64,000 bases of DNA from contig JABILG010000019.1 in NCBI GenBank assembly GCA_018654605.1, forward strand, positions 88,742-152,741, given 5' to 3'. Below are positions 1 through 64,000 of this stretch, one piece after another; within the stretch, counting starts at the first letter, position 1, and each line of letters starts with the position of its first letter. The translations under genes were made by a program, and so were the position numbers. The notes beneath the pieces are model-generated. The model saw nothing but the letters and a program-made list of their open reading frames with translations. It was not told where the DNA came from and did not search any database. The stretch is from a bacterium (GTDB lineage: Bacteria; Desulfobacterota_D; UBA1144).

Positions 1-264
1 CCGATAGTGTATGGTCAAGAGTTTACTAATTACTTGATAATGATATACAGTCTAGCTTTATTGCCGATATCATTATATTTTTGGATTGTCGGAATCTGTT
101 CCAATTTTTATGGAATTATGGCAATTATCTTGGGGCTATCTTTTTTATATTTAGTATTCCTTTCATTTAAAGAAAAGAAACATTATAAAAGCGTTTTTTT
201 GTTCTCAATTCTTTACATGCTCTTAATTAATATCTTTATCTCAGTGGACATAATTTTTTTATAA
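1..264 (+). CDS. C-terminal fragment of a polytopic membrane protein (frame open from position 1). The tail pattern K-x-x-F-x-F-S-x-x-Y...D resembles the C-terminus of UbiA-family protoheme IX farnesyltransferase.
   Basis: Open frame from window edge; highly hydrophobic; weak motif resemblance to CtaB/CyoE C-termini. Confidence 0.3.
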   Translation, partial: PIVYGQEFTNYLIMIYSLALLPISLYFWIVGICSNFYGIMAIILGLSFLYLVFLSFKEKKHYKSVFLFSILYMLLINIFISVDIIFL

Positions 265-311
265 TTAGTATTTGTATCATAATTTAAAAAATTTATTGTA
301 TAGTTTGTAGT

Positions 312-1619
312 ATGAAAATTATTAAACTAAAGTCATCAGATATTAAAATTCAAATTTATAAGATTCGAAAAAGACAGGAAAACAATTTAAATATTATAGA
401 AAAGAAAGTCAACGATATATTAAGTGAGGTTCGCCTCAGAGGTGATAAATCTCTTTTTGAACTAACCAGAAAGTTTGATGACTTTGAACTGACTAAGAAG
501 AATATAAGAATTAATCAAACTCAAATTGCGAATTCATATAAGCATCTGTCTTCTGATGTTAAATCGGCTATTAAAAAATCTATTAAAAGAGTTAAGGATT
601 ACCAAAAAAAGAAATTGCCTAAGTCGCTTAGATATAAAGATGAGTTTGGAAATATACTTGGATGGAATGTTAATCCGATTAATAGGATTGGAATATATGT
701 ACCAGGGGGAACTGCATCTTATCCATCTAGTTTAATAATGACAGCGACGCTTGCAAAAGTGGCAGGATCAAAAGAATTGGTTGTTTCAACCCCCCCGGGA
801 ATCGAAGGGGTTAACCCTGCTATTCTTTTTACAGCTGACCTTCTTGGAATCAAAGAGGTTTTACAAGTAGGGGGAGCACAGGCGATAGCCGCTCTGGCTT
901 ATGGTACAAATAGCGTGAAATCAGTTGATAAGATTGTAGGACCTGGAAATATATTTGTCGCAACTGCAAAAAAGCAGGTTTTTGGTAAAGTTGATATTGA
1001 TATGATAGCAGGACCTAGTGAGGTTTTAATTATTGCAGACATAAGTGCCAATCCTGAATATGTTGCTGCGGATTTAATTGCTCAGGCAGAACATGATGTT
1101 CAGGCATCAGCTATCTGTGTAACAACTTCTATAAGATTAGCTAAACTAATCTCGGCTCAAATTAAGAAGCAATCATTGTTATTGAAAAGAAAAGATATAA
1201 TAAATGCCTCAATTAAACGAAATGGTACAATTTTTGTTGTGAACAACCTAGATGATTGTATCAATTTTTCTAATATTTTTGCACCTGAACATCTTGAAAT
1301 TTTTGTAAAGAAATCTTCTCAAGTAGAAAATAAAATTATCAATGCAGGCTCTATTTTTGTTGGCGCAAATTCAGGAGAAGCATTCGGAGATTACATAGCA
1401 GGTCCAAGCCATGTCCTACCTACCGGAGGAAGCGCAACCTTTTCATCACCCTTAAGTGCATTAGACTTCATTAAATACTCTAGTTACACAAAAATTTCTA
1501 AGCTTGGAGCAAGGCGCTTAGGGAGAGACGTAATTTTACTAGCAAAGAAAGAAGGTCTTGATGGCCATGCTAATTCTATCGCGTTGCGGCTTCGGAAGGA
1601 TAAAGAAAATGACAAATAG
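312..1619 (+). CDS. hisD: histidinol dehydrogenase
   Basis: 435 aa; GPGNIFVATAKK and IAGPSEVLIIAD motifs typical of HisD. Confidence 0.9.
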   Translation: MKIIKLKSSDIKIQIYKIRKRQENNLNIIEKKVNDILSEVRLRGDKSLFELTRKFDDFELTKKNIRINQTQIANSYKHLSSDVKSAIKKSIKRVKDYQKKKLPKSLRYKDEFGNILGWNVNPINRIGIYVPGGTASYPSSLIMTATLAKVAGSKELVVSTPPGIEGVNPAILFTADLLGIKEVLQVGGAQAIAALAYGTNSVKSVDKIVGPGNIFVATAKKQVFGKVDIDMIAGPSEVLIIADISANPEYVAADLIAQAEHDVQASAICVTTSIRLAKLISAQIKKQSLLLKRKDIINASIKRNGTIFVVNNLDDCINFSNIFAPEHLEIFVKKSSQVENKIINAGSIFVGANSGEAFGDYIAGPSHVLPTGGSATFSSPLSALDFIKYSSYTKISKLGARRLGRDVILLAKKEGLDGHANSIALRLRKDKENDK

Positions 1620-2685
1620 AATTAGACTTAAAAAGTCTCTACAGAGCTTCAACTCGTATTCTGCTGATAAAACAAGTTTTAATTATAGATTAAATGCTAA
1701 CGAATCGCCTTTTAAGTACCAAGATATATTTAATGCTAGTGCGTTAGAAAAGAAATTCCTAAAAAGTATGAAGATAGAAGATATAAATAGGTATCCTGAT
1801 TCCACGCAAGAGGAGCTCAAAGATAGTATTTTAAAATTCTATGGTCTTAAGAAAGGTCAGGTTTTGCTTGGGAATGGTTCTGATGAACTAATTCTTTATA
1901 TTCTTTTAACCTTAACGGGAAAGTCATCCAATGTTCTTTATCTAGATCCAAGTTTCTCTATGTATGAAATTTTAACCAAAGGCTTAGGATTAAAAGGAAT
2001 AAGTGTTCCTCTAACCTCAGGATTTAAGTTAGATGTTGAGAAAGTCTTAAAAAAAATAAAGTCACATGATCCTGATATTGTCTTTATAGCTAGCCCTAAT
2101 AATCCTACAGGAAATGCTTTTAAGAAAGAGGACATAATTAAAATTGTTAGTTTTTCTAAGGGAATCGTTGTTCTTGATGAAGCGTATTCAGATTACTCTG
2201 ATTTTTCTTTTATTAAATCTTTAAAAAAGTATAAGAATATGTTGATTATGAAAACTATGTCGAAAGTAGGCTTTGCCTCTCTAAGGCTAGGTTTCTTGTT
2301 GGGAGAAAAGAGGCTTATTGATAGCATTAACAAATTAAGACTTCCATATAATATTTCATCTTTTTCACAGTCAGTAGCGAATAAGTTCTTTAAAAATCCA
2401 TTTATCATAGGAAAACATATTGATATTATTAAAGCTGAAAGAAGTAAAGTCGAAGCTTTTTTAAAAGAAATTTCAAATGTTAAGGTTTATAGTTCAGACT
2501 CTAATTTTATTCTCATCAGATTAAAGAGGTCCAATGCACTTTTTAATTTTTTGAGATCTAATGATTTGATTGTAAAGAATTTCCCTAACAATAAGAAGCT
2601 ACATGATTGTTTAAGGATTACTATTGGCTTACCAAAAGAAAACAAGAGACTTATGCTACTTGTTTCTCAGTTCCTTAATAAATAG
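1609..2685 (+). CDS. hisC: histidinol-phosphate aminotransferase (start chosen at internal Met MTNRIRL preceded by AAGGA; longest ORF begins 1558)
   Basis: LNANESPF N-terminus, NPTGN motif, class I/II aminotransferase length; overlaps hisD stop. Confidence 0.85.
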   Translation: MTNRIRLKKSLQSFNSYSADKTSFNYRLNANESPFKYQDIFNASALEKKFLKSMKIEDINRYPDSTQEELKDSILKFYGLKKGQVLLGNGSDELILYILLTLTGKSSNVLYLDPSFSMYEILTKGLGLKGISVPLTSGFKLDVEKVLKKIKSHDPDIVFIASPNNPTGNAFKKEDIIKIVSFSKGIVVLDEAYSDYSDFSFIKSLKKYKNMLIMKTMSKVGFASLRLGFLLGEKRLIDSINKLRLPYNISSFSQSVANKFFKNPFIIGKHIDIIKAERSKVEAFLKEISNVKVYSSDSNFILIRLKRSNALFNFLRSNDLIVKNFPNNKKLHDCLRITIGLPKENKRLMLLVSQFLNK

Positions 2686-4143
2686 TAGGACTAGCGAAAC
2701 AAATATTAAATAGTAAATCATTTTAATATTCGCATAATTCATTGTATAAAAGCTTTTGTCTTTCCTTAAGACGACTTCGTCCAGCAAGTAACCACTTACG
2801 TTTGTTTCGACTTTATTCAATATCTTTCCTGTAGGTGAGATAATCGCACTTAAGCCATTATATGTAGATCTTATTAAAAATCTCTTATTTTCAATTGACC
2901 TTGGAATAGCCAGCATTAAGTGTTGATATGGAGCTAAACTGTCCCCGTACCATTTATCATTGGTTAAGTTTATCAAGATTTCAGAGCCCATTTGTGTCAG
3001 TTTCATCGAATTCTCTTCAAAGAGATCTTCATAACATATAATTACACCTATATTAGTTTTTTTCTTAAGGATTAAAGGCCTAATCTTACCTTTATCGAGG
3101 GAAATAAATGAATCATAAATAGGAATTATCTTGGCAACTAAATTTCTTAATGGGTAATATTCGCCAAAGATCATTAATTTATTCTTTGAATAAATGTCAG
3201 TGATTTCCGATTCCTTATTGATCAAAAGAGCAGAGTTATAATACCCTTGTTTGTTTTGAGTAATCGAACCAAGGAGAAGTGCTTCACTGTTAATTTTAAA
3301 TTTTCTTGCAAACTTCTTCTGAAAGTTTATATAATCTTCTTTGTTCTTTACTATAACTTTGTCCAGAGAGCTTTCGGGCCATATTGTTAGATCCTGGATC
3401 TTTGAACTTTCATTAATTGTATCTTGAAGATGAATTAGCTTCTTTAATGAACTTACAGGTTGTAAAATTGCAACTCTAATATTAGCCCCCCGCGCATGAT
3501 ATTTGTTTGTATTTTTTTCTATTGATGAACCCATCATTAATACAAATAAAAAAATTGTTATTATTATATAAGCTGCTTTATTGTTGTTTTTTATTGCCAA
3601 CTCATAACTCGCAATATTTATTGTTAAAACCAAAGCTGAGACTATATTAATCCCAAGAATCGAAATTAATTGAGACATTTCAGAGAAGAGTATTTGAGTA
3701 TTACCTATCTTATAAGGAAAGATTCTAGGAAAGTTTTCTTCAAATATAATATATAAAAATATTACGCACAGGTATTTTAGCCAAATATTGCTTGCTTTCC
3801 TAATAGACAAGCTAGTGAATAAGAATACTATTATATAAAATGAGGATTCGTATAAGCAATATAATAAGTGACTTATAATTGAGATACCCCAACCAGCTCC
3901 TGTTAGCCTTAGTAGAGTTGCTGTCATCCAATATGTTGCAATTAGAAGTGAAATTGTCCCAAAAGTTAAGCCCAACTTCGAAGGACTGATTTTATTGTTT
4001 TCGATTAAATATAATATTGGCACAAAGAAGAACCATGAAAGAAAGAATAAGTTAAAATTTAGGAAAGGAGCAGTGAATAATCCTATTGATAGGAATATTA
4101 GAAACAAAGATTGCATATGTCTATTATATGAACTTCTTAACAT
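2656..4143 (-). CDS. lnt: apolipoprotein N-acyltransferase
   Basis: N-terminal multi-TM region followed by CN-hydrolase domain (VAILQP..., ICYEDLF catalytic Cys region); 495 aa. Confidence 0.85.
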   Translation of the reverse strand: MLRSSYNRHMQSLFLIFLSIGLFTAPFLNFNLFFLSWFFFVPILYLIENNKISPSKLGLTFGTISLLIATYWMTATLLRLTGAGWGISIISHLLYCLYESSFYIIVFLFTSLSIRKASNIWLKYLCVIFLYIIFEENFPRIFPYKIGNTQILFSEMSQLISILGINIVSALVLTINIASYELAIKNNNKAAYIIITIFLFVLMMGSSIEKNTNKYHARGANIRVAILQPVSSLKKLIHLQDTINESSKIQDLTIWPESSLDKVIVKNKEDYINFQKKFARKFKINSEALLLGSITQNKQGYYNSALLINKESEITDIYSKNKLMIFGEYYPLRNLVAKIIPIYDSFISLDKGKIRPLILKKKTNIGVIICYEDLFEENSMKLTQMGSEILINLTNDKWYGDSLAPYQHLMLAIPRSIENKRFLIRSTYNGLSAIISPTGKILNKVETNVSGYLLDEVVLRKDKSFYTMNYANIKMIYYLIFVSLVLLFIKELRNK

Positions 4144-4183
4144 TAGGTAAATTTATTTATTTATTTTCAGGTAAATTATATTA

Positions 4184-4780
4184 ATGCTTAATTCACCAGT
4201 TCTTGTATTGAATAATTTTTTTTTTCCTGTTGACACAACAAGCGTTAAAAGGGCTTTTTTAATGCTCTACATAGGAGCGGCAAAAGCTGTGGATATGAAC
4301 TATGAGACATTTGATTTTGATACATGGAGTGAAATATCTATTTTAAAGAAGTCGGAATCAATTAGGACAGTTTCGAAAGTAATAAGGATACCTAGAGTTA
4401 TTATAGTCTTAAGATATGACAAGGTTCCAAATAAAGAGGTTAAATTTAATCGCTATAACATATTTAGGAGAGATAGGTCAGAGTGCCAGTATTGTAGAAA
4501 GCCGTTCCCAAGGAATGAGCTAACTATTGACCATGTCCATCCTAAATCATTGGGTGGAAAAACAATATGGGAAAATGTTGTCTGTTGTTGTATCGCGTGC
4601 AATAGGAATAAAGGTAGTAATATTCTAAGTTCCACTAATATGAGCTTGGCTGTTAAACCAAGCAAACCTTCATGGGAGTTATTATCAAATCTCTATATGC
4701 AGACAATTAAATTTGATGAATGGAAACCTTTTTTAAGTTCTATTGAGACATCATATTGGAACGTTGAACTGGAAGAATAA
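4184..4780 (+). CDS. HNH endonuclease family protein (stand-alone)
   Basis: CQYCRKPF...IDHVHPKSLGG...WENVVCCCIACNRNKG, a HNH/McrA-type zinc-finger nuclease motif; 198 aa. Confidence 0.75.
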   Translation: MLNSPVLVLNNFFFPVDTTSVKRAFLMLYIGAAKAVDMNYETFDFDTWSEISILKKSESIRTVSKVIRIPRVIIVLRYDKVPNKEVKFNRYNIFRRDRSECQYCRKPFPRNELTIDHVHPKSLGGKTIWENVVCCCIACNRNKGSNILSSTNMSLAVKPSKPSWELLSNLYMQTIKFDEWKPFLSSIETSYWNVELEE

Positions 4781-4839
4781 TTTAGAAGTATTGACAATGG
4801 CCAATAAACAGTAAAAATATATACTTTTTGGAGGACGTA

Positions 4840-5151
4840 ATGGAAGCCGTAATTAAGACTGGTGGTAAACAGTATCTCATCAAAGAAGGTGATAAAATTC
4901 AGATAGAAAAGACAGCCCATGAAGTTGGTGCTGAGATAGGATTTAATGAAATACTTTATATATCTGACGAAAAAGATGTATTAGTGGATGCGGCCCAATT
5001 AAAGTCGTTTAAAATTAAAGCGAAAGTGGTATCGGACGACAAAGGAAAAAAGCTCAAAGTATTTAAGTTTAGAAGGAGAAAGAATTCTAAGACCCTAAAT
5101 GGTCATAGGCAGCCTTATCAGACTGTCGAAATTTTATCTATAAGCAAATAG
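4840..5151 (+). CDS. rplU: 50S ribosomal protein L21 (start at MEAVIKTGGKQY, GGAGG 5 nt upstream)
   Basis: MEAVIKTGGKQYLIKEGDKI N-terminus typical of L21. Confidence 0.9.
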   Translation: MEAVIKTGGKQYLIKEGDKIQIEKTAHEVGAEIGFNEILYISDEKDVLVDAAQLKSFKIKAKVVSDDKGKKLKVFKFRRRKNSKTLNGHRQPYQTVEILSISK

Positions 5152-5160
5152 AGGTTAATT

Positions 5161-5418
5161 ATGTCAAAAACAAAAGCAGCAGGTAGTTCCAAGAACGGAA
5201 GAGATAGTGCCGGTAGAAGACTCGGAGTAAAACTTTTTGGTGGTCAATCAGTTAATACGGGTGGAATTATAGTAAGACAAAGAGGAACAAAGTTTTATCC
5301 TGGAGAAAATGTTGGGATTGGAAGAGATCATACACTTTTTGCTTTAAAAAATGGGCTAGTAACTTTTAAAAAGAAAGGTAAATCTAAAGTATTTGTCAGC
5401 GTAGCACCTCTAAACTAA
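5161..5418 (+). CDS. rpmA: 50S ribosomal protein L27
   Basis: [24 protein letters not shown]... canonical L27. Confidence 0.9.
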
Positions 5419-5475
5419 GGTTTTTAAAATTACTTATTGTTTAATCTCCTTAATATCCGATTATAATATTCTAAA

Positions 5476-8100
5476 ATGAAATCATCTGATATAAGAAAGA
5501 AGTTTTTGGATTTTTTTAATGATAAAAGTCATGGCTTAGTTGCAAGTTCTGGTCTAATTCCTAAGAATGATCCAACTTTATTATTTACTAATGCTGGCAT
5601 GGTTCAATTTAAAAATGTTTTCTTGGGTTTAGAGAAGTTTAAACATGCTCGGGCTGCATCTTGTCAAAAATCCCTAAGGGCAGGCGGAAAGCATAATGAT
5701 TTAGAGAATGTGGGAAGAACTAGTAGGCACCATACTTTTTTTGAAATGCTGGGAAATTTTTCATTTGGAGACTATTTTAAAGAAGACGCAATATCTTTTG
5801 CTTGGGAGTTTCTAACTAAAGAACTAAAGATAGATAAGAACAGGCTGTATATAACTGTCCACAATGGAGACAATGAGGCTAGAGAGATTTGGCTTAACTC
5901 AATAAAGATCAACAAAGATAGAATATATAAATTAGGTGATAAGGATAATTTCTGGTCTATGGGCGACACAGGACCATGTGGACCCTGTTCTGAGATTATG
6001 TATGACATAGGAGAGGCAAATTCGAATTGCCTAAACCCGGAGAATTGTTCTGTTGAATGTGAGTGTGGAAGATTTCTTGAAATATGGAATCTAGTTTTTA
6101 TGCAATTTAATAGAGGTGAGGATGGACAGCTTACACCTTTACCAAGGCCAAGCATCGATACTGGCATGGGCTTAGAAAGACTAGCATCAGTTCTGCAAGA
6201 TGTTAAAAGTAATTATGATACCGACCTATTTGAATATTTGACTAATTATGTTGCTACTTTCTTGGGGACAGAGTATGGGAAAGACAACGAAACAGATATA
6301 TCAATTCGAGTTTTATCCGATCATGCAAGAGCTGTGACTTTCTTAATCTCAGATGGTGTCATTCCTTCTAGCGAAGGTAGAGGATATGTAGCTAGAAGAA
6401 TACTAAGAAGAGCCGTACGTCACAATAAGAAGTTGGGAATTTCAGATCCTTTCTTACATAACCTTGTCGGTTTAGTTGTTGAGGAGATGAAGAGTTTTTA
6501 TCCGGAGTTGGGAAGTCAAAAGGATAACATTATTTCAATCGTCATAAACGAAGAAAAGAAGTTCTTATCAACCATAGATAGGGGATTTGACCAGCTTAAG
6601 GAAGCTATGAGTATGTCTTCAAGAACAAAGGTTCTCTCAGGGAAGGATGTATTTAAGCTTTATGACACCTATGGTTTTCCAGTAGATTTAATTGAAGACA
6701 TCGTAAGTGAAACAGACTATGTATTGGATATGAAAGCATACGAAGAAGAGATGCTTAATCAAAAGAATTCGTCAAAGAAAGCTTCGAAATTTAAGAATTT
6801 AGTGGGAGAGGCAATTGATTTAACAAAGATTATCAATCTGGATAATATAACAAAATTTGTTGGATATAATAGTCTTGATTTAGAGTCTAAAATTTTAGCA
6901 ATAATTAAAGATGACGAAATTGTTAGCTCTGCCTTTGAAAAAGAAAGAGTAGGGGTCGTATTAAAGTCTTCACCGTTCTATGCAGAATCTGGTGGTCAAA
7001 TAGGTGATAAAGGAGTTATTGAAACATCCTCATCCATAATTGATGTATTTGATACACAGAAAACAAAAGAAGGGTTCTTTATTCATAGTGGGATAGTAAA
7101 GAGAGGTGAAGTTAGGAATGGTGATAAAGCTAATGGTAGAGTTGATAAAATCTTCAGAGACCGAATATCTGAGCATCATTCTGCCACTCATATACTTCAT
7201 TCTTCTCTAAGAGAAATACTTGGTACCCATATTAGGCAAGCAGGCTCATTGGTAAAGAGCGATAGATTAAGATTTGATTTTAGTCATTTTTCAAATATTG
7301 ATAATGACACCCTCAAAGAAATCGAGAATTTATCAAATGAAAGAATCAGAATGAATAATGAAATTGTGATTCAAGAAAATGTTGAGTACAAAAAAGCTAT
7401 TAAAAATGGGGCAACCGCTTTTTTTGAAGATAAGTATGGTGACTTTGTTAGAGTGGTTAGAATAGGAGATTTTAGTATGGAGCTTTGTGGTGGGACACAT
7501 ATAAATAGTTCTGGTCAAATAGGTTCCCTATATATTTCATCTGAATCATCTATATCGTCTGGTATTAGGAGAATTGAGGCACATGTTGGAGAATCAGGTT
7601 TTAAGTATATAAGTAATATCAAGGATTTTTTAACAACCTCTTCTTCTTTGCTTAATTCGTCAATTGAGAAAGTACCTAATAGCATAGAAAGAATACAGAA
7701 AGAGAACGACGCTCTAAGATTAAAGGTTTCCTCGTTTGAGAAAAAAGCAACCAAGAGCCTAGCGGACCAAGTCTTGTCAGATTGTGAATCCTTTGATGAT
7801 ATCAAGATAGTTTCTTATTTAGGTAAAGATATGACTTCATCTCAATTGAAGAACCTTTGGGACGACTTAAAGAAAAATAAAAATGTTATTGCCCTCTTAG
7901 CTTCAAACAATAGAGAAAGTTCGATAATAATTTGTGCTGCTAGTAAAGGTATAAAGAATTTCGATTGTAAGGTTTTTCTAAATGAAATTGCTACTAATAT
8001 TAATGGAAAAGGTGGTGGCAAGAGCAACCTAGCACAATTTGGTTGTGACACCATTAATAGTCTTGATGAGATTGTAGTGCTTATTAAAAATCAGCTGTAA
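5476..8100 (+). CDS. alaS: alanine--tRNA ligase
   Basis: 874 aa; FLDFF..KSHGLVASS..NDPTLLFTNAGMVQFK class II AlaRS N-terminus, editing domain HxxxH motifs. Confidence 0.95.
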   Translation: MKSSDIRKKFLDFFNDKSHGLVASSGLIPKNDPTLLFTNAGMVQFKNVFLGLEKFKHARAASCQKSLRAGGKHNDLENVGRTSRHHTFFEMLGNFSFGDYFKEDAISFAWEFLTKELKIDKNRLYITVHNGDNEAREIWLNSIKINKDRIYKLGDKDNFWSMGDTGPCGPCSEIMYDIGEANSNCLNPENCSVECECGRFLEIWNLVFMQFNRGEDGQLTPLPRPSIDTGMGLERLASVLQDVKSNYDTDLFEYLTNYVATFLGTEYGKDNETDISIRVLSDHARAVTFLISDGVIPSSEGRGYVARRILRRAVRHNKKLGISDPFLHNLVGLVVEEMKSFYPELGSQKDNIISIVINEEKKFLSTIDRGFDQLKEAMSMSSRTKVLSGKDVFKLYDTYGFPVDLIEDIVSETDYVLDMKAYEEEMLNQKNSSKKASKFKNLVGEAIDLTKIINLDNITKFVGYNSLDLESKILAIIKDDEIVSSAFEKERVGVVLKSSPFYAESGGQIGDKGVIETSSSIIDVFDTQKTKEGFFIHSGIVKRGEVRNGDKANGRVDKIFRDRISEHHSATHILHSSLREILGTHIRQAGSLVKSDRLRFDFSHFSNIDNDTLKEIENLSNERIRMNNEIVIQENVEYKKAIKNGATAFFEDKYGDFVRVVRIGDFSMELCGGTHINSSGQIGSLYISSESSISSGIRRIEAHVGESGFKYISNIKDFLTTSSSLLNSSIEKVPNSIERIQKENDALRLKVSSFEKKATKSLADQVLSDCESFDDIKIVSYLGKDMTSSQLKNLWDDLKKNKNVIALLASNNRESSIIICAASKGIKNFDCKVFLNEIATNINGKGGGKSNLAQFGCDTINSLDEIVVLIKNQL

Positions 8101-8974
8101 TACCATTTTTAACAAGAATTTTTTTTATTTTTTTTATTGCAGATTTCTCAATTTGCCTCACTCGCTCCCTAGAAATCTTAAATTTTTCTCCCAATTTTTC
8201 TAAAGTAACTTGTTTGTCAGATAATAATCTATTCTTTATTATGTAAGCTTCTCTTTCATTAAGAGTTTCTATAGCTTCCTTCAAGCTGGACTCTAATTCT
8301 TTCTTTTGCTGATCCTCTATTATTATATCTTCCTGACTTTGTGAACCAGAAGGCAAAAAGTCAATCTTTGTTTGTTTTTCATTTGCCTTAATTTCGTCGT
8401 CTAGAGAGTAGTCTTTTCCACCCATCCTTTGATCCATTTCTTTTATTTCTTTAATTGAGACCTTAAGATCTCTAGATAATTTTGAATAGTATTCCTCTAA
8501 GGAAAGATCTCCAGAGTTGTATAAACTTTTAGCCGACCTTATTTTGTAGAATAGTTTTCTTTGTCCTTGTGTTGTTCCTATCTTTACAAGACTCCAGTTC
8601 TTCATTATAAAATTTTGTATGTATGCTCTTATCCACCATACTCCATAGGAAATTAATCTATATCTCTTTGTCGGATCAAATTTAGTAACTGCTTGCATAA
8701 GGCCAAGGTTTCCCTCTTGTATAACATCCATTAAATTGAGACCATAGTTTTTATATTCCATAGCAATTTTTACTACAAATTTAAGGTTTGCAGTTATTAG
8801 CTTCCTAGCGGATTCTAGGTTACCCGAGTCCCTATATTCCTGAGCATATTTTGCTTCTTCTTCACGTGATAAGATTTTATAATTACTTATTTCTGTCAGA
8901 TATTTCTCCAGTGAATTTGCTGGTACTGGCAGATTCTTATTATTATTCTTTAGCTTATTATTATTTTTCCTCAT
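8084..8974 (-). CDS. rpoH: RNA polymerase sigma-32 (heat-shock sigma factor)
   Basis: Sigma-70 regions 2-4; QGQRKLFYKIR matches the RpoH box Q(R/K)(K/R)LFFNLR; 296 aa. Confidence 0.8.
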   Translation of the reverse strand: MRKNNNKLKNNNKNLPVPANSLEKYLTEISNYKILSREEEAKYAQEYRDSGNLESARKLITANLKFVVKIAMEYKNYGLNLMDVIQEGNLGLMQAVTKFDPTKRYRLISYGVWWIRAYIQNFIMKNWSLVKIGTTQGQRKLFYKIRSAKSLYNSGDLSLEEYYSKLSRDLKVSIKEIKEMDQRMGGKDYSLDDEIKANEKQTKIDFLPSGSQSQEDIIIEDQQKKELESSLKEAIETLNEREAYIIKNRLLSDKQVTLEKLGEKFKISRERVRQIEKSAIKKIKKILVKNGITADF

Positions 8975-9033
8975 TAATATTTAGTAATCATTATACTTTT
9001 ATAGGTTTATCTTGCCAATAAGAAGTGATAATG

Positions 9034-9062
9034 CTTGACTGTTATAAGCATTTACATTAAAT
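9034..9062 (+). promoter_or_regulatory. candidate sigma-70 promoter for tRNA-Asn (TTGACT, 17-nt spacer, TAAATT), about 22 nt upstream of the tRNA 5' end
   Basis: Spacing and hexamer match seen in sequence only. Confidence 0.25.
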
Positions 9063-9084
9063 TGTTAGTTTTATAGCTTAACAT

Positions 9085-9157
9085 TCCGGAGTAGCTCAGC
9101 TGGCAGAGCAGGTGACTGTTAATCACTTTGTCGGGGGTTCAAATCCCTCCTCCGGAG
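9085..9157 (+). tRNA. tRNA-Asn (anticodon GTT), no encoded CCA
   Basis: Cloverleaf: 7-bp acceptor stem TCCGGAG/CTCCGGA, D-arm AGCTCAGCTGGCAGAGC, anticodon loop CTGTTAA (U33, GUU, A37), T-loop GGTTCAAATCC. Confidence 0.85.
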
Positions 9158-9183
9158 CGATAGTAATCGTAAACTATCATTAA

Positions 9184-9435
9184 TTGGTTATAATTTACAT
9201 TATAATTATGAGAAATTTTCTTTGCTCTTTCTTTATACTGTTCTTTTTCTCTCGTACCGCTTTTGCATATATAGACCCAGCGTCTGGAAGTACTATAATA
9301 TCGCTTATTATTGGAGGCACAGTGTTAATAGGAGTCTTTCTGAAGACTTTTTGGTATAAGCTTAAATCGTTAGTTGGGATTAAAGATGTAAACAATAAAC
9401 CTGTTAGGACAACTGAAAACAATAAGAACCTGTAA
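9184..9435 (+). CDS. small signal-peptide/TM protein, first gene of the operon (stop overlaps next start as TAATG)
   Basis: MRNFLCSFFILFFFSRTAFA signal-like segment followed by a second hydrophobic helix; translational coupling to next ORF. Confidence 0.35.
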   Translation: MVIIYIIIMRNFLCSFFILFFFSRTAFAYIDPASGSTIISLIIGGTVLIGVFLKTFWYKLKSLVGIKDVNNKPVRTTENNKNL

Positions 9436-12428
9436 TGGATACTCCTAATGTCTTCATTCTTGGTGCATCCTATCCAATAGCCGGGAAACAACCATCGAGT
9501 CTTCAAAGTATCACTGAAAAAACTAAAGTGCTCGATTGGCAGCTTGATAGTTTTAAGTCGATTAATTGGAAGAAGATTAATTTTCTAGGTGGTTACAATA
9601 TAGAAGATATTATAAAACATTACCCAGAAGTTAATTATATTTTAGTTGAAAATTGGGAATCAAATTCTTTACTAGATACTTTTTTTCAATGTCCTATGGA
9701 AGATTCTCCCGCTATTTTCACTTATGCAGATACGATTTTTCGTCCGGAGATTTTAAAGAAAATATCAAAAAGCAAAGCAGATATTGCTGTTGCGATAGAT
9801 ATTAACTATGAAACTCGTTATGATAATCGTTCGAAAGCTGATATAGGAATTGCAGAGATAATTATTCCTAATCACGGAGAATTTAAAGGTCAGAATTCTG
9901 AATTTACTGGTCTCTTTGGCATGCAACCTCATGTTGCCAAAATAGTAAGGACAATAAAGGGTAAGATTCCAGGGGTAAACCTCTTGGACCTTCTTTCTTA
10001 TTTTGAGAAAAGTGGATTACATATTGATTATATTGACGTTGGAACTAATTGGGCTGAATTGAACGAGCCACAAGATATAGCAAGGTTTATATTGGGGAAT
10101 AAAGCTCAGACATTGTCAAGATTAGCCCCTATGGTTAGGAAGAGTAAAATTGGAAAGCAGATTAGCTTTACTGTTAATGAGTGGTTCAACAAGAAGGATT
10201 TAATTATTTCAGAGATTCAAGAATTTTTTCATGAGAAGAGATTAATCATAAGAAGTAGTGCGTTAGATGAAGATGGATGGAGCAACTCCCTTGCCGGCCA
10301 ATACAAAAGTATCCCAAATGTAGATAGTGGTTCAATTAAGTCGATAATTAAAGTCGTTAAGGAAGTTATATCGTCTTATGGTGGAAGTAGAAATGATAGC
10401 AATGACGAAGTCTTAATTCAGGAATTTCTTGATGATATAAGTATTTCTGGCGTAGTATTTACATGTCAGTTAGAAACAGGTGCGCCTTATCATACTTTTA
10501 ATTTTCAAGATACTGAAGGTTCAATAGAAGCGATAACCTCAGGCACATCTCAAGATGACAGAACTATTGTATTACATAGAAGGGAAATTGCAGAATTAAA
10601 GAAGTTGGAACCAAAGCTTGAACCAGTCAGAAAGGCGATAGACGAATTAAAAGACTTGCTGTCTTTTGATAAATTAGATATCGAGTTTGCAATAGACAAG
10701 AAAGGACTAGTTCATATTCTTCAGGTTCGACCAATTGCAGTAGACCACAGAGAGTACGACGATGTAACTAATTTATTTGAGGACAAACTAGATGAGGCAG
10801 CTGCTTTATTTGTTTCTTTCCAAGATCAATCAGATGTCCTCTTAGGTAGCACAACATCTTTTAGTAATATGTCAGATTGGAATCCTGCGGAAATTATTGG
10901 AATTCATCCTAATCCTTTAGCTTTTAGCCTCTATAGGTTTTTGATAACTGATGATGTTTGGGCTGAACAACGTTCAGAGTTTGGTTATCGTAAAATTAAG
11001 GAATGCCCATTAATCATTGCATTTTGTGGTCAGCCCTATGTCGATTTACGAGCTAGCTTCAATTCCTTTATCCCAGCCAACATTGATAGCACATTAGCAA
11101 AGAAGTTAATTACAGCCTATCTAGGCAACCTATCTTCCAGACCTCAGTATCATGATAAAATTGAGTTTGATATTGCGATGACTTCATGGACGCCAACTTT
11201 TAGAAGGGATGCAGAGGAAAGATTGATTTCTTGGGGTATAAATTCTAAAGAAATTAATAAACTTGAAGAAGGATTAAAGCTAATAACCTCAAGGGCCATA
11301 ATAAATTTTGAGAAAAATACTTCTATTGAAACTTTGACAAAAAATCGCGACAAAATTTTACAAAATAAAATGGGATTGTTAAACAAAGGACTTTCTTTGC
11401 TTGTTGATTGTAAGAAGAATGGGACGCTAGCCTTCGCACATTCTGCACGACATAGCTTTGTTGCCATAAGTTTTCTTAAGAGTTTTATAGAAATTGATAT
11501 ATTCACTAAAGACGAAGTAGACTTGCTATTATCTTCCATCGAGGGTGTTTCTACTAGTATGCGAAAGAACCAAATTGCTTTACTCGATCGTAAAATTACC
11601 TTGGATGAGATGATTCTAAAATACGGCCACCTGCGCCCAGGTACATACGACGCTACGGCTCCTGCCTATTGGGAAGACTCTCAGTATTATTTAAAAGCAG
11701 AAAATAGTAATATGAATATAAAGTCCTCAAATTTTGATTTATCTAAAAAACAGGAAAACTCGATAGTGGAATTTATGAAGGATCTTGGTGTAAGTATTGC
11801 TCCCAATAAGCTAATTAATTATATGAAAAGTGCAATTGTAGCTCGAGAGGAAACAAAGCTAGAATTTACTCGTAATTTAAGCCTGGCGTTAGACTGTTTC
11901 GTAGAATTTGGCAAAGAGATTGGGTTAAGTCGTAAGGAGGTTGTTTATTTAGAATATAAGGATTTTGAACAACTTAGTTTAGATGGTTTAGATTTTAATG
12001 AAGTTAAACAAATTATTAGTTCTCGTATGACTCAAGACAAGCTGAATCATATGTTTGAGATTCCGCCATTTATAAAAAGTAAAGAAGATTTTTATTGTTT
12101 TGAGCATTATGATGCTCAAATAAATTATATTACCAATAAGAAGATTATTGGTAAATTAAAGAATTTAAATACAAGAGTTCACGACAATTTAGAAGGCAAG
12201 ATTATTTTGACACATCAGGCCGATCCTGGGTACGATTGGGTTTTTAGTCGTAATATTGTTGGATTGATAACTGAACATGGTGGCGCTAACTCTCACATGG
12301 CGATTAGAGCAGCTGAACTAGGATTACCCGCCGCTATAGGTATAGGTAGCAAGTTGTTCAATAAATTAGCCAAAAGTAATAAAATTAAATTAGATTGTGG
12401 TAACCATAATATTATAATTATTAATTGA
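9435..12428 (+). CDS. fusion protein: N-terminal LicC-like nucleotidyl(cytidylyl)transferase domain + PPDK/PEP-synthase-type ATP-grasp domain + C-terminal phosphohistidine 'swivel' domain (glutamine-kinase / rifampin-phosphotransferase-like architecture)
   Basis: aa ~1-230 N..Y...N...SL and WAELNEPQD resemble LicC-type NTases; middle RSSALDEDGWSNSLAGQYKS is the PPDK_N ATP-grasp motif; C-terminal ITEHGGANSHMAIRAAELGLPAAIG is the PEP-utilizing mobile His motif (His codon 12294-12296); no TIM-barrel domain after it. Confidence 0.6.
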   Translation: MDTPNVFILGASYPIAGKQPSSLQSITEKTKVLDWQLDSFKSINWKKINFLGGYNIEDIIKHYPEVNYILVENWESNSLLDTFFQCPMEDSPAIFTYADTIFRPEILKKISKSKADIAVAIDINYETRYDNRSKADIGIAEIIIPNHGEFKGQNSEFTGLFGMQPHVAKIVRTIKGKIPGVNLLDLLSYFEKSGLHIDYIDVGTNWAELNEPQDIARFILGNKAQTLSRLAPMVRKSKIGKQISFTVNEWFNKKDLIISEIQEFFHEKRLIIRSSALDEDGWSNSLAGQYKSIPNVDSGSIKSIIKVVKEVISSYGGSRNDSNDEVLIQEFLDDISISGVVFTCQLETGAPYHTFNFQDTEGSIEAITSGTSQDDRTIVLHRREIAELKKLEPKLEPVRKAIDELKDLLSFDKLDIEFAIDKKGLVHILQVRPIAVDHREYDDVTNLFEDKLDEAAALFVSFQDQSDVLLGSTTSFSNMSDWNPAEIIGIHPNPLAFSLYRFLITDDVWAEQRSEFGYRKIKECPLIIAFCGQPYVDLRASFNSFIPANIDSTLAKKLITAYLGNLSSRPQYHDKIEFDIAMTSWTPTFRRDAEERLISWGINSKEINKLEEGLKLITSRAIINFEKNTSIETLTKNRDKILQNKMGLLNKGLSLLVDCKKNGTLAFAHSARHSFVAISFLKSFIEIDIFTKDEVDLLLSSIEGVSTSMRKNQIALLDRKITLDEMILKYGHLRPGTYDATAPAYWEDSQYYLKAENSNMNIKSSNFDLSKKQENSIVEFMKDLGVSIAPNKLINYMKSAIVAREETKLEFTRNLSLALDCFVEFGKEIGLSRKEVVYLEYKDFEQLSLDGLDFNEVKQIISSRMTQDKLNHMFEIPPFIKSKEDFYCFEHYDAQINYITNKKIIGKLKNLNTRVHDNLEGKIILTHQADPGYDWVFSRNIVGLITEHGGANSHMAIRAAELGLPAAIGIGSKLFNKLAKSNKIKLDCGNHNIIIIN

Positions 12429-12444
12429 GGTACAATTTATAATT

Positions 12445-13074
12445 ATGAAGATATTAGCTATAAGCCAAAGAGTAGAAAATATTTATGAATACTCTGAGAA
12501 ACGCGATTGCTTAGATCAAAGGTGGACCAGCCTGATTCATAGGCTTGGTTTTTTGCCTCTTCCTTTATCTAATCTTGCTTCACCCTCAGAGTTTATAGAA
12601 AATATAACCCCTTCAGCCATTATCTTAAGTGGAGGAAACAATATAGCCAAAGTAGATAAATTAGCTTTAGATGTTTCAACTGAGCGAGATAAATTTGAAG
12701 AAAGATTAATCAAGATTGCAATAAAGAAAAATATCCCAATTATAGGTGTGTGTAGGGGGATGCAAATGATCAACTTGTTCTTTGATGGATCAATGTCGCA
12801 GGTTGTGAATCACACAGGCGTCAAACACGAGATTACTTTTGTAGGTAAATATTTAGAAGAAGAATCTAGAGAAGTTAATAGTTACCATAGATGGTGTATT
12901 CAGGAGCCAGGTCTCGGAAGGTCGTTAGTTCCATTAGCTATAGCGAACGACGGAACAGTCGAGTCTTTTTATCATGAAAAGTATCCAATTCTTGGTATTA
13001 TGTGGCACCCTGAACGAGAGGAGCCACACGTGCAGGACGATTTAAATCTTATTAAAAAGTTTGTTCAATCATGA
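12445..13074 (+). CDS. class I glutamine amidotransferase-like / peptidase C26 family hydrolase
   Basis: GVCRGMQMIN nucleophile-elbow Cys, downstream HPE catalytic His/Glu; 209 aa. Confidence 0.7.
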   Translation: MKILAISQRVENIYEYSEKRDCLDQRWTSLIHRLGFLPLPLSNLASPSEFIENITPSAIILSGGNNIAKVDKLALDVSTERDKFEERLIKIAIKKNIPIIGVCRGMQMINLFFDGSMSQVVNHTGVKHEITFVGKYLEEESREVNSYHRWCIQEPGLGRSLVPLAIANDGTVESFYHEKYPILGIMWHPEREEPHVQDDLNLIKKFVQS

Positions 13075-13850
13075 GGGCACTAATTCTAGCCGCTGGTGAA
13101 GGCTCAAGATTAAGGCCATTAACTAAAGATAAACCTAAAGCTTTAGTAGAACTTTGTGATAAGACTTTACTTGAAAGACAAGTCTCAATCTTACAAAAAG
13201 CTGGTATTACCGATATTGCGATAGCAACCGGCTACAAAGGAGAGCAAATACAAGAGTTGGGTTTTAATTGTTATCATAATCCTGATTATGCCACTAGCAA
13301 TATGGTTTATAGTCTTTTTAATGCTTTGCCGTTTTTGGAAAGAGAAGGAGATTTAATAATATCTTATGGTGATATTGTTTACGAGTTAGACAATTTAAAA
13401 AAAATAATTACGTCAGATGCAGCTGTAAATGTAATGGTAGATAAGGAGTGGTTTAAATATTGGAAGATGAGATTTGTAGATCCTTTAACAGATGCAGAGA
13501 GTCTAATATTAAATGATGATGGAACAATAAAGGAGCTGGGTTTAAAAACAGAGAGCTATAACGATATTCAAGGTCAGTATATTGGGTTAATAAAAGTAAG
13601 ACGTGATAAGTTGAAAGCTTTAATAAGTTTTTATCATAATCTAAAGATAAAAAAATCATCTAATATTAAAGATCTTAATAATATGTTTTTAACAGATTTT
13701 ATACAATTGTTAATCAATGCAGACTGGGATATAAGGGCTATATTAATTAGTGGAGGATGGTTGGAGGTAGACTCTTTAAAAGATCTTAATCTTTATGAGG
13801 GATTAGCAAAAAGTAAGGAGCTAGATTCTTATTGTAGGTTAGATAAGTGA
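13071..13850 (+). CDS. sugar-/alcohol-phosphate nucleotidyltransferase (LicC/CTP:phospho-X cytidylyltransferase-like)
   Basis: MRALILAAGEGSRLRPLTKDKPKALVEL signature; ATGA overlap with upstream gene. Confidence 0.8.
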   Translation: MRALILAAGEGSRLRPLTKDKPKALVELCDKTLLERQVSILQKAGITDIAIATGYKGEQIQELGFNCYHNPDYATSNMVYSLFNALPFLEREGDLIISYGDIVYELDNLKKIITSDAAVNVMVDKEWFKYWKMRFVDPLTDAESLILNDDGTIKELGLKTESYNDIQGQYIGLIKVRRDKLKALISFYHNLKIKKSSNIKDLNNMFLTDFIQLLINADWDIRAILISGGWLEVDSLKDLNLYEGLAKSKELDSYCRLDK

Positions 13851-14989
13851 GAACTTTTTTTAAACAACTAAGTCAATTGATTAGCTTTACTCAGTTATCA
13901 AAAGCTGAGAAAAGTATAGTCTTTTATTCTGAAGGCAAAGATTCTTGGATACATTTAAAAGGACTTATAGAGGAATTTTTGAAAACTTCTAAAATACATA
14001 TTTGCTATATAAGCTCTGAAGAGAATGACCCTGGTTTAAACTTAAAAGATCCTAAATATAAAGCTTTTTGTATAGGAAGTGGATATATGAGGGATTGGTT
14101 GTTTTCTAATATTCAGACAAACATAATGGTTATGACAATGCCTGACTTAAACTCTTTTCAGCTGAAGCAATCTAGCTATAATGTGCACTATGTTTATCTA
14201 CAGCACTCGTTAGTTAGCCTTCATATGGCATACCGTAAAGGCGCCTTTGATTATTTTCAAACTATTTTTTGTGCTGGAGCACATCACGTTAAGGAGCTGA
14301 GACGTATTGAACAGATTCAGAATTTGAAGCCTAAGAATCTTGTTCAGCATGGTTATAGCCGTTTAGATCAGATTATAAAAGAAACCCCTAGAAATTTAAG
14401 AATTACCAGATCTCTTAAACCTATTAAGCATATATTGATTGCACCTTCGTGGGGGGAAAATACTATTATTGATATGATTGGCGAGGAATTAGTTAGCATA
14501 TTGTTAACAGATGGGTTCAAAGTTACTTTGCGCCCTCATCCTCAGACTATCAAATTATCATGGCATAAAGTAGAGCAAATATTAAAAAAGCATGAAGCAA
14601 ATTCTTTATTTAATTTAGAGGTTGAGATGTCTAGCCAAGTATCTCTAAGTGAATCTGATTTGATGGTTAGTGATTGGTCAGGCGCCGCGCTGGACTATGC
14701 GTTTGGTCTCAATAAGCCTGTATTATTTATCGATCTTCCAAAAAAAGTGAATAATTATGATTATAATGAACTAGAAATTGAACCTCTTGAGGTATCTATC
14801 CGTTCAAAAATAGGCGGGATTCTTGCTTTAGATGAGTTGCCTAATATAGCAACTTGTATTAACGCTTTATTAAAGAGTTATGATAATCAAAAGCTGATGC
14901 AGCTTTCTAATGATACGGTGTATAATTTAGGGTCTGCTGACAGTGTTGGCGTCCAAGCGTTAGAAGAATTAATTAATAATAATGTATGA
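13847..14989 (+). CDS. CDP-glycerol glycerophosphotransferase (TagB/TagF) family phosphotransferase
   Basis: LIAPSWGEN (cf. TagF YAPTWR) and MVSDWSGAALDYAFGLNKPVLFIDLP (cf. LITDYSS...DF..L.KP) motifs; GTGA overlap start. Confidence 0.6.
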   Translation: MRTFFKQLSQLISFTQLSKAEKSIVFYSEGKDSWIHLKGLIEEFLKTSKIHICYISSEENDPGLNLKDPKYKAFCIGSGYMRDWLFSNIQTNIMVMTMPDLNSFQLKQSSYNVHYVYLQHSLVSLHMAYRKGAFDYFQTIFCAGAHHVKELRRIEQIQNLKPKNLVQHGYSRLDQIIKETPRNLRITRSLKPIKHILIAPSWGENTIIDMIGEELVSILLTDGFKVTLRPHPQTIKLSWHKVEQILKKHEANSLFNLEVEMSSQVSLSESDLMVSDWSGAALDYAFGLNKPVLFIDLPKKVNNYDYNELEIEPLEVSIRSKIGGILALDELPNIATCINALLKSYDNQKLMQLSNDTVYNLGSADSVGVQALEELINNNV

Positions 14990-17253
14990 CGATGAGATAT
15001 AAACAAGCAGTAAACTTATTAGCCTTCTTTAGCTTGGTAATCTTTGTAGTTATACCAGGCACTCTCTATTTGTTTAACCATAATCAATGGAACTATGATT
15101 ATTGGCTTCTAATATATTTCTGTGGATTTGGTGCGATAAGTTTTATTGCTCTATATCTTGTTTACTATGCGATTAATAAATTCTCTAACAGGTATGCAGA
15201 AATATTCGCCTATATTATCTTTTCTATAGGCTTAATTACATTATTGAATGATACATTGTCCCCAGTCCAGCTTGGCTTGTTGGATGGAAGTAGGATTCAT
15301 AGCAATGAGCCATTCTTCTATACATTAATTGAATCCATCATCACTTTTATAGCTATAGGATTTGTATGGTTTTCGGTTAAGAAAAATAAACAGTGGATAT
15401 ATATAATTATCAAACCCATATATTTCGTGAGTGCAGGACTGATTATCTTTAGCCTGGTACTTCAGGATGGCTTTCAAGAGAAAGAAGAGGCTAAGAATAA
15501 ATTGCAAGTTCGAGAGTTGCCTAATATATACCACTTCCATATTGATGGTATGCAAACAGACTATTTTTTACGTTATATAAATAATCATCCAGAAGTTAAA
15601 AAGAAGCTTGAAGGTTTTACACTATTTGAAAAGAACATTGCTAATTATCATAGTACAATGTTGTCTTTACCTAGTTATATGACCAGTACAACACATTTAG
15701 AAGGTAGGTTTGATAAATGGCTGAAGAGTTATGACCAGGGCCTACTGAGAAAATTAAAAAAGCGAGGCTATAGATTAGTCCATAATAGCAACGCTCCTTA
15801 TAGAAGTAATTATTTTGATAAGATAATCGCGATTCCAGAACTGTTAAAAAGATATAACGGTGCTCAACATCTATCTATAGTAGAATTTACCAGGATATGG
15901 CTGACTAAAATAATTCCTAATTTCTTAACAAATGAATCTTTATCCCTAGGAAAAGAAATTGGTAAACGTTTTTTTTATATACTCAATCCTAATCATGACA
16001 CAGACATTGCGTTAACCATGGAAGATGGGACAGCGGCACTATCTGGGATTCTATTATTTAAAGACATGATGTCAGATATTGATTATTACTCGCGTCCTAA
16101 TCAGTACGTATTCTCTCTTAATTCTATTCTACACGATAGCTATGTTAGTTCTCCAAGCTGTAAGATAGAAAAAAGACCTGATTTTCCGGTAGCCCAAAGA
16201 TACTACCGACAGCTTGAGTGTGCAATGATGCTCATTGAAGAATTTGTGTACACACTAAAAAGCCTAGATCGCTATAATGATTCACTAATTGTGATTCATG
16301 GTGATCATGGGTCTGCCTATGCGGGTCAACTGCTAGATTTCCAAGATAGTTCCTTTCAAACAAACATGGATAACGCGGACATGTCACCTTTCGACACTGT
16401 AATTGGGAGTAAAAGCTTAAAAGTGCTTGAATCCAAGGCTAGGGCATTGTTAATGGTTAAGCCTATATTCGCCACTGGTGAAATGGTTATATCTAATCTT
16501 CCTACACATTTACTAGATGTGTATCCAACCATCATGGGACAGATTGGTGTTAATAATCTAGAGAACATTAAAGGCGTAGATTTATTCAGCAATAAAGATA
16601 TACAAGACAGACAGCGTTATTTTTATTACATGGGTGGTAGTTCGCATCATGCTCAAATAACAAATTATCATACTATGATTCCGGATTATGATGGTAATTC
16701 GGGTATTTTATCGTTGGTTCCAAAGAGTACAGGTAAAACAACGGCAAAATCTTTCTTTAAGAATGCAAAAGATATAAAAGAATATAGAGATATTAAGTTC
16801 TATTACACAACTGTGAACGGGAAGCTTGAAAATAATAGAGCTTGGATATTCGTTGAAGGAATAGACCTTCCTCGAAATTGGGGATCCTGGACAAACAGTG
16901 ACAAGGTTACCTTAGCCTTTGTGCCAGAGAATCCAAGCCCGTTAGAATATAGAGCATTAACTTTAAGGATATCTGATATATTCGTTAACTTTAAAAATCC
17001 ACAGCTTAGCGCCAAGTTTTATTTAAATAAAAAATTAATTGGCTCACTAGTTTTTGGTATGCCTAAGAGCCAATACTCTTTTCCACAAGATGTTGAATTT
17101 GAACTCTCTAAGGATCTAATTATTTATGACCAGCCCAATGTGTTGGAGATATATATAGAAGGAGCTAATTCAGAAAGAGGTTTAGGAATAGGTGTAGATG
17201 ATAGAAAACTAGGGCTGGCTCTAGTTGAGTTATCATTAAAAAAATATAAGTGA
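14986..17253 (+). CDS. polytopic membrane protein with sulfatase/alkaline-phosphatase-superfamily catalytic domain (LtaS/EptA/OpgB-like phospho-group transferase) plus ~200-aa C-terminal extension
   Basis: ~5 N-terminal TM helices; NIYHFHIDGMQTDYF metal-site region and VIHGDHGSAYAG (GDHG) sulfatase motif; ATGA overlap start. Confidence 0.6.
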   Translation: MTMRYKQAVNLLAFFSLVIFVVIPGTLYLFNHNQWNYDYWLLIYFCGFGAISFIALYLVYYAINKFSNRYAEIFAYIIFSIGLITLLNDTLSPVQLGLLDGSRIHSNEPFFYTLIESIITFIAIGFVWFSVKKNKQWIYIIIKPIYFVSAGLIIFSLVLQDGFQEKEEAKNKLQVRELPNIYHFHIDGMQTDYFLRYINNHPEVKKKLEGFTLFEKNIANYHSTMLSLPSYMTSTTHLEGRFDKWLKSYDQGLLRKLKKRGYRLVHNSNAPYRSNYFDKIIAIPELLKRYNGAQHLSIVEFTRIWLTKIIPNFLTNESLSLGKEIGKRFFYILNPNHDTDIALTMEDGTAALSGILLFKDMMSDIDYYSRPNQYVFSLNSILHDSYVSSPSCKIEKRPDFPVAQRYYRQLECAMMLIEEFVYTLKSLDRYNDSLIVIHGDHGSAYAGQLLDFQDSSFQTNMDNADMSPFDTVIGSKSLKVLESKARALLMVKPIFATGEMVISNLPTHLLDVYPTIMGQIGVNNLENIKGVDLFSNKDIQDRQRYFYYMGGSSHHAQITNYHTMIPDYDGNSGILSLVPKSTGKTTAKSFFKNAKDIKEYRDIKFYYTTVNGKLENNRAWIFVEGIDLPRNWGSWTNSDKVTLAFVPENPSPLEYRALTLRISDIFVNFKNPQLSAKFYLNKKLIGSLVFGMPKSQYSFPQDVEFELSKDLIIYDQPNVLEIYIEGANSERGLGIGVDDRKLGLALVELSLKKYK

Positions 17254-17310
17254 TTTTTTCATATTTATTATTTATATTTACTACTATCTTGTAAACTAAA
17301 GGAGATTTTT

Positions 17311-17688
17311 ATGGTTTTATTCACTAAAGTTACCGGATTAATTTTAATTTTTCTTGGAGGATTGGGATATTATTTATATGAAACTCGTACTGTATTAATT
17401 CCTATAATCTTGGGCTCGTTAATTCTCATTTTAGGATTGGTTGCAGATAATCTAAACAGAAAAAGAATGGCTATACACATCGCTGTAATGTTAACAGTAG
17501 TGGGTCTGGTTGTGTGCTGGAGCGGAATCAAAGAACTTCCGCTATTGTTATCTTGTGGTGGAATATTGACTTGTGATGCGGTAAATAGACCCGTTGCAGT
17601 TTTATTTAGGTCAACAATGTTCATCGTTCTTTTTCCTTACTTTATTGCTTCAATAATATTTTTTATTAAAGCAAGAATGAGTAAATAA
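17311..17688 (+). CDS. hypothetical 4-TM membrane protein
   Basis: Strong RBS AAAGGAG 7 nt upstream; four hydrophobic helices. Confidence 0.4.
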   Translation: MVLFTKVTGLILIFLGGLGYYLYETRTVLIPIILGSLILILGLVADNLNRKRMAIHIAVMLTVVGLVVCWSGIKELPLLLSCGGILTCDAVNRPVAVLFRSTMFIVLFPYFIASIIFFIKARMSK

Positions 17689-17709
17689 ATATTTGGTATA
17701 ATATGATTA

Positions 17710-18153
17710 ATGGGATTCCCAAAGATAAAATCTAATATATCAGAGATTAGCTCTTATACGGGTAGCAAAGAGAAGTATCCAATGTTCATAGCAAGAGTTC
17801 AGGCAGGCTTCCCTTCGCCAGGAGATGACTATATTGAAAAGAATCTTGATTTAAATGAGCTTTTAATAAAGAACCCCTCGGCAACTTTTTTTGTAAAAGT
17901 TGAAGGAGATTCTATGGTTAACGCTGGAATAAACTCGGGGGATACTTTAGTCGTAGATAAAGCGGTAGAGGCCAAAGACAAGAGTGTGGTAATTGCTTAT
18001 ATTAATGGAGAATTGACAGTTAAAAGGATTTGGCTTGGAAAGGGAAAGGTTTTTTTAAACCCTGAGAATGAAGATTTTAGCCCTATAGAAGTTACAGAAG
18101 AGACAGATTTTGATATATGGGGAGTCGTGACCTACGTAATACATAAGGTTTGA
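17710..18153 (+). CDS. umuD: translesion DNA polymerase V accessory subunit UmuD (S24 peptidase, LexA-like)
   Basis: [40 protein letters not shown] aligns closely with E. coli UmuD including AG cleavage site, Ser (GDSM) and Lys (KRIW..GK). Confidence 0.8.
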
Positions 18154-18154
18154 T

Positions 18155-19420
18155 ATGAGTAAGTATATAGCTTTAATTGATTGTAATAATTTCTATGCCT
18201 CATGTGAGCGCGTATTTGACCCATCATTACAAGATAAGCCAGTTGTTGTTCTCTCTAATAATGATGGATGTGTTATCGCGAGGTCTGCCGAAGCTAAGAT
18301 GGTTGGAATAAAGATGGGAGAGCCATTGTTCAGGTGCAAAGATATTATTAAGAAAGAGTCGGTAAGAGTTTTTTCATCTAACTATACTTTATATGCGGAC
18401 ATGTCTAATAGGGTAATGAGCATCATTAAGAATCATTTTGAAGACGTAGAGATTTATTCTATAGATGAGGCATTTGTTTTTATTGAGACAATTTCAGTTG
18501 ATAATTTATCTAAAGAGCTTGTAGCTTTAAGAAATAAAATCTTAAAATGGACTGGGATACCTGTATCTATAGGTGTGTCGACAACAAAGACTTTGGCAAA
18601 ATTAGCAGGAAGAAAAGCAAAAAAGAATTTAGGCGTTTACTGCCTTTGTGCTCGTAAAGATTTTACCAATGTTTTGAGAGAAACACCGGTAGGATCAGTC
18701 TGGGGGATAGGACGTAGGTTAGAAAAAAGAATTCTTTTAAAGGGCATATCTAATGCTTACCAGTTAAGTTTTTTTGATCACAAAAAAGCCAGAAGTCTTG
18801 GTAGTATAAACCTTGTTCGCACCATTTTGGAGCTTAATGGGCTTTCATGTCTGGGTATTGATTCAGCACCTGAGAACAAAAGACAGATTACAACTTCTAG
18901 GGCTTTTGGAAGCCCCATATATACCTTAGATTTGCTTCAGGAGGCAGTTTCAGTGTATATGTCTCGCGCTGCCGAAAAGCTGAGATTTCAGGGTTCAAGT
19001 TGCTCTACTATTACTGTAGCTCTTTCTACAAATCGTTTTAGTCAAAGAGAAGATTATAAGTTCCTTGTTAAAACCCAATCATTAATTTCTTCGACAGACT
19101 CAACGTCTAAGCTGATTAGTGTAGGTAAAGAAATTTTAGAGTCTATATTTAAGAAAGGACTCGGCTATAAGAAGGCTCATATCTTTCTTTCCGGCCTGGA
19201 GAAATCTACCTCAAAACAATATTCGCTAGAAGATAATGTTGCTTCTATAGCCAAGGAGACGAACCTTATGAGAGTGCTGGATAGGCTAAATATTTTCTAT
19301 GGTAGAGATACATTGAAATATGCTAGTACAGGGATTTCACGTGATTGGCTTATGAAAAGAGAGAAGAAATCTCAAAGCTATACAACTAATTGGAGCGAGA
19401 TTCTTACAATACAACTATAA
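18155..19420 (+). CDS. umuC: Y-family DNA polymerase V catalytic subunit UmuC
   Basis: [20 protein letters not shown]...[16 protein letters not shown]-terminus typical of UmuC; 421 aa; 1-nt spacing from umuD. Confidence 0.85.
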
Positions 19421-19831
19421 TATTATATAAGTTATACAGATAACCTTGAGAAACCAAAGGAAAACTCTAATTATGTTTCCATTAATTAATTTATTGATTT
19501 CTAGGATTGATTTACCTGAAGAAAGTTTGTTATGGCTAGGGATTTGTAAAATAAATGTCGTAACCCAGATTAAAAAAACTATTAATAAATTAGCTAATGA
19601 GAATAGGGAGTAGTAAAAATAGCATATTAATATTGATGTAGTGGCCTCAATAATCATCAAAGGAAGGACAATGAAAGAAATATTTTTTACATGAAATTTA
19701 TGAAATTCTATAAAATTAGCATCACTAATAAATTTGAAGGACTTATAGTGTACAAAGTGAATTATTAATATAAGGCCAAGTAATGCAGATGAGGTAATTA
19801 AATTAGAGTAAAAAAGAAGTACGTATTCCAT
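19415..19831 (-). CDS. hypothetical small 4-TM membrane protein
   Basis: Hydrophobicity only; contiguous with downstream oxidoreductase gene. Confidence 0.35.
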
Positions 19832-21024
19832 TAATATAATGACACCACTAAGTTAGTGCCAGATTGAATAGAGCCATTTAAAGAAGGTTCTGATAAATAG
19901 TCACCAGCAAAATATATTTGATTAGAATATTCATAAAAACATTTATCTCTGAAGTTAAATAAATCCTTTGTTGAAGGAAGTGCATTAACAACTTTGATAT
20001 CTTTTAAGAAATTGATTTCATCCATATTCTTAAAATAACTTAAAATTTCATTTTCTATAGTGTCTTTGTCGCTATTAATTGATAAAGAGGAGGCGGAAAG
20101 AATTAGTTGATCATTGTCCAGTCTGTTGAATGACATATTGGCAATATTCTTTGATTCAGGGAATAAGTATATTAAGCAATCATCAATATCCTTAATTTTA
20201 ACTTTAAAGTAGAAGCACCTAGTACTGTTATATTCTAGATTTTTAAAAAATCCTTTATTTATTTTTTGGTCAATGGCACCCTCGATTTGAGGGTCAGTAC
20301 ATAATAGTTTTTTAAAATAAAAAGTTTCCCCACTATTTGTTGTTAAATAATTACTATAAATTTGCTCCACTTTGACATTTTGTTTGATTTTTCTATAATC
20401 AAGCTTTTCTGCAATTTTTTGGATTATCTGGTTTATTCCATATTGGGGTATGCAGACCTGACTAGTTGCAAAGAGATTGAATATGAAAAAAAAATACCTT
20501 AGAGGAACATTTAGTTTTTTATCTAAAAATACTCCTTGAAAAAAAGATATAAAGAAATCATTGATAAACGACTCTGTGAATCCAAAATCTTTAAGAAATT
20601 TTAACACCTTAATGTTTTGATTTTCATATCTATTGCTTAGCATGAAAAGCTTAATTAATAGATATTTATCTTTTATAGTAAAGCCTGGGAAAGTATTATT
20701 GAAAAATATAGCCTGAAAGTTTTTTAGAGGATTTAATACCTTGAATATCTTATCTTTTTTCTTTATAGCAAAGCCAGATTTAAACTTTTTATATGGAATA
20801 TTATTAATTTCCGGAAATAATTTTAGTGTCGGATAATCTCTTAGTAGAATTTGAAAGCCTCTATCTAAATTATATTCAGATAGACTTATTGTTGAAATTT
20901 TTCCACCCATAGTAATGTTTTTATCTAAGATTAAATAACTAATGTTCTTGGCAGATAAAAGTTTAGCTATAGTAAGTCCTGTTATACCGCTTCCAATTAT
21001 AATATTATCATATGAGTTGTTCAT
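19831..21024 (-). CDS. FAD/NAD(P)-binding amine-oxidase-type oxidoreductase
   Basis: N-terminal IIIGSGITGLTIAKLL...LDKN..GGK dinucleotide-binding fold; 397 aa. Confidence 0.65.
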   Translation of the reverse strand: MNNSYDNIIIGSGITGLTIAKLLSAKNISYLILDKNITMGGKISTISLSEYNLDRGFQILLRDYPTLKLFPEINNIPYKKFKSGFAIKKKDKIFKVLNPLKNFQAIFFNNTFPGFTIKDKYLLIKLFMLSNRYENQNIKVLKFLKDFGFTESFINDFFISFFQGVFLDKKLNVPLRYFFFIFNLFATSQVCIPQYGINQIIQKIAEKLDYRKIKQNVKVEQIYSNYLTTNSGETFYFKKLLCTDPQIEGAIDQKINKGFFKNLEYNSTRCFYFKVKIKDIDDCLIYLFPESKNIANMSFNRLDNDQLILSASSLSINSDKDTIENEILSYFKNMDEINFLKDIKVVNALPSTKDLFNFRDKCFYEYSNQIYFAGDYLSEPSLNGSIQSGTNLVVSLY

Positions 21025-21731
21025 TCTGATGGCGGCAATATCCAGTTTCCAATTTTACCCGCATTACCATGGACCCCTTTAAATATGATTGATAAACTAA
21101 ACGAAGCAAAGAAAATAATAATTCTGGAAATATTAGGCAGTCCAAAATTTTTTTCAATTTTTGAATTTAATCTTGATTGGGTTGAAGGTATTGGATAAAA
21201 AATTGATTCAACTGCTTTACTTCTATTGTAATTTTTGTCTTGATTTTCTTCATAAATATTCAAATTTTCTTTAAATAAATTTAAATCTTTCTTTTTCATA
21301 ATATTGTCTATATTATAAATACCTCTTTGGCTTAATGTAGGCAAAATTAATATATATACAAATCCAATTATATTGAATATTAGTGAAACTTTAATAGTAA
21401 AAGCTACAGCAGAGATATTAGTATTTGAATAGTATGAATAAAGAATTATGAATAAAATAGTATTAATAACGATGCTAAATATGTAAGACCTAATATGATT
21501 TTTTTTCTTGATGTTTAACTTAAACCTCTCTAAATGGAATTTATAGTTTTTGAAGTTTTGCCTGGTCCAATGTTTAGGCACCACAATTATAGTGTCTTTA
21601 AAGGTTCTTAAGATATTCATTGTCATATATGAGGGTGCTTCTGGAATAATGATTAATGAAAATCCATCTATTTTATCGGACTTACCTTTCATGAATGTTT
21701 TTATTGATAATTCCTGAAGTGGTAACAACAT
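21021..21731 (-). CDS. hypothetical membrane protein
   Basis: Central hydrophobic helices; ATGA overlap with downstream oxidoreductase gene. Confidence 0.4.
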   Translation of the reverse strand: MLLPLQELSIKTFMKGKSDKIDGFSLIIIPEAPSYMTMNILRTFKDTIIVVPKHWTRQNFKNYKFHLERFKLNIKKKNHIRSYIFSIVINTILFIILYSYYSNTNISAVAFTIKVSLIFNIIGFVYILILPTLSQRGIYNIDNIMKKKDLNLFKENLNIYEENQDKNYNRSKAVESIFYPIPSTQSRLNSKIEKNFGLPNISRIIIFFASFSLSIIFKGVHGNAGKIGNWILPPSE

Positions 21732-22070
21732 TAATTGGGTTATTGTTGATAATAGAATACAAAGGGAGAGGCTTTGTTTATGGTAGCTATAAAAAATTAT
21801 ACTCCCATATAATATAAAAATTAAAAAGAGAATTATATTGGCCGAGATTATTTCTAGTATCTTTTTTTCTTCTTTAGGATTTAGTTTTATATGAGAAAAA
21901 ATATCAAATGGTAAGGTGAATATTATTATAAAAATATGTAGACATAAACTGTTTTTATAGTGTTACCAAAGTGTAAGATTATATGATTTTCTATTTGGAA
22001 ATATAGAGCAATTATGGATGCAAGTACAATTACGCCTATATACAATATTCCAATTGATAATTTAGCATTA

Positions 22071-23027
22071 TTAAATTTCATTTTTAAGATATTTAGTAGC
22101 AATAGATATACCTGAATTAATTGCTCCATCAAACCTACCATTAGTAAATATATCGCCACATAAACCAATAAAATTATTAGTTCCTATATTGATAGAATCA
22201 CCTTCTGTGTAGAAATTTTTAGGGATAGAATATTTCCATTTATGGTTAGATAAAATTTCATATTCAGGACCGAATATATATTTTAGATTATCTTCTAACA
22301 TTAGATTAATCGAAGCGTAATCCTTTTCAAAATTTATAGCGCTAAATTCAGGTGAACATATTAATGTATAGAAGTTTTGTTTTTTTGAAACATTTTTCTT
22401 AAAATTATCAGCGATGAAACTAATAGGTCCTTCAGGGTTTTCTTGATAGAACTTTTTATCTAGATTTAAGGGCGCAGTAGATTCGATCATTAAAATTATT
22501 GCTAAATAATATTCCAACCTTTCCAAGCTCTCAAGATGAATTTTATTATAATTAATATTACTTTTTTCTATAATCTCTAGGGATTGTTTGATCGGGGAAG
22601 ATAAAATTATTGAATCAGTTAGAATCTTTTCGTTATTTTCAAAATTCATTTCAAGGGATCCATTGATTTCATTAATAGCTAATAGTTTGAATTCTTTTTT
22701 AACGTTCAGGTCTTTTGTTAAAAATTTGGCAATGTTCGTCATTCCATCTAAGCCAATAAAGATTCCAGGTTCTTCTGTTTCCGCAAGGGTCTTATTGTCA
22801 ATCAAGGTTCTTATCTCTGGACGTTGTAATAAAGAATCAATTTTGATATATTGGATTCCATGATCAAATTTTCCATCGTTTGCTCTTCTGGTTGCCAACC
22901 TGCCCCCAACACCTCTAGATTTATCAAATAACTGAACATTCTCTATTCCAGCTTTTTTTAGCTCTAGGGCTGCAAATATTCCGCTTATTCCACAACCAAT
23001 AATTGAAACTGAATTCTTACTATTCAT
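22071..23027 (-). CDS. renalase-like NAD(P)/FAD-dependent oxidoreductase (COG3380-type)
   Basis: VSIIGCGISGIFAALELKKAG...FDKSRGVGGRLATRR; 318 aa. Confidence 0.65.
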   Translation of the reverse strand: MNSKNSVSIIGCGISGIFAALELKKAGIENVQLFDKSRGVGGRLATRRANDGKFDHGIQYIKIDSLLQRPEIRTLIDNKTLAETEEPGIFIGLDGMTNIAKFLTKDLNVKKEFKLLAINEINGSLEMNFENNEKILTDSIILSSPIKQSLEIIEKSNINYNKIHLESLERLEYYLAIILMIESTAPLNLDKKFYQENPEGPISFIADNFKKNVSKKQNFYTLICSPEFSAINFEKDYASINLMLEDNLKYIFGPEYEILSNHKWKYSIPKNFYTEGDSINIGTNNFIGLCGDIFTNGRFDGAINSGISIATKYLKNEI

Positions 23028-23076
23028 TTTGTGATATATTTAACCTTGTTAAAAATTAATTATATATGATAACTAA

Positions 23077-24312
23077 ATGTTTAAAAAAATCAGAAATAAA
23101 TTAAGTTTACTAGGTCCAAGTCTTTTATGGGCTTCAGCTGCAATAGGGGTCTCACATATTGTTCAGTCAACTAGAGCAGGTGCAACTTATGGCTATGCTT
23201 TAATCGTAGTTGTTGTTCTTGCAAACGTTCTAAAGTACCCTTTCTTTGAATTTGCTACTAGATACACAGTGGTTAAAAACGAGACAGTCCTCGATGGATA
23301 CAAGAAGATAGGAAATTGGGCTATATATTTATATATTGCTTTAACTCTCGGTACAATGTTTACAATTCAAGCCGGTGTAACTCTTGTAACCGCGGCTATA
23401 TTTGAGAATTGGCTTAATTTGGATTTAGGGCTCTTTCTTTCATCGTTGATGATTTTATTGTCATGTATACTCATTATTAAATTAGTTAAAAGTAATTTCT
23501 TTATAAAATTTATAAAATCTTTAATCTTAGTCTTAATCTTGTCAACAGTTGCGTCAGCCATTCTAACAACTAATGTTGAAGCTGATGTTGCTAGTGATTT
23601 TTTGGCACCAGAGATTTTATCATATGTTGGTATCACTTTTGTAATAGCATTGGTAGGTTGGATGCCTTCACCAATTGACCTATCTGCTTGGTCATCAGTG
23701 TGGATAATGGAGAGAAGAAATGCGAATTCCAATTTTACCTTAAGAGATAATACTTTTGATTTCAATTTTTCTTATTTAACCACAACAATTCTAGCTGTTA
23801 TCTTTCTTGTTCTAGGGGCAAATGTTTTTTATGGCTCTAATGTAGAATTTGGTGCAACCGCATCGGGCTTTGTTAATCAGCTTGTAGAATTATACTCTTC
23901 GTTGGGTTCAGGTGCGAGAAATCTTATTCTTTTGTCAGCATTTAGTGCAATGTTTAGTACCACTATTACTTGCCTGGATGCATTTCCGAAAGTCTTAAGT
24001 AAATGCTCAGAATTAGTACTTAATGAAAGAAAATCTAAAGATTTACTTTTAATTATAGTCGTTGTAGGAACCTTGCTCTTAATCCAATATTTTTCCACCG
24101 AGATGAGAAGACTAGTCGATCTTGCAACTATTCTTTCATTTTTAACGTCGCCTTTTTTAGCCTACCTTAATTATAGGCTTATATATGCCTCTGATTTTCC
24201 TGTGGATTCTAGGCCACATTTTTTAATTAAGACATTAGCCCTTTTGGGCATATGGTTTTTAGTAATATTTAGTTTTTTATTTGTAGCAAATAAGATTGGA
24301 CTAATTTTTTAA
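23077..24312 (+). CDS. polytopic transporter, Nramp/MntH-like divalent-metal transporter family (tentative)
   Basis: ~11 TM; LGPSLLWASAAIGVSHIVQSTRAGATYGY resembles Nramp GPG...DPGN...AG region. Confidence 0.45.
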   Translation: MFKKIRNKLSLLGPSLLWASAAIGVSHIVQSTRAGATYGYALIVVVVLANVLKYPFFEFATRYTVVKNETVLDGYKKIGNWAIYLYIALTLGTMFTIQAGVTLVTAAIFENWLNLDLGLFLSSLMILLSCILIIKLVKSNFFIKFIKSLILVLILSTVASAILTTNVEADVASDFLAPEILSYVGITFVIALVGWMPSPIDLSAWSSVWIMERRNANSNFTLRDNTFDFNFSYLTTTILAVIFLVLGANVFYGSNVEFGATASGFVNQLVELYSSLGSGARNLILLSAFSAMFSTTITCLDAFPKVLSKCSELVLNERKSKDLLLIIVVVGTLLLIQYFSTEMRRLVDLATILSFLTSPFLAYLNYRLIYASDFPVDSRPHFLIKTLALLGIWFLVIFSFLFVANKIGLIF

Positions 24313-24353
24313 TTTATTCAACTTGGATATGAATAAGTTATAATATTAGAAGA

Positions 24354-24596
24354 ATGAAAGAAAGTTATATTAAAGAAAAAATTGAAGATTCTATACCTGG
24401 CACTTCTGTTAAGATTACTGGAGATGGTGTTCATTTTGAGGCCGTCATTATCAGCGAAAGTTTTGAAGGATTATCAACACTTGAGCGACATAAAGTAGTA
24501 TACTCTGCACTCGGTGATGATATGAAAGAAAAGATTCATGCATTGTCTATGAAGACATATACTCCTACAGAGAGTATGAAAGGAGAATTAAAATGA
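24354..24596 (+). CDS. bolA: BolA family protein
   Basis: 80 aa; HFEAVIISESFEGLSTLERHKVVYSAL BolA motif. Confidence 0.75.
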   Translation: MKESYIKEKIEDSIPGTSVKITGDGVHFEAVIISESFEGLSTLERHKVVYSALGDDMKEKIHALSMKTYTPTESMKGELK

Positions 24597-24904
24597 AAGA
24601 AGAAATCAAAGAGTTTATCGAGAACGCTATATCTAAAGATTTAGTTGTTCTTTTCATGAAAGGTAGTAGAGATATGCCAATGTGTGGTTTTTCTGCAAAA
24701 GTTATAGAGATATTAAATAATTTAAATGTCCCCTATCAGACCTACGATATATTGTCTGATGAAGATTTAAGATCAGGTATTAAAGAGTTTTCTAATTGGC
24801 CAACTATTCCTCAGCTTTATATAAATAAAGAATTTGTCGGTGGTTGCGACATTTGCATAGAGATGTCAGAGAATGGAGAGTTAGCTAAAAAGCTTAATAA
24901 TTAA
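24593..24904 (+). CDS. grxD: Grx4-type monothiol glutaredoxin
   Basis: VLFMKGSRDMPMCGFS CGFS active site; ATGA overlap with bolA. Confidence 0.85.
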   Translation: MKEEIKEFIENAISKDLVVLFMKGSRDMPMCGFSAKVIEILNNLNVPYQTYDILSDEDLRSGIKEFSNWPTIPQLYINKEFVGGCDICIEMSENGELAKKLNN

Positions 24905-27567
24905 TGAGCTCCAAAAGGATATTTCTATTAGATGCTAGCTCATATGTTTTTAGAGCCTATCATGCAGTTTCTTTTTTAACTAATTCTAAAAGTTTCCCAA
25001 CCAATGCTATTTATGGTTTTGTGAATATGTTTAATAAACTTTTGAAGGATTTTAAGCCAGAATTCCTTGTAGCAGTCTTTGATTCTGGCGGTAGTTCTTT
25101 TAGAAATGACATTTATGATCAATATAAAGCAAACAGGGGGGAGGCGCCTGAAGATATCTCGTTGCAATTTCCAAAAATTATTGAGTATTTAGAAGCATCC
25201 GGGATTAAGACAATTAAAATGGACAATTATGAGGCTGATGATTTAATTGGCTCTATTGCAGAAAAGTTTAAAGATAAGAATAAGATTTCCATTATTTCTG
25301 GCGATAAAGATTTTGTTCAACTGATAGATAAGAACGTAAATATGATTGATACAATGAAGGGAAAGACTACTAATATTAAAGAGGTCCAAGAAAAATATGA
25401 TTTAGATCCTGAGTGTATGATAGATTTTTTTGCTTTGGTTGGAGATTCAATAGACAATATTCCGGGAGTTAAGGGTATTGGACCTAAAACGGCCGCACCT
25501 CTTATAAAAGAATACGGATCGATTGAGAACTTATATAATAATTTAGAAAAGTTAGAGAAAGAAAGAATTAAAAATCTTTTAATTGAATATTCTGAAGATG
25601 CAAAGTTAAGTAAGATTCTAGTAACAATAAAGAAGAACCTGCCTGTTGATGATAAAATTGAAGATTTTAGAATTTCTGAACCTAATATTGTTTCTTTAAA
25701 TAAATTATTTAAGGAATTAGAATTTGATTCTTTTATAAAAGAGGAGAAAATAGAAGTTGCTGATATATTATCTAATTATGAAACTATATTAAAAGAAGAA
25801 GATTTCAAAAATTTGTTAAAAATATTAAACAAACAACAGCATGTATCCTTAGACTTAGAAACAACTTCAGTTCTGGCTATCAGCGCTAAGATTATTGGCA
25901 TATCTTTTTCTTTTGAACCAGGCAGTGGATATTATATACCCTTAGGGCACACAGAGGATATAGTTCAACTAGACATTAATCATGTGTTAAAAGAGCTTAA
26001 ACCAATTCTAGAAAATAAAAAGATTAAGAAGATAGGTCAAAATCTTAAGTATGAGACTATAATCTTTAAAAACTACGGTATAGATCTTGATGGTATTTAC
26101 TTTGACACAATGATTGCTGCCCACTCTATTGATAGTTCATTGCAAAGCTATAGTCTCGATAATCTAGCTAGAAGATTTCTAGATTATAAGATGATTTCTT
26201 ATAAAGATGTGACAAAAGTGGATAAGAAGTCAATCCCGTTTGCTGATGTACCTATAGATAAAGCTTCAACTTATTCATGTGAAGACGCAGATATTACTTT
26301 AAAGCTCTACAGTTTCTTTTTGGAAAGATTAAAAAAGTACAATTTGCTAGAAAACTTCTTAGATTATGAAATTCCATTTATTAAAGTCTTGGCCGATATA
26401 GAGTTTGTAGGCGTTAATATTAATGTTAAAAGACTTGCTAAGCTATCAAAAGAGTTCCATAAGATAATCACAGATATTCAAGCCAGGATTTATAAGTTGA
26501 TTGAAAAAGAGATCAACTTAAACTCTCCCATGCAACTAAGAGAGGTTCTTTTTAACGAATTAGGATTAAAGCCTAACAAGAAAACAAAGACAGGAGAGTT
26601 TTCTACTGATTCACAAACTTTACAAGGGATTGTTGATCAGCACGACGTGGTTGAATTAATCCTATTATATAGATTTTATTCTAAATTGCAGACAACTTAT
26701 ATAGATGCATTGCCCGATTTGATAGATGAAGGAACAAAAAGAATTCATACTTCATATAATCATGTAGGCACCTCAACAGGAAGGTTGTCTTCTAGTAGCC
26801 CTAATCTGCAGAATATACCAATAAAGACCAGCGAGGGTAAAAGAATTAGGGATTCATTTACTTCAGCTAATAAAAGCAAATTGATTATGTCCGCTGATTA
26901 CTCTCAAATAGAATTGAGGCTTTTAGCACACTTCTCTTTGGATCCTTTAATGGTTGAGAGTTTCAATGCAAATGATGATATTCATTCAATTACTGCGGGG
27001 GAAATCTTTAATATTGAGAAAGGTAAAGTTAGCGAGGATCAAAGAAGATTAGCTAAAACGATTAATTTTGGAATTCTATATGGAATTGGATCAAAACGTT
27101 TGTCCCAACAGATTAAACAGGATTCAAAAACTGCAAAGTCATTTATAGAAAAATACTTCAACAAATACAACTCTGTACAAAGCTATTTCCAAAAAACTAT
27201 TGATGATACAAGAAGCAAGGGTTATTCAGAGACAATTCTAAATAGAAGAAGATATCTACCAGATATTAATTCTAATAATTTCATGCTTCGTGCTGCTGGT
27301 GAAAGAGCCGCAATAAATAGCCCGATTCAAGGATCTGCTGCAGACATTATTAAGATGGCTATGATTTTAATTAATAAAGATAAAAATCTTTTGGAACACT
27401 GCTCCATGATAATGCAAGTTCATGATGAATTAGTCTTTGAAGTTGATCAAACGAAGATTAAGGAAGTATCGAAAAAGATTGAAAACCATATGATAAGTTG
27501 TATAACATTAAATGTACCTTTAGTTGTAGATATAGGTTTTGGTAACACATGGGCAGAGTCACACTAA
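24904..27567 (+). CDS. polA: DNA polymerase I
   Basis: 887 aa; 5'-3' exonuclease N-terminus, 3'-5' exo and family A polymerase motifs (RRLAKTINFGILYG, QVHDELVFE). Confidence 0.95.
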   Translation: MSSKRIFLLDASSYVFRAYHAVSFLTNSKSFPTNAIYGFVNMFNKLLKDFKPEFLVAVFDSGGSSFRNDIYDQYKANRGEAPEDISLQFPKIIEYLEASGIKTIKMDNYEADDLIGSIAEKFKDKNKISIISGDKDFVQLIDKNVNMIDTMKGKTTNIKEVQEKYDLDPECMIDFFALVGDSIDNIPGVKGIGPKTAAPLIKEYGSIENLYNNLEKLEKERIKNLLIEYSEDAKLSKILVTIKKNLPVDDKIEDFRISEPNIVSLNKLFKELEFDSFIKEEKIEVADILSNYETILKEEDFKNLLKILNKQQHVSLDLETTSVLAISAKIIGISFSFEPGSGYYIPLGHTEDIVQLDINHVLKELKPILENKKIKKIGQNLKYETIIFKNYGIDLDGIYFDTMIAAHSIDSSLQSYSLDNLARRFLDYKMISYKDVTKVDKKSIPFADVPIDKASTYSCEDADITLKLYSFFLERLKKYNLLENFLDYEIPFIKVLADIEFVGVNINVKRLAKLSKEFHKIITDIQARIYKLIEKEINLNSPMQLREVLFNELGLKPNKKTKTGEFSTDSQTLQGIVDQHDVVELILLYRFYSKLQTTYIDALPDLIDEGTKRIHTSYNHVGTSTGRLSSSSPNLQNIPIKTSEGKRIRDSFTSANKSKLIMSADYSQIELRLLAHFSLDPLMVESFNANDDIHSITAGEIFNIEKGKVSEDQRRLAKTINFGILYGIGSKRLSQQIKQDSKTAKSFIEKYFNKYNSVQSYFQKTIDDTRSKGYSETILNRRRYLPDINSNNFMLRAAGERAAINSPIQGSAADIIKMAMILINKDKNLLEHCSMIMQVHDELVFEVDQTKIKEVSKKIENHMISCITLNVPLVVDIGFGNTWAESH

Positions 27568-28811
27568 CCTTTTTATTATATTTGATTATTATCTTTGTCG
27601 GTACTTGTATCAATTCTTTCTCCTTAACAACGACTGAGATAATTAATAATCAATTAAAAATTAGTCCCAATTTAGGAATCTATATAAAGAATCTTACAAA
27701 AGGAAAAGTTATTTCTAGCCACAATTCTAACAAAAAATTTATTCCCGCTTCAAATCAAAAGATTATAACTACTCTATCTTCGTTAAACTACCTAAGTAGC
27801 AATTATAGATTTAATTCATATTTCTTTGTTAATAATATTGGCATAGATACTTTTAAACCTAATAAGCTTATCGAAGAAGGATCCGCGATAAATTTCTATA
27901 TTGATACCAGAGGTGACCCAACTCTAAGCTCGGGAGATATAGTAAGAATAGTACGATTTTTTAAAAAGAAGAACTTAAGGTCTATCAAGGGCAATATTAT
28001 CTTAGATAATACTTATTTTGAAGAACCTTATTTTAATAATAATTGGAAGAAGTCCTGGAAGGGTTTGGTTTGGGCCCCACATGTTTCTTCAGTTGCGGTA
28101 GATGAGAATCTATATAAAGCAAAGGGCAATAAGGATTTACTTATGACAGATAATCCATTGTATCTATTAGGAATCAAATTATTACGTGAGTTCAGGAAGC
28201 AGGGAATACAAGTTAAGGGTAAAGTTGTTTTGTCCAGAATACCTGTTAAAACAAAGATGAGGTTTAATAAAGTAATCTATAAACACTCATCTAAAGATTT
28301 AGGACGAATTGTTAAAGTTGTAAACAAAAAAAGTAATAATCTATATGCTGAACATTTATTTAAGAAGTTATCAGCTAATTTTTACAGAAGCGAAGGTTCT
28401 TGGAAAAGTTCCGCAGCATTTGTTAGCAGCTTTCTAGTAAAAAAGGTTGGTCTAAATAGTGGCAGTTTTTATATTAGTGATGGTTCTGGATTATCAAGAA
28501 AAAATAAGATTACCCCAAAGTCTATGGTTTTGTTGCTAGATTTTGCCAGAGAAACCGAGTATTTTCCTTATTTTTATGCCTCACTCCCCTTAGCCGGTGT
28601 TGATGGAACATTGTTAAAAAGATTTAAGTCTAAACCTTTATATAAAAACTTAAGAGCTAAAACAGGATATATAAATAAAGTAAGCTCGCTTTCTGGTTAT
28701 TTTACGTCTAAAAACGGTGACTTGTATGCTTTTTCAATAATAGTTAATAATTATAATTATTCTGTCAGACCTTTTATAGATAGGTTGCTCACAAAGATTT
28801 ATTATTTATAA
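27549..28811 (+). CDS. dacB: D-alanyl-D-alanine carboxypeptidase/endopeptidase (PBP4, peptidase S13)
   Basis: Signal peptide; IPASNQKIITT SxxK motif; 420 aa. Confidence 0.7.
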   Translation: MGRVTLTFLLYLIIIFVGTCINSFSLTTTEIINNQLKISPNLGIYIKNLTKGKVISSHNSNKKFIPASNQKIITTLSSLNYLSSNYRFNSYFFVNNIGIDTFKPNKLIEEGSAINFYIDTRGDPTLSSGDIVRIVRFFKKKNLRSIKGNIILDNTYFEEPYFNNNWKKSWKGLVWAPHVSSVAVDENLYKAKGNKDLLMTDNPLYLLGIKLLREFRKQGIQVKGKVVLSRIPVKTKMRFNKVIYKHSSKDLGRIVKVVNKKSNNLYAEHLFKKLSANFYRSEGSWKSSAAFVSSFLVKKVGLNSGSFYISDGSGLSRKNKITPKSMVLLLDFARETEYFPYFYASLPLAGVDGTLLKRFKSKPLYKNLRAKTGYINKVSSLSGYFTSKNGDLYAFSIIVNNYNYSVRPFIDRLLTKIYYL

Positions 28812-29631
28812 GTTTGTTATATAAGAGCATGAAGGTTTCAACTTTAATATCTTGAGCCCTAATATTTTCATCTAATTTTAGTTCTTTTAACTTCTCGCAA
28901 ACTAAATCTTTGGAATAGTGTTTTTGTAAGTTGTTTGTAAGTTTTTTTCTACGAACTGAGAATGAATTAAATAAAAATTTAGTAAAATCTTTATATTCAA
29001 AAGCATTAAGAAATTTTTTTTTCTTATTTTCAAGCCTTATTAATATAGATTTTATATTTGGCTGAGGCCAGAAGTCTGATTCATTTAAGTTTAAAACTCT
29101 TTTAACATTATAAAAGCTTTGTATTTTCACAACAAACCCGTTGTATAATTTCGTACTCCTGTTGGAAAGGATCTTCTCACCTACTTCTTTTTGAAGCATA
29201 AAAATTCCTGAAGTTGTATGGTCAGAATAAAAAGTATCTGTAAAGTTTTCAATAATTTTTGTTCCTATATTGTATGGCAAGTTTCCAAAGTAAAGTTTAT
29301 TACCATTCCCTATTTCTTTAAGATTACATTTTAATATGTCTCTATTTAAAATTTGAATATTAGTTTTATCTAAAAACTCCTCTTTTAAGTAATTGTAAAG
29401 AGTTGTATCTTTTTCAATGCATATTATTTTGCTCTTGCTATCAATAATTTTTTTTGTTATTGAACCTAATCCAGGACCGATTTCAATTATCGAATCGTAT
29501 ACATCATTTTTTACTTCATCCGAGATTCTATTGATTTTTCGCTTGTTTATTAGGAAGTTCTGACCCAATCCTTTTTTTGGTCTTGCGTCTATATTTTTTA
29601 GTATATCTCTTATTTCCTTGGACATTTTCAA
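28789..29631 (-). CDS. rsmA: 16S rRNA (adenine1518/1519-N6)-dimethyltransferase
   Basis: KKGLGQNFLINKRKINRI and IEIGPGLGSIT SAM-binding motifs. Confidence 0.85.
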   Translation of the reverse strand: MKMSKEIRDILKNIDARPKKGLGQNFLINKRKINRISDEVKNDVYDSIIEIGPGLGSITKKIIDSKSKIICIEKDTTLYNYLKEEFLDKTNIQILNRDILKCNLKEIGNGNKLYFGNLPYNIGTKIIENFTDTFYSDHTTSGIFMLQKEVGEKILSNRSTKLYNGFVVKIQSFYNVKRVLNLNESDFWPQPNIKSILIRLENKKKKFLNAFEYKDFTKFLFNSFSVRRKKLTNNLQKHYSKDLVCEKLKELKLDENIRAQDIKVETFMLLYNKLINNKSL

Positions 29632-29894
29632 TTACTAAATTTATATATTTTTTCGCCGTGTCTTATCATTCCAAGATTCTTTCTTGCTAGTATTGAGATG
29701 TATCTTGTATCGTTCTCTAGTAGCAAAAGTTCTGCTTTCAATAGCCTATTATGGTTTTTCTTATTCCTAATTTCCTCTTTTATATCAGCATTTTTATTTC
29801 TTAAGAATAGAATCTGTGTGGTTTCGCTTATCACTGATCCAACGAGCACGCAGACCATAAGATAGATTATTACTTTGGCTAAGTTTTTATCCAC
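29628..29894 (-). CDS. septum-formation initiator FtsB/DivIC-like coiled-coil protein
   Basis: Single N-terminal TM then coiled coil; 88 aa; position upstream of rsmA-side operon. Confidence 0.5.
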   Translation of the reverse strand: MDKNLAKVIIYLMVCVLVGSVISETTQILFLRNKNADIKEEIRNKKNHNRLLKAELLLLENDTRYISILARKNLGMIRHGEKIYKFSN

Positions 29895-30576
29895 TAAACA
29901 TTCCAGCTAGGAAAGGGTTTGATTCTCTTTCGATTTCGACTGTTGTTCGTGGGCCGTGTCCTGGAAATAGTATAGTACTTTCTTTTAGAGTTAAGATTTT
30001 TTCAGCTATATTCCCTAAAAGTTCTTCCATGTTTGTACCTCCCGTAAGATCTACTCTTCCAACACTTCCTGCAAAGACGGTGTCTCCGCATATCATTAAA
30101 TCTTTGTCTAAACCTTCTTCTGGATTTAATTCTTTTGTAAAATGAAAGCATATGCTTCCAGGAGAGTGGCCAGGAACAAGTAACGTCTTAAAGTTTAAGC
30201 CTGCAACTTCATACTGTTTCTCTTCTTCGATAAAATTGTCTATCTCCGGTATAACAGCGTCGCTAAATTCAGGGATCCCAAATCTGCTGGCTGCAGTTGT
30301 CATTGCTTGCAGTATAGGTACTTCTTTCATATGAATATTAAAATCCGCCTTATATTTTTTCATAAAGTAATCAACTCCATATGCATGATCTAAATGACCA
30401 TGGGTATTCCAAATATGAATAGAATTAAAGCTTAGTTCAGATAAGGATTCTTCAATCTCTAATGTTTGACTACCAGGATCTATTAATATTAATTCTTTGC
30501 TGTCTTTAGACTGAAGTATGTATGTGTTTTCAACAAATGCACCTCCAGGGACGATTTTTAATATCATTGTGTTCAT
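29887..30576 (-). CDS. MBL-fold metallo-hydrolase (hydroxyacylglutathione-hydrolase-like)
   Basis: HGHLDHAYG metal-binding motif. Confidence 0.75.
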   Translation of the reverse strand: MNTMILKIVPGGAFVENTYILQSKDSKELILIDPGSQTLEIEESLSELSFNSIHIWNTHGHLDHAYGVDYFMKKYKADFNIHMKEVPILQAMTTAASRFGIPEFSDAVIPEIDNFIEEEKQYEVAGLNFKTLLVPGHSPGSICFHFTKELNPEEGLDKDLMICGDTVFAGSVGRVDLTGGTNMEELLGNIAEKILTLKESTILFPGHGPRTTVEIERESNPFLAGMFSG

Positions 30577-30607
30577 AGATTACTATAACAACTTATTTAA
30601 TGTCAAT

Positions 30608-31048
30608 CTAAATAGGCTTTACTTCTATAGATACATTGCAAAAGACTTCATTATATAATTTAATTCTTACTTTAAAATCACCCAATGTATTTATTGGTTT
30701 TTTTAGTTCAATATTCCTCTTGTCAATTTTGTATCCAAGTTTAGCTAGCTTTTCATGTATGGATAAAGTAGTAATGGAACCAAAGAGCTTTCCAGAATTC
30801 TCTTTAACTTTAAAAATTACTAATTCTTTTTCAAGTTTATCAGAAACTTCCAAAGCAGACTGCTTATTTTGTAAATCATTTCTCTGAATAGATTGATTTC
30901 TTGTATTTAGAGCATTGAGGTTCTTCTTGTTAGCTTCTATAGCTAGGTTGTTTGGAATAAGATGATTTCTGGCTTGTCCATCTTTAACATCGATAACATC
31001 GCCCGTTTTTCCTAGCTTTTTTATATCTTCAACTAAGATTACTTTCAT
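30608..31048 (-). CDS. rplI: 50S ribosomal protein L9
   Basis: MKVILVEDIKKLGKTGDVIDVKDGQARNHLIPNNLA canonical L9. Confidence 0.85.
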   Translation of the reverse strand: MKVILVEDIKKLGKTGDVIDVKDGQARNHLIPNNLAIEANKKNLNALNTRNQSIQRNDLQNKQSALEVSDKLEKELVIFKVKENSGKLFGSITTLSIHEKLAKLGYKIDKRNIELKKPINTLGDFKVRIKLYNEVFCNVSIEVKPI

Positions 31049-31056
31049 ATTGTTTA

Positions 31057-31305
31057 TTACTTATGGCTTACTACATATGGAAGTAAAGCCATATATCGAG
31101 CCTTCTTTATTTCTAATGCTACTTGTCTTTGTTGTAGGGATGTGCACCCGGTCATTCTTCTTGGGGCAATCTTCTTTCTTTCGGTAATAAAATTTGTAAG
31201 AAGTTCCACATTCTTATAATTAAGTTTTGTGTCCCCCTCTAATAGTTTAGCTGGCCTCTTTCTTGGTCGCCTCTCTCTTTTATCATAATCTTTTCTATCT
31301 GCCAT
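31057..31305 (-). CDS. rpsR: 30S ribosomal protein S18 (start at internal Met MADRKDY; longest ORF extends to 31338)
   Basis: RRPRKRPAKL...ITERKKIAPRRMTG S18 core. Confidence 0.85.
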   Translation of the reverse strand: MADRKDYDKRERRPRKRPAKLLEGDTKLNYKNVELLTNFITERKKIAPRRMTGCTSLQQRQVALEIKKARYMALLPYVVSHK

Positions 31306-31324
31306 TTTTTTCTCCTTTTGGGTC

Positions 31325-31615
31325 CTAAAGTTTATCAATTAGGAATCTGAGAACTTTAGTCTTTTCAAAACTAAGTATTCCTTCTATTTCCTTAATAGCC
31401 TCTGCTGAACATTTTGTCTCTAAAATATGATAAACCCCATTTTGATTATTGTTTATACTGTAAGCGAGTTTTCTTTCAGCCCATTTCTCAAATTTTGAGA
31501 TTTCTGAAGAATGCTTTTTTTCAATGGTATCTTTTAATTTAGAAGATAATTCAGAGAAATCTTCCTCAGAAATTGTAGTTGGTACTATAAAAAGTACTTC
31601 ATATAGATTTGTCAT
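31325..31615 (-). CDS. rpsF: 30S ribosomal protein S6
   Basis: MTNLYEVLFIV N-terminus; rpsF-rpsR-rplI order. Confidence 0.85.
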   Translation of the reverse strand: MTNLYEVLFIVPTTISEEDFSELSSKLKDTIEKKHSSEISKFEKWAERKLAYSINNNQNGVYHILETKCSAEAIKEIEGILSFEKTKVLRFLIDKL

Positions 31616-31665
31616 TTCTGACCTCCTGTTATGGTCTGCTGGTCAAATAAATTGACAACAGGTTA

Positions 31666-32757
31666 TCAAACATTATACCTAAAGTGGATTATATCTCCAT
31701 CTTTCACTAAATATTCTTTCCCTTCTGATCGCATTAAGCCGTTATTCTTTGATTCTTCTTCAGAGCCGGAATCTACGAAATCATTAAACTCAATAATTTC
31801 CGCTCTTATAAAACCTTTTTCAAAGTCTGTATGAATCTTTCCAGCTGCGCTTGGAGCTTTAGTATTATTTTCGATACTCCATGCTCTAGATTCTTCTGGA
31901 CCTGCAGTGTAATAAGTTATTAAGTTTAATATGAAATACGATTTTTCAATTAGTTGAGATAGGCCAGCAACTTTGACATTGTATTCTTCTAAAAATAATT
32001 TTTTATCATTTTCATCTAAATCTTTAATCTCGTTTTCTAGTAGACCATAGATTTCCACAAATGATTCATTCCTTTTTTCTATTTCACTTTTAAGTTTTAC
32101 AATTTCTTCAGAGTCGATAGATTCGTTACCAAAGTTTAATATATATATTGTTGGTTTTGTTGAAATAAGGTTCAATTCTTTAACAATCTTCTTTTCTTCA
32201 GGATCTAAATAATTTGACAAAGAAATTGGGACATTATTGTTGATTGATTCAATGAGTTCCTTTACAATTTCAAATTCTTTAATAGCTTTCTTGTCACCAC
32301 TTCTTTTACCCTTCTCAAGTTTCAGAACTTTCTTCTCTAATATTTGTATATCACTGATGGCTAACTCTAAATTTATTATTTCCAAGTCTCTTATTGGGTC
32401 TATAGTTTCCATTACATGAGTAGTGTCACCCTTAAAGCACCTTAAGACGTGAACAATTGAGTCAACTTCTCTGATATTCCCTAAAAACTTATTACCCAAC
32501 CCTTCTCCTTTGCTGGCACCTTTTACTAAACCGGCAATATCTACGAATTTTAATGTTGTAAAAATTTTTTTCTTTGAACTTAATAGGGTAGCAAGCTTAT
32601 CTAATCTTATATCAGGAACGTCTACAACTGCGACATTTGGTTCTATGGTAGTGAATGGATAATTTGCACTTTCTACTGCGGCATTTGTAAGAGCACAAAA
32701 TATTGTAGATTTCCCAACATTTGGTAGTCCTACGATGCCGCAGCTTAAAGAACTCAT
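31666..32757 (-). CDS. ychF: ribosome-binding ATPase YchF
   Basis: [15 protein letters not shown]1 motif, C-terminal TGS domain; 363 aa. Confidence 0.9.
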
Positions 32758-32758
32758 C

Positions 32759-34804
32759 TTATAAAAAGATAGGCGCTACAACTAATGAAACAATTGTCAT
32801 CAGTTTAATTAAAATGTTCATGGCTGGTCCAGATGTATCTTTAAATGGATCGCCAATTGTATCACCTACAACTGCTGCTTTATGTGCTTCAGAACCTTTT
32901 CCGCCTTGATTACCTTCTTCAATGTATTTTTTTGCATTATCCCATGCACCACCAGAATTAGACATCATTAATGCTAGTGCTACACCTGAGATAAGAGCTC
33001 CAGCTAAGAAGCCAGCTAAGCCGCTTGCTCCTAAAAGAACCCCTACAACTATAGGACATACAACAGCTAGAATTCCTGGAAGTATCATTTCTTTAAGAGA
33101 AGCCTCAGTGCTAATTCTAATACATGATTGATAGTCCGGTTCAGCTGTACCTTCCATAATCCCTGCAATTTCTTTAAATTGCCTTCTTACTTCTTGAACC
33201 ATTTTCTCCGCAGATCTTCCCACAGCACCCATTGTTAAGGCACCAAAGAGATATGGAACCATTCCACCAAGTAAAAGGCCACAAACAACTTTAAACTCTA
33301 AAATATCAACACTCTTTAAACCAGTAGCTGCAGCAAATGCAACAAATAGCGCTAAAGAAGTTAGAGCAGCAGAACCAATAGCAAAACCTTTTCCTATTGC
33401 TGCTGTGGTATTACCTAATGAGTCAAGTTTGTCCGTGATTTTTCTTACTTCTGGACCTAGTTTGGCCATTTCTGCGATTCCACCAGCGTTATCAGCAATT
33501 GGACCGTATGCATCAACTGACATAGTAATACCAATCGTTGAGAGCATACTGACTGCAGCAATACCAATTCCGTAAAGACCGAAGCTCATATATGATAAAT
33601 AAATTGCCAGAACTATAACAATAATAGGTAGTGCCGTACTCATCATTCCGACTGATAAACCACTTATGATATTGGTTGCTACGCCACCTCTGCTAGAAGC
33701 TTCTGCAATTTCTTGAACTGGTTTCCCAGCAGTATAGTATTCGGTTATTCCACCAATTAATGATCCAGAAAAAAGACCAATTATAGAACATGTAAAAATA
33801 CTTAAGATTATAGAACTTGATAGTCCAACACTAGAGCCTACATAGTTCAGTGAAAAATATCCAAAAACTAAGAATAATATCCCAGCAGTTAGAGAAGCTT
33901 TTCTTAGAACACCAGAGGGTTCAGAATTTTGAATTACGTCAACTACTTTAGTTCCAATAAATGAAGCTAAGGTTCCAACAATTATTAAGATAATTGGAAA
34001 ACCATATAGTGCGAATTTTTGTTCAGGACCATATGCCATGCTTGAAGCTATTACAATAGTTGCAATTACTCCACCAACATATGATTCGAACAAGTCAGCT
34101 CCCATTCCAGCAACATCACCGACGTTGTCACCAACGTTATCAGCAATCGTTGCAGGGTTTCTTGGGTCATCTTCGGGTATACCCGCTTCAACCTTTCCAA
34201 CCAAATCTGCTCCTACATCAGCAGCCTTGGTATAAATTCCACCACCAACTCTAGCAAATAATGCTACTGAGCTTGCGCCCATAGCAAAACCACCAATGTT
34301 GGTTGCAAAAGCTATTAGTAATTCTTCTGTTATAGTTGCGTTATTAAAGTAGAGCGTAAAGGCAACTGCTAGCCCTAGGATTCCTAAACTTGCAACAGAA
34401 AAGCCCATGACACTTCCACCTTTGAAGGCAGTTACAAGAGCTGGTCCTTGGCCACCTGTTCTTGCAGACTCAGCTGTCCTACTATTAGCAATACATGCTG
34501 AAGTCATTCCTGCCCATCCACAAGTCATAGATAGTGCAGCTCCTCCAAAGTAAGCCAAAGCAGTAGGTATTCCAAGAAAATAAAACAGTGTTGTTCCAAC
34601 AACAAATACAAATATAACAATATATTTATACTCTTCTTTAATGAAAGACATGGCGCCATTATAAATTGTAACTCCAAGTTTCTTTTGGATATCACTTCCT
34701 CTTGCCATTGATCTTATATTTACGTAAGTCACCTGTGCATATATTAATCCTATAACTGCAAGAATTATTCCGCCATAAGTGACAAACTGATTTGTTAAAT
34801 CCAT
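32759..34804 (-). CDS. hppA: membrane-bound ion-translocating pyrophosphatase
   Basis: 681 aa, ~16 [14 protein letters not shown] motifs of V-PPase. Confidence 0.9.
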
Positions 34805-34841
34805 AGTCTCCTCCTAATATGTGATTTGGTTTGGATAATAT

Positions 34842-35444
34842 TTATTGAATTTTACTGTTAAATGTGTTCATTGCAAATGAAATAGACTTAAAAACAATGG
34901 AGTAAATTATATTTTTAGCTAAATTATTGATATTGTTGACAATTTTTGACTCATCTTTAGTGAACTTTGATAGTACATATTTATTAGTCATTGATTTTTC
35001 TAATGGCTTTCCGATACCAATCCTAATTCTTATAAAATTATTATTCCCAATATTCTCAATTATTGAATTAATTCCGTTGTGTCCTCCCGATCCCCCAGTA
35101 TCTTTTATTTTTATTTGACCAACTTGTAAATCTAGATCGTCATATATAACTATTGTTTGGTTAGAGCTAATTTTGAAGAAATCTTTTACTTTTTTAACAG
35201 CTACCCCGCTGTCGTTCATATAGGTCTGTGGCTTTAGTAAAAGTAATTTCTTACCATCTTTATTTACGTTGGAATATAGTGAATTAAATTTGGAGTCGGT
35301 AATAGGGGAATTAATTTGTTCTGAGAATTTATCTATGAAAGAAAAACCTATGTTGTGCCTGGTGGATTCGTATTTCTCACCAGGATTTCCTAACCCAACT
35401 ATCAACGCTATGTTGTTATTTGTCACTTTCTTCTTTGGAAGCAT
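34842..35444 (-). CDS. pth: peptidyl-tRNA hydrolase (start uncertain; longest ORF extends to 35495 and would overlap rplY by 80 nt)
   Basis: IALIVGLGNPGEKYESTRHNIGF signature. Confidence 0.8.
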   Translation of the reverse strand: MLPKKKVTNNNIALIVGLGNPGEKYESTRHNIGFSFIDKFSEQINSPITDSKFNSLYSNVNKDGKKLLLLKPQTYMNDSGVAVKKVKDFFKISSNQTIVIYDDLDLQVGQIKIKDTGGSGGHNGINSIIENIGNNNFIRIRIGIGKPLEKSMTNKYVLSKFTKDESKIVNNINNLAKNIIYSIVFKSISFAMNTFNSKIQ

Positions 35445-36078
35445 CGGACTCATCTGAGCCTTCTTCACTTTCTGCGCCTTCTTCTCCCTCTGCATCAGTT
35501 GTTTCTTCTGTCACGAGTCGAGGAGCAAGAATACTGATAGTTGTACTCTTCGGATTAGACAAGATGGTCACTCCATCTTTTGGAGGAAGATCCTCAACAA
35601 ACAAAGTATCGCCTATCTCTAAATCGCTTATATCAACAGTAATCTCGTTAGGTATTTTTTCTGGAACACATTCAATTAATACTTGATTAGAAAGTGTCTG
35701 TATTACTCCACCATTTTTTACACCCTCAGGTTTACCAATAAAATTTAAAGGACAAACTAATTTTAATTTTTCACCGTCTGTAATTTCATAAAAATCAAAA
35801 TGCAAAGGCGCACTTGTTAAAGTATCGAGATGAGCTTCCTTTAGTAGAACTTTTCTTTTCTCGTCTGTACCTTCAATTGATATTGAGATTATAGTGTTCT
35901 CTCTTGCCTCCGTGGCACTCAGAACTCTTTTTAGTTCCTTTCCATCTATACTGATATTTATATTTTTCTTATTTCTTCCGTAAACAACTGCAGGTACAAG
36001 GCCATTCTTCCTAATCTTGTTATTTGCCTGTTTTCCGAGTTCCTGTCTTTTTTCGGCATTCATTTCAACAACTATCAT
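35416..36078 (-). CDS. rplY: 50S ribosomal protein L25 / general stress protein Ctc
   Basis: L25 N-domain (RQELGKQANNKIRKNGLVPAVVYG) plus acidic C-terminal tail. Confidence 0.8.
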   Translation of the reverse strand: MIVVEMNAEKRQELGKQANNKIRKNGLVPAVVYGRNKKNINISIDGKELKRVLSATEARENTIISISIEGTDEKRKVLLKEAHLDTLTSAPLHFDFYEITDGEKLKLVCPLNFIGKPEGVKNGGVIQTLSNQVLIECVPEKIPNEITVDISDLEIGDTLFVEDLPPKDGVTILSNPKSTTISILAPRLVTEETTDAEGEEGAESEEGSDESDASKEESDK

Positions 36079-36087
36079 TTTTTTCTC

Positions 36088-37026
36088 CTAAGAAAATAAC
36101 TGACTAATAGATTTATTGTTCCTAATTCTATCTATTGCTTCAGCAATTAGATTAGATACGGTCAAAACTTTAATTTTATTAGACTTTTTTAACTTTTCTT
36201 GATTATCTATTGTATCAGTAATTATCAGTTCATCAATACAAGAATTATCAATATTTTCGAGTGCGTCCCCGGAAAGTACTCCATGAGTACAGAACATTGA
36301 GACGCTTTTAGCTCCAGATTTGACTAAAGCTTCAGCAGATTTAGCCGCAGTTCCTGCCGTATCAATCAAATCGTCAATTAATACAACGTTTTTACCCTTG
36401 ACGTCTCCTATTACATTTGTTATTTCCGCTATGTTTGGACCAGGCCTTCTCTTGTCAGTCATAGCTAGCCCGGCGTCATCAAGCTTCTTGGAGAAGAACC
36501 TTGCCCTTTCCATGCCACCTGCATCAGGTGATGCGATAACAAAATCTCTATATTTATTTTTTATATATTTTATAGCAATTGGTGAAGAATAAAGATGATC
36601 AACTGGAACATCAAAGAATCCTTGAATTTGTCCTGCGTGGAGGTCCATAGTTACAATCTTCTGTATTCCAGATTTAATCAACAAATCACATACAAGCCTT
36701 GCAGTTATAGGAGATCTATCAGTTACTTTTCTGTCTTGCCTTGAATATCCAAAGTACGGAATAACTGCAGTAATTTCATTTACCGCAGCTCTTTTTAATG
36801 CGTCAACTATTATAAATAGTTCCATTAAGTTTTCATTTACAGGTCCAGAAGTTGATTGAATTACATATGCATTACTACCCCTAACACTCTCGTCAACTTC
36901 TACAAAAATCTCACCATCACTGAATCGTCTTATATTTAACTTTCCTAGAGGAACTTTTAGTTTCTTGCAGATTGCTTTACTAAGTTTTACATTTGAAGTT
37001 CCAGAAAAAATTTTTATCTTGTTCAT
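36088..37026 (-). CDS. prs: ribose-phosphate pyrophosphokinase
   Basis: KIFSGTSN..., RFSDGEI, DLHAGQIQGFF, PRPP-binding DDLIDTAGT motifs. Confidence 0.9.
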   Translation of the reverse strand: MNKIKIFSGTSNVKLSKAICKKLKVPLGKLNIRRFSDGEIFVEVDESVRGSNAYVIQSTSGPVNENLMELFIIVDALKRAAVNEITAVIPYFGYSRQDRKVTDRSPITARLVCDLLIKSGIQKIVTMDLHAGQIQGFFDVPVDHLYSSPIAIKYIKNKYRDFVIASPDAGGMERARFFSKKLDDAGLAMTDKRRPGPNIAEITNVIGDVKGKNVVLIDDLIDTAGTAAKSAEALVKSGAKSVSMFCTHGVLSGDALENIDNSCIDELIITDTIDNQEKLKKSNKIKVLTVSNLIAEAIDRIRNNKSISQLFS

Positions 37027-37071
37027 AGAAAAATTGTAAAATATATGTTCTATAAAGTAAATTAAAATGAT

Positions 37072-37383
37072 ATGTTGTTACTTAAGAAGGTTTATTCTAA
37101 AAAAACTAATTCAGAGCTAAATTTATTAATTTATAACAATAAATATCTTTTTTATTTCTCTTTACTTACTTGTGAATATAGGTATACAGAAAGTCCAGTT
37201 TGGTTAAGAAACTTTCTTAAAGCCCCTGCTTTAGTTCAGCATGAGTTGGAAGGTTATTCTAAGGGAGAGGTTGAATATCTGATCTCGATTGGAAGAAGGT
37301 CTCTGGTAAACAACAAAATGTTTCCTATTTATGATCAAGTTTATATTGATATCTTTACTAAATTAGTTCTTAAGAAAGCCTAG
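37072..37383 (+). CDS. hypothetical small protein (103 aa), only ORF in a 350-bp gap between prs and efp
   Basis: ORF ends inside a hairpin+T-run (37375-37392); no recognizable motif. Confidence 0.3.
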   Translation: MLLLKKVYSKKTNSELNLLIYNNKYLFYFSLLTCEYRYTESPVWLRNFLKAPALVQHELEGYSKGEVEYLISIGRRSLVNNKMFPIYDQVYIDIFTKLVLKKA

Positions 37384-37392
37384 GCTTTTTTT
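37375..37392 (+). terminator. weak intrinsic-terminator-like hairpin AAAGC-CTAG-GCTTT followed by TTTT, overlapping the convergent stop codons of ORF 37072-37383 and efp
   Basis: Palindrome plus 7-T run seen in sequence; stem is AT-rich so stability modest. Confidence 0.3.
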
Positions 37393-37952
37393 ATTCTTTC
37401 AAGGTATTTGCCATCTCGAGTGTCAACTTTGATGATATCGTCAATATTAATAAAAAGAGGGACAGCGATATCTGCACCTGTTTCTAGTTGGGCCGGTTTG
37501 CTTCCACCAGTAACAGAGTCACCTTTAAGCCCTGGTTCTGTTGTTGATATTCTGAGTTCAACGCTAGTAGGAAGGTCTATTCCAATTATTTCACCTTCAT
37601 AATTGAGAAGCTGAACATTCAATTCTTCTTTCATAAAGTTGGATTTATCTCCCACTATATTCTTCGATACTTCTATTTGCTCATAAGATTCCAAGTCCAT
37701 AAAAGTGAAGCTCTCTGTGTTAGAGTAAAGAAATTGAGCATTCTTGTTTAATAAATCAGGAAGTTGAAATATATCCCCTGATCTGAAGCTTTTTTCTTGT
37801 GTTAGCCCACTAATAATATTTTTTAATTTTGTCTTCACTATTGGTTTCCTGGCTTGCATAACACGATGTTGAAATTCAACTATTTCCCATATTTCATTTT
37901 CTACAAGTATCTTTTGGCCTCTATAAAATTTAGTTGTATCAGTTGATCCCAT
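37380..37952 (-). CDS. efp: elongation factor P
   Basis: 190 aa; KPGKGQA-like region replaced by ARKPIVKTKLKN..., three OB-domain layout, strong N- and C-terminal similarity pattern to EF-P. Confidence 0.85.
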   Translation of the reverse strand: MGSTDTTKFYRGQKILVENEIWEIVEFQHRVMQARKPIVKTKLKNIISGLTQEKSFRSGDIFQLPDLLNKNAQFLYSNTESFTFMDLESYEQIEVSKNIVGDKSNFMKEELNVQLLNYEGEIIGIDLPTSVELRISTTEPGLKGDSVTGGSKPAQLETGADIAVPLFINIDDIIKVDTRDGKYLERIKKA

Positions 37953-38048
37953 TTTTTAATTCCTTAGACTTTTAAAAATTTAAGAACTAAATTAGTAATT
38001 AATTATTGTATCTAATCCTTACTGTTATTCTATCAGTAAATTTTTATA

Positions 38049-38540
38049 TTATCTTATACTTTTCTTTCTATTCTTGTACAGGCTGAGAATCTTACCCTTT
38101 AGGTTTTTTTCAAAATAAATTCTTAAGGTCTTCGTAAATGATGGATTTTTCCCATCTGTACTTAAATTGATTCTTATATCTCTATTTATATTTATAGTTG
38201 AAGTAAATGAGAATTCACTGTCATTTTTGTCTGAGGCATTTGATACTAATATTTTCTTTGATTTTGCAGTAGCTACTATATCCCTGTTAACTCTAACACT
38301 ATCAGTGCAAGCTAATACAAAGTCCTGGTTTCCAATATCACTTTTCCTAAATTTCCTTTTAACTATCTTTAGATTCTTATTTTGAGACTCAATCTTAAGA
38401 AGTGGTTTGGATACTACAGGAGAAATGAGCCTTACATGCCCTTCTTCTTTAAGGATTTTTTTTACTCTTCTAGTGGCAACTGTACCTCCTCCTATTACAA
38501 GCCATTTCTTTGATTCTAAACTGATGTTTAAATTAAGCAT
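38049..38540 (-). CDS. precorrin-2 dehydrogenase / sirohydrochlorin ferrochelatase-like protein (SirC/CysG N-terminal domain only)
   Basis: KKWLVIGGGTVATRRVKKIL NAD-binding start typical of CysG N-domain; 163 aa, no methyltransferase domain. Confidence 0.55.
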   Translation of the reverse strand: MLNLNISLESKKWLVIGGGTVATRRVKKILKEEGHVRLISPVVSKPLLKIESQNKNLKIVKRKFRKSDIGNQDFVLACTDSVRVNRDIVATAKSKKILVSNASDKNDSEFSFTSTININRDIRINLSTDGKNPSFTKTLRIYFEKNLKGKILSLYKNRKKSIR

Positions 38541-38698
38541 TTATAACATTATAGAATAAAATAAATATTAGATATAGGATAGGAAGAATAATCCCGATAA
38601 TAGAAATATAAATGTAAACTTTTAAGATTTTCTTTGCTTTATAGCCAGGAACTGCAATTGCCTGTTCCTTAACTTTATTGAGTAAATTCCTAACAATA

Positions 38699-38995
38699 TT
38701 AATCATTGTCCACATTTAACTTTTCTATGAAATTATCTATATCTATTGCTGGTAAAGTTGTAATTTGCAATGTGCCACGAGAAGTAAGTTCAATGGAAAG
38801 TTTGCTTATTGCCTCATTGTTTGGTGCTTCTACAATATTTATGAAATCAAAAGGTCCTAGAGTTGCAAATTGACCAAGTATCTTAATCCCCATAGCTCTT
38901 ATCTCATCATCAACTTCTTTCATCCTTGCTGGCCTTTCTTTTAAAGTCCTTCGGCCCAATGTTGTCAAAGAAGTAAGTAAAATATATTTCTGCAT
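38699..38995 (-). CDS. GYD-domain protein
   Basis: 98 aa; spacing of G.K.....A.LGPFDF.NIVEAP...A..KLS..L.S.G matches GYD family pattern. Confidence 0.5.
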   Translation of the reverse strand: MQKYILLTSLTTLGRRTLKERPARMKEVDDEIRAMGIKILGQFATLGPFDFINIVEAPNNEAISKLSIELTSRGTLQITTLPAIDIDNFIEKLNVDND

Positions 38996-39056
38996 ATATC
39001 CTCCATTGGTAATTACATGGTAGAGTTTATCAGATATTATTTTTTAACAAAACATT

Positions 39057-40550
39057 ATGAAAAAATTAAACAATATTTTTATCCTCTTTTCTTTATCTTT
39101 TGCACTGTTTTTAGCTATGCCACTTTTATATGGGAATGCTCAAAATGAGGAAAACGAGGCGGAATTAAGAGCAAATATTAATAAGGTTAACTTATCTAAG
39201 ATTCAGGTCACTGATTTTAGATGGAAACATAAAGCAAAAAGCACAATAGGTGTATTCGAGTATATTGAGGTTGCTAATAATTCAAATCTTACTTATAAGA
39301 ATCTTAAATTAGAGATAATCATTTATAGTCAAAATGGATCACCCTATAAGTTTCAGATTTCTCTTCCTGGTGATATAGGTCCAAATAGCAAAAAGAGGTT
39401 TAGCTCAGTTTCGTCTATAATGTTGAGCTTCTCACCAGAAAAGACTTTAATAAATATTGAGTCTGCAAAAGTTGCTTACGACAAAGACACAATTAGGATA
39501 AAAGCAAAGAATGCTATTAAAGTTAACGAGTTCAAATATATTCCTGATAGTATTGCAACTAAAACTATTCAAGTAAAGAAGCTTTCATATACTAACAATA
39601 GTAAGAATTTTTTTAAAGATATTATTTTCTCTGTGAATTTTTTAGACCAAAAAGGCAAGCTTCTTAAAGCCATAACTTTTAAAGATCGATTGGTGATAGG
39701 CCCTGGAGAAACAAAAATTTCTAAAGAATTCCAGATTCCTGGTCTTAACCTAAATTATTTTTCAGATATAAATTTGACAGTATATGACGGAACATTAATT
39801 GGAGGCTCCGAGTATTTAAGCAAGGGAGGCGATTCCAGGCTCGCGAGCAAGGTTCAGTCTACTAGTTTTGATAGCCCATATCCCAAAGAAGATTTGATAA
39901 TAGAAAGTTTTGATATATTAAATAAAAATAAAAATACTATGGGGTTGATGAACATTAACTTATCAAACAACAGTAGGTACGAATATAAGGATATTGCTCT
40001 TATTGTTGGTTTTGTGAACTCGTCAGGGAGCACGACTACATCAAAGAAAATTAAAATTAAAGATACAATTAATCCTTATTCATCAAGGCTCTTTTCTAGT
40101 GTAAATTTTGGAATTATTGACAATAACTTTGATACAATTTCTCTTTCTATTTCATCAGCTGAAATGATTAGTTCTGTGCAAGAGATTAATAGAGATGATT
40201 CAATAAAAAAGGAATCAAAATTAAAAGAAAATGTAGATGTTCCTGAAGGAAATGACAACTTGGTTGCTTTTGATTCTAATGATGAGCTTTTGATTCTAAA
40301 TGTTGACATAGCCAGGCTTGCTTCTGTAAAGGTTCTTAATATATCTTCACATGTAATATTCGATCCAATCTTTAATTTAATTTTATTAAATAAGGACAAT
40401 GAAGTTGTTAAGACTTTATTATTGAAGGGATCTGGCAAGATTAATCCAAAAGAAGAACGAACCTATAGGTCAATTAATATTAATAATATTAATTCTTATA
40501 ATTACGATCAATATAGGGTGGAGTTTGTTTCGGGGCAAAAAGTAAAATAA
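39057..40550 (+). CDS. secreted protein with signal peptide and ~4 tandem copies of a ~100-aa domain
   Basis: MKKLNNIFILFSLSFALFLAMPLLYGNA signal peptide; recurring [YF]K[ND][IL].L.I......G + I.PG motifs at ~aa 75, 185, 300, 410. Confidence 0.5.
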   Translation: MKKLNNIFILFSLSFALFLAMPLLYGNAQNEENEAELRANINKVNLSKIQVTDFRWKHKAKSTIGVFEYIEVANNSNLTYKNLKLEIIIYSQNGSPYKFQISLPGDIGPNSKKRFSSVSSIMLSFSPEKTLINIESAKVAYDKDTIRIKAKNAIKVNEFKYIPDSIATKTIQVKKLSYTNNSKNFFKDIIFSVNFLDQKGKLLKAITFKDRLVIGPGETKISKEFQIPGLNLNYFSDINLTVYDGTLIGGSEYLSKGGDSRLASKVQSTSFDSPYPKEDLIIESFDILNKNKNTMGLMNINLSNNSRYEYKDIALIVGFVNSSGSTTTSKKIKIKDTINPYSSRLFSSVNFGIIDNNFDTISLSISSAEMISSVQEINRDDSIKKESKLKENVDVPEGNDNLVAFDSNDELLILNVDIARLASVKVLNISSHVIFDPIFNLILLNKDNEVVKTLLLKGSGKINPKEERTYRSININNINSYNYDQYRVEFVSGQKVK

Positions 40551-40586
40551 ATTGAAAAAAATCGTTTTTGAATCATAATTACTTTC

Positions 40587-41642
40587 ATGAAAAAGACTAA
40601 CTACACTATATGGGATAAGCTTGCTAATTATTTTTCTATTGATATAGGCCTAGATTTAGGAACGGCCAATGTAGTTGTTTATATAAAAGATAAAGGCATA
40701 GTCGCAAATGAACCATCCGTTGTTGCAGTACAGATAGATAAGGCAGGTGAGGTTAATATTTTAGCAGTTGGTGACGAAGCTAAGCAAATGATAGGAAAAA
40801 CGCCAGGTACTATCGAAGCTATTAGACCTTTAAGAGAAGGAGTTATAGCAGATTTTGAGGTAACTCAAAAAATGCTTGAATATTTTATTTCCAAATATCA
40901 TAAAAACAATTTTCTTGTTAGACCAAGAGTAGTTGTCTCAGTGCCCATAGGGATTACACCTGTTGAAAAAAGAGCTGTAGTTGAAGCAGCCGAATCTGCA
41001 GGTGCTCGAGAGGTCTATCTCATCGAAGAAACAATGGCAGCAGCTCTAGGTGCAAATATGGACTCTGTCCTTAATTCTAGGGGTGGAATGATTATTGATA
41101 TAGGTGGCGGTACTACAGGCATATCCGTTATCTCACTTGGTGGACTTGTTATAAGTAGGTCTATAAAGACAGCTGGTGACTCAATGAATCAGGCCATTAT
41201 AGGATATGTAAAGAATACTTATGGATTATTAATTGGTGAGAATATGGCAGAGAGCGTTAAAAAAACAATATGCGATGTTACGGACGTTCCTAGTGAAAGT
41301 TTAAAAATGTCTGTAAGAGGGAGAAGCTTAGAATCAGGTTTGCCAGAGTCAATACAGTTGACAGCTATTGATACTAAAAGGGCTCTTGATGAGTCTGTAA
41401 TAGATATTCTTAATACGGTTGTTGAAACTTTAGATTCAACTCCTCCAGAATTGTCTGGTGATATTATGGTAGACGGGATAGTACTTGCCGGTGGCGGAGC
41501 GTTGCTTGGCGGGTTAGCTGAAAGATTGTCAAAAGCTACAAGATTAAAAGTAACAGTAGCTGATGATCCATTGATGTGTGTTGTAAGAGGCTGCGGAAAA
41601 GCGTTAGAGGAAATTAATACTTTAAGAAAGATTTCTCTTTAG
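40587..41642 (+). CDS. mreB: rod-shape-determining protein MreB
   Basis: IGLDLGTANVVVY, actin-fold phosphate motifs, 351 aa. Confidence 0.95.
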   Translation: MKKTNYTIWDKLANYFSIDIGLDLGTANVVVYIKDKGIVANEPSVVAVQIDKAGEVNILAVGDEAKQMIGKTPGTIEAIRPLREGVIADFEVTQKMLEYFISKYHKNNFLVRPRVVVSVPIGITPVEKRAVVEAAESAGAREVYLIEETMAAALGANMDSVLNSRGGMIIDIGGGTTGISVISLGGLVISRSIKTAGDSMNQAIIGYVKNTYGLLIGENMAESVKKTICDVTDVPSESLKMSVRGRSLESGLPESIQLTAIDTKRALDESVIDILNTVVETLDSTPPELSGDIMVDGIVLAGGGALLGGLAERLSKATRLKVTVADDPLMCVVRGCGKALEEINTLRKISL

Positions 41643-41649
41643 TTATTAG

Positions 41650-42375
41650 ATGTTATCTAAAAGAAACAAAAAATATCTTTTTTTAACTGCACTTGGGTCC
41701 ATCTTGATATTTGTTTTCTTATTCTTAAACTTAAATTTCTACTTCTCTAATCTTCTAATATCCAAGCTTTCTTATAAAAGTGATTACCTATCAAATAATT
41801 CTATTTTAAAAGAAAGGATTTCTCTTTTAGAAGCAAGAATAAAGTTGCAAGAGGCTATTGTTGATGAGAATCTATCACTAAAGGAAAATCTGAATTATAA
41901 TTTACCAAAATCTTTATCACTCTTAAATACAGAGCTTATAATTATTTCACCTTTTACTTTTACTTCATCAGGGATTATCAATAAAGGTTCATTGGATAGA
42001 GTTAAAAAAGGTTCTTTAGTAATCAGCCCTAAAGGATTAGTGGGAAAAGTAGCAGAAGTTAACAAACAGTTTTCCAAAGTACTTTTTACCTTTAATCCCA
42101 ATTTTGCAGTAATGGTATACGTAGGAGAGAGTAAGATACCTGGCATATTAAAAGGTAATGGGATATCTTCTCGAATTAAATACATAACTACCGATCAAGA
42201 AGTTGTTGTAGGCGATAATGTCTTTATTGCAACTAATACCATTCAAGAGTACCCAGGAATAAGAATTGGGGAGATTTCCGGTGTAGTTGATTACGAAGGA
42301 TTCTTAAATCTCTCGATAAAGGATTTAATTAATCCTAGGAATGCAAAGTTTGTCACGGTCATAATCAATGATTAG
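41650..42375 (+). CDS. mreC: rod-shape-determining protein MreC
   Basis: N-terminal TM, coiled coil, beta-rich C-domain; gene order mreB-mreC-mreD. Confidence 0.7.
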   Translation: MLSKRNKKYLFLTALGSILIFVFLFLNLNFYFSNLLISKLSYKSDYLSNNSILKERISLLEARIKLQEAIVDENLSLKENLNYNLPKSLSLLNTELIIISPFTFTSSGIINKGSLDRVKKGSLVISPKGLVGKVAEVNKQFSKVLFTFNPNFAVMVYVGESKIPGILKGNGISSRIKYITTDQEVVVGDNVFIATNTIQEYPGIRIGEISGVVDYEGFLNLSIKDLINPRNAKFVTVIIND

Positions 42376-42874
42376 AAAAAATATTTTTATATTAATTTTA
42401 GGAGGACTTGCTCTTTTATTGCTTCCTGTATACCCCAAATCAAGCACGCTTGACTTTGGAGGGCACGTAGATGCTTCATTAGTCTACATCTTTATACTAT
42501 TAATTACTGGTATCTCTAAAATAAAATTATTGATTGGCTTAATAGTCTTATTTTGTTACCTTGGTCTTTCTGATTCCTATGCTTATTTAGAATTAACTGC
42601 GAAAATCTTAACATGCTTCATCTTTATTACCTATATTCAGAAGTTTTTTTGGGAGAATTTAAGAAATGATTCAATCATGTTGTTAATATTCCTTCTACTA
42701 TTTTATTCAATAAGTTTTATTCTATATAGTGGAGTGTTTCAAGTTGGATTATCTGAATATGGAACATTTGTTGGAATCCCTATAATCTACAACTTTTTCA
42801 TTTCTATGATTTTATTGATTATAATTAAGTATACCTCATGGCCAAGAGCGAAAGATCAAACTTATCAATTCTAA
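42368..42874 (+). CDS. mreD: rod-shape-determining protein MreD
   Basis: 168-aa polytopic membrane protein in canonical position. Confidence 0.6.
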   Translation: MIRKNIFILILGGLALLLLPVYPKSSTLDFGGHVDASLVYIFILLITGISKIKLLIGLIVLFCYLGLSDSYAYLELTAKILTCFIFITYIQKFFWENLRNDSIMLLIFLLLFYSISFILYSGVFQVGLSEYGTFVGIPIIYNFFISMILLIIIKYTSWPRAKDQTYQF

Positions 42875-44604
42875 TAGTTAGCGTTTTACTGCTTGTAGTT
42901 CTTTTTAGGCTTTTTTATATTCAAATAATTAATGGAAATGAGTATAGAAGAATCTCAAGTAATAATTTCTTAAAAGAAGTTATTGTACCCTCACCCAGAG
43001 GCTCAATCTTGGATAGATTTGGTAAAGAGATAGCAGTCAGCGAGGCCGTTGTTAACTTGTATTATAAAAGGAACCCAAAAGATGATTTAAATAAATTAAA
43101 GAAATTTCTTATTTCAGATTTGCAAATTGAAAGAAGAATTGTTGACAAAGCTTTTAAGGAATCAAAATTATATAATAATAAAAATAAAAGATTTATTCTA
43201 AAAGAAAACTTAGGTTTAAAAAATATTTATAGAGTTGAGAATAAACTTAATTCTTTTATGTCATTAGAGCTAGTTGTTGACTATTTGAGAGTTTATCCCT
43301 TTGCAAGCGTAGGCGCCCATAAAATCGGATATCTTAAGTCTAATGATAAGAGAGATATAGTTTATGGATCTTTCCTATCTACAAGGTTGGGAGCTTCTGG
43401 GCTTGAGAAGATATTTAATAAGAGACTTCAAGGCTCAAATGGGTCGAGATATTTGTTGATTGACAGTAGAGGAAATGAGGTGTTATCAAGAATAGTTTCA
43501 TTTGATAGAAAGAAAGTTCAGAATAAGTCTGGAAAAGATTTAACCCTTACGATTGATATAGAAATGGAGAAACTTATATATTCTTCTTTTGGTAATTTTA
43601 ATGGGGCTGCAATGGTTCATGAAATAAAGACAGGTGAAATCTTAGCACTTCTAAGCAAGCCTTCATTTGACCCTAATAAGTTTTCAAAGAGTATCTCAGT
43701 TAAAGAATGGAATAAGATTAAGAAAGAACCACATAAGCCATTTTTAAACAGAACTCTGCTTTCTACAAATCCACCAGGTTCAATTATTAAGATAGTTACT
43801 GCTGTTGCGGCACTAGAAGAAGGTGTTATAAATGAAAGTAGCCAGCATTATTGTCGTGGATACTTTGAGTTGGGTGGCAGAAAATTTAGATGCTGGAAGC
43901 AAGGAGGACATGGAAAGGTTAACGTAGTTAGCGCCCTAATCACATCATGTGATGTATTCTTTTATAAGGTGGGATTGTCATTAGGAATTAAGAAGTATTC
44001 GAAATGGTTGAAAAGTTTTGGGTTCAGTAAGCGCGTATCTTTACCCTTTTCTCAAAATCGTGGCGTGATACCTTCTGCGGACTTTATTTCCAAATATTTA
44101 AAAGGAAAATGGTACAAAGGTGATATGGTTAATGTTGCAATTGGTCAGGGCTACTTAACTGTTAACACAGTTCAGGCCTCTATAATGACTTCTATAATCG
44201 CATCTAATGGCGCATATCCTGATCTTAAGATTGTTTCCCGTGAGGAGAAAGACAATAGGACTTTAGCAATCAGCAAGAAAAATCTTTCTCTAATCCAAAA
44301 GGGGCTGTTAGGAGTTGTTAATGACAGAAATGGAACTGGTTTTCATGCACGAAGCGACGGAAAATTAGCGGGCAAGACTGGAACTGCTCAAGTAATTTCT
44401 AAAAGTTCTACAGACTATAATGTAGGCGAATTTAAGAATCATGGGTGGTACACCTCTTACTATCCATTTGAAGACCCCAAGATTGTTATTACTATTTTTG
44501 TAGAAAATGGAGTATCTGGGGGAAGGTCGGGTGGACCCATAATTAAGAATATTGTTAATTACTACAAAAAAAACTATCTAATTAGACCTGGTGCAATTAA
44601 TTGA
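42838..44604 (+). CDS. mrdA: peptidoglycan D,D-transpeptidase PBP2
   Basis: SIIK (SxxK), GKTGTAQ (KTG) motifs; 588 aa; N-terminal TM. Confidence 0.85.
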   Translation: MAKSERSNLSILIVSVLLLVVLFRLFYIQIINGNEYRRISSNNFLKEVIVPSPRGSILDRFGKEIAVSEAVVNLYYKRNPKDDLNKLKKFLISDLQIERRIVDKAFKESKLYNNKNKRFILKENLGLKNIYRVENKLNSFMSLELVVDYLRVYPFASVGAHKIGYLKSNDKRDIVYGSFLSTRLGASGLEKIFNKRLQGSNGSRYLLIDSRGNEVLSRIVSFDRKKVQNKSGKDLTLTIDIEMEKLIYSSFGNFNGAAMVHEIKTGEILALLSKPSFDPNKFSKSISVKEWNKIKKEPHKPFLNRTLLSTNPPGSIIKIVTAVAALEEGVINESSQHYCRGYFELGGRKFRCWKQGGHGKVNVVSALITSCDVFFYKVGLSLGIKKYSKWLKSFGFSKRVSLPFSQNRGVIPSADFISKYLKGKWYKGDMVNVAIGQGYLTVNTVQASIMTSIIASNGAYPDLKIVSREEKDNRTLAISKKNLSLIQKGLLGVVNDRNGTGFHARSDGKLAGKTGTAQVISKSSTDYNVGEFKNHGWYTSYYPFEDPKIVITIFVENGVSGGRSGGPIIKNIVNYYKKNYLIRPGAIN

Positions 44605-45707
44605 TACGTTTAATTAGAAGTCCCGAAGCTAAGATTCTTATTGTAGGTTTTTTGATTATGTTTTCTGGCTTTATTAATCTTATTTTTATTAAAGATAATT
44701 CTTTCTTTAGTTCCTACTCCTTTAAACAGTTTGTTTGGATAGTAGTGTCAGTATTGATTTTTATCATTATTACTAGACTTAGACTTCAAACAATTAAGAA
44801 TATGTCCATTCCATTTTATGTTTTCTCAATACTATTACTTATTTTCGTACTAATGTTCGGCCAAGAAATATCCGGTGCTAAAAGCTGGATTAAAATTGGT
44901 AATTTTATGTCTTTTCAACCATCTGAGCTAGTTAAGATCTCGTTTATATTTGTGATTGCTAAATTTTATTCAGAATTAGGTGCTTACTCTAAGTCCTATC
45001 TAGTAAAATATTCCATAGGGACTGTATTCTTCCTTGTTCCTTTCATTCTAATAATGTTTCAACCAGATCTTGGTTCTGCATTGATGCTACTAATAATCTC
45101 TTTAACAGTAATTATAAGCTTTTCTTATAACAAGAAAGCGCTAATTGTTATAAGTATTTTAATTCTAGCCTTATCTGTTCCAATATGGAACTATGCGCTT
45201 AAGGATTATCAAAAAGAAAGAATTATTAGTTTTGTATCTCCTGAAAATGACCCATCTGGCTATGGTTACAATATAATTCAATCTAAGGTTGCTATAGGGT
45301 CTGGTAAGTTGACAGGCAAAGGCTTAGGTAATAGTTCTCAAGGAAAACTTAAATTTTTGCCCGAGAAACATACCGATTTTGCCTTTTCTGTTTGGGCGGA
45401 ACAAACGGGGTTCCTAGGATCTGTCTTTCTAATTAGTCTCTATTCGTTCTTAGTAATCTATTCTTTGTTGTTTTTAAATAAGATAAAAGATAACTTTTTA
45501 CAGGTTCTACTCTTTGGTTTAAGCTCCTATTTCTTTTTCCATTTGTTAATTAATGTATCTATGACAATAGGACTCTTCCCAGTAGTAGGAATTCCATTGT
45601 TGATGTTTAGTTATGGAGGTTCTTCGTTAATATGCGGAGCTGTTGCACTTAGCCTAATAGCCTTAATTGTTAGAGATTATAAAGATGTTAACAGGTTGGG
45701 ATTGTAA
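44601..45707 (+). CDS. mrdB: peptidoglycan glycosyltransferase RodA (SEDS family)
   Basis: FtsW/RodA family membrane topology and PDLGSALM region; ATGA overlap with mrdA. Confidence 0.85.
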   Translation: MIRLIRSPEAKILIVGFLIMFSGFINLIFIKDNSFFSSYSFKQFVWIVVSVLIFIIITRLRLQTIKNMSIPFYVFSILLLIFVLMFGQEISGAKSWIKIGNFMSFQPSELVKISFIFVIAKFYSELGAYSKSYLVKYSIGTVFFLVPFILIMFQPDLGSALMLLIISLTVIISFSYNKKALIVISILILALSVPIWNYALKDYQKERIISFVSPENDPSGYGYNIIQSKVAIGSGKLTGKGLGNSSQGKLKFLPEKHTDFAFSVWAEQTGFLGSVFLISLYSFLVIYSLLFLNKIKDNFLQVLLFGLSSYFFFHLLINVSMTIGLFPVVGIPLLMFSYGGSSLICGAVALSLIALIVRDYKDVNRLGL

Positions 45708-46490
45708 GTGCTACGGAATTTAAGAGAGAAGATATCAGGTAACGAGATACTTTGTTCAGCCATAAAGAGGGTTATTGTTCTTGATAAAATTGATTCCACG
45801 AATTCTTATGCTCAATCATTAGATAGACCCGCCGATTCAACAGTTGTAATAGCAAGCAGTCAAACGAAAGGAAGAGGAAGAGACAATAGAGAATGGAAGT
45901 CTTTTGCAGAAAAGAATATATCCATGTCTATAATTTTAGACTATCCAAAAGATAAGGACAATCTTGGTCTAATTTCCATTTTGTCCGCCAATTCACTAGT
46001 AGAGGCTTTGGAGGAATTAAACATTAAGTCTCAAGTTAAATGGCCTAACGATGTTCTTGTAGGTGCAAAAAAAATCTCAGGAATATTGTCAGAAGCCTCA
46101 TTTAAAAACAATGTAGCAAGATCCATTATTGTTGGCGTTGGTATTAATGTTAATTGTACTTCAGATGATTTTCATAAAGATGATTACAAATACCGCTTAG
46201 AGCCGACAAGTATTTTACTAGAGAGTGGAAATGTTACTCAAAGGGAAGATTTGATAGTGAGCTTTCTTAGCTTTTATTTTAAATGGACAAAAGAGTTCAA
46301 AATCAGGAACTATAATAAGATTTTAGATTTTTGGAAATCTAGGTGGGATGATTCAGGAAAAGAAATATCTATTGTTAGCAATGGAAAGAAAATATCTGGA
46401 ACAATGTCAGACGTAAATAAGAATGGAGAATTGGTTTTAGATGTTGGGGGTCAGATGAAAGTTGTAAACTCCGGCGAGATTCTAGTTTAA
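45708..46490 (+). CDS. birA: biotin--[acetyl-CoA-carboxylase] ligase (class I, no HTH); GTG start
   Basis: QTKGRGRDNREWKS biotin-binding loop motif; 260 aa. Confidence 0.8.
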   Translation: MLRNLREKISGNEILCSAIKRVIVLDKIDSTNSYAQSLDRPADSTVVIASSQTKGRGRDNREWKSFAEKNISMSIILDYPKDKDNLGLISILSANSLVEALEELNIKSQVKWPNDVLVGAKKISGILSEASFKNNVARSIIVGVGINVNCTSDDFHKDDYKYRLEPTSILLESGNVTQREDLIVSFLSFYFKWTKEFKIRNYNKILDFWKSRWDDSGKEISIVSNGKKISGTMSDVNKNGELVLDVGGQMKVVNSGEILV

Positions 46491-46879
46491 ATAATTTTAG
46501 TAATTTCTTCTTTCAATTTTGTCATTAAGTCTGTCCATTTTTCACCACTCTTAAAGTCGTTAATTGGCAGTTCTTTGTTTATTTCTATCCCATTTTCAGT
46601 GATATTTATATCATAATCTTTCTTTTTTTTTAAGATTTCACCAAATTTAACTAAAGCATCTATGCTTTCCTCATCCCTACCTTTGAAAGTTGTCCTTAGA
46701 TTAATATTCTGTTCCATTCCCTCATATAAAAGGTTCCACATAGAGCCAGGAGCTGTAAGACCAAACCTAAGCTCGATTCTTTTGTTTTTACTCATACCCA
46801 ATATAATTTTCCTATAATATTTACTAAGTATAACATTATGAACATAATTAAGAATAAAATGGATAATAAAATTTGGCAA
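46487..46879 (-). CDS. hypothetical protein (likely true start at MSKNKRIELRF, ~46798)
   Basis: ORF only; N-terminal extension would overlap rluD start on opposite strand. Confidence 0.3.
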   Translation of the reverse strand: MPNFIIHFILNYVHNVILSKYYRKIILGMSKNKRIELRFGLTAPGSMWNLLYEGMEQNINLRTTFKGRDEESIDALVKFGEILKKKKDYDINITENGIEINKELPINDFKSGEKWTDLMTKLKEEITKII

Positions 46880-47794
46880 TCAGAAATTGAAATAAAGGAT
46901 GTTGAGCAAAGGCTAGATAAATTTTTAGTCGATAATTTTCCTGATAAATCTCGTTCATATATATCAAAGCTTATAAAAGACGAATTTGCCCTCTGTAATG
47001 GCTTAACAACTAAAGCTTCATATAAATTAAAGCTAAATGATAGAGTTTCAATATCTTTTCCGAAAGTTGTGGATTCATCCCTAGAGCCTGTTAATTTGCC
47101 CTTAAATTTTTTCTTAGAAGATGACTATCTTGCCGTTGTAGACAAGCCTCCTATGGTCCCTGTTCATACCGGTGCAGGTATAAATACTCCAACTTTAGTA
47201 AATGCTTTGTTGTTTCATTGTAAAAATCTCTCTGGTATCGGAGGGATTCTGAGACCTGGTATTGTTCATAGATTAGACAAAGAAACTTCCGGGGTAATGA
47301 TAGTAGCAAAGAACGATTATGCTCACACTAGATTGTCGAACCAATTCAAAGAAAGAATAGTCAAGAAAACCTACTTAGCAATTGTATATGGAACTCCAAA
47401 AACTGAGGAAGGTATAATTAGTTTTGAAATTGGAAGAGATAAGAATAATAGAGTTAAGATTTCTAACAATTCAAGATCACCAAGGAATGCTGAAACAAAA
47501 TGGAAAGTTAAGAATGTATTTGGCAATTTCTCTTTAATAGAAGCTTCTCCTTTAACTGGAAGAACACACCAAATTCGAGTACACCTAGATTTAATTGGAC
47601 ACCCCATAGTTGGAGATAAGCTTTATGGAAAAGGGTTTGGAGGCAACCTGGACCCCAAATTAAAAAAGATAGCTTGTAGACATTTGCTTCATGCTAAGTC
47701 GATTGAATTTATACATCCCAAGAATGGGGACAAGGTGAAAATAGATTCTGAAGTCCCAGGTGATTTTAATAGGTTTATCGAGGCCTTAACTTAA
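46838..47794 (+). CDS. rluD: 23S rRNA pseudouridine synthase, RluA family (RluD-like, with S4 domain)
   Basis: HRLDKETSGVMIVAK catalytic Asp motif, N-terminal S4-like region. Confidence 0.8.
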   Translation: MNIIKNKMDNKIWQSEIEIKDVEQRLDKFLVDNFPDKSRSYISKLIKDEFALCNGLTTKASYKLKLNDRVSISFPKVVDSSLEPVNLPLNFFLEDDYLAVVDKPPMVPVHTGAGINTPTLVNALLFHCKNLSGIGGILRPGIVHRLDKETSGVMIVAKNDYAHTRLSNQFKERIVKKTYLAIVYGTPKTEEGIISFEIGRDKNNRVKISNNSRSPRNAETKWKVKNVFGNFSLIEASPLTGRTHQIRVHLDLIGHPIVGDKLYGKGFGGNLDPKLKKIACRHLLHAKSIEFIHPKNGDKVKIDSEVPGDFNRFIEALT

Positions 47795-48456
47795 TGAGAG
47801 AAAAATATGTAAAGTCGAATATCTTGAGTGCTAATCAGAATATAGAACATTTTTTTGGAAGAAAGGATTTTATCGTTCCTAATAATGAAAAGGTGTTCTT
47901 CTTAAATCAGGTACATGGAGACGCCGTGGTCAATATTGACAATATATCCTCTCTTGATTCTGAACTTGAGGGTGATGCTATTTTAACAACTAAGAAAAAC
48001 TTGTTTGTTGGTGTTAAAACTGCAGATTGTGTTCCAATTTTGTTGACCTCAAGAAAGGCATCTTTCGTAGCTGCTGTTCATTCTGGATGGAGAGGTACCT
48101 ATAGTAAAATTATTGAAAATGTCATAAGAAAGATCCTCATGAAGTATCAATGCTCGGCTGACGATATACTCTGTTCAATAGGACCATCAATTGGAAAATG
48201 TTGCTACGAAGTTGGAAGATCGATGATGACTAGATTTGATAATAAGTTTGTTTTATCAAAGGAAGATTTTTCTACAATAGATGGTAGGTCTTTTTTGAAT
48301 TTGGCTAACATAAATAAAAAAGTTATTAATAAACTCGGAGTTTCTAATGTAGAATTACTGACTAATTGTACTTCCTGTGAGGATTCTTTTTTTTCTTACA
48401 GAAGAGATGGTTCAAGAATGAATAATCAGATTAGTATTATTAAAACAATTAGATAA
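47794..48456 (+). CDS. pgeF: YfiH/PgeF family purine-nucleoside phosphorylase / peptidoglycan editing factor
   Basis: NQVHGDAVV, C..PIL, HSGWRG motifs. Confidence 0.75.
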   Translation: MREKYVKSNILSANQNIEHFFGRKDFIVPNNEKVFFLNQVHGDAVVNIDNISSLDSELEGDAILTTKKNLFVGVKTADCVPILLTSRKASFVAAVHSGWRGTYSKIIENVIRKILMKYQCSADDILCSIGPSIGKCCYEVGRSMMTRFDNKFVLSKEDFSTIDGRSFLNLANINKKVINKLGVSNVELLTNCTSCEDSFFSYRRDGSRMNNQISIIKTIR

Positions 48457-48484
48457 AATAATACTATCCTAGGAGGAGTATGAA

Positions 48485-48919
48485 ATGTTAAATATTGGAT
48501 GTCTTGTGGTAAATGAGGACTATGATAGATTGAGATTATCAATAGTAGAAAATAAGCTGCCTCATTTTACGTATACTCTAACAGTTAGCGGTGCACCTGA
48601 GGGTGGAACTTCGTCAACTTTAAAGCTTTATATTATAGAGCTTGTATCTTCTAACCTGTCAATTGGTTTTACATTGCCACCTGATAAGGAAATAGACAAA
48701 GACTTAGAGATTGTATTTACTACGCAGCCCACTGCTGACGTTAAAATGCCAGAAGACTTAAAATTAATTTGTGAGTTCTCGGATGAAAAGAAAGAAACGG
48801 AGTATGCCGGTGAGAACTTGGAGAAATTGGAATATATAGGATATTCATTAGAAAAATTTTATGAGACTAAAAAGGCCTCATTTTATTTGTTTGATTACGA
48901 AGGAATAACAAAGCTTTAA
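48485..48919 (+). CDS. hypothetical protein, 144 aa
   Basis: Strong RBS AGGAGG 8 nt upstream; no recognizable motif. Confidence 0.45.
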   Translation: MLNIGCLVVNEDYDRLRLSIVENKLPHFTYTLTVSGAPEGGTSSTLKLYIIELVSSNLSIGFTLPPDKEIDKDLEIVFTTQPTADVKMPEDLKLICEFSDEKKETEYAGENLEKLEYIGYSLEKFYETKKASFYLFDYEGITKL

Positions 48920-48923
48920 TTTT

Positions 48924-50120
48924 ATGAAAAAGAGATCAATAGTTCTAGCATACTCAGGAGGCCTCGACACTTCCATTATACTTCATTGGCTAAAAGAAAA
49001 TTATAATGCCGACATTATTGCTTATATAGCAGACCTTGGTCAAGGGGAAGACCTGAAAGGTATTGCAAAGAGGGCCAAAGAAGTAGGTGCTAAAAAGGTG
49101 TATGTAGAGAACCTTAGGAATGAATTTGTTAAAGATTATATATTTCCAATGATACAGGCAAGCTCTGTTTATGAAGGAAATTATTTACTCGGAACTTCAA
49201 TAGCTAGACCATTAATTGCAAAAAGACAAATTGAGATAGCAAAAAAAGAAAAATCTTTTGCTGTTTCTCATGGCTCTACTGGAAAAGGAAATGATCAAAT
49301 TAGATTTGAACTTTCTTTTAATGCTCTAAGTCCAGATATTGAGATCATTGCACCATGGAGAATCTGGGACCTTAAATCCAGAGAAGATTGTATTCGCTAT
49401 GCAAGAAAAAACAAGATCCTAGTTCCTGTTACAAAAGCTAAGCCCTATAGTTGCGATAGAAATATCTATCATATTAGTTATGAAGGTGGGGTGCTGGAGG
49501 ATCCTTGGACCGAGCCCCCTACTGAAATGTACGAGTCTGTAAAGGTACTTGAAAAGACCCCCAATAAAGCTATAAGTATGATAATTACTTTTAAGGATGG
49601 TATTCCAGTCGCTATTGATAATAAAAGACTCTCTCCGGTTAATCTTTTAGAAAAGCTTAATAAAATAGGTGGTATTAATGGAGTTGGAGTTGTTGATATT
49701 GTTGAGAATCGTTTTGTAGGAATGAAATCCAGAGGTGTTTATGAAACACCTGGAGGGACAATCTTAAATATAGCTCACCGTGCAATTGAGTCTCTAACTA
49801 TGGATAGAGAAGTTATGCATATTCGTGATTCTTTAGTACCTAAGATTTCACAGCTGATTTATAATGGTTTCTGGTTTTCACCTGAAATGGAAACCGTAAT
49901 GGCATTAGTTAAGCAATCGCAAAAAAATATATCTGGTGATGTTAGATTGAAGATTTTCAAAGGGAACGTTGTAGTTACAGGAAGAAAATCTAGGTTTTCA
50001 TTATATAATAACAATCTTGCTACATTTGAAGAAGATAATCTTTATAATCAAAAAGACGCAACAGGATTTATTAAACTCAATTCATTAAGACTTATACTTG
50101 ATAAACTTAAAAATAAATGA
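48924..50120 (+). CDS. argG: argininosuccinate synthase
   Basis: VLAYSGGLDTS PP-loop; 398 aa. Confidence 0.95.
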   Translation: MKKRSIVLAYSGGLDTSIILHWLKENYNADIIAYIADLGQGEDLKGIAKRAKEVGAKKVYVENLRNEFVKDYIFPMIQASSVYEGNYLLGTSIARPLIAKRQIEIAKKEKSFAVSHGSTGKGNDQIRFELSFNALSPDIEIIAPWRIWDLKSREDCIRYARKNKILVPVTKAKPYSCDRNIYHISYEGGVLEDPWTEPPTEMYESVKVLEKTPNKAISMIITFKDGIPVAIDNKRLSPVNLLEKLNKIGGINGVGVVDIVENRFVGMKSRGVYETPGGTILNIAHRAIESLTMDREVMHIRDSLVPKISQLIYNGFWFSPEMETVMALVKQSQKNISGDVRLKIFKGNVVVTGRKSRFSLYNNNLATFEEDNLYNQKDATGFIKLNSLRLILDKLKNK

Positions 50121-51121
50121 ATCTATCTAGATATGATTTTAATCTGCCTAGCCAATTAATTGCGGATAGACCTAGGAAGCCGAGGGGAACCTCCAGGCTA
50201 TTAGTGGTAGAAAAAGAATCCGGAAGAATAACTGCTACAAGTTTTGATAAGATATTTAATTACTTTTCCGAAAAAGACTTATTTATCTTTAATGATACAA
50301 AGGTAAATCCTGTTTCCTTAATCTTGTCAGATCAAGATGGTAAAGAGCAAAGAATACTCTTGGTTGAAGAAGTAGAGGATAATACTTGGAAAGTTCTTAC
50401 CAGAAAGCCAAAAGAGAGAAGCTTTATCCTTGATGGAGGACTAAGTTGTTACCTTTTTAAAGACTCTAATACAAAAGAGTGGATGATTACTTTTAGTGAT
50501 AAGTCTCAAATATTTATTGATAAGTATGGGATGATGCCAATACCCCCATATCTCAATAGAGAACCAGATTCAATGGATTTTGAAGATTATCAAACAGTTT
50601 ACGCTAAAGCGTTAGGCTCTATAGCTGCTCCTACTGCAGGACTACATTTCACTAAAGATTTATTAAACAAAATTGATATCAAAAAGATTAGTACCGAATT
50701 TCTAACTCTTCATGTTGGAATAGGGACTTTTCTGCCAATTAAAGTTAAAGAAGTGAGTAACCATGAAATGCACAAAGAGAAGTTCTTTATAAATCCAAAA
50801 CTTTTAAAGAAAATAAGTAGAGTAAGAAACAGTAAGGGTAGAGTTCTAACTGTTGGGACTACTACTTTAAGAGCACTCGAGGCATTTAGTCTTATTGAGG
50901 AACAATCTAATGATTGGTTTGAAACAGATATTTTTATTAATGAAGGCTTTGAATTTAAATCAACAGATGCTTTGCTTACAAATTTTCATTTACCTAAGTC
51001 CACGTTGTTGATATTAGTATCCACTTTTTTGGGCAACGAGTTAACAAGGTTGTGTTATGATTTTGCTATAAAAGAAAAATTCAATTTTTATAGCTATGGG
51101 GACGCAATGCTTATCATTTAA
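50117..51121 (+). CDS. queA: S-adenosylmethionine:tRNA ribosyltransferase-isomerase
   Basis: YDFNLPSQLIADRP N-terminus, 334 aa. Confidence 0.9.
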   Translation: MNLSRYDFNLPSQLIADRPRKPRGTSRLLVVEKESGRITATSFDKIFNYFSEKDLFIFNDTKVNPVSLILSDQDGKEQRILLVEEVEDNTWKVLTRKPKERSFILDGGLSCYLFKDSNTKEWMITFSDKSQIFIDKYGMMPIPPYLNREPDSMDFEDYQTVYAKALGSIAAPTAGLHFTKDLLNKIDIKKISTEFLTLHVGIGTFLPIKVKEVSNHEMHKEKFFINPKLLKKISRVRNSKGRVLTVGTTTLRALEAFSLIEEQSNDWFETDIFINEGFEFKSTDALLTNFHLPKSTLLILVSTFLGNELTRLCYDFAIKEKFNFYSYGDAMLII

Positions 51122-51169
51122 GAGCCTTTTCAAATTGCATTATGTGAATTTGAATATAAAATCATTTAA

Positions 51170-52252
51170 ATGTCGGGAAATTCATTTGGCAATATTTTTA
51201 AAATTACTACATGGGGAGAATCTCACGGCAAGGCTTTGGGTGTTGTTGTTGATGGATGCCCAGCTGGACTTAAAATTTCTAATAAAGATATTCAGTTAGA
51301 ACTTGATAGAAGAAAGCCAGGTCAGAGCAAATATACAACTCAAAGAAAAGAGTCTGACAAGGTGGAAATATTGTCAGGCATTTTTAATGGAACAACTACG
51401 GGGACCCCAATCTCGATGTTGATTCCAAACGCAGATGCGATATCTAAGTCTTACGAAAATTTTAAAGACATATATAGACCGGGACATGCAGATCTTAGCT
51501 ATGATGAAAAATATGGTATTCGTGATTATAGGGGAGGCGGTAGGTCATCAAATCGCGAAACAGTTGGGAGAGTAGCAGCAGGCGCAATAGCAAAAAAAAT
51601 TTTAAAAACCATGAAAATTAAAACTTTCGGTTTTGTTTCTCAGATTGGAAACCTAAAGTGTGAGAAGATTGATGTAAATTATATTGAAAAAAATCCGTTG
51701 AGGATTCCTGACAAGTCTAAACTTAAAGATATGGGTGACTTGATAGATAAAGTTAGAAAGCAGGGAGATTCTATAGGTGGCATCATAGAAGTTAGGTCAT
51801 TAGGTGTTCCAGCCGGTCTTGGTTCACCAGTATTTGAAAAATTTGATGCAAGGTTGGCATCCGCAATAATGGGAATTGGAGGTGTTAGGGGCTTTGAAAT
51901 TGGTTTGGGTTTTTCCATTGGTTCCATGAGGGGGTCTGAGGTTAATGATATTATGGTTGGCAAGTCAAAGGGTAAAGTTAAATTCAATAGTAATAATGCT
52001 GGTGGGATTCTTGGTGGTATTACAAATGGGAACGATGTTGTCTTGAGGTTTGCTTTAAAGCCTACTTCGTCAATTTCTCAAATTCAGAAATCTATAAACA
52101 GTAAAGGTAAAGTGAAAAATCTTCAAGTTAAAGGTAGACATGATCCATGTCTATGTCCTCGTGCTGTTCCTATTGCTGAGGCGATGGTTAACTTGGTTCT
52201 TCTGGATTGCATATTAGAAAATAAACTTACAACGCTTAAAAAAATTATATAG
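51170..52252 (+). CDS. aroC: chorismate synthase
   Basis: GNSFGNIFKITTWGESHG N-terminus, 360 aa. Confidence 0.95.
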   Translation: MSGNSFGNIFKITTWGESHGKALGVVVDGCPAGLKISNKDIQLELDRRKPGQSKYTTQRKESDKVEILSGIFNGTTTGTPISMLIPNADAISKSYENFKDIYRPGHADLSYDEKYGIRDYRGGGRSSNRETVGRVAAGAIAKKILKTMKIKTFGFVSQIGNLKCEKIDVNYIEKNPLRIPDKSKLKDMGDLIDKVRKQGDSIGGIIEVRSLGVPAGLGSPVFEKFDARLASAIMGIGGVRGFEIGLGFSIGSMRGSEVNDIMVGKSKGKVKFNSNNAGGILGGITNGNDVVLRFALKPTSSISQIQKSINSKGKVKNLQVKGRHDPCLCPRAVPIAEAMVNLVLLDCILENKLTTLKKII

Positions 52253-52254
52253 TC

Positions 52255-53394
52255 TTAAAGTTTGTCTAAAATCTGTGTAGTTCTTGCAACTCCAGCCCCA
52301 GACTTGAAGTTGTAGCCTAATTCACACAATATCCCCTCAACACCGGCAACGACTGCAATAATATCACCCTTATCTACGTATCCCATATGTGTTATACGGA
52401 AAATCTTACCTTTTGCTTGGTCTTGACCTCCAGCAACTATCATCCCATATTTTTCCTTTAAACCTTTTACGATTAAATTTGCATCAATATCCTTAGGTGC
52501 TTTAATTACTGAAAGAGCCGTACTAGTGCAGCCCTTAGCAAAATTTTCAAGTCCTATTGCTTCGAAACCTTCTGTTGTAGCCTGTGATAAGATTGAATGT
52601 CTCTTAAATAGATTATCTAGACCAATTTTATTGAAATATTCTAGAACAGCATTAAGTCCAATTACGAGAGTAACAGCAGGAGTCCACGGGGAGGTCTTTT
52701 TTAGACTATTTTTATGCGCTTGATTTAAATCTAGATAAAATTTTGGAAGATTTGATTTCTTGTTAAATTCCCATGCCTTCTCACTGAGAACAATAAAAGC
52801 AAGTCCTGGAGGCATCATAAATGCTTTTTGTGAGCCTCCGATTAGAATATCTATTCCCCATTTGTCAAACTCAACAGGGAACGCTCCTACAGCTGTAATT
52901 CCATCAACAATTAGGATTATGTCGTCTCTGTTTTTAGTTAGTTTAGCTATTTCTTTTATAGGATGTTCGGCTCCAGTGGAAGTCTCACTTGCTTGAACAA
53001 GAATAGCTTTGATAGACGAATCTTTTTTAATAATTTCTTTAATCAGAGATGGGTCAACTGACTTTCCCCATTCAACCTTAATCTCCTCTGTATCAACTCC
53101 ATATGCTTTACAAATCTTTAACCATCTTTCTCCAAATTTTCCACCATTAACAACTAAAGCTTTATCACCTTTACTCAGAGTGTTACATATCGCTGCATCC
53201 ATAGCACCTGTACCCGATGAAGCTAGGATTAAGACTTCTTCTTTTGTCATAAAAACTTTTTTAAGGCCCTGAGTTGCCTTTGAAAAAATTTCTTCAAACT
53301 CTTCAGTTCTATGATGTATAATAGGCTTTGCCATTTCAAGCATGACAAATTCTGGAACTGGTACTGGACCTGGTGTTAAAACATAATTTTTCAA
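52255..53394 (-). CDS. class V aminotransferase (alanine/serine--glyoxylate aminotransferase-like)
   Basis: GGSQKAFMMPPG PLP-lysine motif; 379 aa. Confidence 0.75.
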   Translation of the reverse strand: MKNYVLTPGPVPVPEFVMLEMAKPIIHHRTEEFEEIFSKATQGLKKVFMTKEEVLILASSGTGAMDAAICNTLSKGDKALVVNGGKFGERWLKICKAYGVDTEEIKVEWGKSVDPSLIKEIIKKDSSIKAILVQASETSTGAEHPIKEIAKLTKNRDDIILIVDGITAVGAFPVEFDKWGIDILIGGSQKAFMMPPGLAFIVLSEKAWEFNKKSNLPKFYLDLNQAHKNSLKKTSPWTPAVTLVIGLNAVLEYFNKIGLDNLFKRHSILSQATTEGFEAIGLENFAKGCTSTALSVIKAPKDIDANLIVKGLKEKYGMIVAGGQDQAKGKIFRITHMGYVDKGDIIAVVAGVEGILCELGYNFKSGAGVARTTQILDKL

Positions 53395-53457
53395 AATTTA
53401 CTCCCTTGAGATAATAAAATGTTAAGTTTAATATAACATTAATTATCGAGTTGAAAA

Positions 53458-54553
53458 ATGATTGAATTTATACAAACCTTAAAATTGCTTACAAAGAAAA
53501 TTGAAGTTATACGAGGCTATCTTTGACCTTAAAAGCTTGGAAATTAAACTAAAAGATTTAATTTCTAAATCTGAAAAGAATGATTTTTGGTCGAATCAAC
53601 AAGCTGCTCAGCTAGTTTTAAAGGATATTTCACAAATTAATAAGAAATTAGATTTATTTAGATCTCTTGAGAATGATTTGAGAGAGTTAAAAGAAATTAG
53701 CGAATTATATAAAGATGAAGAAGTTGACGATTCTACAAGTAAGGAAATTGAAGAATCATTATTAGATTTAAAGAAATCAATTGAAGCTTTCGAGGTTAAA
53801 GTAATGCTTTCAGGTAGAGATGATAATAAGAATGCTATTCTATCAATTAATTCTGGTGCTGGTGGGACAGAGGCACAAGATTGGGCTAGCATGTTGTCCC
53901 GAATGTATTTTCGATATTCTGAAATTAATAGTTTTAAGGCTGAATTTCTAGATTTCTTAGATGGCGAAGAAGCTGGTATAAAAAATTGCTCAATTCTTAT
54001 TAAAGGAGAATTCGCTTATGGGTATCTTAAAAATGAAATTGGTGTTCATAGATTAGTAAGAATTTCACCATTTGATTCTAATAAAAGGAGACATACTTCG
54101 TTTGCATCTGTTTCTGTTTCACCAGAAGTTGAACTTGATATTGATGTTGAAATAGAAGATAAAGATTTAAAGATTGATACTTTCAGGGCAGCCGGTGCTG
54201 GAGGTCAGCATGTTAATAAAACAGATTCTGCAGTAAGGATAACTCATTTGCCTACTGGAATTGTAGTTGGATGTCAGAATCAAAGATCTCAGCATCAGAA
54301 TAAAAATGCGGCTATGAAGATTCTTTCATCAAAACTTTATGATTTAGAATTGGAGAAAATAAAAACCAAAGAGGAAAAGGTAAATTCTAAGAAAAAAGAA
54401 ATAGGGTGGGGAAGCCAAGTACGATCATACATTCTTCATCCTTATAGAATGGTTAAGGACCACCGAACTGATACAGAAATAGGAGATATAGATTCATTTT
54501 TAGATGGCAGCCTCCAAGACTTAATAGAGAAACTTCTTTCATCTGAAAAATAG
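53458..54553 (+). CDS. prfB: peptide chain release factor 2, expressed via programmed +1 frameshift (frame 0: 53458-53523, then +1 from 53525)
   Basis: Frame-0 leader MIEFIQTLKLLTKKIEVIRGYL ends at CTT TGA C; +1 frame continues DLKSLEIKLKDL...; SPF and GGQ motifs downstream. Confidence 0.9.
53512..53527 (+). promoter_or_regulatory. RF2 autoregulatory +1 frameshift site (SD-like GAGG, then UAU CUU UGA C)
   Basis: CGAGGCTATCTTTGAC resembles the E. coli prfB shift cassette AGGGGGUAUCUUUGAC. Confidence 0.85.
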
Positions 54554-54594
54554 TTAGGGATACAAAATTATTAATCTAATTTATAATATATATA

Positions 54595-55461
54595 ATGATT
54601 TTTGGTATTCTAGCAAAACCTAATCTTAATAATTTTCAAAAGGTTCAAGAAACTTTAGGAAAATTTCTTCGTAATAGAAATTCTAAAATTTTAATTGAGG
54701 AATCATTAAGACAGAAACCTGATTCTTCTTTTGAATACACTTCAAAAAAAGAGCTAATTAAAGAATCGGATGTACTAATTGTGATGGGTGGAGATGGAAC
54801 CTTGTTGCGTATAGCTGAAGATGCAGCAAAAAATAAAAAACCTGTCATAGGTATTAATCTAGGAAATCTTGGCTTTTTGACCGAGGCACCCATTAGCAAA
54901 TTGGAGAACTTGTTAGATGACTTTTTTGAAAATAACCTTGTTTTAGACACAAGAGAACTTCTACAGGCAAAAATAATCAAATCAAATAAATTGCTTTTCA
55001 AAACTAGCTTTCTGAACGATGTAGTTATAAATAAGGGGGCATTGGCAAAAATTATTAACCTTGATCTATTTATTGATAAATCTTTAGTATCTAATATGCG
55101 TGCCGATGGAATTATTCTTTCTTCACCTACGGGGTCAACTGCATACTCTATGTCTGCTGGAGGTCCTATTGTCACACCTTCCTTACCTTTAGTAATTGTA
55201 ACTCCAATTTGTCCTCATACTTTATCCAACAGGCCTCTCGTTATATCTAATAAATCTGTAATCAATGTTCGCATAGAGCCCTTGAATTCGCCTGTTTTTA
55301 CTACTTTTGATGGAAATCTCAGCATGGAAATGGAAGCAGGTGTTGAACTAGAGATTTCTAAGTCTCCACTTAAGTTGAAACTCTTAAGATCCAAAAAGAC
55401 AGAATATTTTAATGTCTTAAAGGATAAGTTGATGTGGAGTAAAAACTATGGAAGAAAATAA
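54595..55461 (+). CDS. nadK: NAD(+) kinase
   Basis: GGDGTLL, NLGFLTE, DGIILSSPTGSTAYSMSAGGPIV motifs. Confidence 0.85.
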   Translation: MIFGILAKPNLNNFQKVQETLGKFLRNRNSKILIEESLRQKPDSSFEYTSKKELIKESDVLIVMGGDGTLLRIAEDAAKNKKPVIGINLGNLGFLTEAPISKLENLLDDFFENNLVLDTRELLQAKIIKSNKLLFKTSFLNDVVINKGALAKIINLDLFIDKSLVSNMRADGIILSSPTGSTAYSMSAGGPIVTPSLPLVIVTPICPHTLSNRPLVISNKSVINVRIEPLNSPVFTTFDGNLSMEMEAGVELEISKSPLKLKLLRSKKTEYFNVLKDKLMWSKNYGRK

Positions 55462-55819
55462 AAGAGAAATGTTTCTCCACGATTGGGTTGTGGAGGAAAT
55501 TAAGGTCCAATATTATAAGGAATTTAATGAAATTAAAATAAATAAATTTGGTGTAGAAGATAATGAAATTGATGGATTGTTTCCGGATGTTATCTTTGGC
55601 AATTACGGTCAAATTATTATGTTGGGAGAGGTTGAAGTAGACTCAACTATTAATAGCGAATCAATCAAAAGATGGAAGATGATTCAGGATTTAGGCATCA
55701 GTCTTATTATTTTTGTACCCATAGTAAAATTAAAAATTGTTAGAGATATGTGTTGGGAGAATAAATTAATAGAGAGAGTTAAGGTTTCTTCTTTCTCGGT
55801 TGACATACCACTTAAGTAA
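55448..55819 (+). CDS. hypothetical protein, 123 aa (overlaps nadK by 14 nt)
   Basis: ORF only; D...GEVEVD arrangement faintly nuclease-like, not supportable. Confidence 0.3.
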   Translation: MEENKREMFLHDWVVEEIKVQYYKEFNEIKINKFGVEDNEIDGLFPDVIFGNYGQIIMLGEVEVDSTINSESIKRWKMIQDLGISLIIFVPIVKLKIVRDMCWENKLIERVKVSSFSVDIPLK

Positions 55820-56738
55820 AGCGTGGGTTTTCTATCTTGGAAATTCCGTTAATAAAATCCTTACCAGCGACCTGCCTTTGTCCGCTTTTCTGGATTTTAA
55901 TTATTTCTATATTCTTGTCTTTGCATCCCACTACCATTGATTTATCAATCTTTTTTATCTCACCCTGACTAATTTTTTCCGAGCTATGCTCTTTTATTTC
56001 GTATATTTTTACGATTTGCTTGTTCAAATGTGTGAATGCAATTGGCCATGGATTACAGCCTTTTATTAACTTGTCTATTTCCCTAAAACTTTTCCCCCAA
56101 TTAATTAAACCATCATCTTTTAACATTTTTGGTGCGACAGTAGCTTTGTTATTATTTTGTTTGGTTGATAAGAGTTTGGAGCCAGATTCGATACTTTTGA
56201 TTAATTTTATTATTTCACTTGCACCTAAATCTGCAAGCTTCATTGTTAATGTAGATGCTGTATCAATACCATCTATCTGTAATTTAAAACTAGATATTAT
56301 GTCACCAGTATCCATACCTGAATCCATCTTCATTAATGTTATTCCGGTTTCCGTGTCACCATTGATTATTGCTCTGTTTATTGGGGCCGCACCACGATAC
56401 TTAGGAAGCAAGGATGCATGAATATTGATACAACCTATAATAGGTATATCAAGAAATTCCTGTGGGAGTATTTTCCCATAAGCTGCAACACATATAATAT
56501 CAGGGTTAATTTCCCTAACAATTTTTAATAGTTCTTTATTGTTTTTTATTTTATCAGGTTGAATACAGTCTAAACCTTCTTGAATGCAGAAAGTTTTTAC
56601 TGGAGAAAAGATAATTTCTTTTTTTCTTCCTATTGGTTTATCAGGTTGTGTAATAACAAGAGCTACATTAAAGTTCTTATTTAAAGCAGTTAGGCTCTGA
56701 AGAGCAAAATCTGGAGTTCCCATAAAAATGATTTTCAT
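55812..56738 (-). CDS. fmt: methionyl-tRNA formyltransferase
   Basis: MKIIFMGTPDFA N-terminus, HASLLPKYRGAAPI motif. Confidence 0.9.
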   Translation of the reverse strand: MKIIFMGTPDFALQSLTALNKNFNVALVITQPDKPIGRKKEIIFSPVKTFCIQEGLDCIQPDKIKNNKELLKIVREINPDIICVAAYGKILPQEFLDIPIIGCINIHASLLPKYRGAAPINRAIINGDTETGITLMKMDSGMDTGDIISSFKLQIDGIDTASTLTMKLADLGASEIIKLIKSIESGSKLLSTKQNNNKATVAPKMLKDDGLINWGKSFREIDKLIKGCNPWPIAFTHLNKQIVKIYEIKEHSSEKISQGEIKKIDKSMVVGCKDKNIEIIKIQKSGQRQVAGKDFINGISKIENPRFT

Positions 56739-58238
56739 TTATTCAAACAAATCTAAGATGCTTTTAACATTCCTTCTCGCAAAAAATTTAATTTGATCAA
56801 CATAGGAAGTTTTCCTAAAATAAACTACGTTGTTTTCTTTAAATATTGTTATTCTTCTACCTATTTCAAATTCTCCCTCAAATAAGGCTCGGGCAAAAAC
56901 TCTTTTATATTTCACTGTATCAATTATTCCTAGTGTTAAAGGAGAGTCAAACCCTTCTGGTGTTACATAAAGGGTTGTATAGCTTGCAAGTCTTCCTTCT
57001 AGTTCCTCATCCTCGTTTATAAGTTCACTACTATCGGGGATTTTTGGAATTATTTCATGGATAACATCATGTGAACCAAGGGCTCTTCCTTTTGAAGAGG
57101 GAACTTTCTCAAGTATATTCACGAAGATATTGTTACCCATTCCCCCAATAGAATGGCATAAAGCAATGTTATTTTTTTCTACTTGTCTATTGCTGGAAAC
57201 CTCATTTCTCATTTGGTATACACAGTCTACAATCTGTGCTAACCCGGTAGCACCAACTGGGTGACCTCTTGACTTAAGACCCCCAGATGGATTAATAGGT
57301 AGTTTTCCATTAATTTTTGTCTCATCTTTTAAAATATGAATGCAAGATTCACCTTCATCAAAGAACCCCAGATCCTCGGTATTTATTGCTTCAAAACTAG
57401 TAAAGGCATCATGAACCTCAGCGAAATTGATATCCTTGGGCGATAGCGATGATGAAGCATATGCTTTTTTAGCAGCGAGTTTAGTCGCAGCAAAATGACT
57501 TAGAAATACCCTGTTCTTTAAGCTTACTGTATCTGTTGCTTGACCAGTCCCACTTACTCTTATATCTGTTTTTTCAGATGTTAATATTAAAGCCGCTGCA
57601 CCATCAGAAATCGGTGAGCAGTCATACATTTTTAAGGGATTTGAAATTACTTTACTATTGTTATAATCATCTTCAGAAATCTCTTTCTGAAAGTGGGCCA
57701 ATGGATTCAATGAACCATTATGATGGTTTTTAATCGCTATCGTCTTTAATAATTCATTTAGCAACTCTTTATTTATTTTATATTTAAGCTTATATGCCAT
57801 AGTTACCATTGCGGCTAAAGAAGGCATGCTAGCGCCCGATTGTCTTTCTTCTTCTTCGATAACTTTAGCTAAGATTTTTGTAACCTTTTGCGTCTCAAGC
57901 CCCGACATTTTTTCCGCGGCTACTAATAGTATATTACTATAAGCGCCAGACGCGATTAAGTTACATCCTAAGCTGAAGATTGCTGCACCTGAGGATGATG
58001 CCGTCTCAATTCTCATTGATGGAATTCCTTGAACATTTAGATAGTCGGCAACTAAAGAGGAAATATTAGAATTGCTACTGAATTCTTCAGGATTCATAGA
58101 TCCAATTAGTAGGCAATCTATTTTTTTTCTTGTTCTTTCGAGACACTTTTCACCAGCACTAGTAGTTAAATCTCTCAAGCTTGAATCAAACCTACCAAAT
58201 TTAGTCATAGAAACATTTTCTATAAAAACTTCTCGCAT
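56739..58238 (-). CDS. thiolase-fold (SCP-x/archaeal-type) protein with ~110-aa C-terminal extension; predicted nucleophile position reads Ser not Cys
   Basis: GHPVGATG and CHSIGGMGNN C-terminal thiolase motifs present; N-terminal RIETASSSGAAI where thiolases have ...ETACxSG... Confidence 0.6.
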   Translation of the reverse strand: MREVFIENVSMTKFGRFDSSLRDLTTSAGEKCLERTRKKIDCLLIGSMNPEEFSSNSNISSLVADYLNVQGIPSMRIETASSSGAAIFSLGCNLIASGAYSNILLVAAEKMSGLETQKVTKILAKVIEEEERQSGASMPSLAAMVTMAYKLKYKINKELLNELLKTIAIKNHHNGSLNPLAHFQKEISEDDYNNSKVISNPLKMYDCSPISDGAAALILTSEKTDIRVSGTGQATDTVSLKNRVFLSHFAATKLAAKKAYASSSLSPKDINFAEVHDAFTSFEAINTEDLGFFDEGESCIHILKDETKINGKLPINPSGGLKSRGHPVGATGLAQIVDCVYQMRNEVSSNRQVEKNNIALCHSIGGMGNNIFVNILEKVPSSKGRALGSHDVIHEIIPKIPDSSELINEDEELEGRLASYTTLYVTPEGFDSPLTLGIIDTVKYKRVFARALFEGEFEIGRRITIFKENNVVYFRKTSYVDQIKFFARRNVKSILDLFE

Positions 58239-58310
58239 TATATTCTAATATTATCATATTCAAATATTTAACTGGATAGAATTCTTTGAATTGTATATAT
58301 TCTATTAACT

Positions 58311-59672
58311 ATGAGTAGGCTCTTCAAACTTCTTTTTACTTTATCTTTATTCTTTGTTATTTTACCTTTGACTTCATCTCTGAGAGGTTCAGAGCTACCT
58401 GATTTAGTGGAAAGCCTAACTAGTTCTGTAGTTAGAATCGAGACTAAGAATATTAGCAAGCAAAATCTTAATATTACAGGCGACCCTTTCTTTGACCAAT
58501 TCTTTAATAGGCAATTTGGTGAAGATTCACAACCTAGAACTTCTAAAGGCCTTGGTTCCGGATTTATCTATTCTGAAGATGGTTTTGTTGTAACAAATTT
58601 TCATGTTGTTAAGGAAGCAAATGATATATTAGTTGTTTTAGAAAATGGAGATCGTTATCCTGCCGAAATTGTAGGCGCTGATTTTAGAACAGACCTTGCA
58701 CTCCTTAAAATATCTACTGAAAGAAACCTGAATAAAGTTAAGATTGGAAACTCTAATAAGTTGAGAATTGGTGAAGGTGTTATTGCAATAGGAAACCCTC
58801 TGGGATTCGGTGCTACTGTAACAACAGGAATAATAAGTGCCAAGGGAAGATATATTGATGGTCTAGGTACCTATGTTGATTTTCTTCAAACAGATGCTGC
58901 TTTAAATAGAGGTAACAGTGGAGGTCCATTGTTTAATTTTGATGGCGAAGTTGTAGGAGTTAATACCGCAATAGCGGCAAATGGTCAAGGAATAGGGTTT
59001 GCAATTCCTATATCTATGGCAATTAATGTTATACAAGCTTTACAAGAGGATGGAAAAGTTCAAAGAGGATGGATGGGAGTTGTTGTTCAAAAGATAACTC
59101 CAGAAATAGCCGATTCTTTAAATCTTAAATCAACCAGAGGAGCTTTAATTAGCAGAGTGCTTAATGATGGACCAGCCTTTAAGGCAAGTTTAAAAAGAGG
59201 CGACATCATCCTTTATATAAATAAGGTTGAAATATTAACTTATGAGGACTTACCGAAAGAGATAAGCCAGCGAAAGCCTGGGGAAACGGTCGACTTAGTT
59301 GTATTAAGAGATTTAGATAAGATAAATATTGTTGTTGAGTTAGGGGAGATACCCGAGCCAAAAGTTCAAAAGGTTGCTAAGTCTGATTTAGGTGCTAAAA
59401 AGTTTGGAATCATAGTGAATGAAGTTCCTGATGTTTTAGAAAAGAATAATACACAAATAATTATCTCTAATATTGGAAAAACTTCAGCTAAATCTAGAAT
59501 CTTTTTAAAAGGAGATATTATTTTAGAAATCAATAGAGAGCCTATTGATTCAATAGAGTCTTACAACCTTGCTATTAATAAAATAAAATCAGGACAAAAT
59601 TGCCTCTTCTTAATTCAGAGGAGGAGTAAGAATTCTGAAGTGACGTTGTATAAGTCTGTTAAATCAAATTAA
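58311..59672 (+). CDS. degP: periplasmic serine endoprotease DegP/HtrA (two PDZ domains)
   Basis: Signal peptide; TNFHVV (His), D, GNSGGPL (Ser) triad; 453 aa. Confidence 0.85.
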   Translation: MSRLFKLLFTLSLFFVILPLTSSLRGSELPDLVESLTSSVVRIETKNISKQNLNITGDPFFDQFFNRQFGEDSQPRTSKGLGSGFIYSEDGFVVTNFHVVKEANDILVVLENGDRYPAEIVGADFRTDLALLKISTERNLNKVKIGNSNKLRIGEGVIAIGNPLGFGATVTTGIISAKGRYIDGLGTYVDFLQTDAALNRGNSGGPLFNFDGEVVGVNTAIAANGQGIGFAIPISMAINVIQALQEDGKVQRGWMGVVVQKITPEIADSLNLKSTRGALISRVLNDGPAFKASLKRGDIILYINKVEILTYEDLPKEISQRKPGETVDLVVLRDLDKINIVVELGEIPEPKVQKVAKSDLGAKKFGIIVNEVPDVLEKNNTQIIISNIGKTSAKSRIFLKGDIILEINREPIDSIESYNLAINKIKSGQNCLFLIQRRSKNSEVTLYKSVKSN

Positions 59673-59674
59673 AA

Positions 59675-60439
59675 TTATTTTTTGAAGGGAATTCCAATTG
59701 TTGTAGTAGAAGGGGTTGCAAAATTTCGCTTAGGAATTAGGCCAGATTTGATTGATTTTTTAACTGCTTCCATCGATAAGCTTAATGCTCTTGCGAATTC
59801 TTCAGGATACTCAGCTTTTGATATAGCAGTATTTAAGAGTATCCCGTCGTATCCGATTTCAAAAGTTTCGCACACATGGGAGATTCTTCCTATACCTGCG
59901 TCTATGATTAATGTTAGATCGGGCATCTCTTCTCTTATCTTTAAAAGCTTTTTTGGATTTTCTAGACCCCTACCTGAGCCTATTTGAGATCCCCAAGGCA
60001 TTATAACTTTACACCCTAGAGACTTTAATGATTTGGCAAAATTAATATCATCTGTTGTATAAGGCAGGACTTTGAATCCTTTTTTGATTAAAGCCTCAGC
60101 AGCTCTAATTGTATACTTTTTAGAAGGCTTTAAGGTTAAATCATCTTCCATTACTTCAAGTTTTATTAAATCTGTTTCAAACATTTCTCTGGCCATCTCA
60201 GCTGTTACTATTGCTTCTTTGGCTGACAAGCATCCAGCTGTATTTGGAAGAATTCTACATTTAGTCTTTTTAATAAGGTTCAAGAAATTGTTGTCCTCAT
60301 TTTTGATTAATCTACGAATCGAGACTGTAACCATTTGACACTTTAGTATCTTGATACAGTTAAGGAAGATTTTAGGTGACGGGTATCCAGATGATCCGAG
60401 AATTATATCTGTATCTAGATTTATATCATATATTTGCAT
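59675..60439 (-). CDS. thiG: thiazole synthase
   Basis: 254 aa TIM-barrel ThiG pattern (ILPNTAGC, IMPWGSQIGSGRG). Confidence 0.85.
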   Translation of the reverse strand: MQIYDINLDTDIILGSSGYPSPKIFLNCIKILKCQMVTVSIRRLIKNEDNNFLNLIKKTKCRILPNTAGCLSAKEAIVTAEMAREMFETDLIKLEVMEDDLTLKPSKKYTIRAAEALIKKGFKVLPYTTDDINFAKSLKSLGCKVIMPWGSQIGSGRGLENPKKLLKIREEMPDLTLIIDAGIGRISHVCETFEIGYDGILLNTAISKAEYPEEFARALSLSMEAVKKSIKSGLIPKRNFATPSTTTIGIPFKK

Positions 60440-60643
60440 TTATCCTCCTGGCTGAGCAGAGACAACTTCAATCTCATCTCCATCGTTTATAACTATATCA
60501 CGGTAGCTTGATTTAGGTACGAATTTGTTATTAAATGCAACGGCATATGAAGAAGATAAGTTTGAGAAATGTTCTTCTAAGAATTTCTCTAAGCTAATGC
60601 TTCTATTAAGTTTAGTTTTATCACCATTAATAAAAACTATCAT
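60440..60643 (-). CDS. thiS: sulfur-carrier protein ThiS
   Basis: 67 aa ending ...AQPGG; adjacent to thiG. Confidence 0.7.
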   Translation of the reverse strand: MIVFINGDKTKLNRSISLEKFLEEHFSNLSSSYAVAFNNKFVPKSSYRDIVINDGDEIEVVSAQPGG

Positions 60644-60648
60644 TGGTC

Positions 60649-61710
60649 TTAATTATAAATGTAATTCAAGTTTTTGTCTTTTTTATCTTTCAAGCAGTAG
60701 TTAACTACCAAGTCCGCAATTAATGGTGACAATAAGTAACCATGCCTAAACAGTCCATTGGCAGAAATATAATCTTTTCGTATCCTAATTTTAGGTAAGT
60801 TGTCACTATAAGCTGGCCTGCAATTCGTTGACAATGATATGATTCGAGCTTCAGAGAATCTTCTTGATACTGCAATTGAAGAATTTAATAGCTCAATTGC
60901 GGATCTAATTGATACTGGCGAAAAGTCTTCACTTTCTATCTCGGTTGCACCAATTAAATAAGCCCCATTTTCTCTAGGTATTATATAAACTGGGTACCTG
61001 TAATGATTTAACCTTATTGGTCTTGATATTTTTATTTCTGGGGCTGAAACCTCAATTATTTCTCCTCTTACAGCTCGTATATTGTTGTTGTTAAGTGTAT
61101 GTGATCCAGTACATTCTATGACATGATCAAATTTAATCTTCTCATCATTGTCTAGTATTATAGAATTATTCTGAATCTTTTTTACTTCGGTTTTAAAATT
61201 AATTGAGCAATTATGTGTCGATAAGAAATTTATTAAAGTATTGATAATCTGCTTACAATCAATCTGACCTTCTTCCTTGAAGAATAAACCTATTAAATCA
61301 TTACAATCAATATCTGGCTCAAGGGCTGAAATTCTTTTGCTTGTAATTATTTTAAAATTTGAGTTTGTGTACCTATTTGTTCTTGTACATATAGATTCTA
61401 ATTCAGACCTATGTTCTCTCTCCGCAAGAATAAGGCTACCTTTTGTTTTAAAGTAAACTTTCATTTCTAACTCGCTAATAATTTTTTTCCATCTATGGAT
61501 TGAATCAAAACCTAAATCAAAGATTTTCTTGTCGCTGTGAATTTGTTCAGAGTATGGAGATATCATTCCCCCAGCTGTTGTACTACAATTTGCAAAACCC
61601 TGAAGATCCTCTTTCTCAAATATCGTTACTTTATGTCCTAACTTAAAAAACTTATAAGAAATTAAAAGGCTAATGATTCCGCATCCAACTATACCAATAT
61701 TCTTTTTCAC
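60649..61710 (-). CDS. thiO: FAD-dependent glycine oxidase ThiO
   Basis: IGIVGCGIISLL...FEK dinucleotide fold; thiO-thiS-thiG order. Confidence 0.7.
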   Translation of the reverse strand: MKKNIGIVGCGIISLLISYKFFKLGHKVTIFEKEDLQGFANCSTTAGGMISPYSEQIHSDKKIFDLGFDSIHRWKKIISELEMKVYFKTKGSLILAEREHRSELESICTRTNRYTNSNFKIITSKRISALEPDIDCNDLIGLFFKEEGQIDCKQIINTLINFLSTHNCSINFKTEVKKIQNNSIILDNDEKIKFDHVIECTGSHTLNNNNIRAVRGEIIEVSAPEIKISRPIRLNHYRYPVYIIPRENGAYLIGATEIESEDFSPVSIRSAIELLNSSIAVSRRFSEARIISLSTNCRPAYSDNLPKIRIRKDYISANGLFRHGYLLSPLIADLVVNYCLKDKKDKNLNYIYN

Positions 61711-61777
61711 GTCATTATTTTACACAATATAGGGAGATGTTGTTAAATTGTAGCTCTTATATGCTATATTCTTATCT

Positions 61778-63289
61778 ATGTTTTTCTCTTATCTTAAAAA
61801 CTTTATCAGTAAATTTATTATAGTTCTTTTAGGTGTTGGCCTAGTTGTTAGTCTTGGTGTTGGTACTGATATTATTTCTTTTGGTATGTCGGACAAGATA
61901 GTAGCCAAAATTAACGACAAAGATATTACCATTGAGGAGTTTAACTATTTTAGAAGGTTAAGGTTCGCTGACGCTTCAAAAAAACTTTTATCTGACAAGG
62001 AAGCAGTAAAGATTATTGATAAACAAATTGTTAATACTATTGCCAGAAGGAAGGTTTCATCAGAACAAGCGGCTCAACTAGGATTATATGTATCTGATGA
62101 TGAAATTGAAGATAAGATAAAAGGGTCGAGTTTATTTAGTAATCAAGGAAGGTTTATAGGATTTTCGGGCTATAAAGCAAAAGTTAAAGATATTTTTGGA
62201 TTAAAGATAGAAGTATTTGAACAAATATTAAGGGAAGAAGTGCTAACGGACAAGCTAGAGTCGTTCTTCTCCTCTTTCGTTTTTGTTTCAGATTTAGAGA
62301 TAGAGCAAAAATATAGAGATGATTCTACAAAGCTTAATTTTTATACTCTTAGGGCTAATAGCTCTCAATATGAGGCTCCTAATTTTACAGATATTGATAT
62401 TAACAATTTTATAATGAGCAAGAAAGAGGAAGCCCCTATCTCGAACTTAACTTACATATTAGCACAATTAGATTTTGAGGAACTAACAAAAGATATAAAT
62501 ATTACAAAGAAAGATATTGATTCTTTTATCTTAAATTATTCATCTGATGATGAAAGCATTAGCGATGAAAGTGCAAAAACCCTAATTAGAAAGAGGATTG
62601 CACTCAATCTCCTCCCTAAGAAATTTAAATCACTCAATGAAATGGCAGAAAGTAAAAGTTTTGACGAAATTATTAGTGAGAATGGTATAAAAAATAAAGT
62701 AATTAGTCTTAATCTTGATACCCCACAAAGAATAATCTCTAAAGATTTATTAAGTAAAATTGTTTCTACTAATTTCTCTGACAGAAAAGTTCAAGTCTTT
62801 ATTTCCATTGATTCACTTTGGATAGTAACCACACTTGGTGAAAAAATTCTTTCTAAACAGGAGGCATTGGCAAGTTTGAGAGCAAATAGCTTACATAATT
62901 ATCAAATGGATCTTTTAACTTTATTGTTGGATGATGATAAAAGTAATGATAGATTAGTCTTTGACTCAACTAAAAGTGATATAAAATATAGTTATGAATT
63001 TAATTATGACCTAAGTTTTGCTGATTTTAGTAAAGTTACAAATTCCAAGATAGGTTATCCGGTTATCAAAGAAGGCCATTTTGTACCAAGAGTGATATCC
63101 GCTGGTTCTGAAAACTTTATTGTGTTTATAGAAAAAGTAAGAAAAGCCGATACAGATTTCCTGTTGCTAGATAAAGATAAGATAAAGAAAGATCTATCAC
63201 GACCAAGAAAAGAAAAAATTTATAGAACTTTCTTGACAGAAATATTTACCAACTCAAACATAAAATATAATCCCAAATATATTAATTAG
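61778..63289 (+). CDS. periplasmic chaperone, SurA/PpiD-like (N-terminal TM anchor; no obvious parvulin domain)
   Basis: TM anchor then SurA-N-like region (IVAKINDKDITIEEFNYFRR); 503 aa. Confidence 0.45.
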   Translation: MFFSYLKNFISKFIIVLLGVGLVVSLGVGTDIISFGMSDKIVAKINDKDITIEEFNYFRRLRFADASKKLLSDKEAVKIIDKQIVNTIARRKVSSEQAAQLGLYVSDDEIEDKIKGSSLFSNQGRFIGFSGYKAKVKDIFGLKIEVFEQILREEVLTDKLESFFSSFVFVSDLEIEQKYRDDSTKLNFYTLRANSSQYEAPNFTDIDINNFIMSKKEEAPISNLTYILAQLDFEELTKDINITKKDIDSFILNYSSDDESISDESAKTLIRKRIALNLLPKKFKSLNEMAESKSFDEIISENGIKNKVISLNLDTPQRIISKDLLSKIVSTNFSDRKVQVFISIDSLWIVTTLGEKILSKQEALASLRANSLHNYQMDLLTLLLDDDKSNDRLVFDSTKSDIKYSYEFNYDLSFADFSKVTNSKIGYPVIKEGHFVPRVISAGSENFIVFIEKVRKADTDFLLLDKDKIKKDLSRPRKEKIYRTFLTEIFTNSNIKYNPKYIN

Positions 63290-63359
63290 CCGAATTAAAT
63301 TCAAAATTCTTAATATTAACTATTGCCTTTATAACTAATGTATTTTATTATTTGCAAAA

Positions 63360-64000
63360 ATGAGAATAAAGTCCCTCTATATTAAAGGTTTTAAGACATT
63401 CTATGAAAAATCCGTTATAAATTTTGATTCAGAAATTTCCACAATTGTTGGTCCTAATGGATGTGGCAAGACAAATCTCCTTGATGCGATGCGATGGGTG
63501 CTTGGTGAGCAAAACCCAAGACTTTTAAGACTTGATTCTATGTCTCAAGTAGTAGCTGATGGTAACGATAATCTTCCAAAACAAAATTACGCTGAAGTTT
63601 CATTGTTAATTGAAAATAATGAAGAAGATGATTTTGTTGAAACTGAGATAAAAAGAAAGCTCTATAGGTCTGGTGAGAGTGAGTATTATTTAAATGGAAC
63701 ACAATGCAGACTTAAGGACATTTCAGATATTATTATGTCGGCAGGCGCTGGGTCTAGGAGTTTTACAATAATTCCTCAAGGTCAGATAGATACCTATATA
63801 ACCTCTAAGCCTGAGGAAAAAAAGAATTTAATTGATGAAGCTGCAGGTCTTGCAATATATAAATCAAAGAGAGCTGAAACAGAAAGAAAAATGCTTCTAG
63901 TGCAAGATAATCTAGAAAGAACAAGAGATATTCAATTGGAGATTGGGAAGCAAAAGGATTCTTTGGAAGAGCAAGCTAAGAAAGCTAATGCATATTCTGA
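63360..64000 (+). CDS. smc: chromosome segregation protein SMC, N-terminal part (continues past window end)
   Basis: MRIKSLYIKGFKTF...IVGPNGCGKTNLLDAMRWVLGEQ Walker A head. Confidence 0.85.
   Translation, partial: MRIKSLYIKGFKTFYEKSVINFDSEISTIVGPNGCGKTNLLDAMRWVLGEQNPRLLRLDSMSQVVADGNDNLPKQNYAEVSLLIENNEEDDFVETEIKRKLYRSGESEYYLNGTQCRLKDISDIIMSAGAGSRSFTIIPQGQIDTYITSKPEEKKNLIDEAAGLAIYKSKRAETERKMLLVQDNLERTRDIQLEIGKQKDSLEEQAKKANAYS

Follow-up and report, generated by a model that had tools for sequence, protein, structure and literature searches.

A candidate six-gene operon for phosphoramidate decoration of the bacterial cell envelope through a CDP-activated donor derived from L-glutamine

Within the 64,000-nucleotide stretch of bacterial DNA analyzed here (hereinafter the window), six same-strand ORFs (g1 to g6; 9184/9208-17253) begin directly past a tRNA-Asn gene (Table 1), an upstream landmark with no functional part in the pathway discussed below. 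Read directly, the junctions from g1 to g6 are, in order, TAATG, a 16-nt gap, ATGA, GTGA, and ATGA; an earlier sequence-only reading of this DNA had noted the same chained starts and stops, and our re-reading confirmed both the junctions and the ORFs. For g1, a start at the ATG is more likely than one at the upstream TTG. The g1-g6 order is found entire in a Candidatus Dadabacteria MAG (L001; 69-79% identity), where the operon likewise lies directly 3′ of a tRNA-Asn gene, and in a Pseudothioglobus genome (L016; 38-59% identity), which indicates that the arrangement is more than chance. As for the host, formerly taken to be a proteobacterium, the nearest genome is instead that of Candidatus Dadabacteria. 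In the window the operon stands alone, with housekeeping genes around it and no glycosyltransferases nearby. The membership of g7, a further gene downstream, is doubtful: L001 alone shares it, in two copies that flank the region; it was looked for and found absent in L016, L019, and L020, and it matched only YtpI, below threshold.

Table 1. Coordinates and features of the operon and its immediate surroundings in the window
Feature	Position	Strand	Description
tRNA-Asn (GTT)	9085..9158	+	ARAGORN; Rfam RF00005, 66.7 bits
g1	9208..9435	+	75 aa from ATG 9208; ORF open from TTG 9184 (9184-9435)
g2	9435-12428	+	997 aa, NT-fold N-domain fused to kinase-type core
g2 residues 1-212	9435..10070	+	Divergent LicC/Cj1416-like NT-fold domain
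g2 residues 213-997	10071..12428	+	L-glutamine-kinase-type core (Cj1418/MpnA-like)
g3	12445..13074	+	209 aa, class-I amidotransferase-fold hydrolase
g4	13071..13850	+	259 aa, canonical LicC-family NT
g5	13847..14989	+	380 aa, GTG start, TagF-like (GT-B fold) CDP-X phosphotransferase
g6	14986..17253	+	755 aa, LtaS/PbgA/EptA-type membrane enzyme
g7	17311..17688	+	125-aa membrane protein, 4 TM helices, 57 nt 3′ of g6

Profile searches matched each of the domain types named in the sequence-only reading: PPDK_N and PEP-utilizers in g2, Peptidase_C26/GATase in g3 (Pfam, 95.8 bits), NTP_transf_3/NTP_transferase in g4, Glyphos_transf in g5 (PF04464; 35.6 bits vs a cut-off of 22.1), and Sulfatase in g6 (35.2 bits vs a cut-off of 25). 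All three parts of the ~1000-aa fusion it had described, namely a nucleotidyltransferase (NT), an ATP-grasp, and a phosphohistidine domain, were detected in g2, in whose core a middle domain stands between the ATP-grasp and the phosphohistidine swivel domains. Residues 213-996 of g2 align with positions 4-788 of the 789 of NF004508 (PRK05849), a model that we take to include Cj1418, at 873.8 bits against a cut-off of 501. Homologs at 45-54% identity carry the IMG name 'glutamine kinase', and the motif GGANSHMAIRA, which holds the catalytic-type His954 (GGANSH), is invariant in 118 homologs. NF004508 also matches the stand-alone kinases of clusters that contain an APS-kinase-like gene as well as a methyltransferase (L007, 923 bits); such stand-alone forms are 780-802 aa long in L007 and L010, with g2 longer by its 212-aa NT-fold domain. 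Like the rifampin phosphotransferase/PpsA superfamily, g2 has an ATP-grasp and a swivelling phosphohistidine domain; however, Pfam and NCBIfam searches found no PEP-utilizers_C TIM barrel (PEP/pyruvate-binding) in it, and the PpsA, PPDK, and rifampin-phosphotransferase models cover only these two domains at 20-66 bits, far below every one of their cut-offs (450-1700). An identity as PEP synthase or PPDK, named in the sequence-only reading as one that would undo the phosphoramidate analogy, was rejected on the missing barrel and on the best PpsA model (66 bits vs a cut-off of 883); the end-to-end NF004508 match agrees with this. By these family-level matches, the g2 core is most likely of the L-glutamine kinase type (Cj1418/MpnA-like).

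For g3, the top NCBIfam model is NF045546 (gamma-glutamyl-CDP-amidate hydrolase, Cj1417) at 158.4 bits, the next model reaching 45. This score lies under the equivalog cut-off of 250 and above those of the same model on the hydrolases of clusters with a Cj1415-type kinase (105, 90, and 83 bits). The protein has a Cys103/His188/Glu190 triad (GVCRG at 101-105 and WHPE at 187-190), and hydrolases of its type adjoin the kinase and the NT in all loci compared. It is most likely a gamma-glutamyl-CDP-amidate-hydrolase-like (Cj1417/MpnB-like) enzyme. TrpG/PabA, the other assignment that by the sequence-only reading would undo the analogy, was rejected on the Peptidase_C26 match and on the Cj1417 model being the best by >100 bits.

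The operon codes for two NT-fold units. The one that had been called a second LicC-like nucleotidyltransferase, g4, indeed has LicC (1jyk) as its closest PDB relative; it carries AAGEGSRLRPLTKDKPKAL, with the canonical G-x-G-x-R...P-K loop present, and its signature runs AAGEGSR...KPKAL, YGDIVY, WLEVD. Through its 35-39% identity to the sole NT of the non-fused GlnK-C26-NT clusters (L006-L011), g4 is probably the CTP:phosphoglutamine cytidylyltransferase, equivalent to Cj1416/MpnC. The N-terminal domain of g2 had no Pfam match even at E≤1; in hhalign comparisons its entire length aligned with the g4 family (209 aligned columns, probability 99.7%). Compared with that family, its NTP-binding signature loop has 5 residues fewer and is without an invariant R or K, the canonical G-x-G-x-R...P-K loop being absent, while G10, A11, P14, G17, P20, D99, D122, R128, R132, D136, E156, W206, E208, and N210 are invariant. 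Most members have R/K at positions 13 and 19 (Y13 and Q19 in the window), and since they thus keep basic residues in the shortened loop, the domain may be catalytic. Nearly all occurrences of the domain (621 representatives at E≤1e-3) are N-terminal in ~1000-aa proteins. The earlier proposal of a kinase fused to a cytidylyltransferase therefore stands as regards an NT-fold fusion, but not as regards the canonical Cj1416-like enzyme: that is likely g4, the fused domain being an extra divergent paralog that may act as a channelling partner, a regulator, or a second transferase. Every fused locus has two NT-fold units, a dual retention that the model proposed below does not fully explain.

The small protein g1 displays a signal-like h-region, an A-x-A, a Y-I-D-P-(G/A)-S-G-S motif, one TM helix, and a basic C-terminal tail (K-x-(F/Y)-W-Y-K). 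It had been described as a signal-peptide protein, and the signal-like segment is there, but the TM helix speaks against a plain secreted protein. Searches of g1 against Pfam, NCBIfam, and PADLOC gave no match, and it is kept in L001, L005, L016, L019, and L020. A 423-aa TagF-like protein of Colwellia (L014) begins with the g1 motif; this fusion ties g1 functionally to the TagF-like enzyme and places the latter at the membrane. Hence, g1 is a probable membrane anchor or partner of g5, which is predicted to be soluble and to sit at the cytoplasmic membrane face via g1. The Glyphos_transf match, a TagF-like predicted structure of the GT-B fold, and the retained TagF-family motifs sustain the earlier TagB/TagF-like assignment of g5; sequence searches of the PDB detected no Glyphos_transf member. 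Unlike the TagF, TarL, Bcs3, and Cps3D polymerases, g5 is minimal, without polymerase-type extra domains, and no CDP-glycerol/CDP-ribitol synthesis gene lies near it; TagD/TarD, TarI/J, and priming enzymes were sought in the operon and its flanks without a match. A Glyphos_transf gene adjoins the fusion in 12 of the 13 loci with enough flank (the window, L001, L003, L005, L012, L014, L016, L018, L019, L020, L021, and L023; L017 is the exception). We propose that g5 is a phosphoramidate transferase.

In the AF2 model (pLDDT 80), g6 has five N-terminal TM helices (~5-161), with which its hydropathy agrees, an alkaline-phosphatase (AP)-superfamily domain (~180-560) that the positive-inside rule predicts to face the periplasm, and a C-terminal β-sandwich (~560-755) with a weak DUF7024/galactosidase-ABD hint; with the Sulfatase match, the TM helices accord with its earlier description as a polytopic sulfatase-superfamily enzyme. 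Its top full-length Foldseek matches are PbgA/YejM (6v8q and 6xlp), followed by LtaS, LtaP, and sulfatases, and its family profile recovers LtaP (4e-8) and LtaS (2e-7) in the PDB. An HxDGMQTD motif is conserved, S227, S230, and H383 are invariant, D187 aligns with the Glu of the LtaS 'HLES', and GDHG (439-442) with the LtaS GDH; the nucleophile is probably a Ser of the S-x-P-S motif (S227 or S230). Thus, g6 shares with LtaS/LtaP, EptA, OpgB, and PbgA (YejM) the five TM helices, an AP-fold domain predicted to be extracytoplasmic, and putative metal-site motifs, and differs from them in its C-terminal β-sandwich. To our knowledge, every characterized relative (LtaS, EptA, OpgB) takes bulk phospholipids as donors; whereas for LtaS/LtaP, EptA, OpgB, and PbgA the source is bulk PG, PE, or cardiolipin, g6 is tied genetically to a cytoplasmic CDP-donor pathway. 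A g6-like gene lies directly 3′ of a g5-type gene in seven loci (the window, L001, L005, L014, L016, L019, and L020). We propose that g6 is a periplasmic phospho-head-group transferase, though it could instead act on ordinary phospholipids. Across phyla, identity is 48-59% for g5 vs 22-53% for g6; conservation of g5 so far above that of g6 is compatible with a donor and a lipid acceptor of g5 that are conserved and a final acceptor of g6 that varies.

The genomic-context comparison suggested by the sequence-only reading recovered the triad of GlnK, C26 hydrolase, and g4-like NT in every locus examined, fused or non-fused. In Shewanella pealeana and Photobacterium swingsii this core sits within capsule or O-antigen loci of the wza/wzc/wzx/wzy kind, and a Vibrio plasmid has it in an EPS locus, contexts that back the glycan/envelope decoration role proposed before. 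Neither a Cj1415/MpnD-type kinase (APS-kinase fold) nor SAM methyltransferases (Cj1419/1420) turned up in the operon or in the other fused loci, although either could lie elsewhere in this genome, of which the analysis covered the 64-kb window. Both kinds of gene do occur in the non-fused L007 and in Azospirillum (L022). In the non-fused L011, a TagF-like gene is found together with a kinase and a CysQ-like phosphatase, which suggests that TagF-like enzymes may also take a 3′-phosphorylated donor. YidC-like paralogs stand beside the module in L014, L019, and L020.

The O-methyl phosphoramidate (MeOPN) donor that Campylobacter jejuni uses for its capsule is made by the L-glutamine kinase MpnA/Cj1418, the CTP:phosphoglutamine cytidylyltransferase MpnC/Cj1416, the gamma-glutamyl-CDP-amidate hydrolase MpnB/Cj1417, and the CDP-amidate 3′-kinase MpnD/Cj1415 (summarized in bioRxiv 10.1101/2024.11.05.622173; PMC6429109). 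As the sequence-only reading had recognized, the first three types, here a kinase-type core, a LicC-type NT, and a C26-type hydrolase likened via family models, meet in one operon; the predicted product, CDP-amidate, and the context of cell-surface decoration are also alike. The operon in the window differs in having no MpnD kinase and no methyltransferases, from which an unmethylated group and a non-3′-phosphorylated donor are predicted; in the extra N-terminal NT-fold domain of its kinase; and in its partners, a TagF-like transferase, an LtaS-like periplasmic enzyme, and a small anchor protein. By analogy, the best precedent for the logic leading from g4 to g5 is the FtaB/FtaD pair of Clostridioides difficile flagellin Type A modification, where the LicC/COG1213-type NT FtaB (CD0242) makes a CDP-activated non-alditol head group and the TagF-like GT-B enzyme FtaD (CD0244) moves the phospho-head group to a sugar, freeing CMP; in vitro, FtaD transfers it from a CDP-amino acid. 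That head group is phospho-N-methylthreonine with a P-O bond, in contrast to the P-N phosphoramidate proposed here, and the system is without a glutamine kinase, hydrolase, or periplasmic partner, its acceptor being protein-linked GlcNAc in the cytoplasm.

Taken together, the operon probably constitutes a self-contained module that starts from L-glutamine, builds a CDP-activated phosphoramidate donor, and decorates the cell envelope with it. In this model, the kinase-type core of g2 would convert L-glutamine, the starting compound, to phosphoglutamine, g4 would couple the latter with CTP to yield CDP-L-glutamine, and g3 would cleave off glutamate to leave cytidine diphosphoramidate (CDP-amidate), a rare donor with a nitrogen-phosphorus bond; strong homology and conserved gene linkage argue for these steps. 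Given that the operon has no Cj1415-type 3′-kinase and no methyltransferase, CDP-amidate would be used directly. From family, fold, motifs, and conserved linkage, we infer that g5, held at the inner membrane face by g1, would use CDP-amidate as CDP-glycerol is used, transferring the phosphoramidate to a hydroxyl with release of CMP and formation of an unmethylated phosphoramide. More conjecturally, the acceptor of g5 in stand-alone operons would be a conserved membrane lipid, and this hypothetical intermediate, once flipped, would serve periplasmic g6 in moving the head group to a final acceptor, the LPS core or another envelope glycan, which the β-sandwich of g6 may bind. The N-domain of g2, rather than being the main cytidylyltransferase, might dock g4 to channel the labile phosphoglutamine or sense a CDP-linked product.

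The same donor might instead feed a wholly cytoplasmic decoration, with g5 acting directly on an undecaprenyl-linked glycan or LPS core precursor, and g6 being a separate EptA/OpgB/LtaS-type transferase using PE/PG, or a maker of the acceptor, co-transcribed merely because both remodel one envelope polymer. The core with a TagF-like gene in Wzx/Wzy or EPS loci of Shewanella, Photobacterium, and the Vibrio plasmid, all without g6, and the bulk-phospholipid donors generally known for characterized g6 relatives point that way. However, the capsule-locus TagF-likes, which are without g6, are of lineages unrelated to the g5 type; orthologs of g5 itself occur only where g1 and a g6-like gene also occur, with ATGA coupling in the window; and a dedicated anchor with high cross-phylum conservation of g5 suggests a conserved lipid acceptor rather than species-specific glycans. 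We hold this to be a possible but rather less probable account. It appears unlikely that the end product is itself a novel membrane lipid head group, such as a diacylglycerol- or PG-linked phosphoramidate made by g5 and remodelled or turned over by g6: the biosynthetic core repeatedly lies within polysaccharide loci, and the β-sandwich of g6, with its weak hint, is more typical of glycan binding, although the membrane anchoring of g5, the setting amid housekeeping genes with no glycosyltransferases nearby, the COG1213-type cytidylyltransferases known to supply lipid head groups (CpgD), and the YidC-like paralogs of L014, L019, and L020 would fit it.

We also consider it quite improbable that the chemistry departs from that of Campylobacter, with another amide or amine being phosphorylated, or with g5 using CDP-glutamine or a second CDP-activated compound from the extra NT domain of g2 while g3 edits or recycles. 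The strict linkage of GlnK, C26 hydrolase, and NT across phyla favors glutamate removal as an integral step, g3 outscores the hydrolases of Cj1415-like-kinase clusters on the Cj1417 model, and the g2 N-domain is without the canonical G-x-G-x-R...PK loop; these weigh against the two NT-fold units of every fused locus, the sub-cut-off score of g3, the reported substrate promiscuity of Cj1416, and the direct use of a CDP-amino acid by FtaD. Taken at face value, the RefSeq names of homologous clusters (PEP synthase/PEP-utilizing enzyme, GABA-type gamma-glutamyl hydrolase, phosphocholine cytidylyltransferase, and CDP-glycerol teichoic-acid polymerase) would denote an ordinary teichoic-acid or phosphocholine locus. 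This is scarcely credible, as g2 lacks a PEP/pyruvate TIM barrel and scores ≤66 bits with PpsA models, whose cut-offs are >590, Pfam and NCBIfam searches of the operon found neither a tagD-type glycerol-3-phosphate cytidylyltransferase nor a choline kinase, and the best model for g3 is that of the Cj1417 family.

Fusions of ~1000 aa occur widely among marine bacteria, and the fused arrangement is not a one-off: with its TagF-like and LtaS-like partners it is common in these bacteria and hitherto undescribed. Whereas the literature consulted terms the kinase 'C. jejuni-specific', its putative counterpart here belongs to a free-living marine bacterium.

The core of the operon belongs to the same known kind as the O-methyl phosphoramidate (MeOPN) donor pathway of Campylobacter, for which the C. 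jejuni chemistry is established: Gln is converted to phosphoglutamine, then to CDP-Gln, and finally to CDP-amidate and Glu (PMC6429109; bioRxiv 10.1101/2024.11.05.622173). The six same-strand ORFs (g1–g6) are chained as the sequence-only reading had them, with junctions that read TAATG, a 16-nt gap, ATGA, GTGA and ATGA. Their coordinates are collected in the table together with those of features in homologous loci (L-numbers) that were compared with the window.

Coordinates of the operon and of associated features in the window and in homologous loci; Pfam assignments of g2–g6 are above gathering scores.
Locus	Feature	Coordinates	Strand	Product	Assignment
Window	HNH endonuclease	4184-4780			HNH_5
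Window	tRNA-Asn(GTT)	9085-9158			adjoins operon
Window	g1	9184-9435 (likelier start ATG 9208)	+	~75 aa	
Window	g2	9435-12428	+	997 aa	PPDK_N, PEP-utilizers
Window	g3	12445-13074	+	209 aa	Peptidase_C26/GATase
Window	g4	13071-13850	+	259 aa	NTP_transferase
Window	g5	13847-14989	+	380 aa, GTG start	Glyphos_transf
Window	g6	14986-17253	+	755 aa	Sulfatase
L003	sulfotransferase genes	7236-8129, 14562-15437			
L010 (Serratia plymuthica NBRC 102599)	non-fused cluster	10013-17199			
L011 (Balneolaceae MAG)	mixed cluster	2976-7636			
L014 (Colwellia psychrerythraea)	g1 motif fused to TagF-like protein	14466-15737			
L014 (Colwellia psychrerythraea)	YidC-like region fused to sulfatase-type gene	15741-18155			
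L019	YidC-like paralogue	18758-19888			60KD_IMP, 109 bits
L020	YidC-like paralogue	15985-16722			60KD_IMP, 96 bits
L022 (Azospirillum lipoferum 4B plasmid p6)	non-fused cluster	4641-14107			

The assignment of the core rests on g2, g3 and g4. Residues 213-996 of g2 match the NCBIfam model NF004508 (PRK05849) end to end with 874 bits against a cut-off of 501; models for PEP synthase, PPDK and rifampin phosphotransferase matched only its ATP-grasp and phosphohistidine domains, far under their cut-offs, and Pfam and NCBIfam profiles found no PEP/pyruvate TIM barrel, which upholds the earlier view that g2 is not a true PpsA/PPDK. The segment GGANSH(954)MAIRA of the kinase part is invariant among 118 homologues, and homologues of g2 are named ‘glutamine kinase’ in IMG. 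NF004508 also matches stand-alone proteins of 780-802 aa from clusters with the Campylobacter gene set; in Maridesulfovibrio (L007) the set comprises the kinase, a Peptidase_C26-type (C26) hydrolase, a nucleotidyltransferase, a methyltransferase and an APS-kinase-like gene. The g3 product is likewise a C26-type hydrolase with the triad Cys103-His188-Glu190 in place, and agrees with the Cj1417-like identity anticipated for it: its top model is the Cj1417 equivalog (gamma-glutamyl-CDP-amidate hydrolase), which at 158 bits is under the 250-bit equivalog cut-off and more than 100 bits ahead of every other family, and on which g3 outscores the corresponding genes of L007, L011 and L010. The g4 product is a canonical LicC-family nucleotidyltransferase that is 35-39% identical to the sole nucleotidyltransferase of clusters with a non-fused glutamine kinase and a C26 hydrolase, which makes it the probable equivalent of the cytidylyltransferase Cj1416.

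The N-terminal 212 residues of g2 returned no match in a Pfam search; profile comparison with hhalign aligned them with the g4 family across 209 columns (probability 99.7%). This domain keeps the Asp of the YxDTxF motif and the family-specific insert D-x(5)-R-x(3)-R-x(3)-D-x(2)-AE, as well as W-x-E-x-N; its NTP-binding signature loop is 5 residues shorter than in the g4 family, and the basic residues of the loop are not invariant, the window copy having Y13 and Q19. Conservation within g2 is lowest in this domain (mean identity 38% versus 50-54% in the catalytic domains), which is confined almost wholly to the N-terminus of ~1000-aa proteins (621 representatives at 50% identity) and in every fused locus is accompanied by a separate g4. 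Thus, of the kinase–cytidylyltransferase fusion proposed earlier, the nucleotidyltransferase-fold domain on g2 stood, but the probable Cj1416 equivalent is the separate g4. Given the shortened loop, the lowest conservation, the N-terminal confinement and the constant retention of g4, we read the domain as an accessory paralogue that may serve in docking and channelling or in product sensing; alternatively, it may have a second catalytic role.

The remaining genes point toward the membrane. The conserved g1 mini-protein combines a signal-like segment with a YIDP(G/A)SGS motif, a single TM helix and a basic tail. The same unit (AFA-YLDPGSGS plus TM helix) heads a TagF-like protein in Colwellia psychrerythraea; this fusion ties g1 to g5 functionally and speaks for g1 as the membrane tether of g5. 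Searches of g5 against the PDB by single sequence and by profile gave no match, and a fold search was required to relate it to known structures; g5-type proteins are 48-59% identical across phyla. In the predicted model of g6 (pLDDT 80), five TM helices at the N-terminus precede a domain with the alkaline-phosphatase fold, and a beta-sandwich forms the C-terminus. Its top full-length structural matches are PbgA/YejM and its top sequence-profile matches LtaP and LtaS, a single-sequence search of the PDB returning only noise; its metal-site motifs of the LtaS type are conserved, as are two invariant serines, and the positive-inside rule would place its catalytic domain in the periplasm. YidC-like paralogues lie 3′ of the sulfatase-type gene in L019 and L020, and in Colwellia a YidC-like region is fused with that gene; the window has no such paralogue. 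Possible roles for these proteins are as an insertase for g6 or in flipping a lipid intermediate.

A homologue search showed the fusion family to be large (1903 matches), with members in Gammaproteobacteria (Pseudothioglobus/SUP05, Ruthia, Colwellia, Shewanella, Psychromonas, Photobacterium, Vibrio plasmids, Sinobacterium and an Osedax symbiont), Rhodobacterales plasmids and Dadabacteria. A Glyphos_transf gene adjoins the core in 12 of the 13 loci with enough flank, in two kinds of context. In one, the genes sit within classical polysaccharide loci, namely a wza/wzz/wzx locus in Shewanella pealeana, a wza-wzb-wzc/wzx/wzy locus in Photobacterium swingsii and a plasmid EPS locus in Vibrio alfacsensis; here the TagF-like proteins are lineage-specific and a sulfatase-type gene is absent. 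The other, seen in the window, Pseudothioglobus (L016), Colwellia (L014), L005, L019 and L020, is a stand-alone module of g1, the fusion, the C26 hydrolase, the nucleotidyltransferase and a g5-type TagF-like protein, with one or two membrane sulfatase-type genes and, in some, the YidC-like paralogue. The fused loci examined have neither an APS-kinase-like gene nor a methyltransferase. Both are present in the non-fused clusters of Maridesulfovibrio and Azospirillum (L022), where the candidate transferases are sulfotransferase-fold proteins; the occurrence of sulfotransferase-domain proteins in clusters with an APS-kinase-like gene of the type of the CDP-amidate 3′-kinase MpnD suggests a PAPS-like use of 3′-phospho-CDP-amidate.

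The Azospirillum kinase makes up the C-terminal part of a protein of 846 aa, of which residues 1-650 match no Pfam family. In the fused locus L003, two sulfotransferase genes accompany a strong Glyphos_transf gene. The Balneolaceae cluster (L011) is mixed, encoding a glutamine kinase, a C26 hydrolase, a CysQ/inositol-monophosphatase-family protein, a TagF-like protein, a nucleotidyltransferase, a methyltransferase and a dNK-like kinase, which shows that TagF-like partners can co-occur with a kinase and a candidate 3′-nucleotidase. In Serratia plymuthica, the genes that come after a non-fused glutamine kinase, C26 hydrolase and nucleotidyltransferase encode an alpha-amylase-family protein, a 257-aa protein of unknown kind and an MFS transporter; polysaccharide genes are absent from the locus, and it may therefore specify a small-molecule phosphoramidate or glycoside pathway.

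The neighbors of the operon are housekeeping genes (hisD, hisC, lnt, alaS, a gene for a sigma-70-family factor, umuDC and polA). Set among these, between lnt and alaS, is a stand-alone gene for an HNH endonuclease, and alaS (+, ends 8100) and the sigma factor gene (-, ends 8084) are convergent with 3′ ends overlapping by 17 nt (8084-8100). The genome nearest to the window is a Candidatus Dadabacteria MAG (L001; identities of 78% for g2, 66% for alaS and 79% for the sigma factor); the host is thus probably a marine Dadabacteria relative (class Candidatus Dadabacteria, Thermodesulfobacteriota) rather than the proteobacterium first supposed, and a diderm, since lnt is encoded. The order in the window (9085-19420) is tRNA-Asn, g1–g6, g7 (a 125-aa four-TM protein), umuD, umuC, and that in L001 (6925-18267) is tRNA-Asn, g7′, umuDC, a second tRNA-Asn, g1–g6, g7; the operon appears to have been inserted at a tRNA-Asn/g7/umuDC site. 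In the unrelated locus L020, umuDC lies 4 kb upstream of the module. The products of g2, g5 and g6 share 53-57% identity with proteins of the SUP05 clade, suggesting that the whole module moved horizontally between phyla. Neither an integrase nor an att repeat turned up. An integrated island was rejected, since the window has no second copy of the tRNA-Asn 3′ end that would form an att repeat; the GC content of the operon is not set apart from its flanks. Also rejected were membership of g7 in the operon, as unlikely, given its retention only in L001, a riboswitch or other RNA in the operon region (Rfam matched only the tRNA), and a role in anti-phage defence (PADLOC matched none of the seven proteins). 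Promoter and terminator scans gave counts no better than shuffled sequence and were thus uninformative.

In the mechanism that we propose, the first three steps would make CDP-amidate in the cytoplasm, and g5 would use it as TagF uses CDP-glycerol, releasing CMP and leaving an unmethylated phosphoramide on a hydroxyl. Unlike the MeOPN system of Campylobacter, the window operon has neither 3′-kinase nor methyltransferase, on which ground we propose that g5 takes CDP-amidate itself; a rival reading has it use another donor. FtaD of C. difficile offers a precedent, a TagF-like enzyme shown in vitro to move a non-alditol head group off a CDP-amino acid. In the capsule and O-antigen loci the acceptor would presumably be a lipid-linked repeat unit. 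For the stand-alone module we propose a conserved lipid carrier, which g5 would charge and g6 unload in the periplasm, as EptA, LtaS and OpgB do with PE or PG; g5 is strongly conserved, has a membrane anchor of its own and is always paired with a far more variable periplasmic LtaS-like enzyme, all of which would fit such a carrier. Two rivals use the same genes otherwise: g5 may decorate its target directly in the cytoplasm, with g6 independent of it, or a new lipid may be the end product. We consider it rather unlikely that the module amounts to a new diderm envelope route, in which the TagF-like enzyme would charge a membrane lipid with phosphoramidate from CDP-amidate (a ‘phosphatidyl-amide’-type carrier) and the LtaS-like enzyme would, on the periplasmic side, hand the N–P head group on to LPS or glycans; flipping of the carrier may in some lineages be assisted by a dedicated YidC-like paralogue.

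The literature searched deems the glutamine kinase Campylobacter-specific, one Borg preprint excepted, and contains no account of the fusion, the downstream logic or the architecture of the module. Our results indicate a donor pathway that is widespread among free-living marine bacteria of several phyla and is also carried on plasmids, its function hidden by generic or misleading RefSeq names: in the plasmid loci L021, L022 and L023, PGAP calls its proteins PEP-utilizing enzyme and members of the gamma-glutamyl-gamma-aminobutyrate hydrolase, phosphocholine cytidylyltransferase and CDP-glycerol glycerophosphotransferase families. The pathway has a distinct form free of 3′-kinase and methyltransferase. 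With the transfer of MeOPN to polysaccharide still unresolved in 2025, this form supplies candidates for such a step: a TagF-like enzyme that is small and highly conserved, followed by an LtaS-like periplasmic one. N–P bonds are rare in biology. In Shewanella MR-4 and Xanthomonas campestris, the LPS core bears unmethylated phosphoramide substituents, and the module is a candidate for the genetic basis of such groups. If the lipid-carrier route is true, the module would be their long-missing genetic basis, and phosphoramidate decoration would be common among abundant marine bacteria, including the SUP05 clade, Dadabacteria, Colwellia and Vibrionaceae.

Follow-up and report, generated by a model that had tools for sequence, protein, structure and literature searches.

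A putative L-glutamine kinase fused to a degenerate nucleotidyltransferase-like domain in a bacterial operon resembling cj1418-cj1417-cj1416

We report an operon in which a putative L-glutamine kinase is fused, within one polypeptide of 997 amino acids (aa), to a domain resembling nucleotidyltransferases (NTases). All of its genes lie on the forward strand of the window, by which we mean the whole 64,000-nucleotide stretch of DNA analysed, and the fusion gene (9435-12428) is a single unbroken reading frame of 997 codons. Its ATG overlaps the stop codon of a small ORF directly upstream (9208-9435) that encodes a membrane protein of 75 aa with a signal- or transmembrane-like N-terminus, an AYIDPASGS motif and a transmembrane helix; with the start placed there, the N-terminus of the fusion is in register with those of 118 homologues. 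The next gene, 17 nt from the end of the fusion ORF, encodes a class-I glutamine amidotransferase/Peptidase_C26 protein of 209 aa (12445-13074), identified by Pfam and NCBIfam, a putative gamma-glutamyl-CDP-amidate hydrolase (Cj1417-like) whose best NCBIfam match, NF045546 (GCDPHdlase, E 2.3e-46), scores 158 bits and so falls under the 250-bit cut-off of that model.

The gene that follows (13071-13850) encodes a canonical stand-alone cytidylyltransferase of 259 aa, recognised by Pfam (NTP_transf_3/NTP_transferase) and putatively a CTP:phosphoglutamine cytidylyltransferase (Cj1416-like). Its best sequence match in the PDB is LicC (1jyk), the motif ILAAGxGxRL...PK is conserved at 90% or more in its family, with the R and K kept, and JGI gives several of its relatives the name L-glutamine-phosphate cytidylyltransferase. 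Beyond it lie the genes for a TagF-like CDP-X phosphotransferase (Glyphos_transf) of 380 aa (13847-14989; Pfam PF04464, E 6.7e-9), which we propose to be a phosphoramidate transferase, and for an accessory membrane protein of 755 aa with a domain of the sulfatase/alkaline-phosphatase superfamily (14986-17253; Pfam PF00884), the start of which overlaps the stop of the TagF-like gene. The order kinase, C26 hydrolase, NTase, tightly packed and with the kinase first, is colinear with cj1418-cj1417-cj1416 of Campylobacter. Compared with the Campylobacter MeOPN pathway, the operon is without a Cj1415-type 3'-kinase and without the methyltransferases, and has the TagF-like transferase instead; no APS-kinase-like ORF was found anywhere in the 64-kb window.

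The fusion protein divides into four parts, which follow one another in the same order in a full-length AF2 model (pLDDT 88.8, pTM 0.85). An N-terminal NTase-fold domain (aa 1-215; 9435-10079) is followed by a linker and an ATP-grasp (PPDK_N) nucleotide-binding domain (aa 216-441; 10080-10757; Pfam, alignment and model), by an all-helical central domain (aa 442-880; 10758-12074), delimited from the secondary structure of the model, and by a C-terminal swivel phospho-His domain (PEP-utilizers; 12075-12425; Pfam and alignment). Pfam places PPDK_N at aa 258-387 (E 1.2e-13) and PEP-utilizers at aa 920-989 (E 1.8e-13). The initial annotation of this DNA had described one polypeptide joining an NTase to an ATP-grasp/swivel-His kinase, and both the intact frame and the domains seen by Pfam and in the AF2 models bear this out. 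The two kinase motifs that it named are exact: the PPDK_N motif RSSALDEDGWSNSLAGQYKS occupies aa 273-292 and the phosphohistidine motif GGANSHMAIRAAELGLPAAIG aa 949-969; the codon of His954 is CAC (12294-12296). In an alignment of 64 homologues the ATP-grasp motif R273-S-S...E279-D280 and His954, within GGANSHM, are invariant. Only 43 residues follow His954 before the ORF ends, and Pfam (no PF02896) and the full-length model agree with the earlier observation that the His domain is C-terminal and that a PEP/pyruvate TIM barrel is absent.

The best PDB matches of the full-length model in Foldseek are the rifampin phosphotransferases (RPH) 5hv1 and 5fbs (E 2e-23 to 1e-21), whose three-domain order likewise ends in the His domain; RPH has no NTase domain, its substrate domain and genomic context are different, and its sequence similarity to the window protein is limited to the His domain. 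On the pattern of RPH and its RIF-binding domain, the helical domain, to which the whole-chain match extends, is presumed to bind the substrate, L-glutamine. The same layout of ATP-grasp, substrate and C-terminal swivel-His domains without a TIM barrel is found in Cj1418, the L-glutamine kinase of C. jejuni (EC 2.7.3.13), which is also the first gene of a kinase/C26 hydrolase/NTase operon. The window protein scores 873.8 bits with NCBIfam NF004508 (PRK05849), for which the cut-off is 501, although this model carries the product title 'hypothetical protein'; many homologues are labelled 'glutamine kinase' by JGI. The alignment to NF004508 spans aa 213-996 (model positions 4-788 of 789) and leaves, relative to Cj1418, an extra N-terminal domain of about 215 residues. 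Pfam, NCBIfam, the AF2 model and the Foldseek match to RPH thus uphold the earlier assignment to the RPH/Cj1418-type small-molecule kinases, and we regard the 997-aa protein as very probably an L-glutamine kinase, the first enzyme of the phosphoramidate sugar-decoration pathway known from Campylobacter.

To place this long form of the kinase, and the Campylobacter-like short form, in their genomic context, 80 loci were sampled, 70 long-form and 10 short-form; the short forms are under-sampled, since the loci were chosen by similarity to a long-form query. Identity to the short-form kinases is about 35-37%. Every long-form locus with enough flanking sequence (60/60) has the C26 gene after the kinase and a canonical stand-alone NTase alongside the fusion, and the complete trio is also present in 7/8 short-form loci with enough flank. 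TagF-like orthologues (E<=1e-40) occur in 40 of the 70 long-form and none of the 10 short-form loci (p=0.001), whereas an APS-kinase-like (Cj1415-type 3'-kinase) gene occurs in 4/70 and 8/10, respectively (p=7e-7), and the two genes are never found together in one of the 80 loci. In a relative with a 64% identical kinase, the corresponding position is occupied by a 53% identical counterpart of the small membrane protein; a further 14 long-form loci have ORFs with the motif AY[IL]DP[GA][ST]GS beside the kinase or the TagF-like gene, and in one case (L054) an ORF of this AYxDPxSGS type is fused to the TagF-like ORF. Homologues of the sulfatase-type gene adjoin the cassette in six loci (L004, L009, L010, L027, L033 and L036) and in the close relative L085. 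The long form itself is found across many phyla, including capsule loci of Vibrio parahaemolyticus.

The N-terminal domain is recognisable by its fold, the Rossmann-like alpha/beta fold of NTases, and by profile comparison. An AF2 model of aa 1-236 (pLDDT 87.9, pTM 0.86) retrieves CTP- and sugar-phosphate NTases in Foldseek, namely 4jd0, 6pd1/2, GlmU and RmlA, with a probability of 1.0 and TM scores of 0.62-0.73. The profile of the domain family aligns to that of the neighbouring NTase family with a probability of 99.7% (hhalign, E 5e-27), an HMM made from the stand-alone NTases matches the domain (E 3e-15), and an insert, D..W..R...AE(T), is common to the domain and the Cj1416-like family. 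Model, structural matches and profile alignment are hence in accord with the NTase fold previously assigned to the N-terminal ~230 aa. Pfam, which had found the two kinase domains, gave no NTase family (NTP_transferase or NTP_transf_3) in aa 1-232, and none of any kind at E<=0.1; the sole NCBIfam match, TIGR03992, is weak (E 1e-3). The motif WAELNEPQD is present exactly as first read (aa 206-214), but 'N..Y...N...SL' is not literally there, the nearest stretch being ENWESNSLL (aa 72-80).

Where the domain departs from its relatives is in the signature loop (aa 9-24, LGASYPIAGKQPSSLQ; 9459-9506), the canonical form of which is LAAGxGxRLxPxTxxxPKxL. Profile-profile alignment against the stand-alone family shows a 5-residue gap that deletes the GxGxR loop, and a change of PK to PS that removes the lysine; the window protein has LGASYPIAGKQPSSL where NTases carry G-x-G-x-R ... 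P-K, the signature to which the phosphates of the NTP bind. Most segments of the active site nevertheless contain residues that are invariant in the domain family (D99, D122, R132, E141, E156, W206, E208, N210 and D214). Among the metal-site acids, D99 of the YxD motif and E208 are invariant and the Asp of W.E.D is replaced by an invariant Asn210. In GlmU an Asn serves as metal ligand, so this change is no proof of inactivity. A set of 208 representatives (E<=1e-30) contained no free-standing copy of the domain, and those 'short' matches that were inspected, 12 in number, are truncated fusions.

Judged from these alignments, the fused domain is a duplicated, degenerate paralogue of the pathway's own cytidylyltransferase. 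With Cj1416, a LicC/COG1213-type NTase, it has its fold and family motifs in common, as judged via the Cj1416-like NTase of the operon; it differs from Cj1416 in its deleted loop and missing lysine, in being always fused to the kinase and in coexisting with an intact Cj1416-like gene. Since neither the GxGxR loop nor the lysine of PK is left, we propose that canonical cytidylyl transfer has been lost with them, and the presence of a canonical stand-alone NTase in all 60 loci implies that the fused domain is no replacement for that enzyme. We infer that it is a pseudo-enzyme with a ligand-binding, regulatory or docking role, although the many invariant polar residues that it keeps mean that it may perform some non-canonical catalysis. 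Inactive NTases that act as regulators or partners of active paralogues are familiar from GMPPA with GMPPB and from the large subunit of ADP-glucose pyrophosphorylase. In pairs of the GMPPA/GMPPB type, as putatively here, a duplicated NTase without catalytic residues keeps its ligand pocket and stands beside an active paralogue; there the inactive copy is a separate subunit, whereas in the window protein it is fused to the upstream kinase.

The best-surviving alternative, close to what the initial annotation had suggested, is that the domain is an active CTP:phosphoglutamine cytidylyltransferase and that the bifunctional polypeptide channels phospho-Gln. The confident fold, the specific kinship to the Cj1416-like family, insert included, and the invariant acidic residues D99, E208 and D214 all speak for it, and basic residues might stand in for the canonical Arg and Lys: R or K is found at positions 13 and 19 in 80-90% of the domain family, and positions 13, 19 and 24 stay basic in most members. 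These substitutes are, however, variable (R/K/Y/L at position 13, K/R/N/I at position 19), and the window protein itself has Tyr13 and Gln19. Together with the loss of loop and lysine, the failure of any Pfam NTase model to match, and the retention of the canonical enzyme (here two genes downstream) in every long-form locus with enough flank, which is unexpected if the two do an identical job, this makes use of the kinase product by the fused domain unlikely.

What we consider, on balance, the probable reading of the locus as a whole is that the long-form L-glutamine kinase starts a cytidine-diphosphoramidate pathway, bears a fused pseudo-NTase and feeds a TagF-like transfer that bypasses the 3'-kinase. 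The sequence Cj1418, Cj1416, Cj1417 (and on to Cj1415) is the established route to cytidine diphosphoramidate (PMC11800397; PMC6429109). By analogy with the chemistry of these enzymes, ATP would pyrophosphorylate or phosphorylate His954, and the swivel domain would bring the phosphoryl group to L-glutamine's amide nitrogen, to give AMP, Pi and N-phospho-Gln; the stand-alone NTase would then form CDP-L-glutamine, from which the C26 enzyme would split off glutamate to leave cytidine diphosphoramidate. The fused domain might bind phospho-Gln, CDP-Gln or CDP-amidate, or dock the active paralogue, and so serve the regulation of the kinase or the hand-over of a labile product. The TagF-like enzyme, probably partnered by the small AYxDPxSGS membrane protein, would move the phosphoramidate from CDP-amidate straight onto a glycan of the envelope and set CMP free, and this direct transfer would bypass the Cj1415 3'-kinase step of Campylobacter. 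As the operon matches cj1418-cj1417-cj1416, the logic of phosphorylating and then activating with CMP, which had been thought undescribed, is already known; what stands of that claim is the fusion architecture, of which we found no description in the literature searched.

A precedent for such a transfer is the TagF-like FtaD, for which a CDP-amino acid is the donor of the substituted phosphate that it transfers (bioRxiv 10.64898/2026.02.12.704994). In the FtaABCD system of C. difficile (Type A flagellin modification), as proposed here, a CDP-activated non-alcohol donor made by a cytidylyltransferase is used by a TagF-like enzyme; the donor there is CDP-N-methylthreonine rather than a CDP-amidate, and the system has neither a PPDK-like kinase nor a glutamyl hydrolase. 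This donor lends some weight to an alternative in which the TagF-like enzyme uses CDP-L-glutamine directly, or in which the kinase acts on another amide or amine, so that the decoration is no simple phosphoramidate. PPDK-like N-P-forming kinases with different substrates do exist, an example being TalE (PMC6482885), and the sub-threshold score of the C26 protein and the low identity to short-form kinases point the same way. Against this, the trio and its order are common to long-form and Campylobacter-like short-form loci, and an enzyme of the gamma-glutamyl hydrolase type is present universally, which is sensible only if the glutamyl group gets removed; we therefore hold a different substrate or donor to be improbable.

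We give still less credence to the idea that the domain has come to catalyse a new reaction of a CDP-linked intermediate, such as transfer or hydrolysis, which replaces the missing Cj1415-dependent step. The polar residues invariant across nearly all active-site segments, the anticorrelation of the domain with the APS-kinase-like gene and its constant fusion to the kinase would all be accommodated, but four long-form loci (L048, L050, L056 and L066) combine the domain with an APS-kinase-like gene, and no such activity is known to us from an NTase fold. That the protein is a PEP-utilising enzyme (PEP synthase/PPDK), as publicly annotated, or a rifamycin phosphotransferase is scarcely credible, given the missing TIM barrel, the surrounding glycan-modification operon and the NCBIfam models for PEP synthase and RPH, which match weakly and locally over the His domain with 20-66 bits against cut-offs of 598-1700 (for RPH, NF041857 with 32.5 against 999 and NF000283 with 19.8 against 1700).

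Returning to the pseudo-enzyme reading, we tentatively extend it, as a possibility we rate below even chances. The pseudo-cytidylyltransferase might sense the CDP-linked product or recruit the active paralogue, and so organise a kinase/cytidylyltransferase complex, and the cassette with the TagF-like transferase and the AYxDPxSGS protein might constitute a widespread, 3'-kinase-independent route in which cytidine diphosphoramidate directly donates unmethylated phosphoramidate to glycans of the envelope. Such a route would run in many phyla of bacteria and in some archaea, with capsule types of Vibrio parahaemolyticus among the cases. If this is true, the decoration of glycans through P-N bonds is no peculiarity of Campylobacter. 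To our knowledge, no phosphoramidate-bearing glycan has come from the source organism. Shewanella MR-4 and Xanthomonas are known to have unmethylated phosphoramide on their LPS (PMC3210612, PMC8042644); the cassette was looked for in Shewanella MR-4 and was not found there.

The chemistry of the pathway is thus known already, and what is new relative to the literature searched is the variant with a degenerate NTase fused to the kinase. PntC-AEPT (6pd1/6pd2), a phosphonate cytidylyltransferase joined to a transaminase, is one of the structures that the N-terminal domain matches best, and it offers a precedent for a cytidylyltransferase in fusion with the enzyme from which its substrate comes, although the NTase of PntC is catalytically intact and the domain described here is without the signature loop. 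The fusion architecture is abundant in sequence databases, where some automated annotations read 'choline kinase/phosphohistidine swiveling domain-containing protein'.

The open reading frame at 9435-12428 of the forward strand is unbroken over its 997 codons and its start is credible, since the N-terminus of the fusion lines up with those of 118 full-length homologues; its ATG shares bases with the stop codon of a short ORF upstream. Of the four motifs given in the initial annotation, three are present exactly (WAELNEPQD at amino acids 206-214, RSSALDEDGWSNSLAGQYKS at 273-292 and GGANSHMAIRAAELGLPAAIG at 949-969) and the proposed histidine codon, at 12294-12296, encodes His954, but the fourth pattern, N..Y...N...SL, is literally absent, the closest stretch being ENWESNSLL. 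Pfam finds PPDK_N and PEP-utilizers in the fusion and no further family. No TIM barrel follows the His domain, as had been stated, because the ORF stops 43 residues past His954 and the next gene begins 17 nt downstream. Amino acids 213-996 match the NCBIfam model NF004508 (PRK05849, 789 positions; product title 'hypothetical protein') with 873.8 bits, where the cut-off is 501; the NCBIfam models for PEP synthase, PPDK and rifamycin phosphotransferase gave short partial matches to the fusion, far under their cut-offs. A full-length AlphaFold2 model (64 homologues; pLDDT 88.8, pTM 0.85) is made up of NTase-like, ATP-grasp, large all-helical and C-terminal swivel domains, and its top PDB matches are the rifampin phosphotransferases (RPH) 5hv1 and 5fbs (E 2e-23 to 1e-21), after which come nucleotidyltransferases that cover the N-terminus. 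The ATP-grasp RSS..ED motif and GGANSHM are invariant across the homologues, many of the relatives carrying the JGI name glutamine kinase. The family match, the model, the RPH matches and the invariant motifs together support the proposal of a small-molecule kinase of the type of RPH and Cj1418, the Campylobacter glutamine kinase.

The fold of the N-terminal domain is revealed only by structure prediction and profile-profile comparison: Pfam has no match in amino acids 1-232 and PDB sequences searched with phmmer and with a profile of the domain family gave nothing useful. An AlphaFold2 model of amino acids 1-236 (pLDDT 87.9, pTM 0.86) confirms the nucleotidyltransferase fold, with matches at probability 1.0 and TM 0.62-0.73 that include CTP:inositol-1-phosphate cytidylyltransferase (4jd0), the phosphonate cytidylyltransferase PntC (6pd1/2), GlmU and RmlA. 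The domain had been described as LicC-like, which is correct as regards the fold but not the affiliation, since it is specifically related to the cytidylyltransferase of its own operon. Aligned by hhalign, the profiles of the N-terminal domain and of the stand-alone NTase of the same loci match over 224 columns (probability 99.7%, E 5e-27), an HMM built from the stand-alone NTases retrieves the fusion at E 3e-15 and a distinctive D..W..R...AE(T) insert is common to both families; judged from these comparisons, the fused domain is a duplicated form of the cytidylyltransferase of this pathway and not a generic LicC.

The duplicate is degenerate in the nucleotide-binding segment, where ILAAG.G.RL...T...PK is conserved at 90% or more in the stand-alone family. 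In the profile alignment, a five-residue deletion (LAAGqGtRLRPxT to LGAg-----rPaxG) takes away the GxGxR loop and PK is changed to PS. Possible substitutes among the 118 sequences of the fused family are common, not invariant (position 13: R in 71, K in 30, Y in 7, L in 5; position 19: K in 81, R in 15), and the protein in the window carries Tyr13 and Gln19. The residues D34, D99, D122, R128, R132, D136, E141, E156, W206, E208, N210 and D214 are invariant in the fused family, which argues for strong selection on a cleft whose predicted triphosphate-handling loop has been lost. The D-to-N change at position 210 was considered as proof of inactivity and rejected, given that Asn serves as a ligand in GlmU. 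Searched against 1.84 billion representatives, the domain profile yielded 208 matches at E<=1e-30, nearly all of about 1000 aa; the shorter ones were considered as free-standing domains, but the 12 inspected all extend into the kinase linker and are thus truncated fusions, so that no free-standing copy was seen among the 208.

The fusion lies within an operon (9208-17253) whose genes share one strand and have overlapping or nearly abutting boundaries. Downstream on the forward strand, Pfam identifies a Peptidase_C26/GATase protein (12445-13074), a canonical NTP_transf_3 nucleotidyltransferase (13071-13850), a Glyphos_transf (TagF-like) protein (13847-14989) and a sulfatase-family membrane protein of 755 aa with multiple TM segments (14986-17253). 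By far the best NCBIfam match of the C26 protein is gamma-glutamyl-CDP-amidate hydrolase (E 2.3e-46, under the curated cut-off), and JGI gives the name L-glutamine-phosphate cytidylyltransferase to several proteins related to the stand-alone NTase. Kinase, hydrolase and cytidylyltransferase follow one another as in the cj1418c-cj1417c-cj1416c arrangement of C. jejuni. A scan for promoters and terminators remained at chance level.

Two membrane proteins flank these genes. The ORF at 9208-9435 (forward strand), with a stop codon that runs into the ATG of the kinase, encodes 75 aa and belongs to no Pfam family; its product is hydrophobic at the N-terminus and has a TM helix as well as an AYIDPASGS motif. 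Small ORFs with the motif AY[IL]DP[GA][ST]GS occur in at least 14 other loci, from several phyla, that contain the long form of the kinase (with the N-terminal NTase-like domain); they lie directly upstream of the kinase or directly after the TagF-like gene, and in one locus (L054) the ORF is fused to the TagF-like ORF. The 75-aa protein may anchor the transferase in the membrane or act as its partner. The 755-aa protein, of the sulfatase/alkaline-phosphatase superfamily, may have an LtaS/EptA-like architecture, and the start of its gene overlaps the TagF-like stop codon; homologues of the protein adjoin the cassette in loci L004 (two copies), L009, L010, L027, L033, L036 and L085, the last being the relative with a 64%-identical kinase.

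The long form is widespread. In a collection of 5.8 billion proteins, 118 of the 120 best matches to the fusion measure at least 980 aa, and when each species was represented by a single genome, scanning gave at least 595 related loci, the trio of kinase, hydrolase and cytidylyltransferase being present in at least 595 species-representative genomes. The best-matching 80 were inspected, comprising 70 long forms and 10 short, Campylobacter-like forms that are without the N-terminal domain, a sample skewed to long forms because the query itself is one. These 80 loci derive from Gamma-, Beta- and Alphaproteobacteria, Bdellovibrionales (Bdellovibrionota), Flavobacteriales (Bacteroidota), Planctomycetota, Actinomycetota, Chloroflexota, Cyanobacteria, Chlamydiales (Chlamydiota), Spirochaetes, Verrucomicrobia and Haloferax elongans; the long form is found across all of these phyla and in Haloferax. 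In Shewanella pealeana the long form lies inside an O-antigen/capsule locus, and in Vibrio parahaemolyticus over 130 assemblies share one identical long-form protein. Genes for the long kinase, the C26 protein and the NTase head a wza-wzz capsule locus of this species (L086, 5905-22739), whose other products include a Wzx-type flippase, several glycosyltransferases and a Glyphos_transf protein, so one K-antigen type of this pathogen may carry a P-N decoration.

Among loci with at least 2.5 kb downstream, the C26 and stand-alone NTase genes accompany all 60 long forms and 7 of 8 short forms. A TagF-like orthologue (E<=1e-40, within 8 kb) is found with 40 of 70 long and 0 of 10 short forms (Fisher p 0.001), the more distant Glyphos_transf proteins of some long-form loci, such as those of S. 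pealeana and V. parahaemolyticus, being scored as negative. The reverse holds for an APS_kinase-family gene of the type of the 3'-kinase Cj1415, the family assignment being confirmed by Pfam, which is present with 4 of 70 long and 8 of 10 short forms (p 7e-7); the two genes occur together in no locus of either form, and no APS-kinase-like ORF is present anywhere in the 64-kb window. The commonest form in the sample has the degenerate NTase domain and is paired with a TagF-like transferase, not with a Cj1415 kinase. There is no strict exclusion between the N-terminal domain and the 3'-kinase, since both are combined in L048 (6787-8556), L056 (6757-8548), L050 and L066 (Haloferax elongans); in the Rheinheimera loci L048 and L056 a very divergent Glyphos_transf-like ORF (Pfam E 1e-3, run on L048 only) lies directly upstream of the APS-kinase-like gene. 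The short-form loci resemble those of Campylobacter, and in L082, L079, L080, L081, L072, L070 and L075 the APS_kinase-family gene adjoins the NTase. L082 runs kinase, C26, NTase, APS-kinase-like, a 431-aa protein with no Pfam match, methyltransferase, sulfatase-family protein and CysQ-like phosphatase; its region 13824-18998 includes the SAM methyltransferase and the Inositol_P/CysQ-like phosphatase, which might, speculatively, recycle the 3'-phospho-CMP by-product.

Glutamine kinase chemistry includes a pyrophosphoryl-His step. By homology to the published reactions, ATP would phosphorylate His954, the phosphoryl group would pass to the amide nitrogen of L-Gln, the stand-alone NTase would make CDP-Gln and the C26 enzyme would release Glu to leave cytidine diphosphoramidate. 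From the chemistry of the TagF family, and the precedent of FtaD, a TagF-like enzyme with a CDP-amino acid donor (bioRxiv 10.64898/2026.02.12.704994), the TagF-like enzyme could then move phosphoramidate straight from the CDP-amidate, which would make a 3'-kinase unnecessary. From the loss of the loop and the obligatory co-occurrence of the stand-alone NTase, we infer that the fused domain lacks canonical cytidylyl transfer activity. Since its cleft remains invariant, it might bind phospho-Gln, CDP-Gln or CDP-amidate, species without a pyrophosphate leaving group, for feedback or hand-off, or it might dock the active paralogue; the latter would amount to the channelling of the initial annotation, but through a pseudo-enzyme.

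The literature documents the four Campylobacter enzymes, Cj1418, the cytidylyltransferase Cj1416, the hydrolase Cj1417 and Cj1415, with CDP-phosphoramidate 3'-phosphate as what they produce (PMC11800397, PMC6429109), so the 'phosphorylate, then CMP-activate' chemistry, contrary to what had been supposed, is not new, and the kinase comes from a known family; for the kinase-NTase fusion architecture, as claimed, no description was found in the searchable literature. Glutamine kinase has been called C. jejuni-specific in a review (PMC9561416) and phosphoramidate-modified capsule sugars have been described as known only from Campylobacter (PMC6429109), a view against which our distribution data point; homologous Cj1416-1418 clusters have been recognised in archaeal elements in a Borg preprint. 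Three aspects appear to be undescribed in the searchable literature: the joining of the kinase to a degenerate version of the enzyme that acts next, the occurrence of long-form kinases together with TagF-like transferases and a conserved small membrane protein rather than Cj1415, and the breadth of the pathway beyond Campylobacter. Searches of this literature gave nothing relevant on phosphoramidate in Vibrio capsules. Unmethylated phosphoramide groups are known on the LPS of Shewanella MR-4 and Xanthomonas campestris (PMC3210612, PMC8042644); MR-4 is absent among the 120 matches listed for the S. pealeana orthologue query and neither it nor Xanthomonas is represented in the 80 best-matching loci of the genome scan. 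The results suggest the TagF-like transferase as a candidate for the phosphoramidate-transfer step and a genetic origin for unmethylated phosphoramide on some LPS. Tractable organisms for testing are V. parahaemolyticus, V. harveyi, S. pealeana, Colwellia and Pseudomonas brenneri, and a kinase joined to an inactivated copy of the next pathway enzyme would be an instructive case of regulation or channelling mediated by a pseudo-enzyme.

The window has a G+C content of 32.6% and outside the cassette carries housekeeping genes (alaS, an rpoH-like sigma factor, polA, PBP2/RodA, H+-PPase, argG and aroC). The closest named relatives are marine MAGs labelled Candidatus Dadabacteria (NTase 79% identical) or Thermodesulfobacteriota (kinase cluster 64%). 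Gene order around the cassette is kept in the 64% relative and this makes the cassette look like a stable chromosomal trait of this lineage rather than a variable antigen island. A tRNA-Asn (GTT) gene (9085-9158, forward strand) lies between a divergent sigma-70-family gene (8084-8974, reverse strand) and the cassette. Downstream are a 125-aa membrane protein without a family (17311-17688), umuD/umuC-like genes (Peptidase_S24, IMS; 17710-19420) and, on the opposite strand (19415-23027), two flavoproteins of the amine-oxidase/NAD_binding_8 type, their Pfam families called on the identical contig L083, with small membrane proteins, all of them syntenic in the 64%-identical relative.

Follow-up and report, generated by a model that had tools for sequence, protein, structure and literature searches.

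Gene content of the operon

The genes for a 209-aa GATase-like hydrolase and a 259-aa nucleotidyltransferase (NTase) were located in a translationally coupled operon at positions 9208-17253 of the window, that is, the whole 64-kb stretch of DNA analyzed. The features are as follows.

9208-9435, forward strand: 75-aa membrane hairpin protein; probable membrane anchor of the TagF-like enzyme
9435-10118, forward strand: N-terminal domain (aa 1 to ~228) of the 997-aa protein; predicted degenerate NTase-fold paralog of the free NTase
10071-12428, forward strand: Cj1418-type L-glutamine kinase module (aa ~213 to 997, predicted); ATP-grasp (PPDK_N) and phosphohistidine swivel, His954
12445-13074, forward strand: 209-aa Peptidase_C26/class-I GATase, ATG start; predicted gamma-glutamyl-CDP-amidate hydrolase (Cj1417-like)
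13071-13850, forward strand: 259-aa free NTase, ATG start; predicted CTP:phosphoglutamine cytidylyltransferase (Cj1416-like)
13847-14989, forward strand: 380-aa TagF/TarL-family (Glyphos_transf, PF04464) protein; predicted CDP-dependent phosphotransferase
14986-17253, forward strand: 755-aa LtaS/EptA-type membrane protein; Pfam Sulfatase, LtaS profile match
17311-17688, forward strand: 125-aa polytopic membrane protein; possibly the last gene of the operon, its membership in the system being uncertain

The six genes from the 75-aa hairpin protein to the LtaS-like protein are joined by overlaps of TAATG (stop of the 75-aa gene and start of the 997-aa fusion gene), ATGA (GATase and free NTase genes, 13071-13074 in the window sequence), GTGA (free NTase and TagF-like genes), and ATGA (TagF-like and LtaS-like genes), together with a single 16-nt gap. 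The two central open reading frames and their overlap, initially annotated as a Cys-His-Glu GATase followed by a LicC-like NTase, were confirmed in the sequence. The same operon was present on >100 metagenome contig blocks, and every metagenome copy includes a gene call for the 75-aa protein. Scanning the operon for promoters and terminators was uninformative given its AT-rich sequence: 46 sites were found, versus 40.6 expected. The initial annotation did not include the TagF-like and LtaS-like partners or the 75-aa anchor.

Assignment of the kinase module, the hydrolase, and the free NTase

The donor enzymes for the O-methyl phosphoramidate (MeOPN) of Campylobacter jejuni are Cj1418 (glutamine kinase), Cj1416 (CTP:phosphoglutamine cytidylyltransferase), Cj1417 (gamma-glutamyl-CDP-amidate hydrolase), and Cj1415 (CDP-amidate 3'-kinase) (PMC11800397, PMC6429109). 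The first three enzyme families, i.e., a PRK05849-type swivel-His kinase, a LicC-fold NTase, and a C26 Cys-His-Glu hydrolase, are shared by the operon. The window kinase carries an extra N-terminal degenerate NTase domain (N-domain) relative to C. jejuni; glutamine kinases bearing this domain are termed long form here and Campylobacter-type kinases short form. The kinase-GATase-NTase gene order of the window is that of short-form clusters, and from this order and the shared families CDP-amidate is the expected intermediate. No curated model for Cj1416 and no solved structures of Cj1415 to Cj1418 were found; curated NCBIfam models and two annotated plasmid clusters (Azospirillum pAZO_p6 and Smac51) served as Campylobacter stand-ins. 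Both plasmid clusters contain genes for an APS kinase and a SAM methyltransferase as well, and their kinases, GATases, and NTases are each 30-36% identical over their full length to the window counterparts.

The kinase module scored 874 bits against NF004508/PRK05849 (cut-off, 501) over residues 213-996 and also matched Pfam PPDK_N and PEP-utilizers. NF004508 is named only "hypothetical protein," and we assume that it includes Cj1418 itself. The GGANSH954MAIRAAE motif is invariant, full-length identity to the kinases of the clusters with APS kinase and methyltransferase is 30-34%, and close homologs are labeled "glutamine kinase" by JGI.

The 209-aa protein matched Pfam Peptidase_C26 at 95.8 bits and GATase at 55.5 bits. 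Its top NCBIfam family was NF045546 (gamma-glutamyl-CDP-amidate hydrolase), matched near full length (E = 2e-46) at 158 bits against a curated cut-off of 250, with the next family at 45 bits. That cut-off appears to be narrowly Campylobacter-specific, since the GATases of clusters with APS kinase and methyltransferase scored even lower (107 and 75 bits). The triad Cys103 (GVCRG), His188, and Glu190 (WHPE) was invariant among 72 cassette homologs. Scores against the amidotransferase-subunit models trpG_papA (25 bits; cut-off, 121), PRK06895 (35; 265), and guaA_Nterm (43; 172) were low, and no synthase partner was found in the operon.

The 259-aa protein matched Pfam NTP_transf_3 and NTP_transferase and retains G9, G11, R13, K23, D101, E232, and D234. 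It aligned over its full length with the Azospirillum cluster NTase (36% identity, E = 1e-48) and was 34% identical to that of Smac51. By this comparison it is assigned as the ortholog of the NTase in Campylobacter-type clusters, and some homologs at ~50-58% identity are labeled "L-glutamine-phosphate cytidylyltransferase" by JGI. Among the 79 long-form loci covered by the gene-cluster counts, the GATase and NTase genes each follow the fusion gene in 72, the NTase mostly two genes past it; most of the others are on truncated contigs.

The N-terminal domain of the 997-aa protein

Two NTase modules, one fused and one free, had been proposed in the initial annotation. The fused copy had no Pfam match but was confirmed by profile alignment and by fold. 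BLASTP against the free NTase gave 25% identity (E = 2e-5), and hhalign of the two families gave a probability of 99.0% (E = 3e-18) over 212 columns. The AF2 model (pLDDT, 82.9) had its top Foldseek matches with inositol-1-P cytidylyltransferase, PntC, and RmlA (TM, 0.6-0.68). Sequence comparison thus places the domain as a true paralog of the free NTase. The domain is always N-terminal in proteins of ~1,000 aa.

Conservation of the active-site signature and lysine, a check suggested at the outset for both copies, distinguished them clearly. The free copy is intact, and the fused copy has lost both. The N-domain family consensus, LGAG(R/K)PAxGxKP(S/A)AL, corresponds to a 5-residue deletion relative to LAAGxGxRLRPLTxxKPKxL, with Ser or Ala at the catalytic Lys position. 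The window copy reads LGASYPIAGKQPSSL, with Ser12, Tyr13, and Gln19 in place of the family Gly, Arg/Lys, and Lys; the compensating Arg13 and Lys19 are lost in it, and the loop at residues 16-28 is predicted to be disordered. Of the two possibilities raised initially, one inactive or scaffolding copy is therefore better supported than two CDP-linked intermediates, given that the fused copy lacks both the catalytic Lys and the GxGxR(L) loop. The likeliest role of the N-domain is to tether the free NTase to the kinase or to detect a CDP-linked product, and not to form a second CDP intermediate.

An active N-domain, with the operon making two nucleotide-activated intermediates, is considered unlikely. 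For example, glutamine phosphate might be cytidylylated by the fused domain through channeling, leaving the free NTase to activate another head group, to be used in the TagF-like or LtaS-like step. Such activity is favored by the strong conservation of the domain (D34, W35, Y97, D99, T100, R128, R132, D136, E156, W206, E208, N210, D214, and K223 are invariant), by the retention of the YxD and E-x-N/D metal-site positions, which align with those of the free NTase, and by the Arg/Lys13 and Lys19 of most family members, which could replace the lost Arg and Lys. The domain also sits where short-form relatives have an active APS-kinase domain. Active NTase fusions are known in PntC-AEPT (6pd2), and a phosphoenolpyruvate mutase-cytidylyltransferase fusion has been proposed in the Borg preprint. 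Against this reading, the deletion and the substituted Lys are family-wide and the window copy is further altered, as described above. In addition, the NTases of short-form clusters match only the free NTase in the window, and the free NTase, being present in nearly every cassette, is not optional. Since the N-domain is under strong purifying selection and has many invariant Asp, Arg, and Glu residues, it may nevertheless have a catalytic role beyond the current view.

Inactive NTase paralogs that regulate or scaffold active ones include GMPPA with GMPPB, eIF2B gamma/epsilon, and the large subunit of plant ADP-glucose pyrophosphorylase. The window resembles these in having an NTase-fold paralog with a degraded signature beside an intact catalytic paralog of the same pathway, and differs in that the pathway's first enzyme is the fusion partner of the degenerate copy.

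Absence of the 3'-kinase and methyltransferases

The initial annotation reported no Cj1415-type kinase or methyltransferases within 10 kb, and this absence was found to extend to the whole window. No kinase or methyltransferase Pfam matches were obtained ~10 kb either side of the NTase gene, and the APS kinases and methyltransferases of Campylobacter-type clusters gave no tblastn or HMM match in the 64 kb. The sole clear P-loop NTPase motif in the window belongs to a YchF-like GTPase, two further P-loop pattern matches fall in MreB-like and Fmt-like open reading frames, and the sole SAM-methyltransferase motif is that of the rRNA dimethylase KsgA (RrnaAD, 167 bits).

A comparison of 86 long-form with 83 short-form loci by HMM gave the same picture, although the loci within each set are phylogenetically related and the counts overstate independence. 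An APS-kinase-like gene (PRK05541) was found in 0 of 86 long-form and 71 of 83 short-form loci (Fisher, 2e-35, inflated by related loci); the search reached ~10 kb around the loci, and many of the 71 kinase-bearing loci are on much shorter contigs. In half of the short forms, the APS kinase and the glutamine kinase are a single fused protein. A cluster-type SAM methyltransferase was found in 60 of 83 short-form loci but in a single long-form locus of 86, with a weak score (29 bits). The opposite distribution was observed for the TagF-like gene (37/86 long form versus 3/83 short form) and the LtaS-like gene (23/86 versus 1/83). The lack of kinase and methyltransferase is a property of the whole N-domain-bearing branch and not local chance. 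Short-form loci carry sulfotransferase-fold and CysQ-like genes, which fits a PAPS-like logic.

The separation has exceptions. A TagF-like gene stands alongside the APS kinase in three short-form loci, so such enzymes also occur outside the kinase-less branch. In Marinobacter, ten long-form loci lack TagF and have a neighbor of the sulfotransferase family, and A. vitis is a short form with a CDP-alcohol phosphatidyltransferase and without the kinase. A strict rule by which the N-domain goes with TagF and the short form with the kinase was rejected on account of these exceptions.

It could be argued that the operon belongs to an ordinary Campylobacter-type MeOPN pathway whose 3'-kinase, methyltransferases, and real transferases are encoded elsewhere in the genome, with the TagF-like and LtaS-like genes as unrelated neighbors. 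This explanation is improbable, more so than an active N-domain. In its favor, inspection covers 64 kb of the genome, the sulfotransferase-family neighbor in Marinobacter would suit a 3'-phosphorylated donor, and TagF and APS kinase are combined in the three short-form loci. The distribution of the kinase argues against it, as does its frequent fusion in short forms. The neighbors also appear to be related to the cassette: the GTGA overlap joins the TagF-like gene to the NTase gene, the TagF-like gene occupies the same position across phyla, and the gene for its product's probable membrane anchor opens the operon.

Substrate of the free NTase

A third explanation is that the free NTase is a LicC/TarI-like enzyme that supplies CDP-choline, CDP-glycerol, or CDP-ribitol to a decoration of the phosphocholine or teichoic-acid-like type; the kinase and GATase would then have a different purpose, without any P-N chemistry. 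LicC (1jyk) was indeed the closest solved relative (E = 5e-15), and homologs elsewhere are labeled "phosphocholine cytidylyltransferase family protein" (NCBI) and in some cases "choline kinase" (JGI); the TagF-like or LicD-like partners would also fit. The match to LicC is, however, confined to the generic N-terminal 85 residues, whereas the match to the NTase of the APS-kinase/methyltransferase cluster is full length. Moreover, no choline kinase or permease and no genes for glycerol-3-P or ribitol-5-P synthesis were found nearby, and the NTase nearly always occurs with the glutamine-kinase and C26 hydrolase genes. This explanation is considered very improbable.

Sugar-1-P NTase models scored far below their cut-offs with the free NTase (TIGR03992, the best, 77 bits versus 292; rmlA_long, 53 versus 320; G1P_cyt_trans, 43 versus 300; galU, 33 versus 327), the matches being limited to the N-terminal ~55-125 residues. 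A housekeeping pair, namely a sugar-1-P NTase (RmlA, GalU, or ManC type) beside a PabA/TrpG-type subunit, which the initial annotation had set against its own reading and to which the generic NTP_transferase and GATase Pfam matches might point, is refuted by these NCBIfam scores, all sugar-1-P models matching just the N-terminal ~60-125 residues and the TrpG/PabA models giving 25-43 bits versus 158 for the CDP-amidate hydrolase model, with no synthase partner.

The probable anchor and downstream proteins

The 75-aa protein consists of a hydrophobic helix, the sequence AFA-YIDPASGS, a TM helix, and a basic tail. It was found beside the cassette in at least 27 loci from many phyla (tblastn E values down to 1e-13), and in two Colwellia loci (L021 and L086) it is fused to the N terminus of the TagF-like protein. 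The hairpin is therefore a probable membrane anchor of the TagF-like enzyme. A role as the modified substrate was also considered and was rejected, as the Colwellia fusion points to an anchor.

The 380-aa protein matched PF04464 at 35.6 bits (cut-off, 22.1), partially, over profile positions 150-292. Single-sequence PDB queries with the TagF-like and LtaS-like proteins gave nothing useful, whereas family profiles did. The TagF-like profile matched TarL (8va1; E = 0.007), and H120, RPH231P, and D276-W-S278 are invariant. From these matches the protein is assigned to the TagF/TarL family as a predicted CDP-dependent phosphotransferase. A Glyphos_transf-family gene adjoins the cassette in 44 of 79 long-form loci. 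Other CDP-X-using transferases adjoining it are LicD and CDP-alcohol phosphatidyltransferase, and 24 of the 79 loci are without a recognizable transferase nearby, in some cases owing to truncated contigs.

The 755-aa protein has ~5 TM segments (aa 5-164), an alkaline-phosphatase-superfamily domain, and a C-terminal extension of ~290 aa. It matched Pfam Sulfatase at 35.2 bits, and its family profile matched LtaS (2w5r; E = 5e-12). The catalytic residues D187, T224, D440, and H441 are present, while a search for the CxPxR sulfatase (formylglycine) motif in this protein was negative. The N-terminal helices, extracytoplasmic domain, and Asp, Thr, and Asp-His metal/nucleophile residues are those of LtaS, EptA, and OpgB, from which the protein differs in being very divergent and in its extension. 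Sulfatase-like membrane proteins were present in 30 of the 79 clustered long-form loci. The 125-aa protein gave no significant Pfam match, and its position directly after the LtaS-like gene is conserved in the closest relatives alone (L009 and L010).

Proposed pathway

The preferred interpretation, held with moderate confidence, is that the hydrolase and free NTase genes encode steps 3 and 2 of a kinase-independent, methyltransferase-less phosphoramidate (P-N) branch in which CDP-amidate is used directly. In step 1, the ~785 C-terminal residues of the 997-aa protein would phosphorylate L-glutamine's amide nitrogen via His954, by homology to Cj1418. In step 2, the free NTase, with its intact active site and its homology, would join CTP and glutamine phosphate to give CDP-L-glutamine, and in step 3 the 209-aa hydrolase would strip glutamate from it, leaving cytidine diphosphoramidate (CDP-NH2).

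The TagF-like and LtaS-like partners and the 75-aa anchor suggest how this donor is used. In step 4, deduced from the gene context and from how TagF, FtaD, and LicD work, the anchored TagF-like enzyme (75-aa plus 380-aa proteins) would use an acceptor associated with the membrane, moving the terminal phosphoramidate onto one of its hydroxyls with release of CMP. CDP-NH2 would here be used as is, not 3'-phosphorylated into a PAPS-like molecule as in Campylobacter. In step 5, which is speculative, the LtaS-like enzyme might relay the group to the final envelope acceptor on the periplasmic side, or prepare that acceptor. As the locus lacks a methyltransferase, an unmethylated phosphoramidate would be formed. 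On the sequence data, the window represents a distinct branch that most likely makes CDP-amidate and uses it to add unmethylated phosphoramidate to an envelope acceptor.

Several features separate the window from C. jejuni MeOPN. C. jejuni has a Cj1415-type kinase and a methyltransferase, which are rare or missing in long-form loci (0/86 and 1/86, respectively), and the window partners are TagF-like, LtaS-like, and the 75-aa anchor, not sulfotransferase-fold or CysQ-like. The organism is an uncultured, Dadabacteria-like marine bacterium, and members of the branch occur in many phyla, archaea among them.

A functional parallel for step 4 is the Type A flagellin glycan of Clostridioides difficile, where the FtaB/CD0242 NTase and the TagF-like FtaD/CD0244 act through CDP-(N-methyl)threonine (PMC10714395, bioRxiv 10.64898/2026.02.12.704994). 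In both systems a LicC-like cytidylyltransferase provides an unusual CDP head group, and a Glyphos_transf enzyme moves, or is predicted to move, the phospho-head group to an acceptor with release of CMP, the acceptor in C. difficile being a sugar. The C. difficile head group is phosphothreonine (a P-O ester), with a phosphoserine-phosphatase-like enzyme, whereas that of the window is a predicted phosphoramidate derived from glutamine via kinase and hydrolase.

The pairing of a CDP-X donor with a CDP-dependent phosphotransferase is also that of LicC/LicD phosphocholine decoration and of TagD/TagF wall teichoic acid synthesis. The nearest solved structures to the free NTase and the 380-aa protein are LicC and TarL, respectively. 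The window differs in having no choline- or glycerol-phosphate supply gene and in the tie of its NTase to the glutamine kinase and C26 hydrolase.

Comparison of the loci points to a glutamine-kinase family divided between two types of wiring. The first, PAPS-like, would combine an APS kinase, in many cases as a fusion with the glutamine kinase, with sulfotransferase-fold proteins, a methyltransferase, and a CysQ-like phosphatase. In the second, CDP-alcohol-like, the glutamine kinase would carry the pseudo-NTase domain and be accompanied by an LtaS-like enzyme and a transferase similar to TagF or LicD.

Distribution and implications

The long form was found in at least 247 species genomes, including Dadabacteria, Pseudomonas, Vibrio, Legionella, Chloroflexi, and haloarchaea. 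This variant branch of the Campylobacter P-N donor pathway is widespread and uncharacterized. P-N decorations have hitherto been treated as near-unique to Campylobacter capsules, one review describing the glutamine kinase as "C. jejuni-specific" (PMC9561416) and another placing MeOPN only in Campylobacter (PMC6429109). In the window, the predicted first three enzymes of the pathway occur in a marine lineage that is uncultured and abundant, and what follows them downstream is organized differently. Phosphoramidate polysaccharides of Vibrio, Colwellia, Marinobacter, and Pseudomonas were also sought in the literature, with no relevant result.

If the interpretation is correct, P-N envelope chemistry would be a common feature of the ocean. 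A coherent system would then lie hidden behind the standard annotations "PEP-utilizing enzyme," "gamma-glutamyl-GABA hydrolase family," "phosphocholine cytidylyltransferase family," and "CDP-glycerol glycerophosphotransferase family," and culturable strains of Pseudomonas, Vibrio, Colwellia, and Marinobacter would allow it to be tested directly.

The LPS of Xanthomonas and Shewanella is chemically known to carry unmethylated phosphoramide (PMC3907429, PMC8042644, PMC3210612), and the unexplained phosphoramide on some LPS cores would gain candidate genes. We tentatively propose, with less confidence than for the pathway itself, a second P-N route of distinct mechanism, widespread among marine and soil bacteria and haloarchaea. 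It would use unphosphorylated CDP-amidate as the direct donor, a membrane-anchored TagF-type transferase with CMP as the leaving group, an LtaS-like enzyme relaying or completing the modification on the outer side of the membrane, and a pseudo-NTase tether or sensor protecting the labile N-phosphoryl intermediate, and it might be the origin of the Xanthomonas and Shewanella LPS phosphoramide. The Shewanella-group carriers of the cassette that were seen are S. pealeana and a Shewanellaceae MAG.

Operon organization

The GATase and NTase genes are part of a tightly coupled operon on the + strand, with both open reading frames and their ATGA overlap as first reported. Domain assignments of the operon products were taken from Pfam matches.

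9208-9435, +, membrane protein, 75 aa; its stop overlaps the start of the 997-aa gene (TAATG)
9435-12428, +, 997-aa protein
12445-13074, +, GATase, 209 aa; 16-nt gap upstream
13071-13850, +, NTase, 259 aa; ATGA overlap with the GATase gene
13847-14989, +, Glyphos_transf (TagF-family) protein, 380 aa; GTGA overlap with the NTase gene
14986-17253, +, membrane protein with a Sulfatase-superfamily domain, 755 aa; ATGA overlap with the 380-aa gene
17311-17688, +, membrane protein, 125 aa; operon membership uncertain

The operon is flanked upstream by a divergent RpoH-like sigma-70-family gene (8084-8974) and alaS, and downstream by umuD/umuC (Peptidase_S24 and IMS, 17710-19420). The window has a G+C content of ~33%. 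An identical NTase protein was found in 106 blocks of public assemblies, and among the 24 longest contigs carrying it the same operon was present in all six places shown. The closest named genome is Candidatus Dadabacteria UBA1144 (78-79% amino-acid identity), which places the source of the window as an abundant, uncultured Dadabacteria-like bacterium; the alaS/rpoH flank is common to the MAGs NAT510 and cluster2_bin.15 and absent at UBA1144.

Assignment of the first three enzymes

The operon is deduced to be a variant of the Campylobacter pathway in which the first three enzymes are the same and the downstream wiring is different. Residues 213-996 of the 997-aa protein matched NF004508/PRK05849 at 874 bits (cut-off 501), and the protein carries PPDK_N and PEP-utilizers domains with an invariant swivel-histidine motif (GGANSH954MAIR), which we take to be the Cj1418 glutamine-kinase architecture. 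The Cys-His-Glu signature described for the 209-aa protein was confirmed, as Cys103, His188, and Glu190 were invariant among 72 homologues from related loci. Its Pfam matches were Peptidase_C26 (95.8 bits) and class-I GATase (55.5 bits). Among curated families the top score went to the gamma-glutamyl-CDP-amidate hydrolase model NF045546 (158 bits, E = 2e-46, a match of almost full length), with the second-best curated family at 45 bits and the TrpG, PabA, and GuaA models at 25-43 bits, and the protein was therefore not assigned as PabA/TrpG-like. NF045546 is a Campylobacter-derived model whose curated cut-off of 250 lies above the window score of 158; this cut-off appears too narrow to count against the predicted hydrolase assignment, as the GATases of kinase-bearing plasmid clusters score lower still (107 and 75 bits). 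In the metagenome contig L004 the GATase gene (9370-10029) was called as a 219-aa product without a Pfam match and with a 29-nt overlap with the NTase gene; the population may thus include a variant of the hydrolase gene with a 3' frameshift.

The nearest solved relative of the free NTase was LicC (1jyk, E = 5e-15), the match covering the generic N-terminal 85 residues only. The protein retains a complete catalytic set (G9, G11, R13, K23, D101, E232, and D234), and an RmlA/GalU-like identity was not indicated, every sugar-1-phosphate NTase model scoring far below its cut-off.

Standard annotation masks this system behind generic names, while JGI names some relatives "glutamine kinase" and "L-glutamine-phosphate cytidylyltransferase." A literature search returned the pathway only for Campylobacter, save for a Borg-element preprint noting homologues; the primary Raushel papers were outside this search and may hold a brief earlier mention of homologues from other organisms than Campylobacter.

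The fused NTase domain

The first ~228 residues of the 997-aa protein (the N-domain) gave no match in a Pfam search. The initial annotation had proposed two NTase modules, one fused and one free, and this was upheld. BLASTP between the N-domain and the free NTase gave 25% identity (E = 2e-5), and alignment of the two as profiles, which spanned the entire domain (212 columns), had a probability of 99.0% (E = 3e-18). An AlphaFold model from 21 homologues (pLDDT 82.9, pTM 0.83) adopted the NTase fold, the best Foldseek matches being inositol-1-phosphate cytidylyltransferase (4jd0), the phosphonate cytidylyltransferase PntC (6pd2), and RmlA (TM 0.6-0.68). Searching 1.84 billion representatives with a profile of the domain recovered 173 clusters at E <= 1e-30; the domain was solely N-terminal in its proteins, the complete ones being 960-1070 aa long.

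The two NTase copies are unequal. The free family has the signature LAAGxGxRLRPLTxxKPKxL, against LGAG(R/K)PAxGxKP(S/A)AL in the fused family, where a deletion of five residues removes the GxR(L) part of the phosphate-binding loop and the catalytic Lys position is Ser or Ala. This loop (residues 16-28) was the sole low-confidence internal segment of the model. The window sequence, LGASYPIAGKQPSSL, is more degraded than its family, with Ser12, Tyr13, and Gln19 at positions where 85-96% of members have Gly, Arg/Lys, and Lys/Arg, respectively. Outside the loop, the conservation pattern indicates strong constraint: D34, W35, Y97, D99, T100, F102, D122, R128, R132, D136, E156-F-T-G, W206, E208, N210, D214, and K223 are invariant, and many of these align with conserved substrate-side positions of the free NTase. 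We read the N-domain as a pseudo-NTase that would still bind something related, most plausibly as a tether between kinase and free NTase or as a sensor of a CDP-linked product. The invariant residues may instead reflect an unrecognised catalytic role.

Absence of APS kinase and methyltransferases

The reported lack of a Cj1415-type kinase or methyltransferase within ~10 kb to either side of the NTase gene was confirmed from the Pfam lists. Across the whole 64 kb, a P-loop motif scan found a YchF-like GTPase as the sole clear NTPase, with two further pattern matches in MreB-like and Fmt-like ORFs, and the sole match to SAM-methyltransferase motif I was the 16S rRNA dimethylase KsgA. Since this absence needed turning into a test, Campylobacter-type reference clusters were sought, and three were obtained by tblastn of plasmids.

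Azospirillum lipoferum pAZO_p6: 846-aa protein with a C-terminal APS-kinase domain, class I SAM methyltransferase, 784-aa kinase, GATase, NTase, sulfotransferase-domain proteins
Deltaproteobacterium Smac51 plasmid: kinase, GATase, NTase, SAM methyltransferase, 165-aa APS kinase (PRK05541 subfamily)
Agrobacterium vitis pRvVAT039a (locus L092, 7929-13018): short kinase, GATase, NTase, then LysE exporter and CDP-alcohol phosphatidyltransferase

Alignment of the kinases of these clusters to the window protein starts at residue ~212, so they are without the N-domain, and their NTases match the free NTase alone in the window (36% identity, E = 1e-48). Used as queries, their APS kinases and methyltransferases gave no hits, either to the window or to 80 loci with the N-domain-bearing kinase. 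The A. vitis cluster has no APS kinase, lies alongside asparaginase, TauD, and aaRS-related genes, and may represent a small-molecule or lipid phosphoramidate pathway.

Distribution of the long and short forms

When one genome per species was scanned, 247 carried the long form (kinase with N-domain). Culturable carriers of the same type of operon include Pseudomonas canadensis Feb-92, Pseudomonas sp. BR20, Vibrio hepatarius E3R11, and Colwellia psychrerythraea GAB14E. The best 80 of these loci came from Dadabacteria, Thermodesulfobacteriota, Colwellia, Vibrio, Psychromonas, Marinobacter, Pseudomonas, Halomonas, Legionella septentrionalis, Woeseiaceae, SAR86, Flavobacteriales, Verrucomicrobiales, Chloroflexi, Acidobacteria, and Spirochaetales and included three haloarchaea. 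A further 80 short-form loci, with a Campylobacter-type kinase, came from a metagenome scan with a short-form alignment.

Neighbours were counted by HMM on six-frame ORFs around 86 long-form and 83 short-form loci. An APS-kinase-like neighbour was present in 0/86 long-form against 71/83 short-form loci (Fisher 2e-35) and a cluster-type methyltransferase in 1/86 (weak) against 60/83, in sets whose loci are related to one another, so that the counts are not independent events. Conversely, TagF-like neighbours were found in 37/86 long-form against 3/83 short-form loci and LtaS-like neighbours in 23/86 against 1/83. When all three Glyphos_transf clusters were counted, 44 of 79 long-form loci had a TagF-like neighbour. 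Despite the kinship of the loci, separation by neighbours is almost complete, with APS kinase and methyltransferase paired near-exclusively with short forms and TagF-like and LtaS-like proteins with long forms.

The most frequent short-form gene order was APSK-KIN-GAT-NT-MT. The NTase-like N-domain occurred in 0/80 short-form loci, and in 40/80 an APS-kinase domain is fused N-terminally to the glutamine kinase (~973 aa; e.g., loci L143:6326-9247 and L104:7422-10343), occupying the same position as the pseudo-NTase of the long form. This fusion places the enzymes that open and close the 3'-phospho-CDP-amidate route in one protein. Short-form loci also hold Sulfotransfer_1/3 proteins and an inositol-monophosphatase-family (CysQ-like) enzyme (e.g., L123:3567-4952, L146:2830-3819, L129:1218-2099, and L089:13013-14107). 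As 3'-phospho-CDP-amidate is a PAPS-like donor (PMC11800397), these are the genes that such a donor would require, which suggests that the sulfotransferase-fold enzymes are the phosphoramidate transferases for it and that a 3'-nucleotidase recycles the by-product.

Transferase partners and proposed use of CDP-amidate

TagF, LicD, and CDP-alcohol phosphatidyltransferases share the use of a CDP-X donor, with CMP as the leaving group. Besides the TagF-like neighbours, LicD-family genes adjoin long-form cassettes (kinase, GATase, and NTase) in Thalassotalea, and a LicD-like cluster does so in Oceanospirillum and Natronomonas. Long-form cassettes also occur within Wzx/Wzy polysaccharide loci (V. 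vulnificus, S. pealeana, V. alfacsensis, and a Pseudohalocynthiibacter plasmid); in Marinobacter the surrounding region is of LPS-core type and includes GT4, GT2, and lipid A acyltransferase genes.

The 75-aa ORF, which is skipped by an ORF listing at a 90-aa threshold, is part of the system; its conservation next to the cassette extends to at least 27 loci in different phyla. It has a hydrophobic helix, the motif A-x-A-Y(I/L)DPG(S/T)GS, a TM helix, and K(T)(Y/F)W(Y/H)K, and reads MRNFLCSFFILFFFSRTAFAYIDPASGS...KTFWYKLKSL in the window. Two Colwellia loci encode it fused to the TagF-like protein at the N-terminal end (L021:14445-15716 and L086:14485-15756). It was therefore read as the probable membrane anchor of the TagF-like enzyme, which would imply a membrane-bound acceptor. 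About 5 TM segments occur in the 755-aa protein, whose family profile matches LtaS (E = 5e-12); the phosphotransferase set Asp187, Thr224, and Asp440-His441 is present and the CxPxR of a true sulfatase is absent. Its site of action is probably periplasmic.

The simplest reading is that in the long form CDP-amidate would be used directly, without 3'-phosphorylation, with the TagF-like enzyme taking it as donor:

R-OH + CDP-NH2 -> R-O-P(O)(O-)NH2 + CMP

As no methyltransferase is present, the product would stay unmethylated. Computation establishes the gene structure, the family and fold assignments, the catalytic residues, the degeneracy of the fused NTase, and the conservation, distribution, and neighbour associations of the cassette; each reaction, the donor of the TagF-like enzyme, the function of the N-domain, and the acceptor are inferred. 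Like the 380-aa protein of the window, FtaD of Clostridioides difficile is TagF-like, and it has been shown to use CDP-N-methylthreonine (2026 preprint, bioRxiv 10.64898/2026.02.12.704994; model in PMC10714395). Three observations count against the model, as does the coverage of only 64 kb of this genome: TagF and APS kinase occur together in three short-form loci, no recognisable transferase lies nearby in 24/79 long-form loci, and the Marinobacter long forms (L046, L049, L054-L056, L058, L059, and L062-L064) are an exception to the TagF rule, having an adjoining Sulfotransfer_3 gene but neither a TagF-like gene nor an APS kinase within 10 kb. Unmethylated phosphoramide groups of the proposed kind have been described chemically from LPS of both Xanthomonas campestris and Shewanella sp. 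MR-4, in reports that name no genes for them (PMC3907429, PMC8042644, and PMC3210612).

Accessory and variable genes

Many gammaproteobacterial operons carry two extra genes, one for a YidC/60KD_IMP-like membrane protein and one for a 451-aa protein that resembles formyltransferases (weak Formyl_trans_N), located +4 to +7 after the fusion gene (loci L013, L018, L027, L030-L034, L044, L061, and L065). A Colwellia 804-aa protein, judged by sequence alone, apparently has a YidC-like N-terminal part and a sulfatase-like C-terminal part. Neither of the former two nor an 804-aa YidC/sulfatase-like protein was found in the window. The polytopic 125-aa protein (17311-17688) was seen in the closest relatives only, after the LtaS-like gene, and UBA1144 has two copies (L009:7010-7384 and L009:17893-18267; 60% and 50% identity). 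Farther downstream, the ORF at 21021-21731 (- strand) follows an amine-oxidase gene and encodes 236 aa in the window, as it does in contig L002, while its counterpart is 369 aa in four other contigs with the identical NTase (e.g., L001:17951-19060). The 2 kb around it is the G+C minimum of the window (0.26), and the ORF may be a membrane-protein gene that varies between strains or is disrupted.
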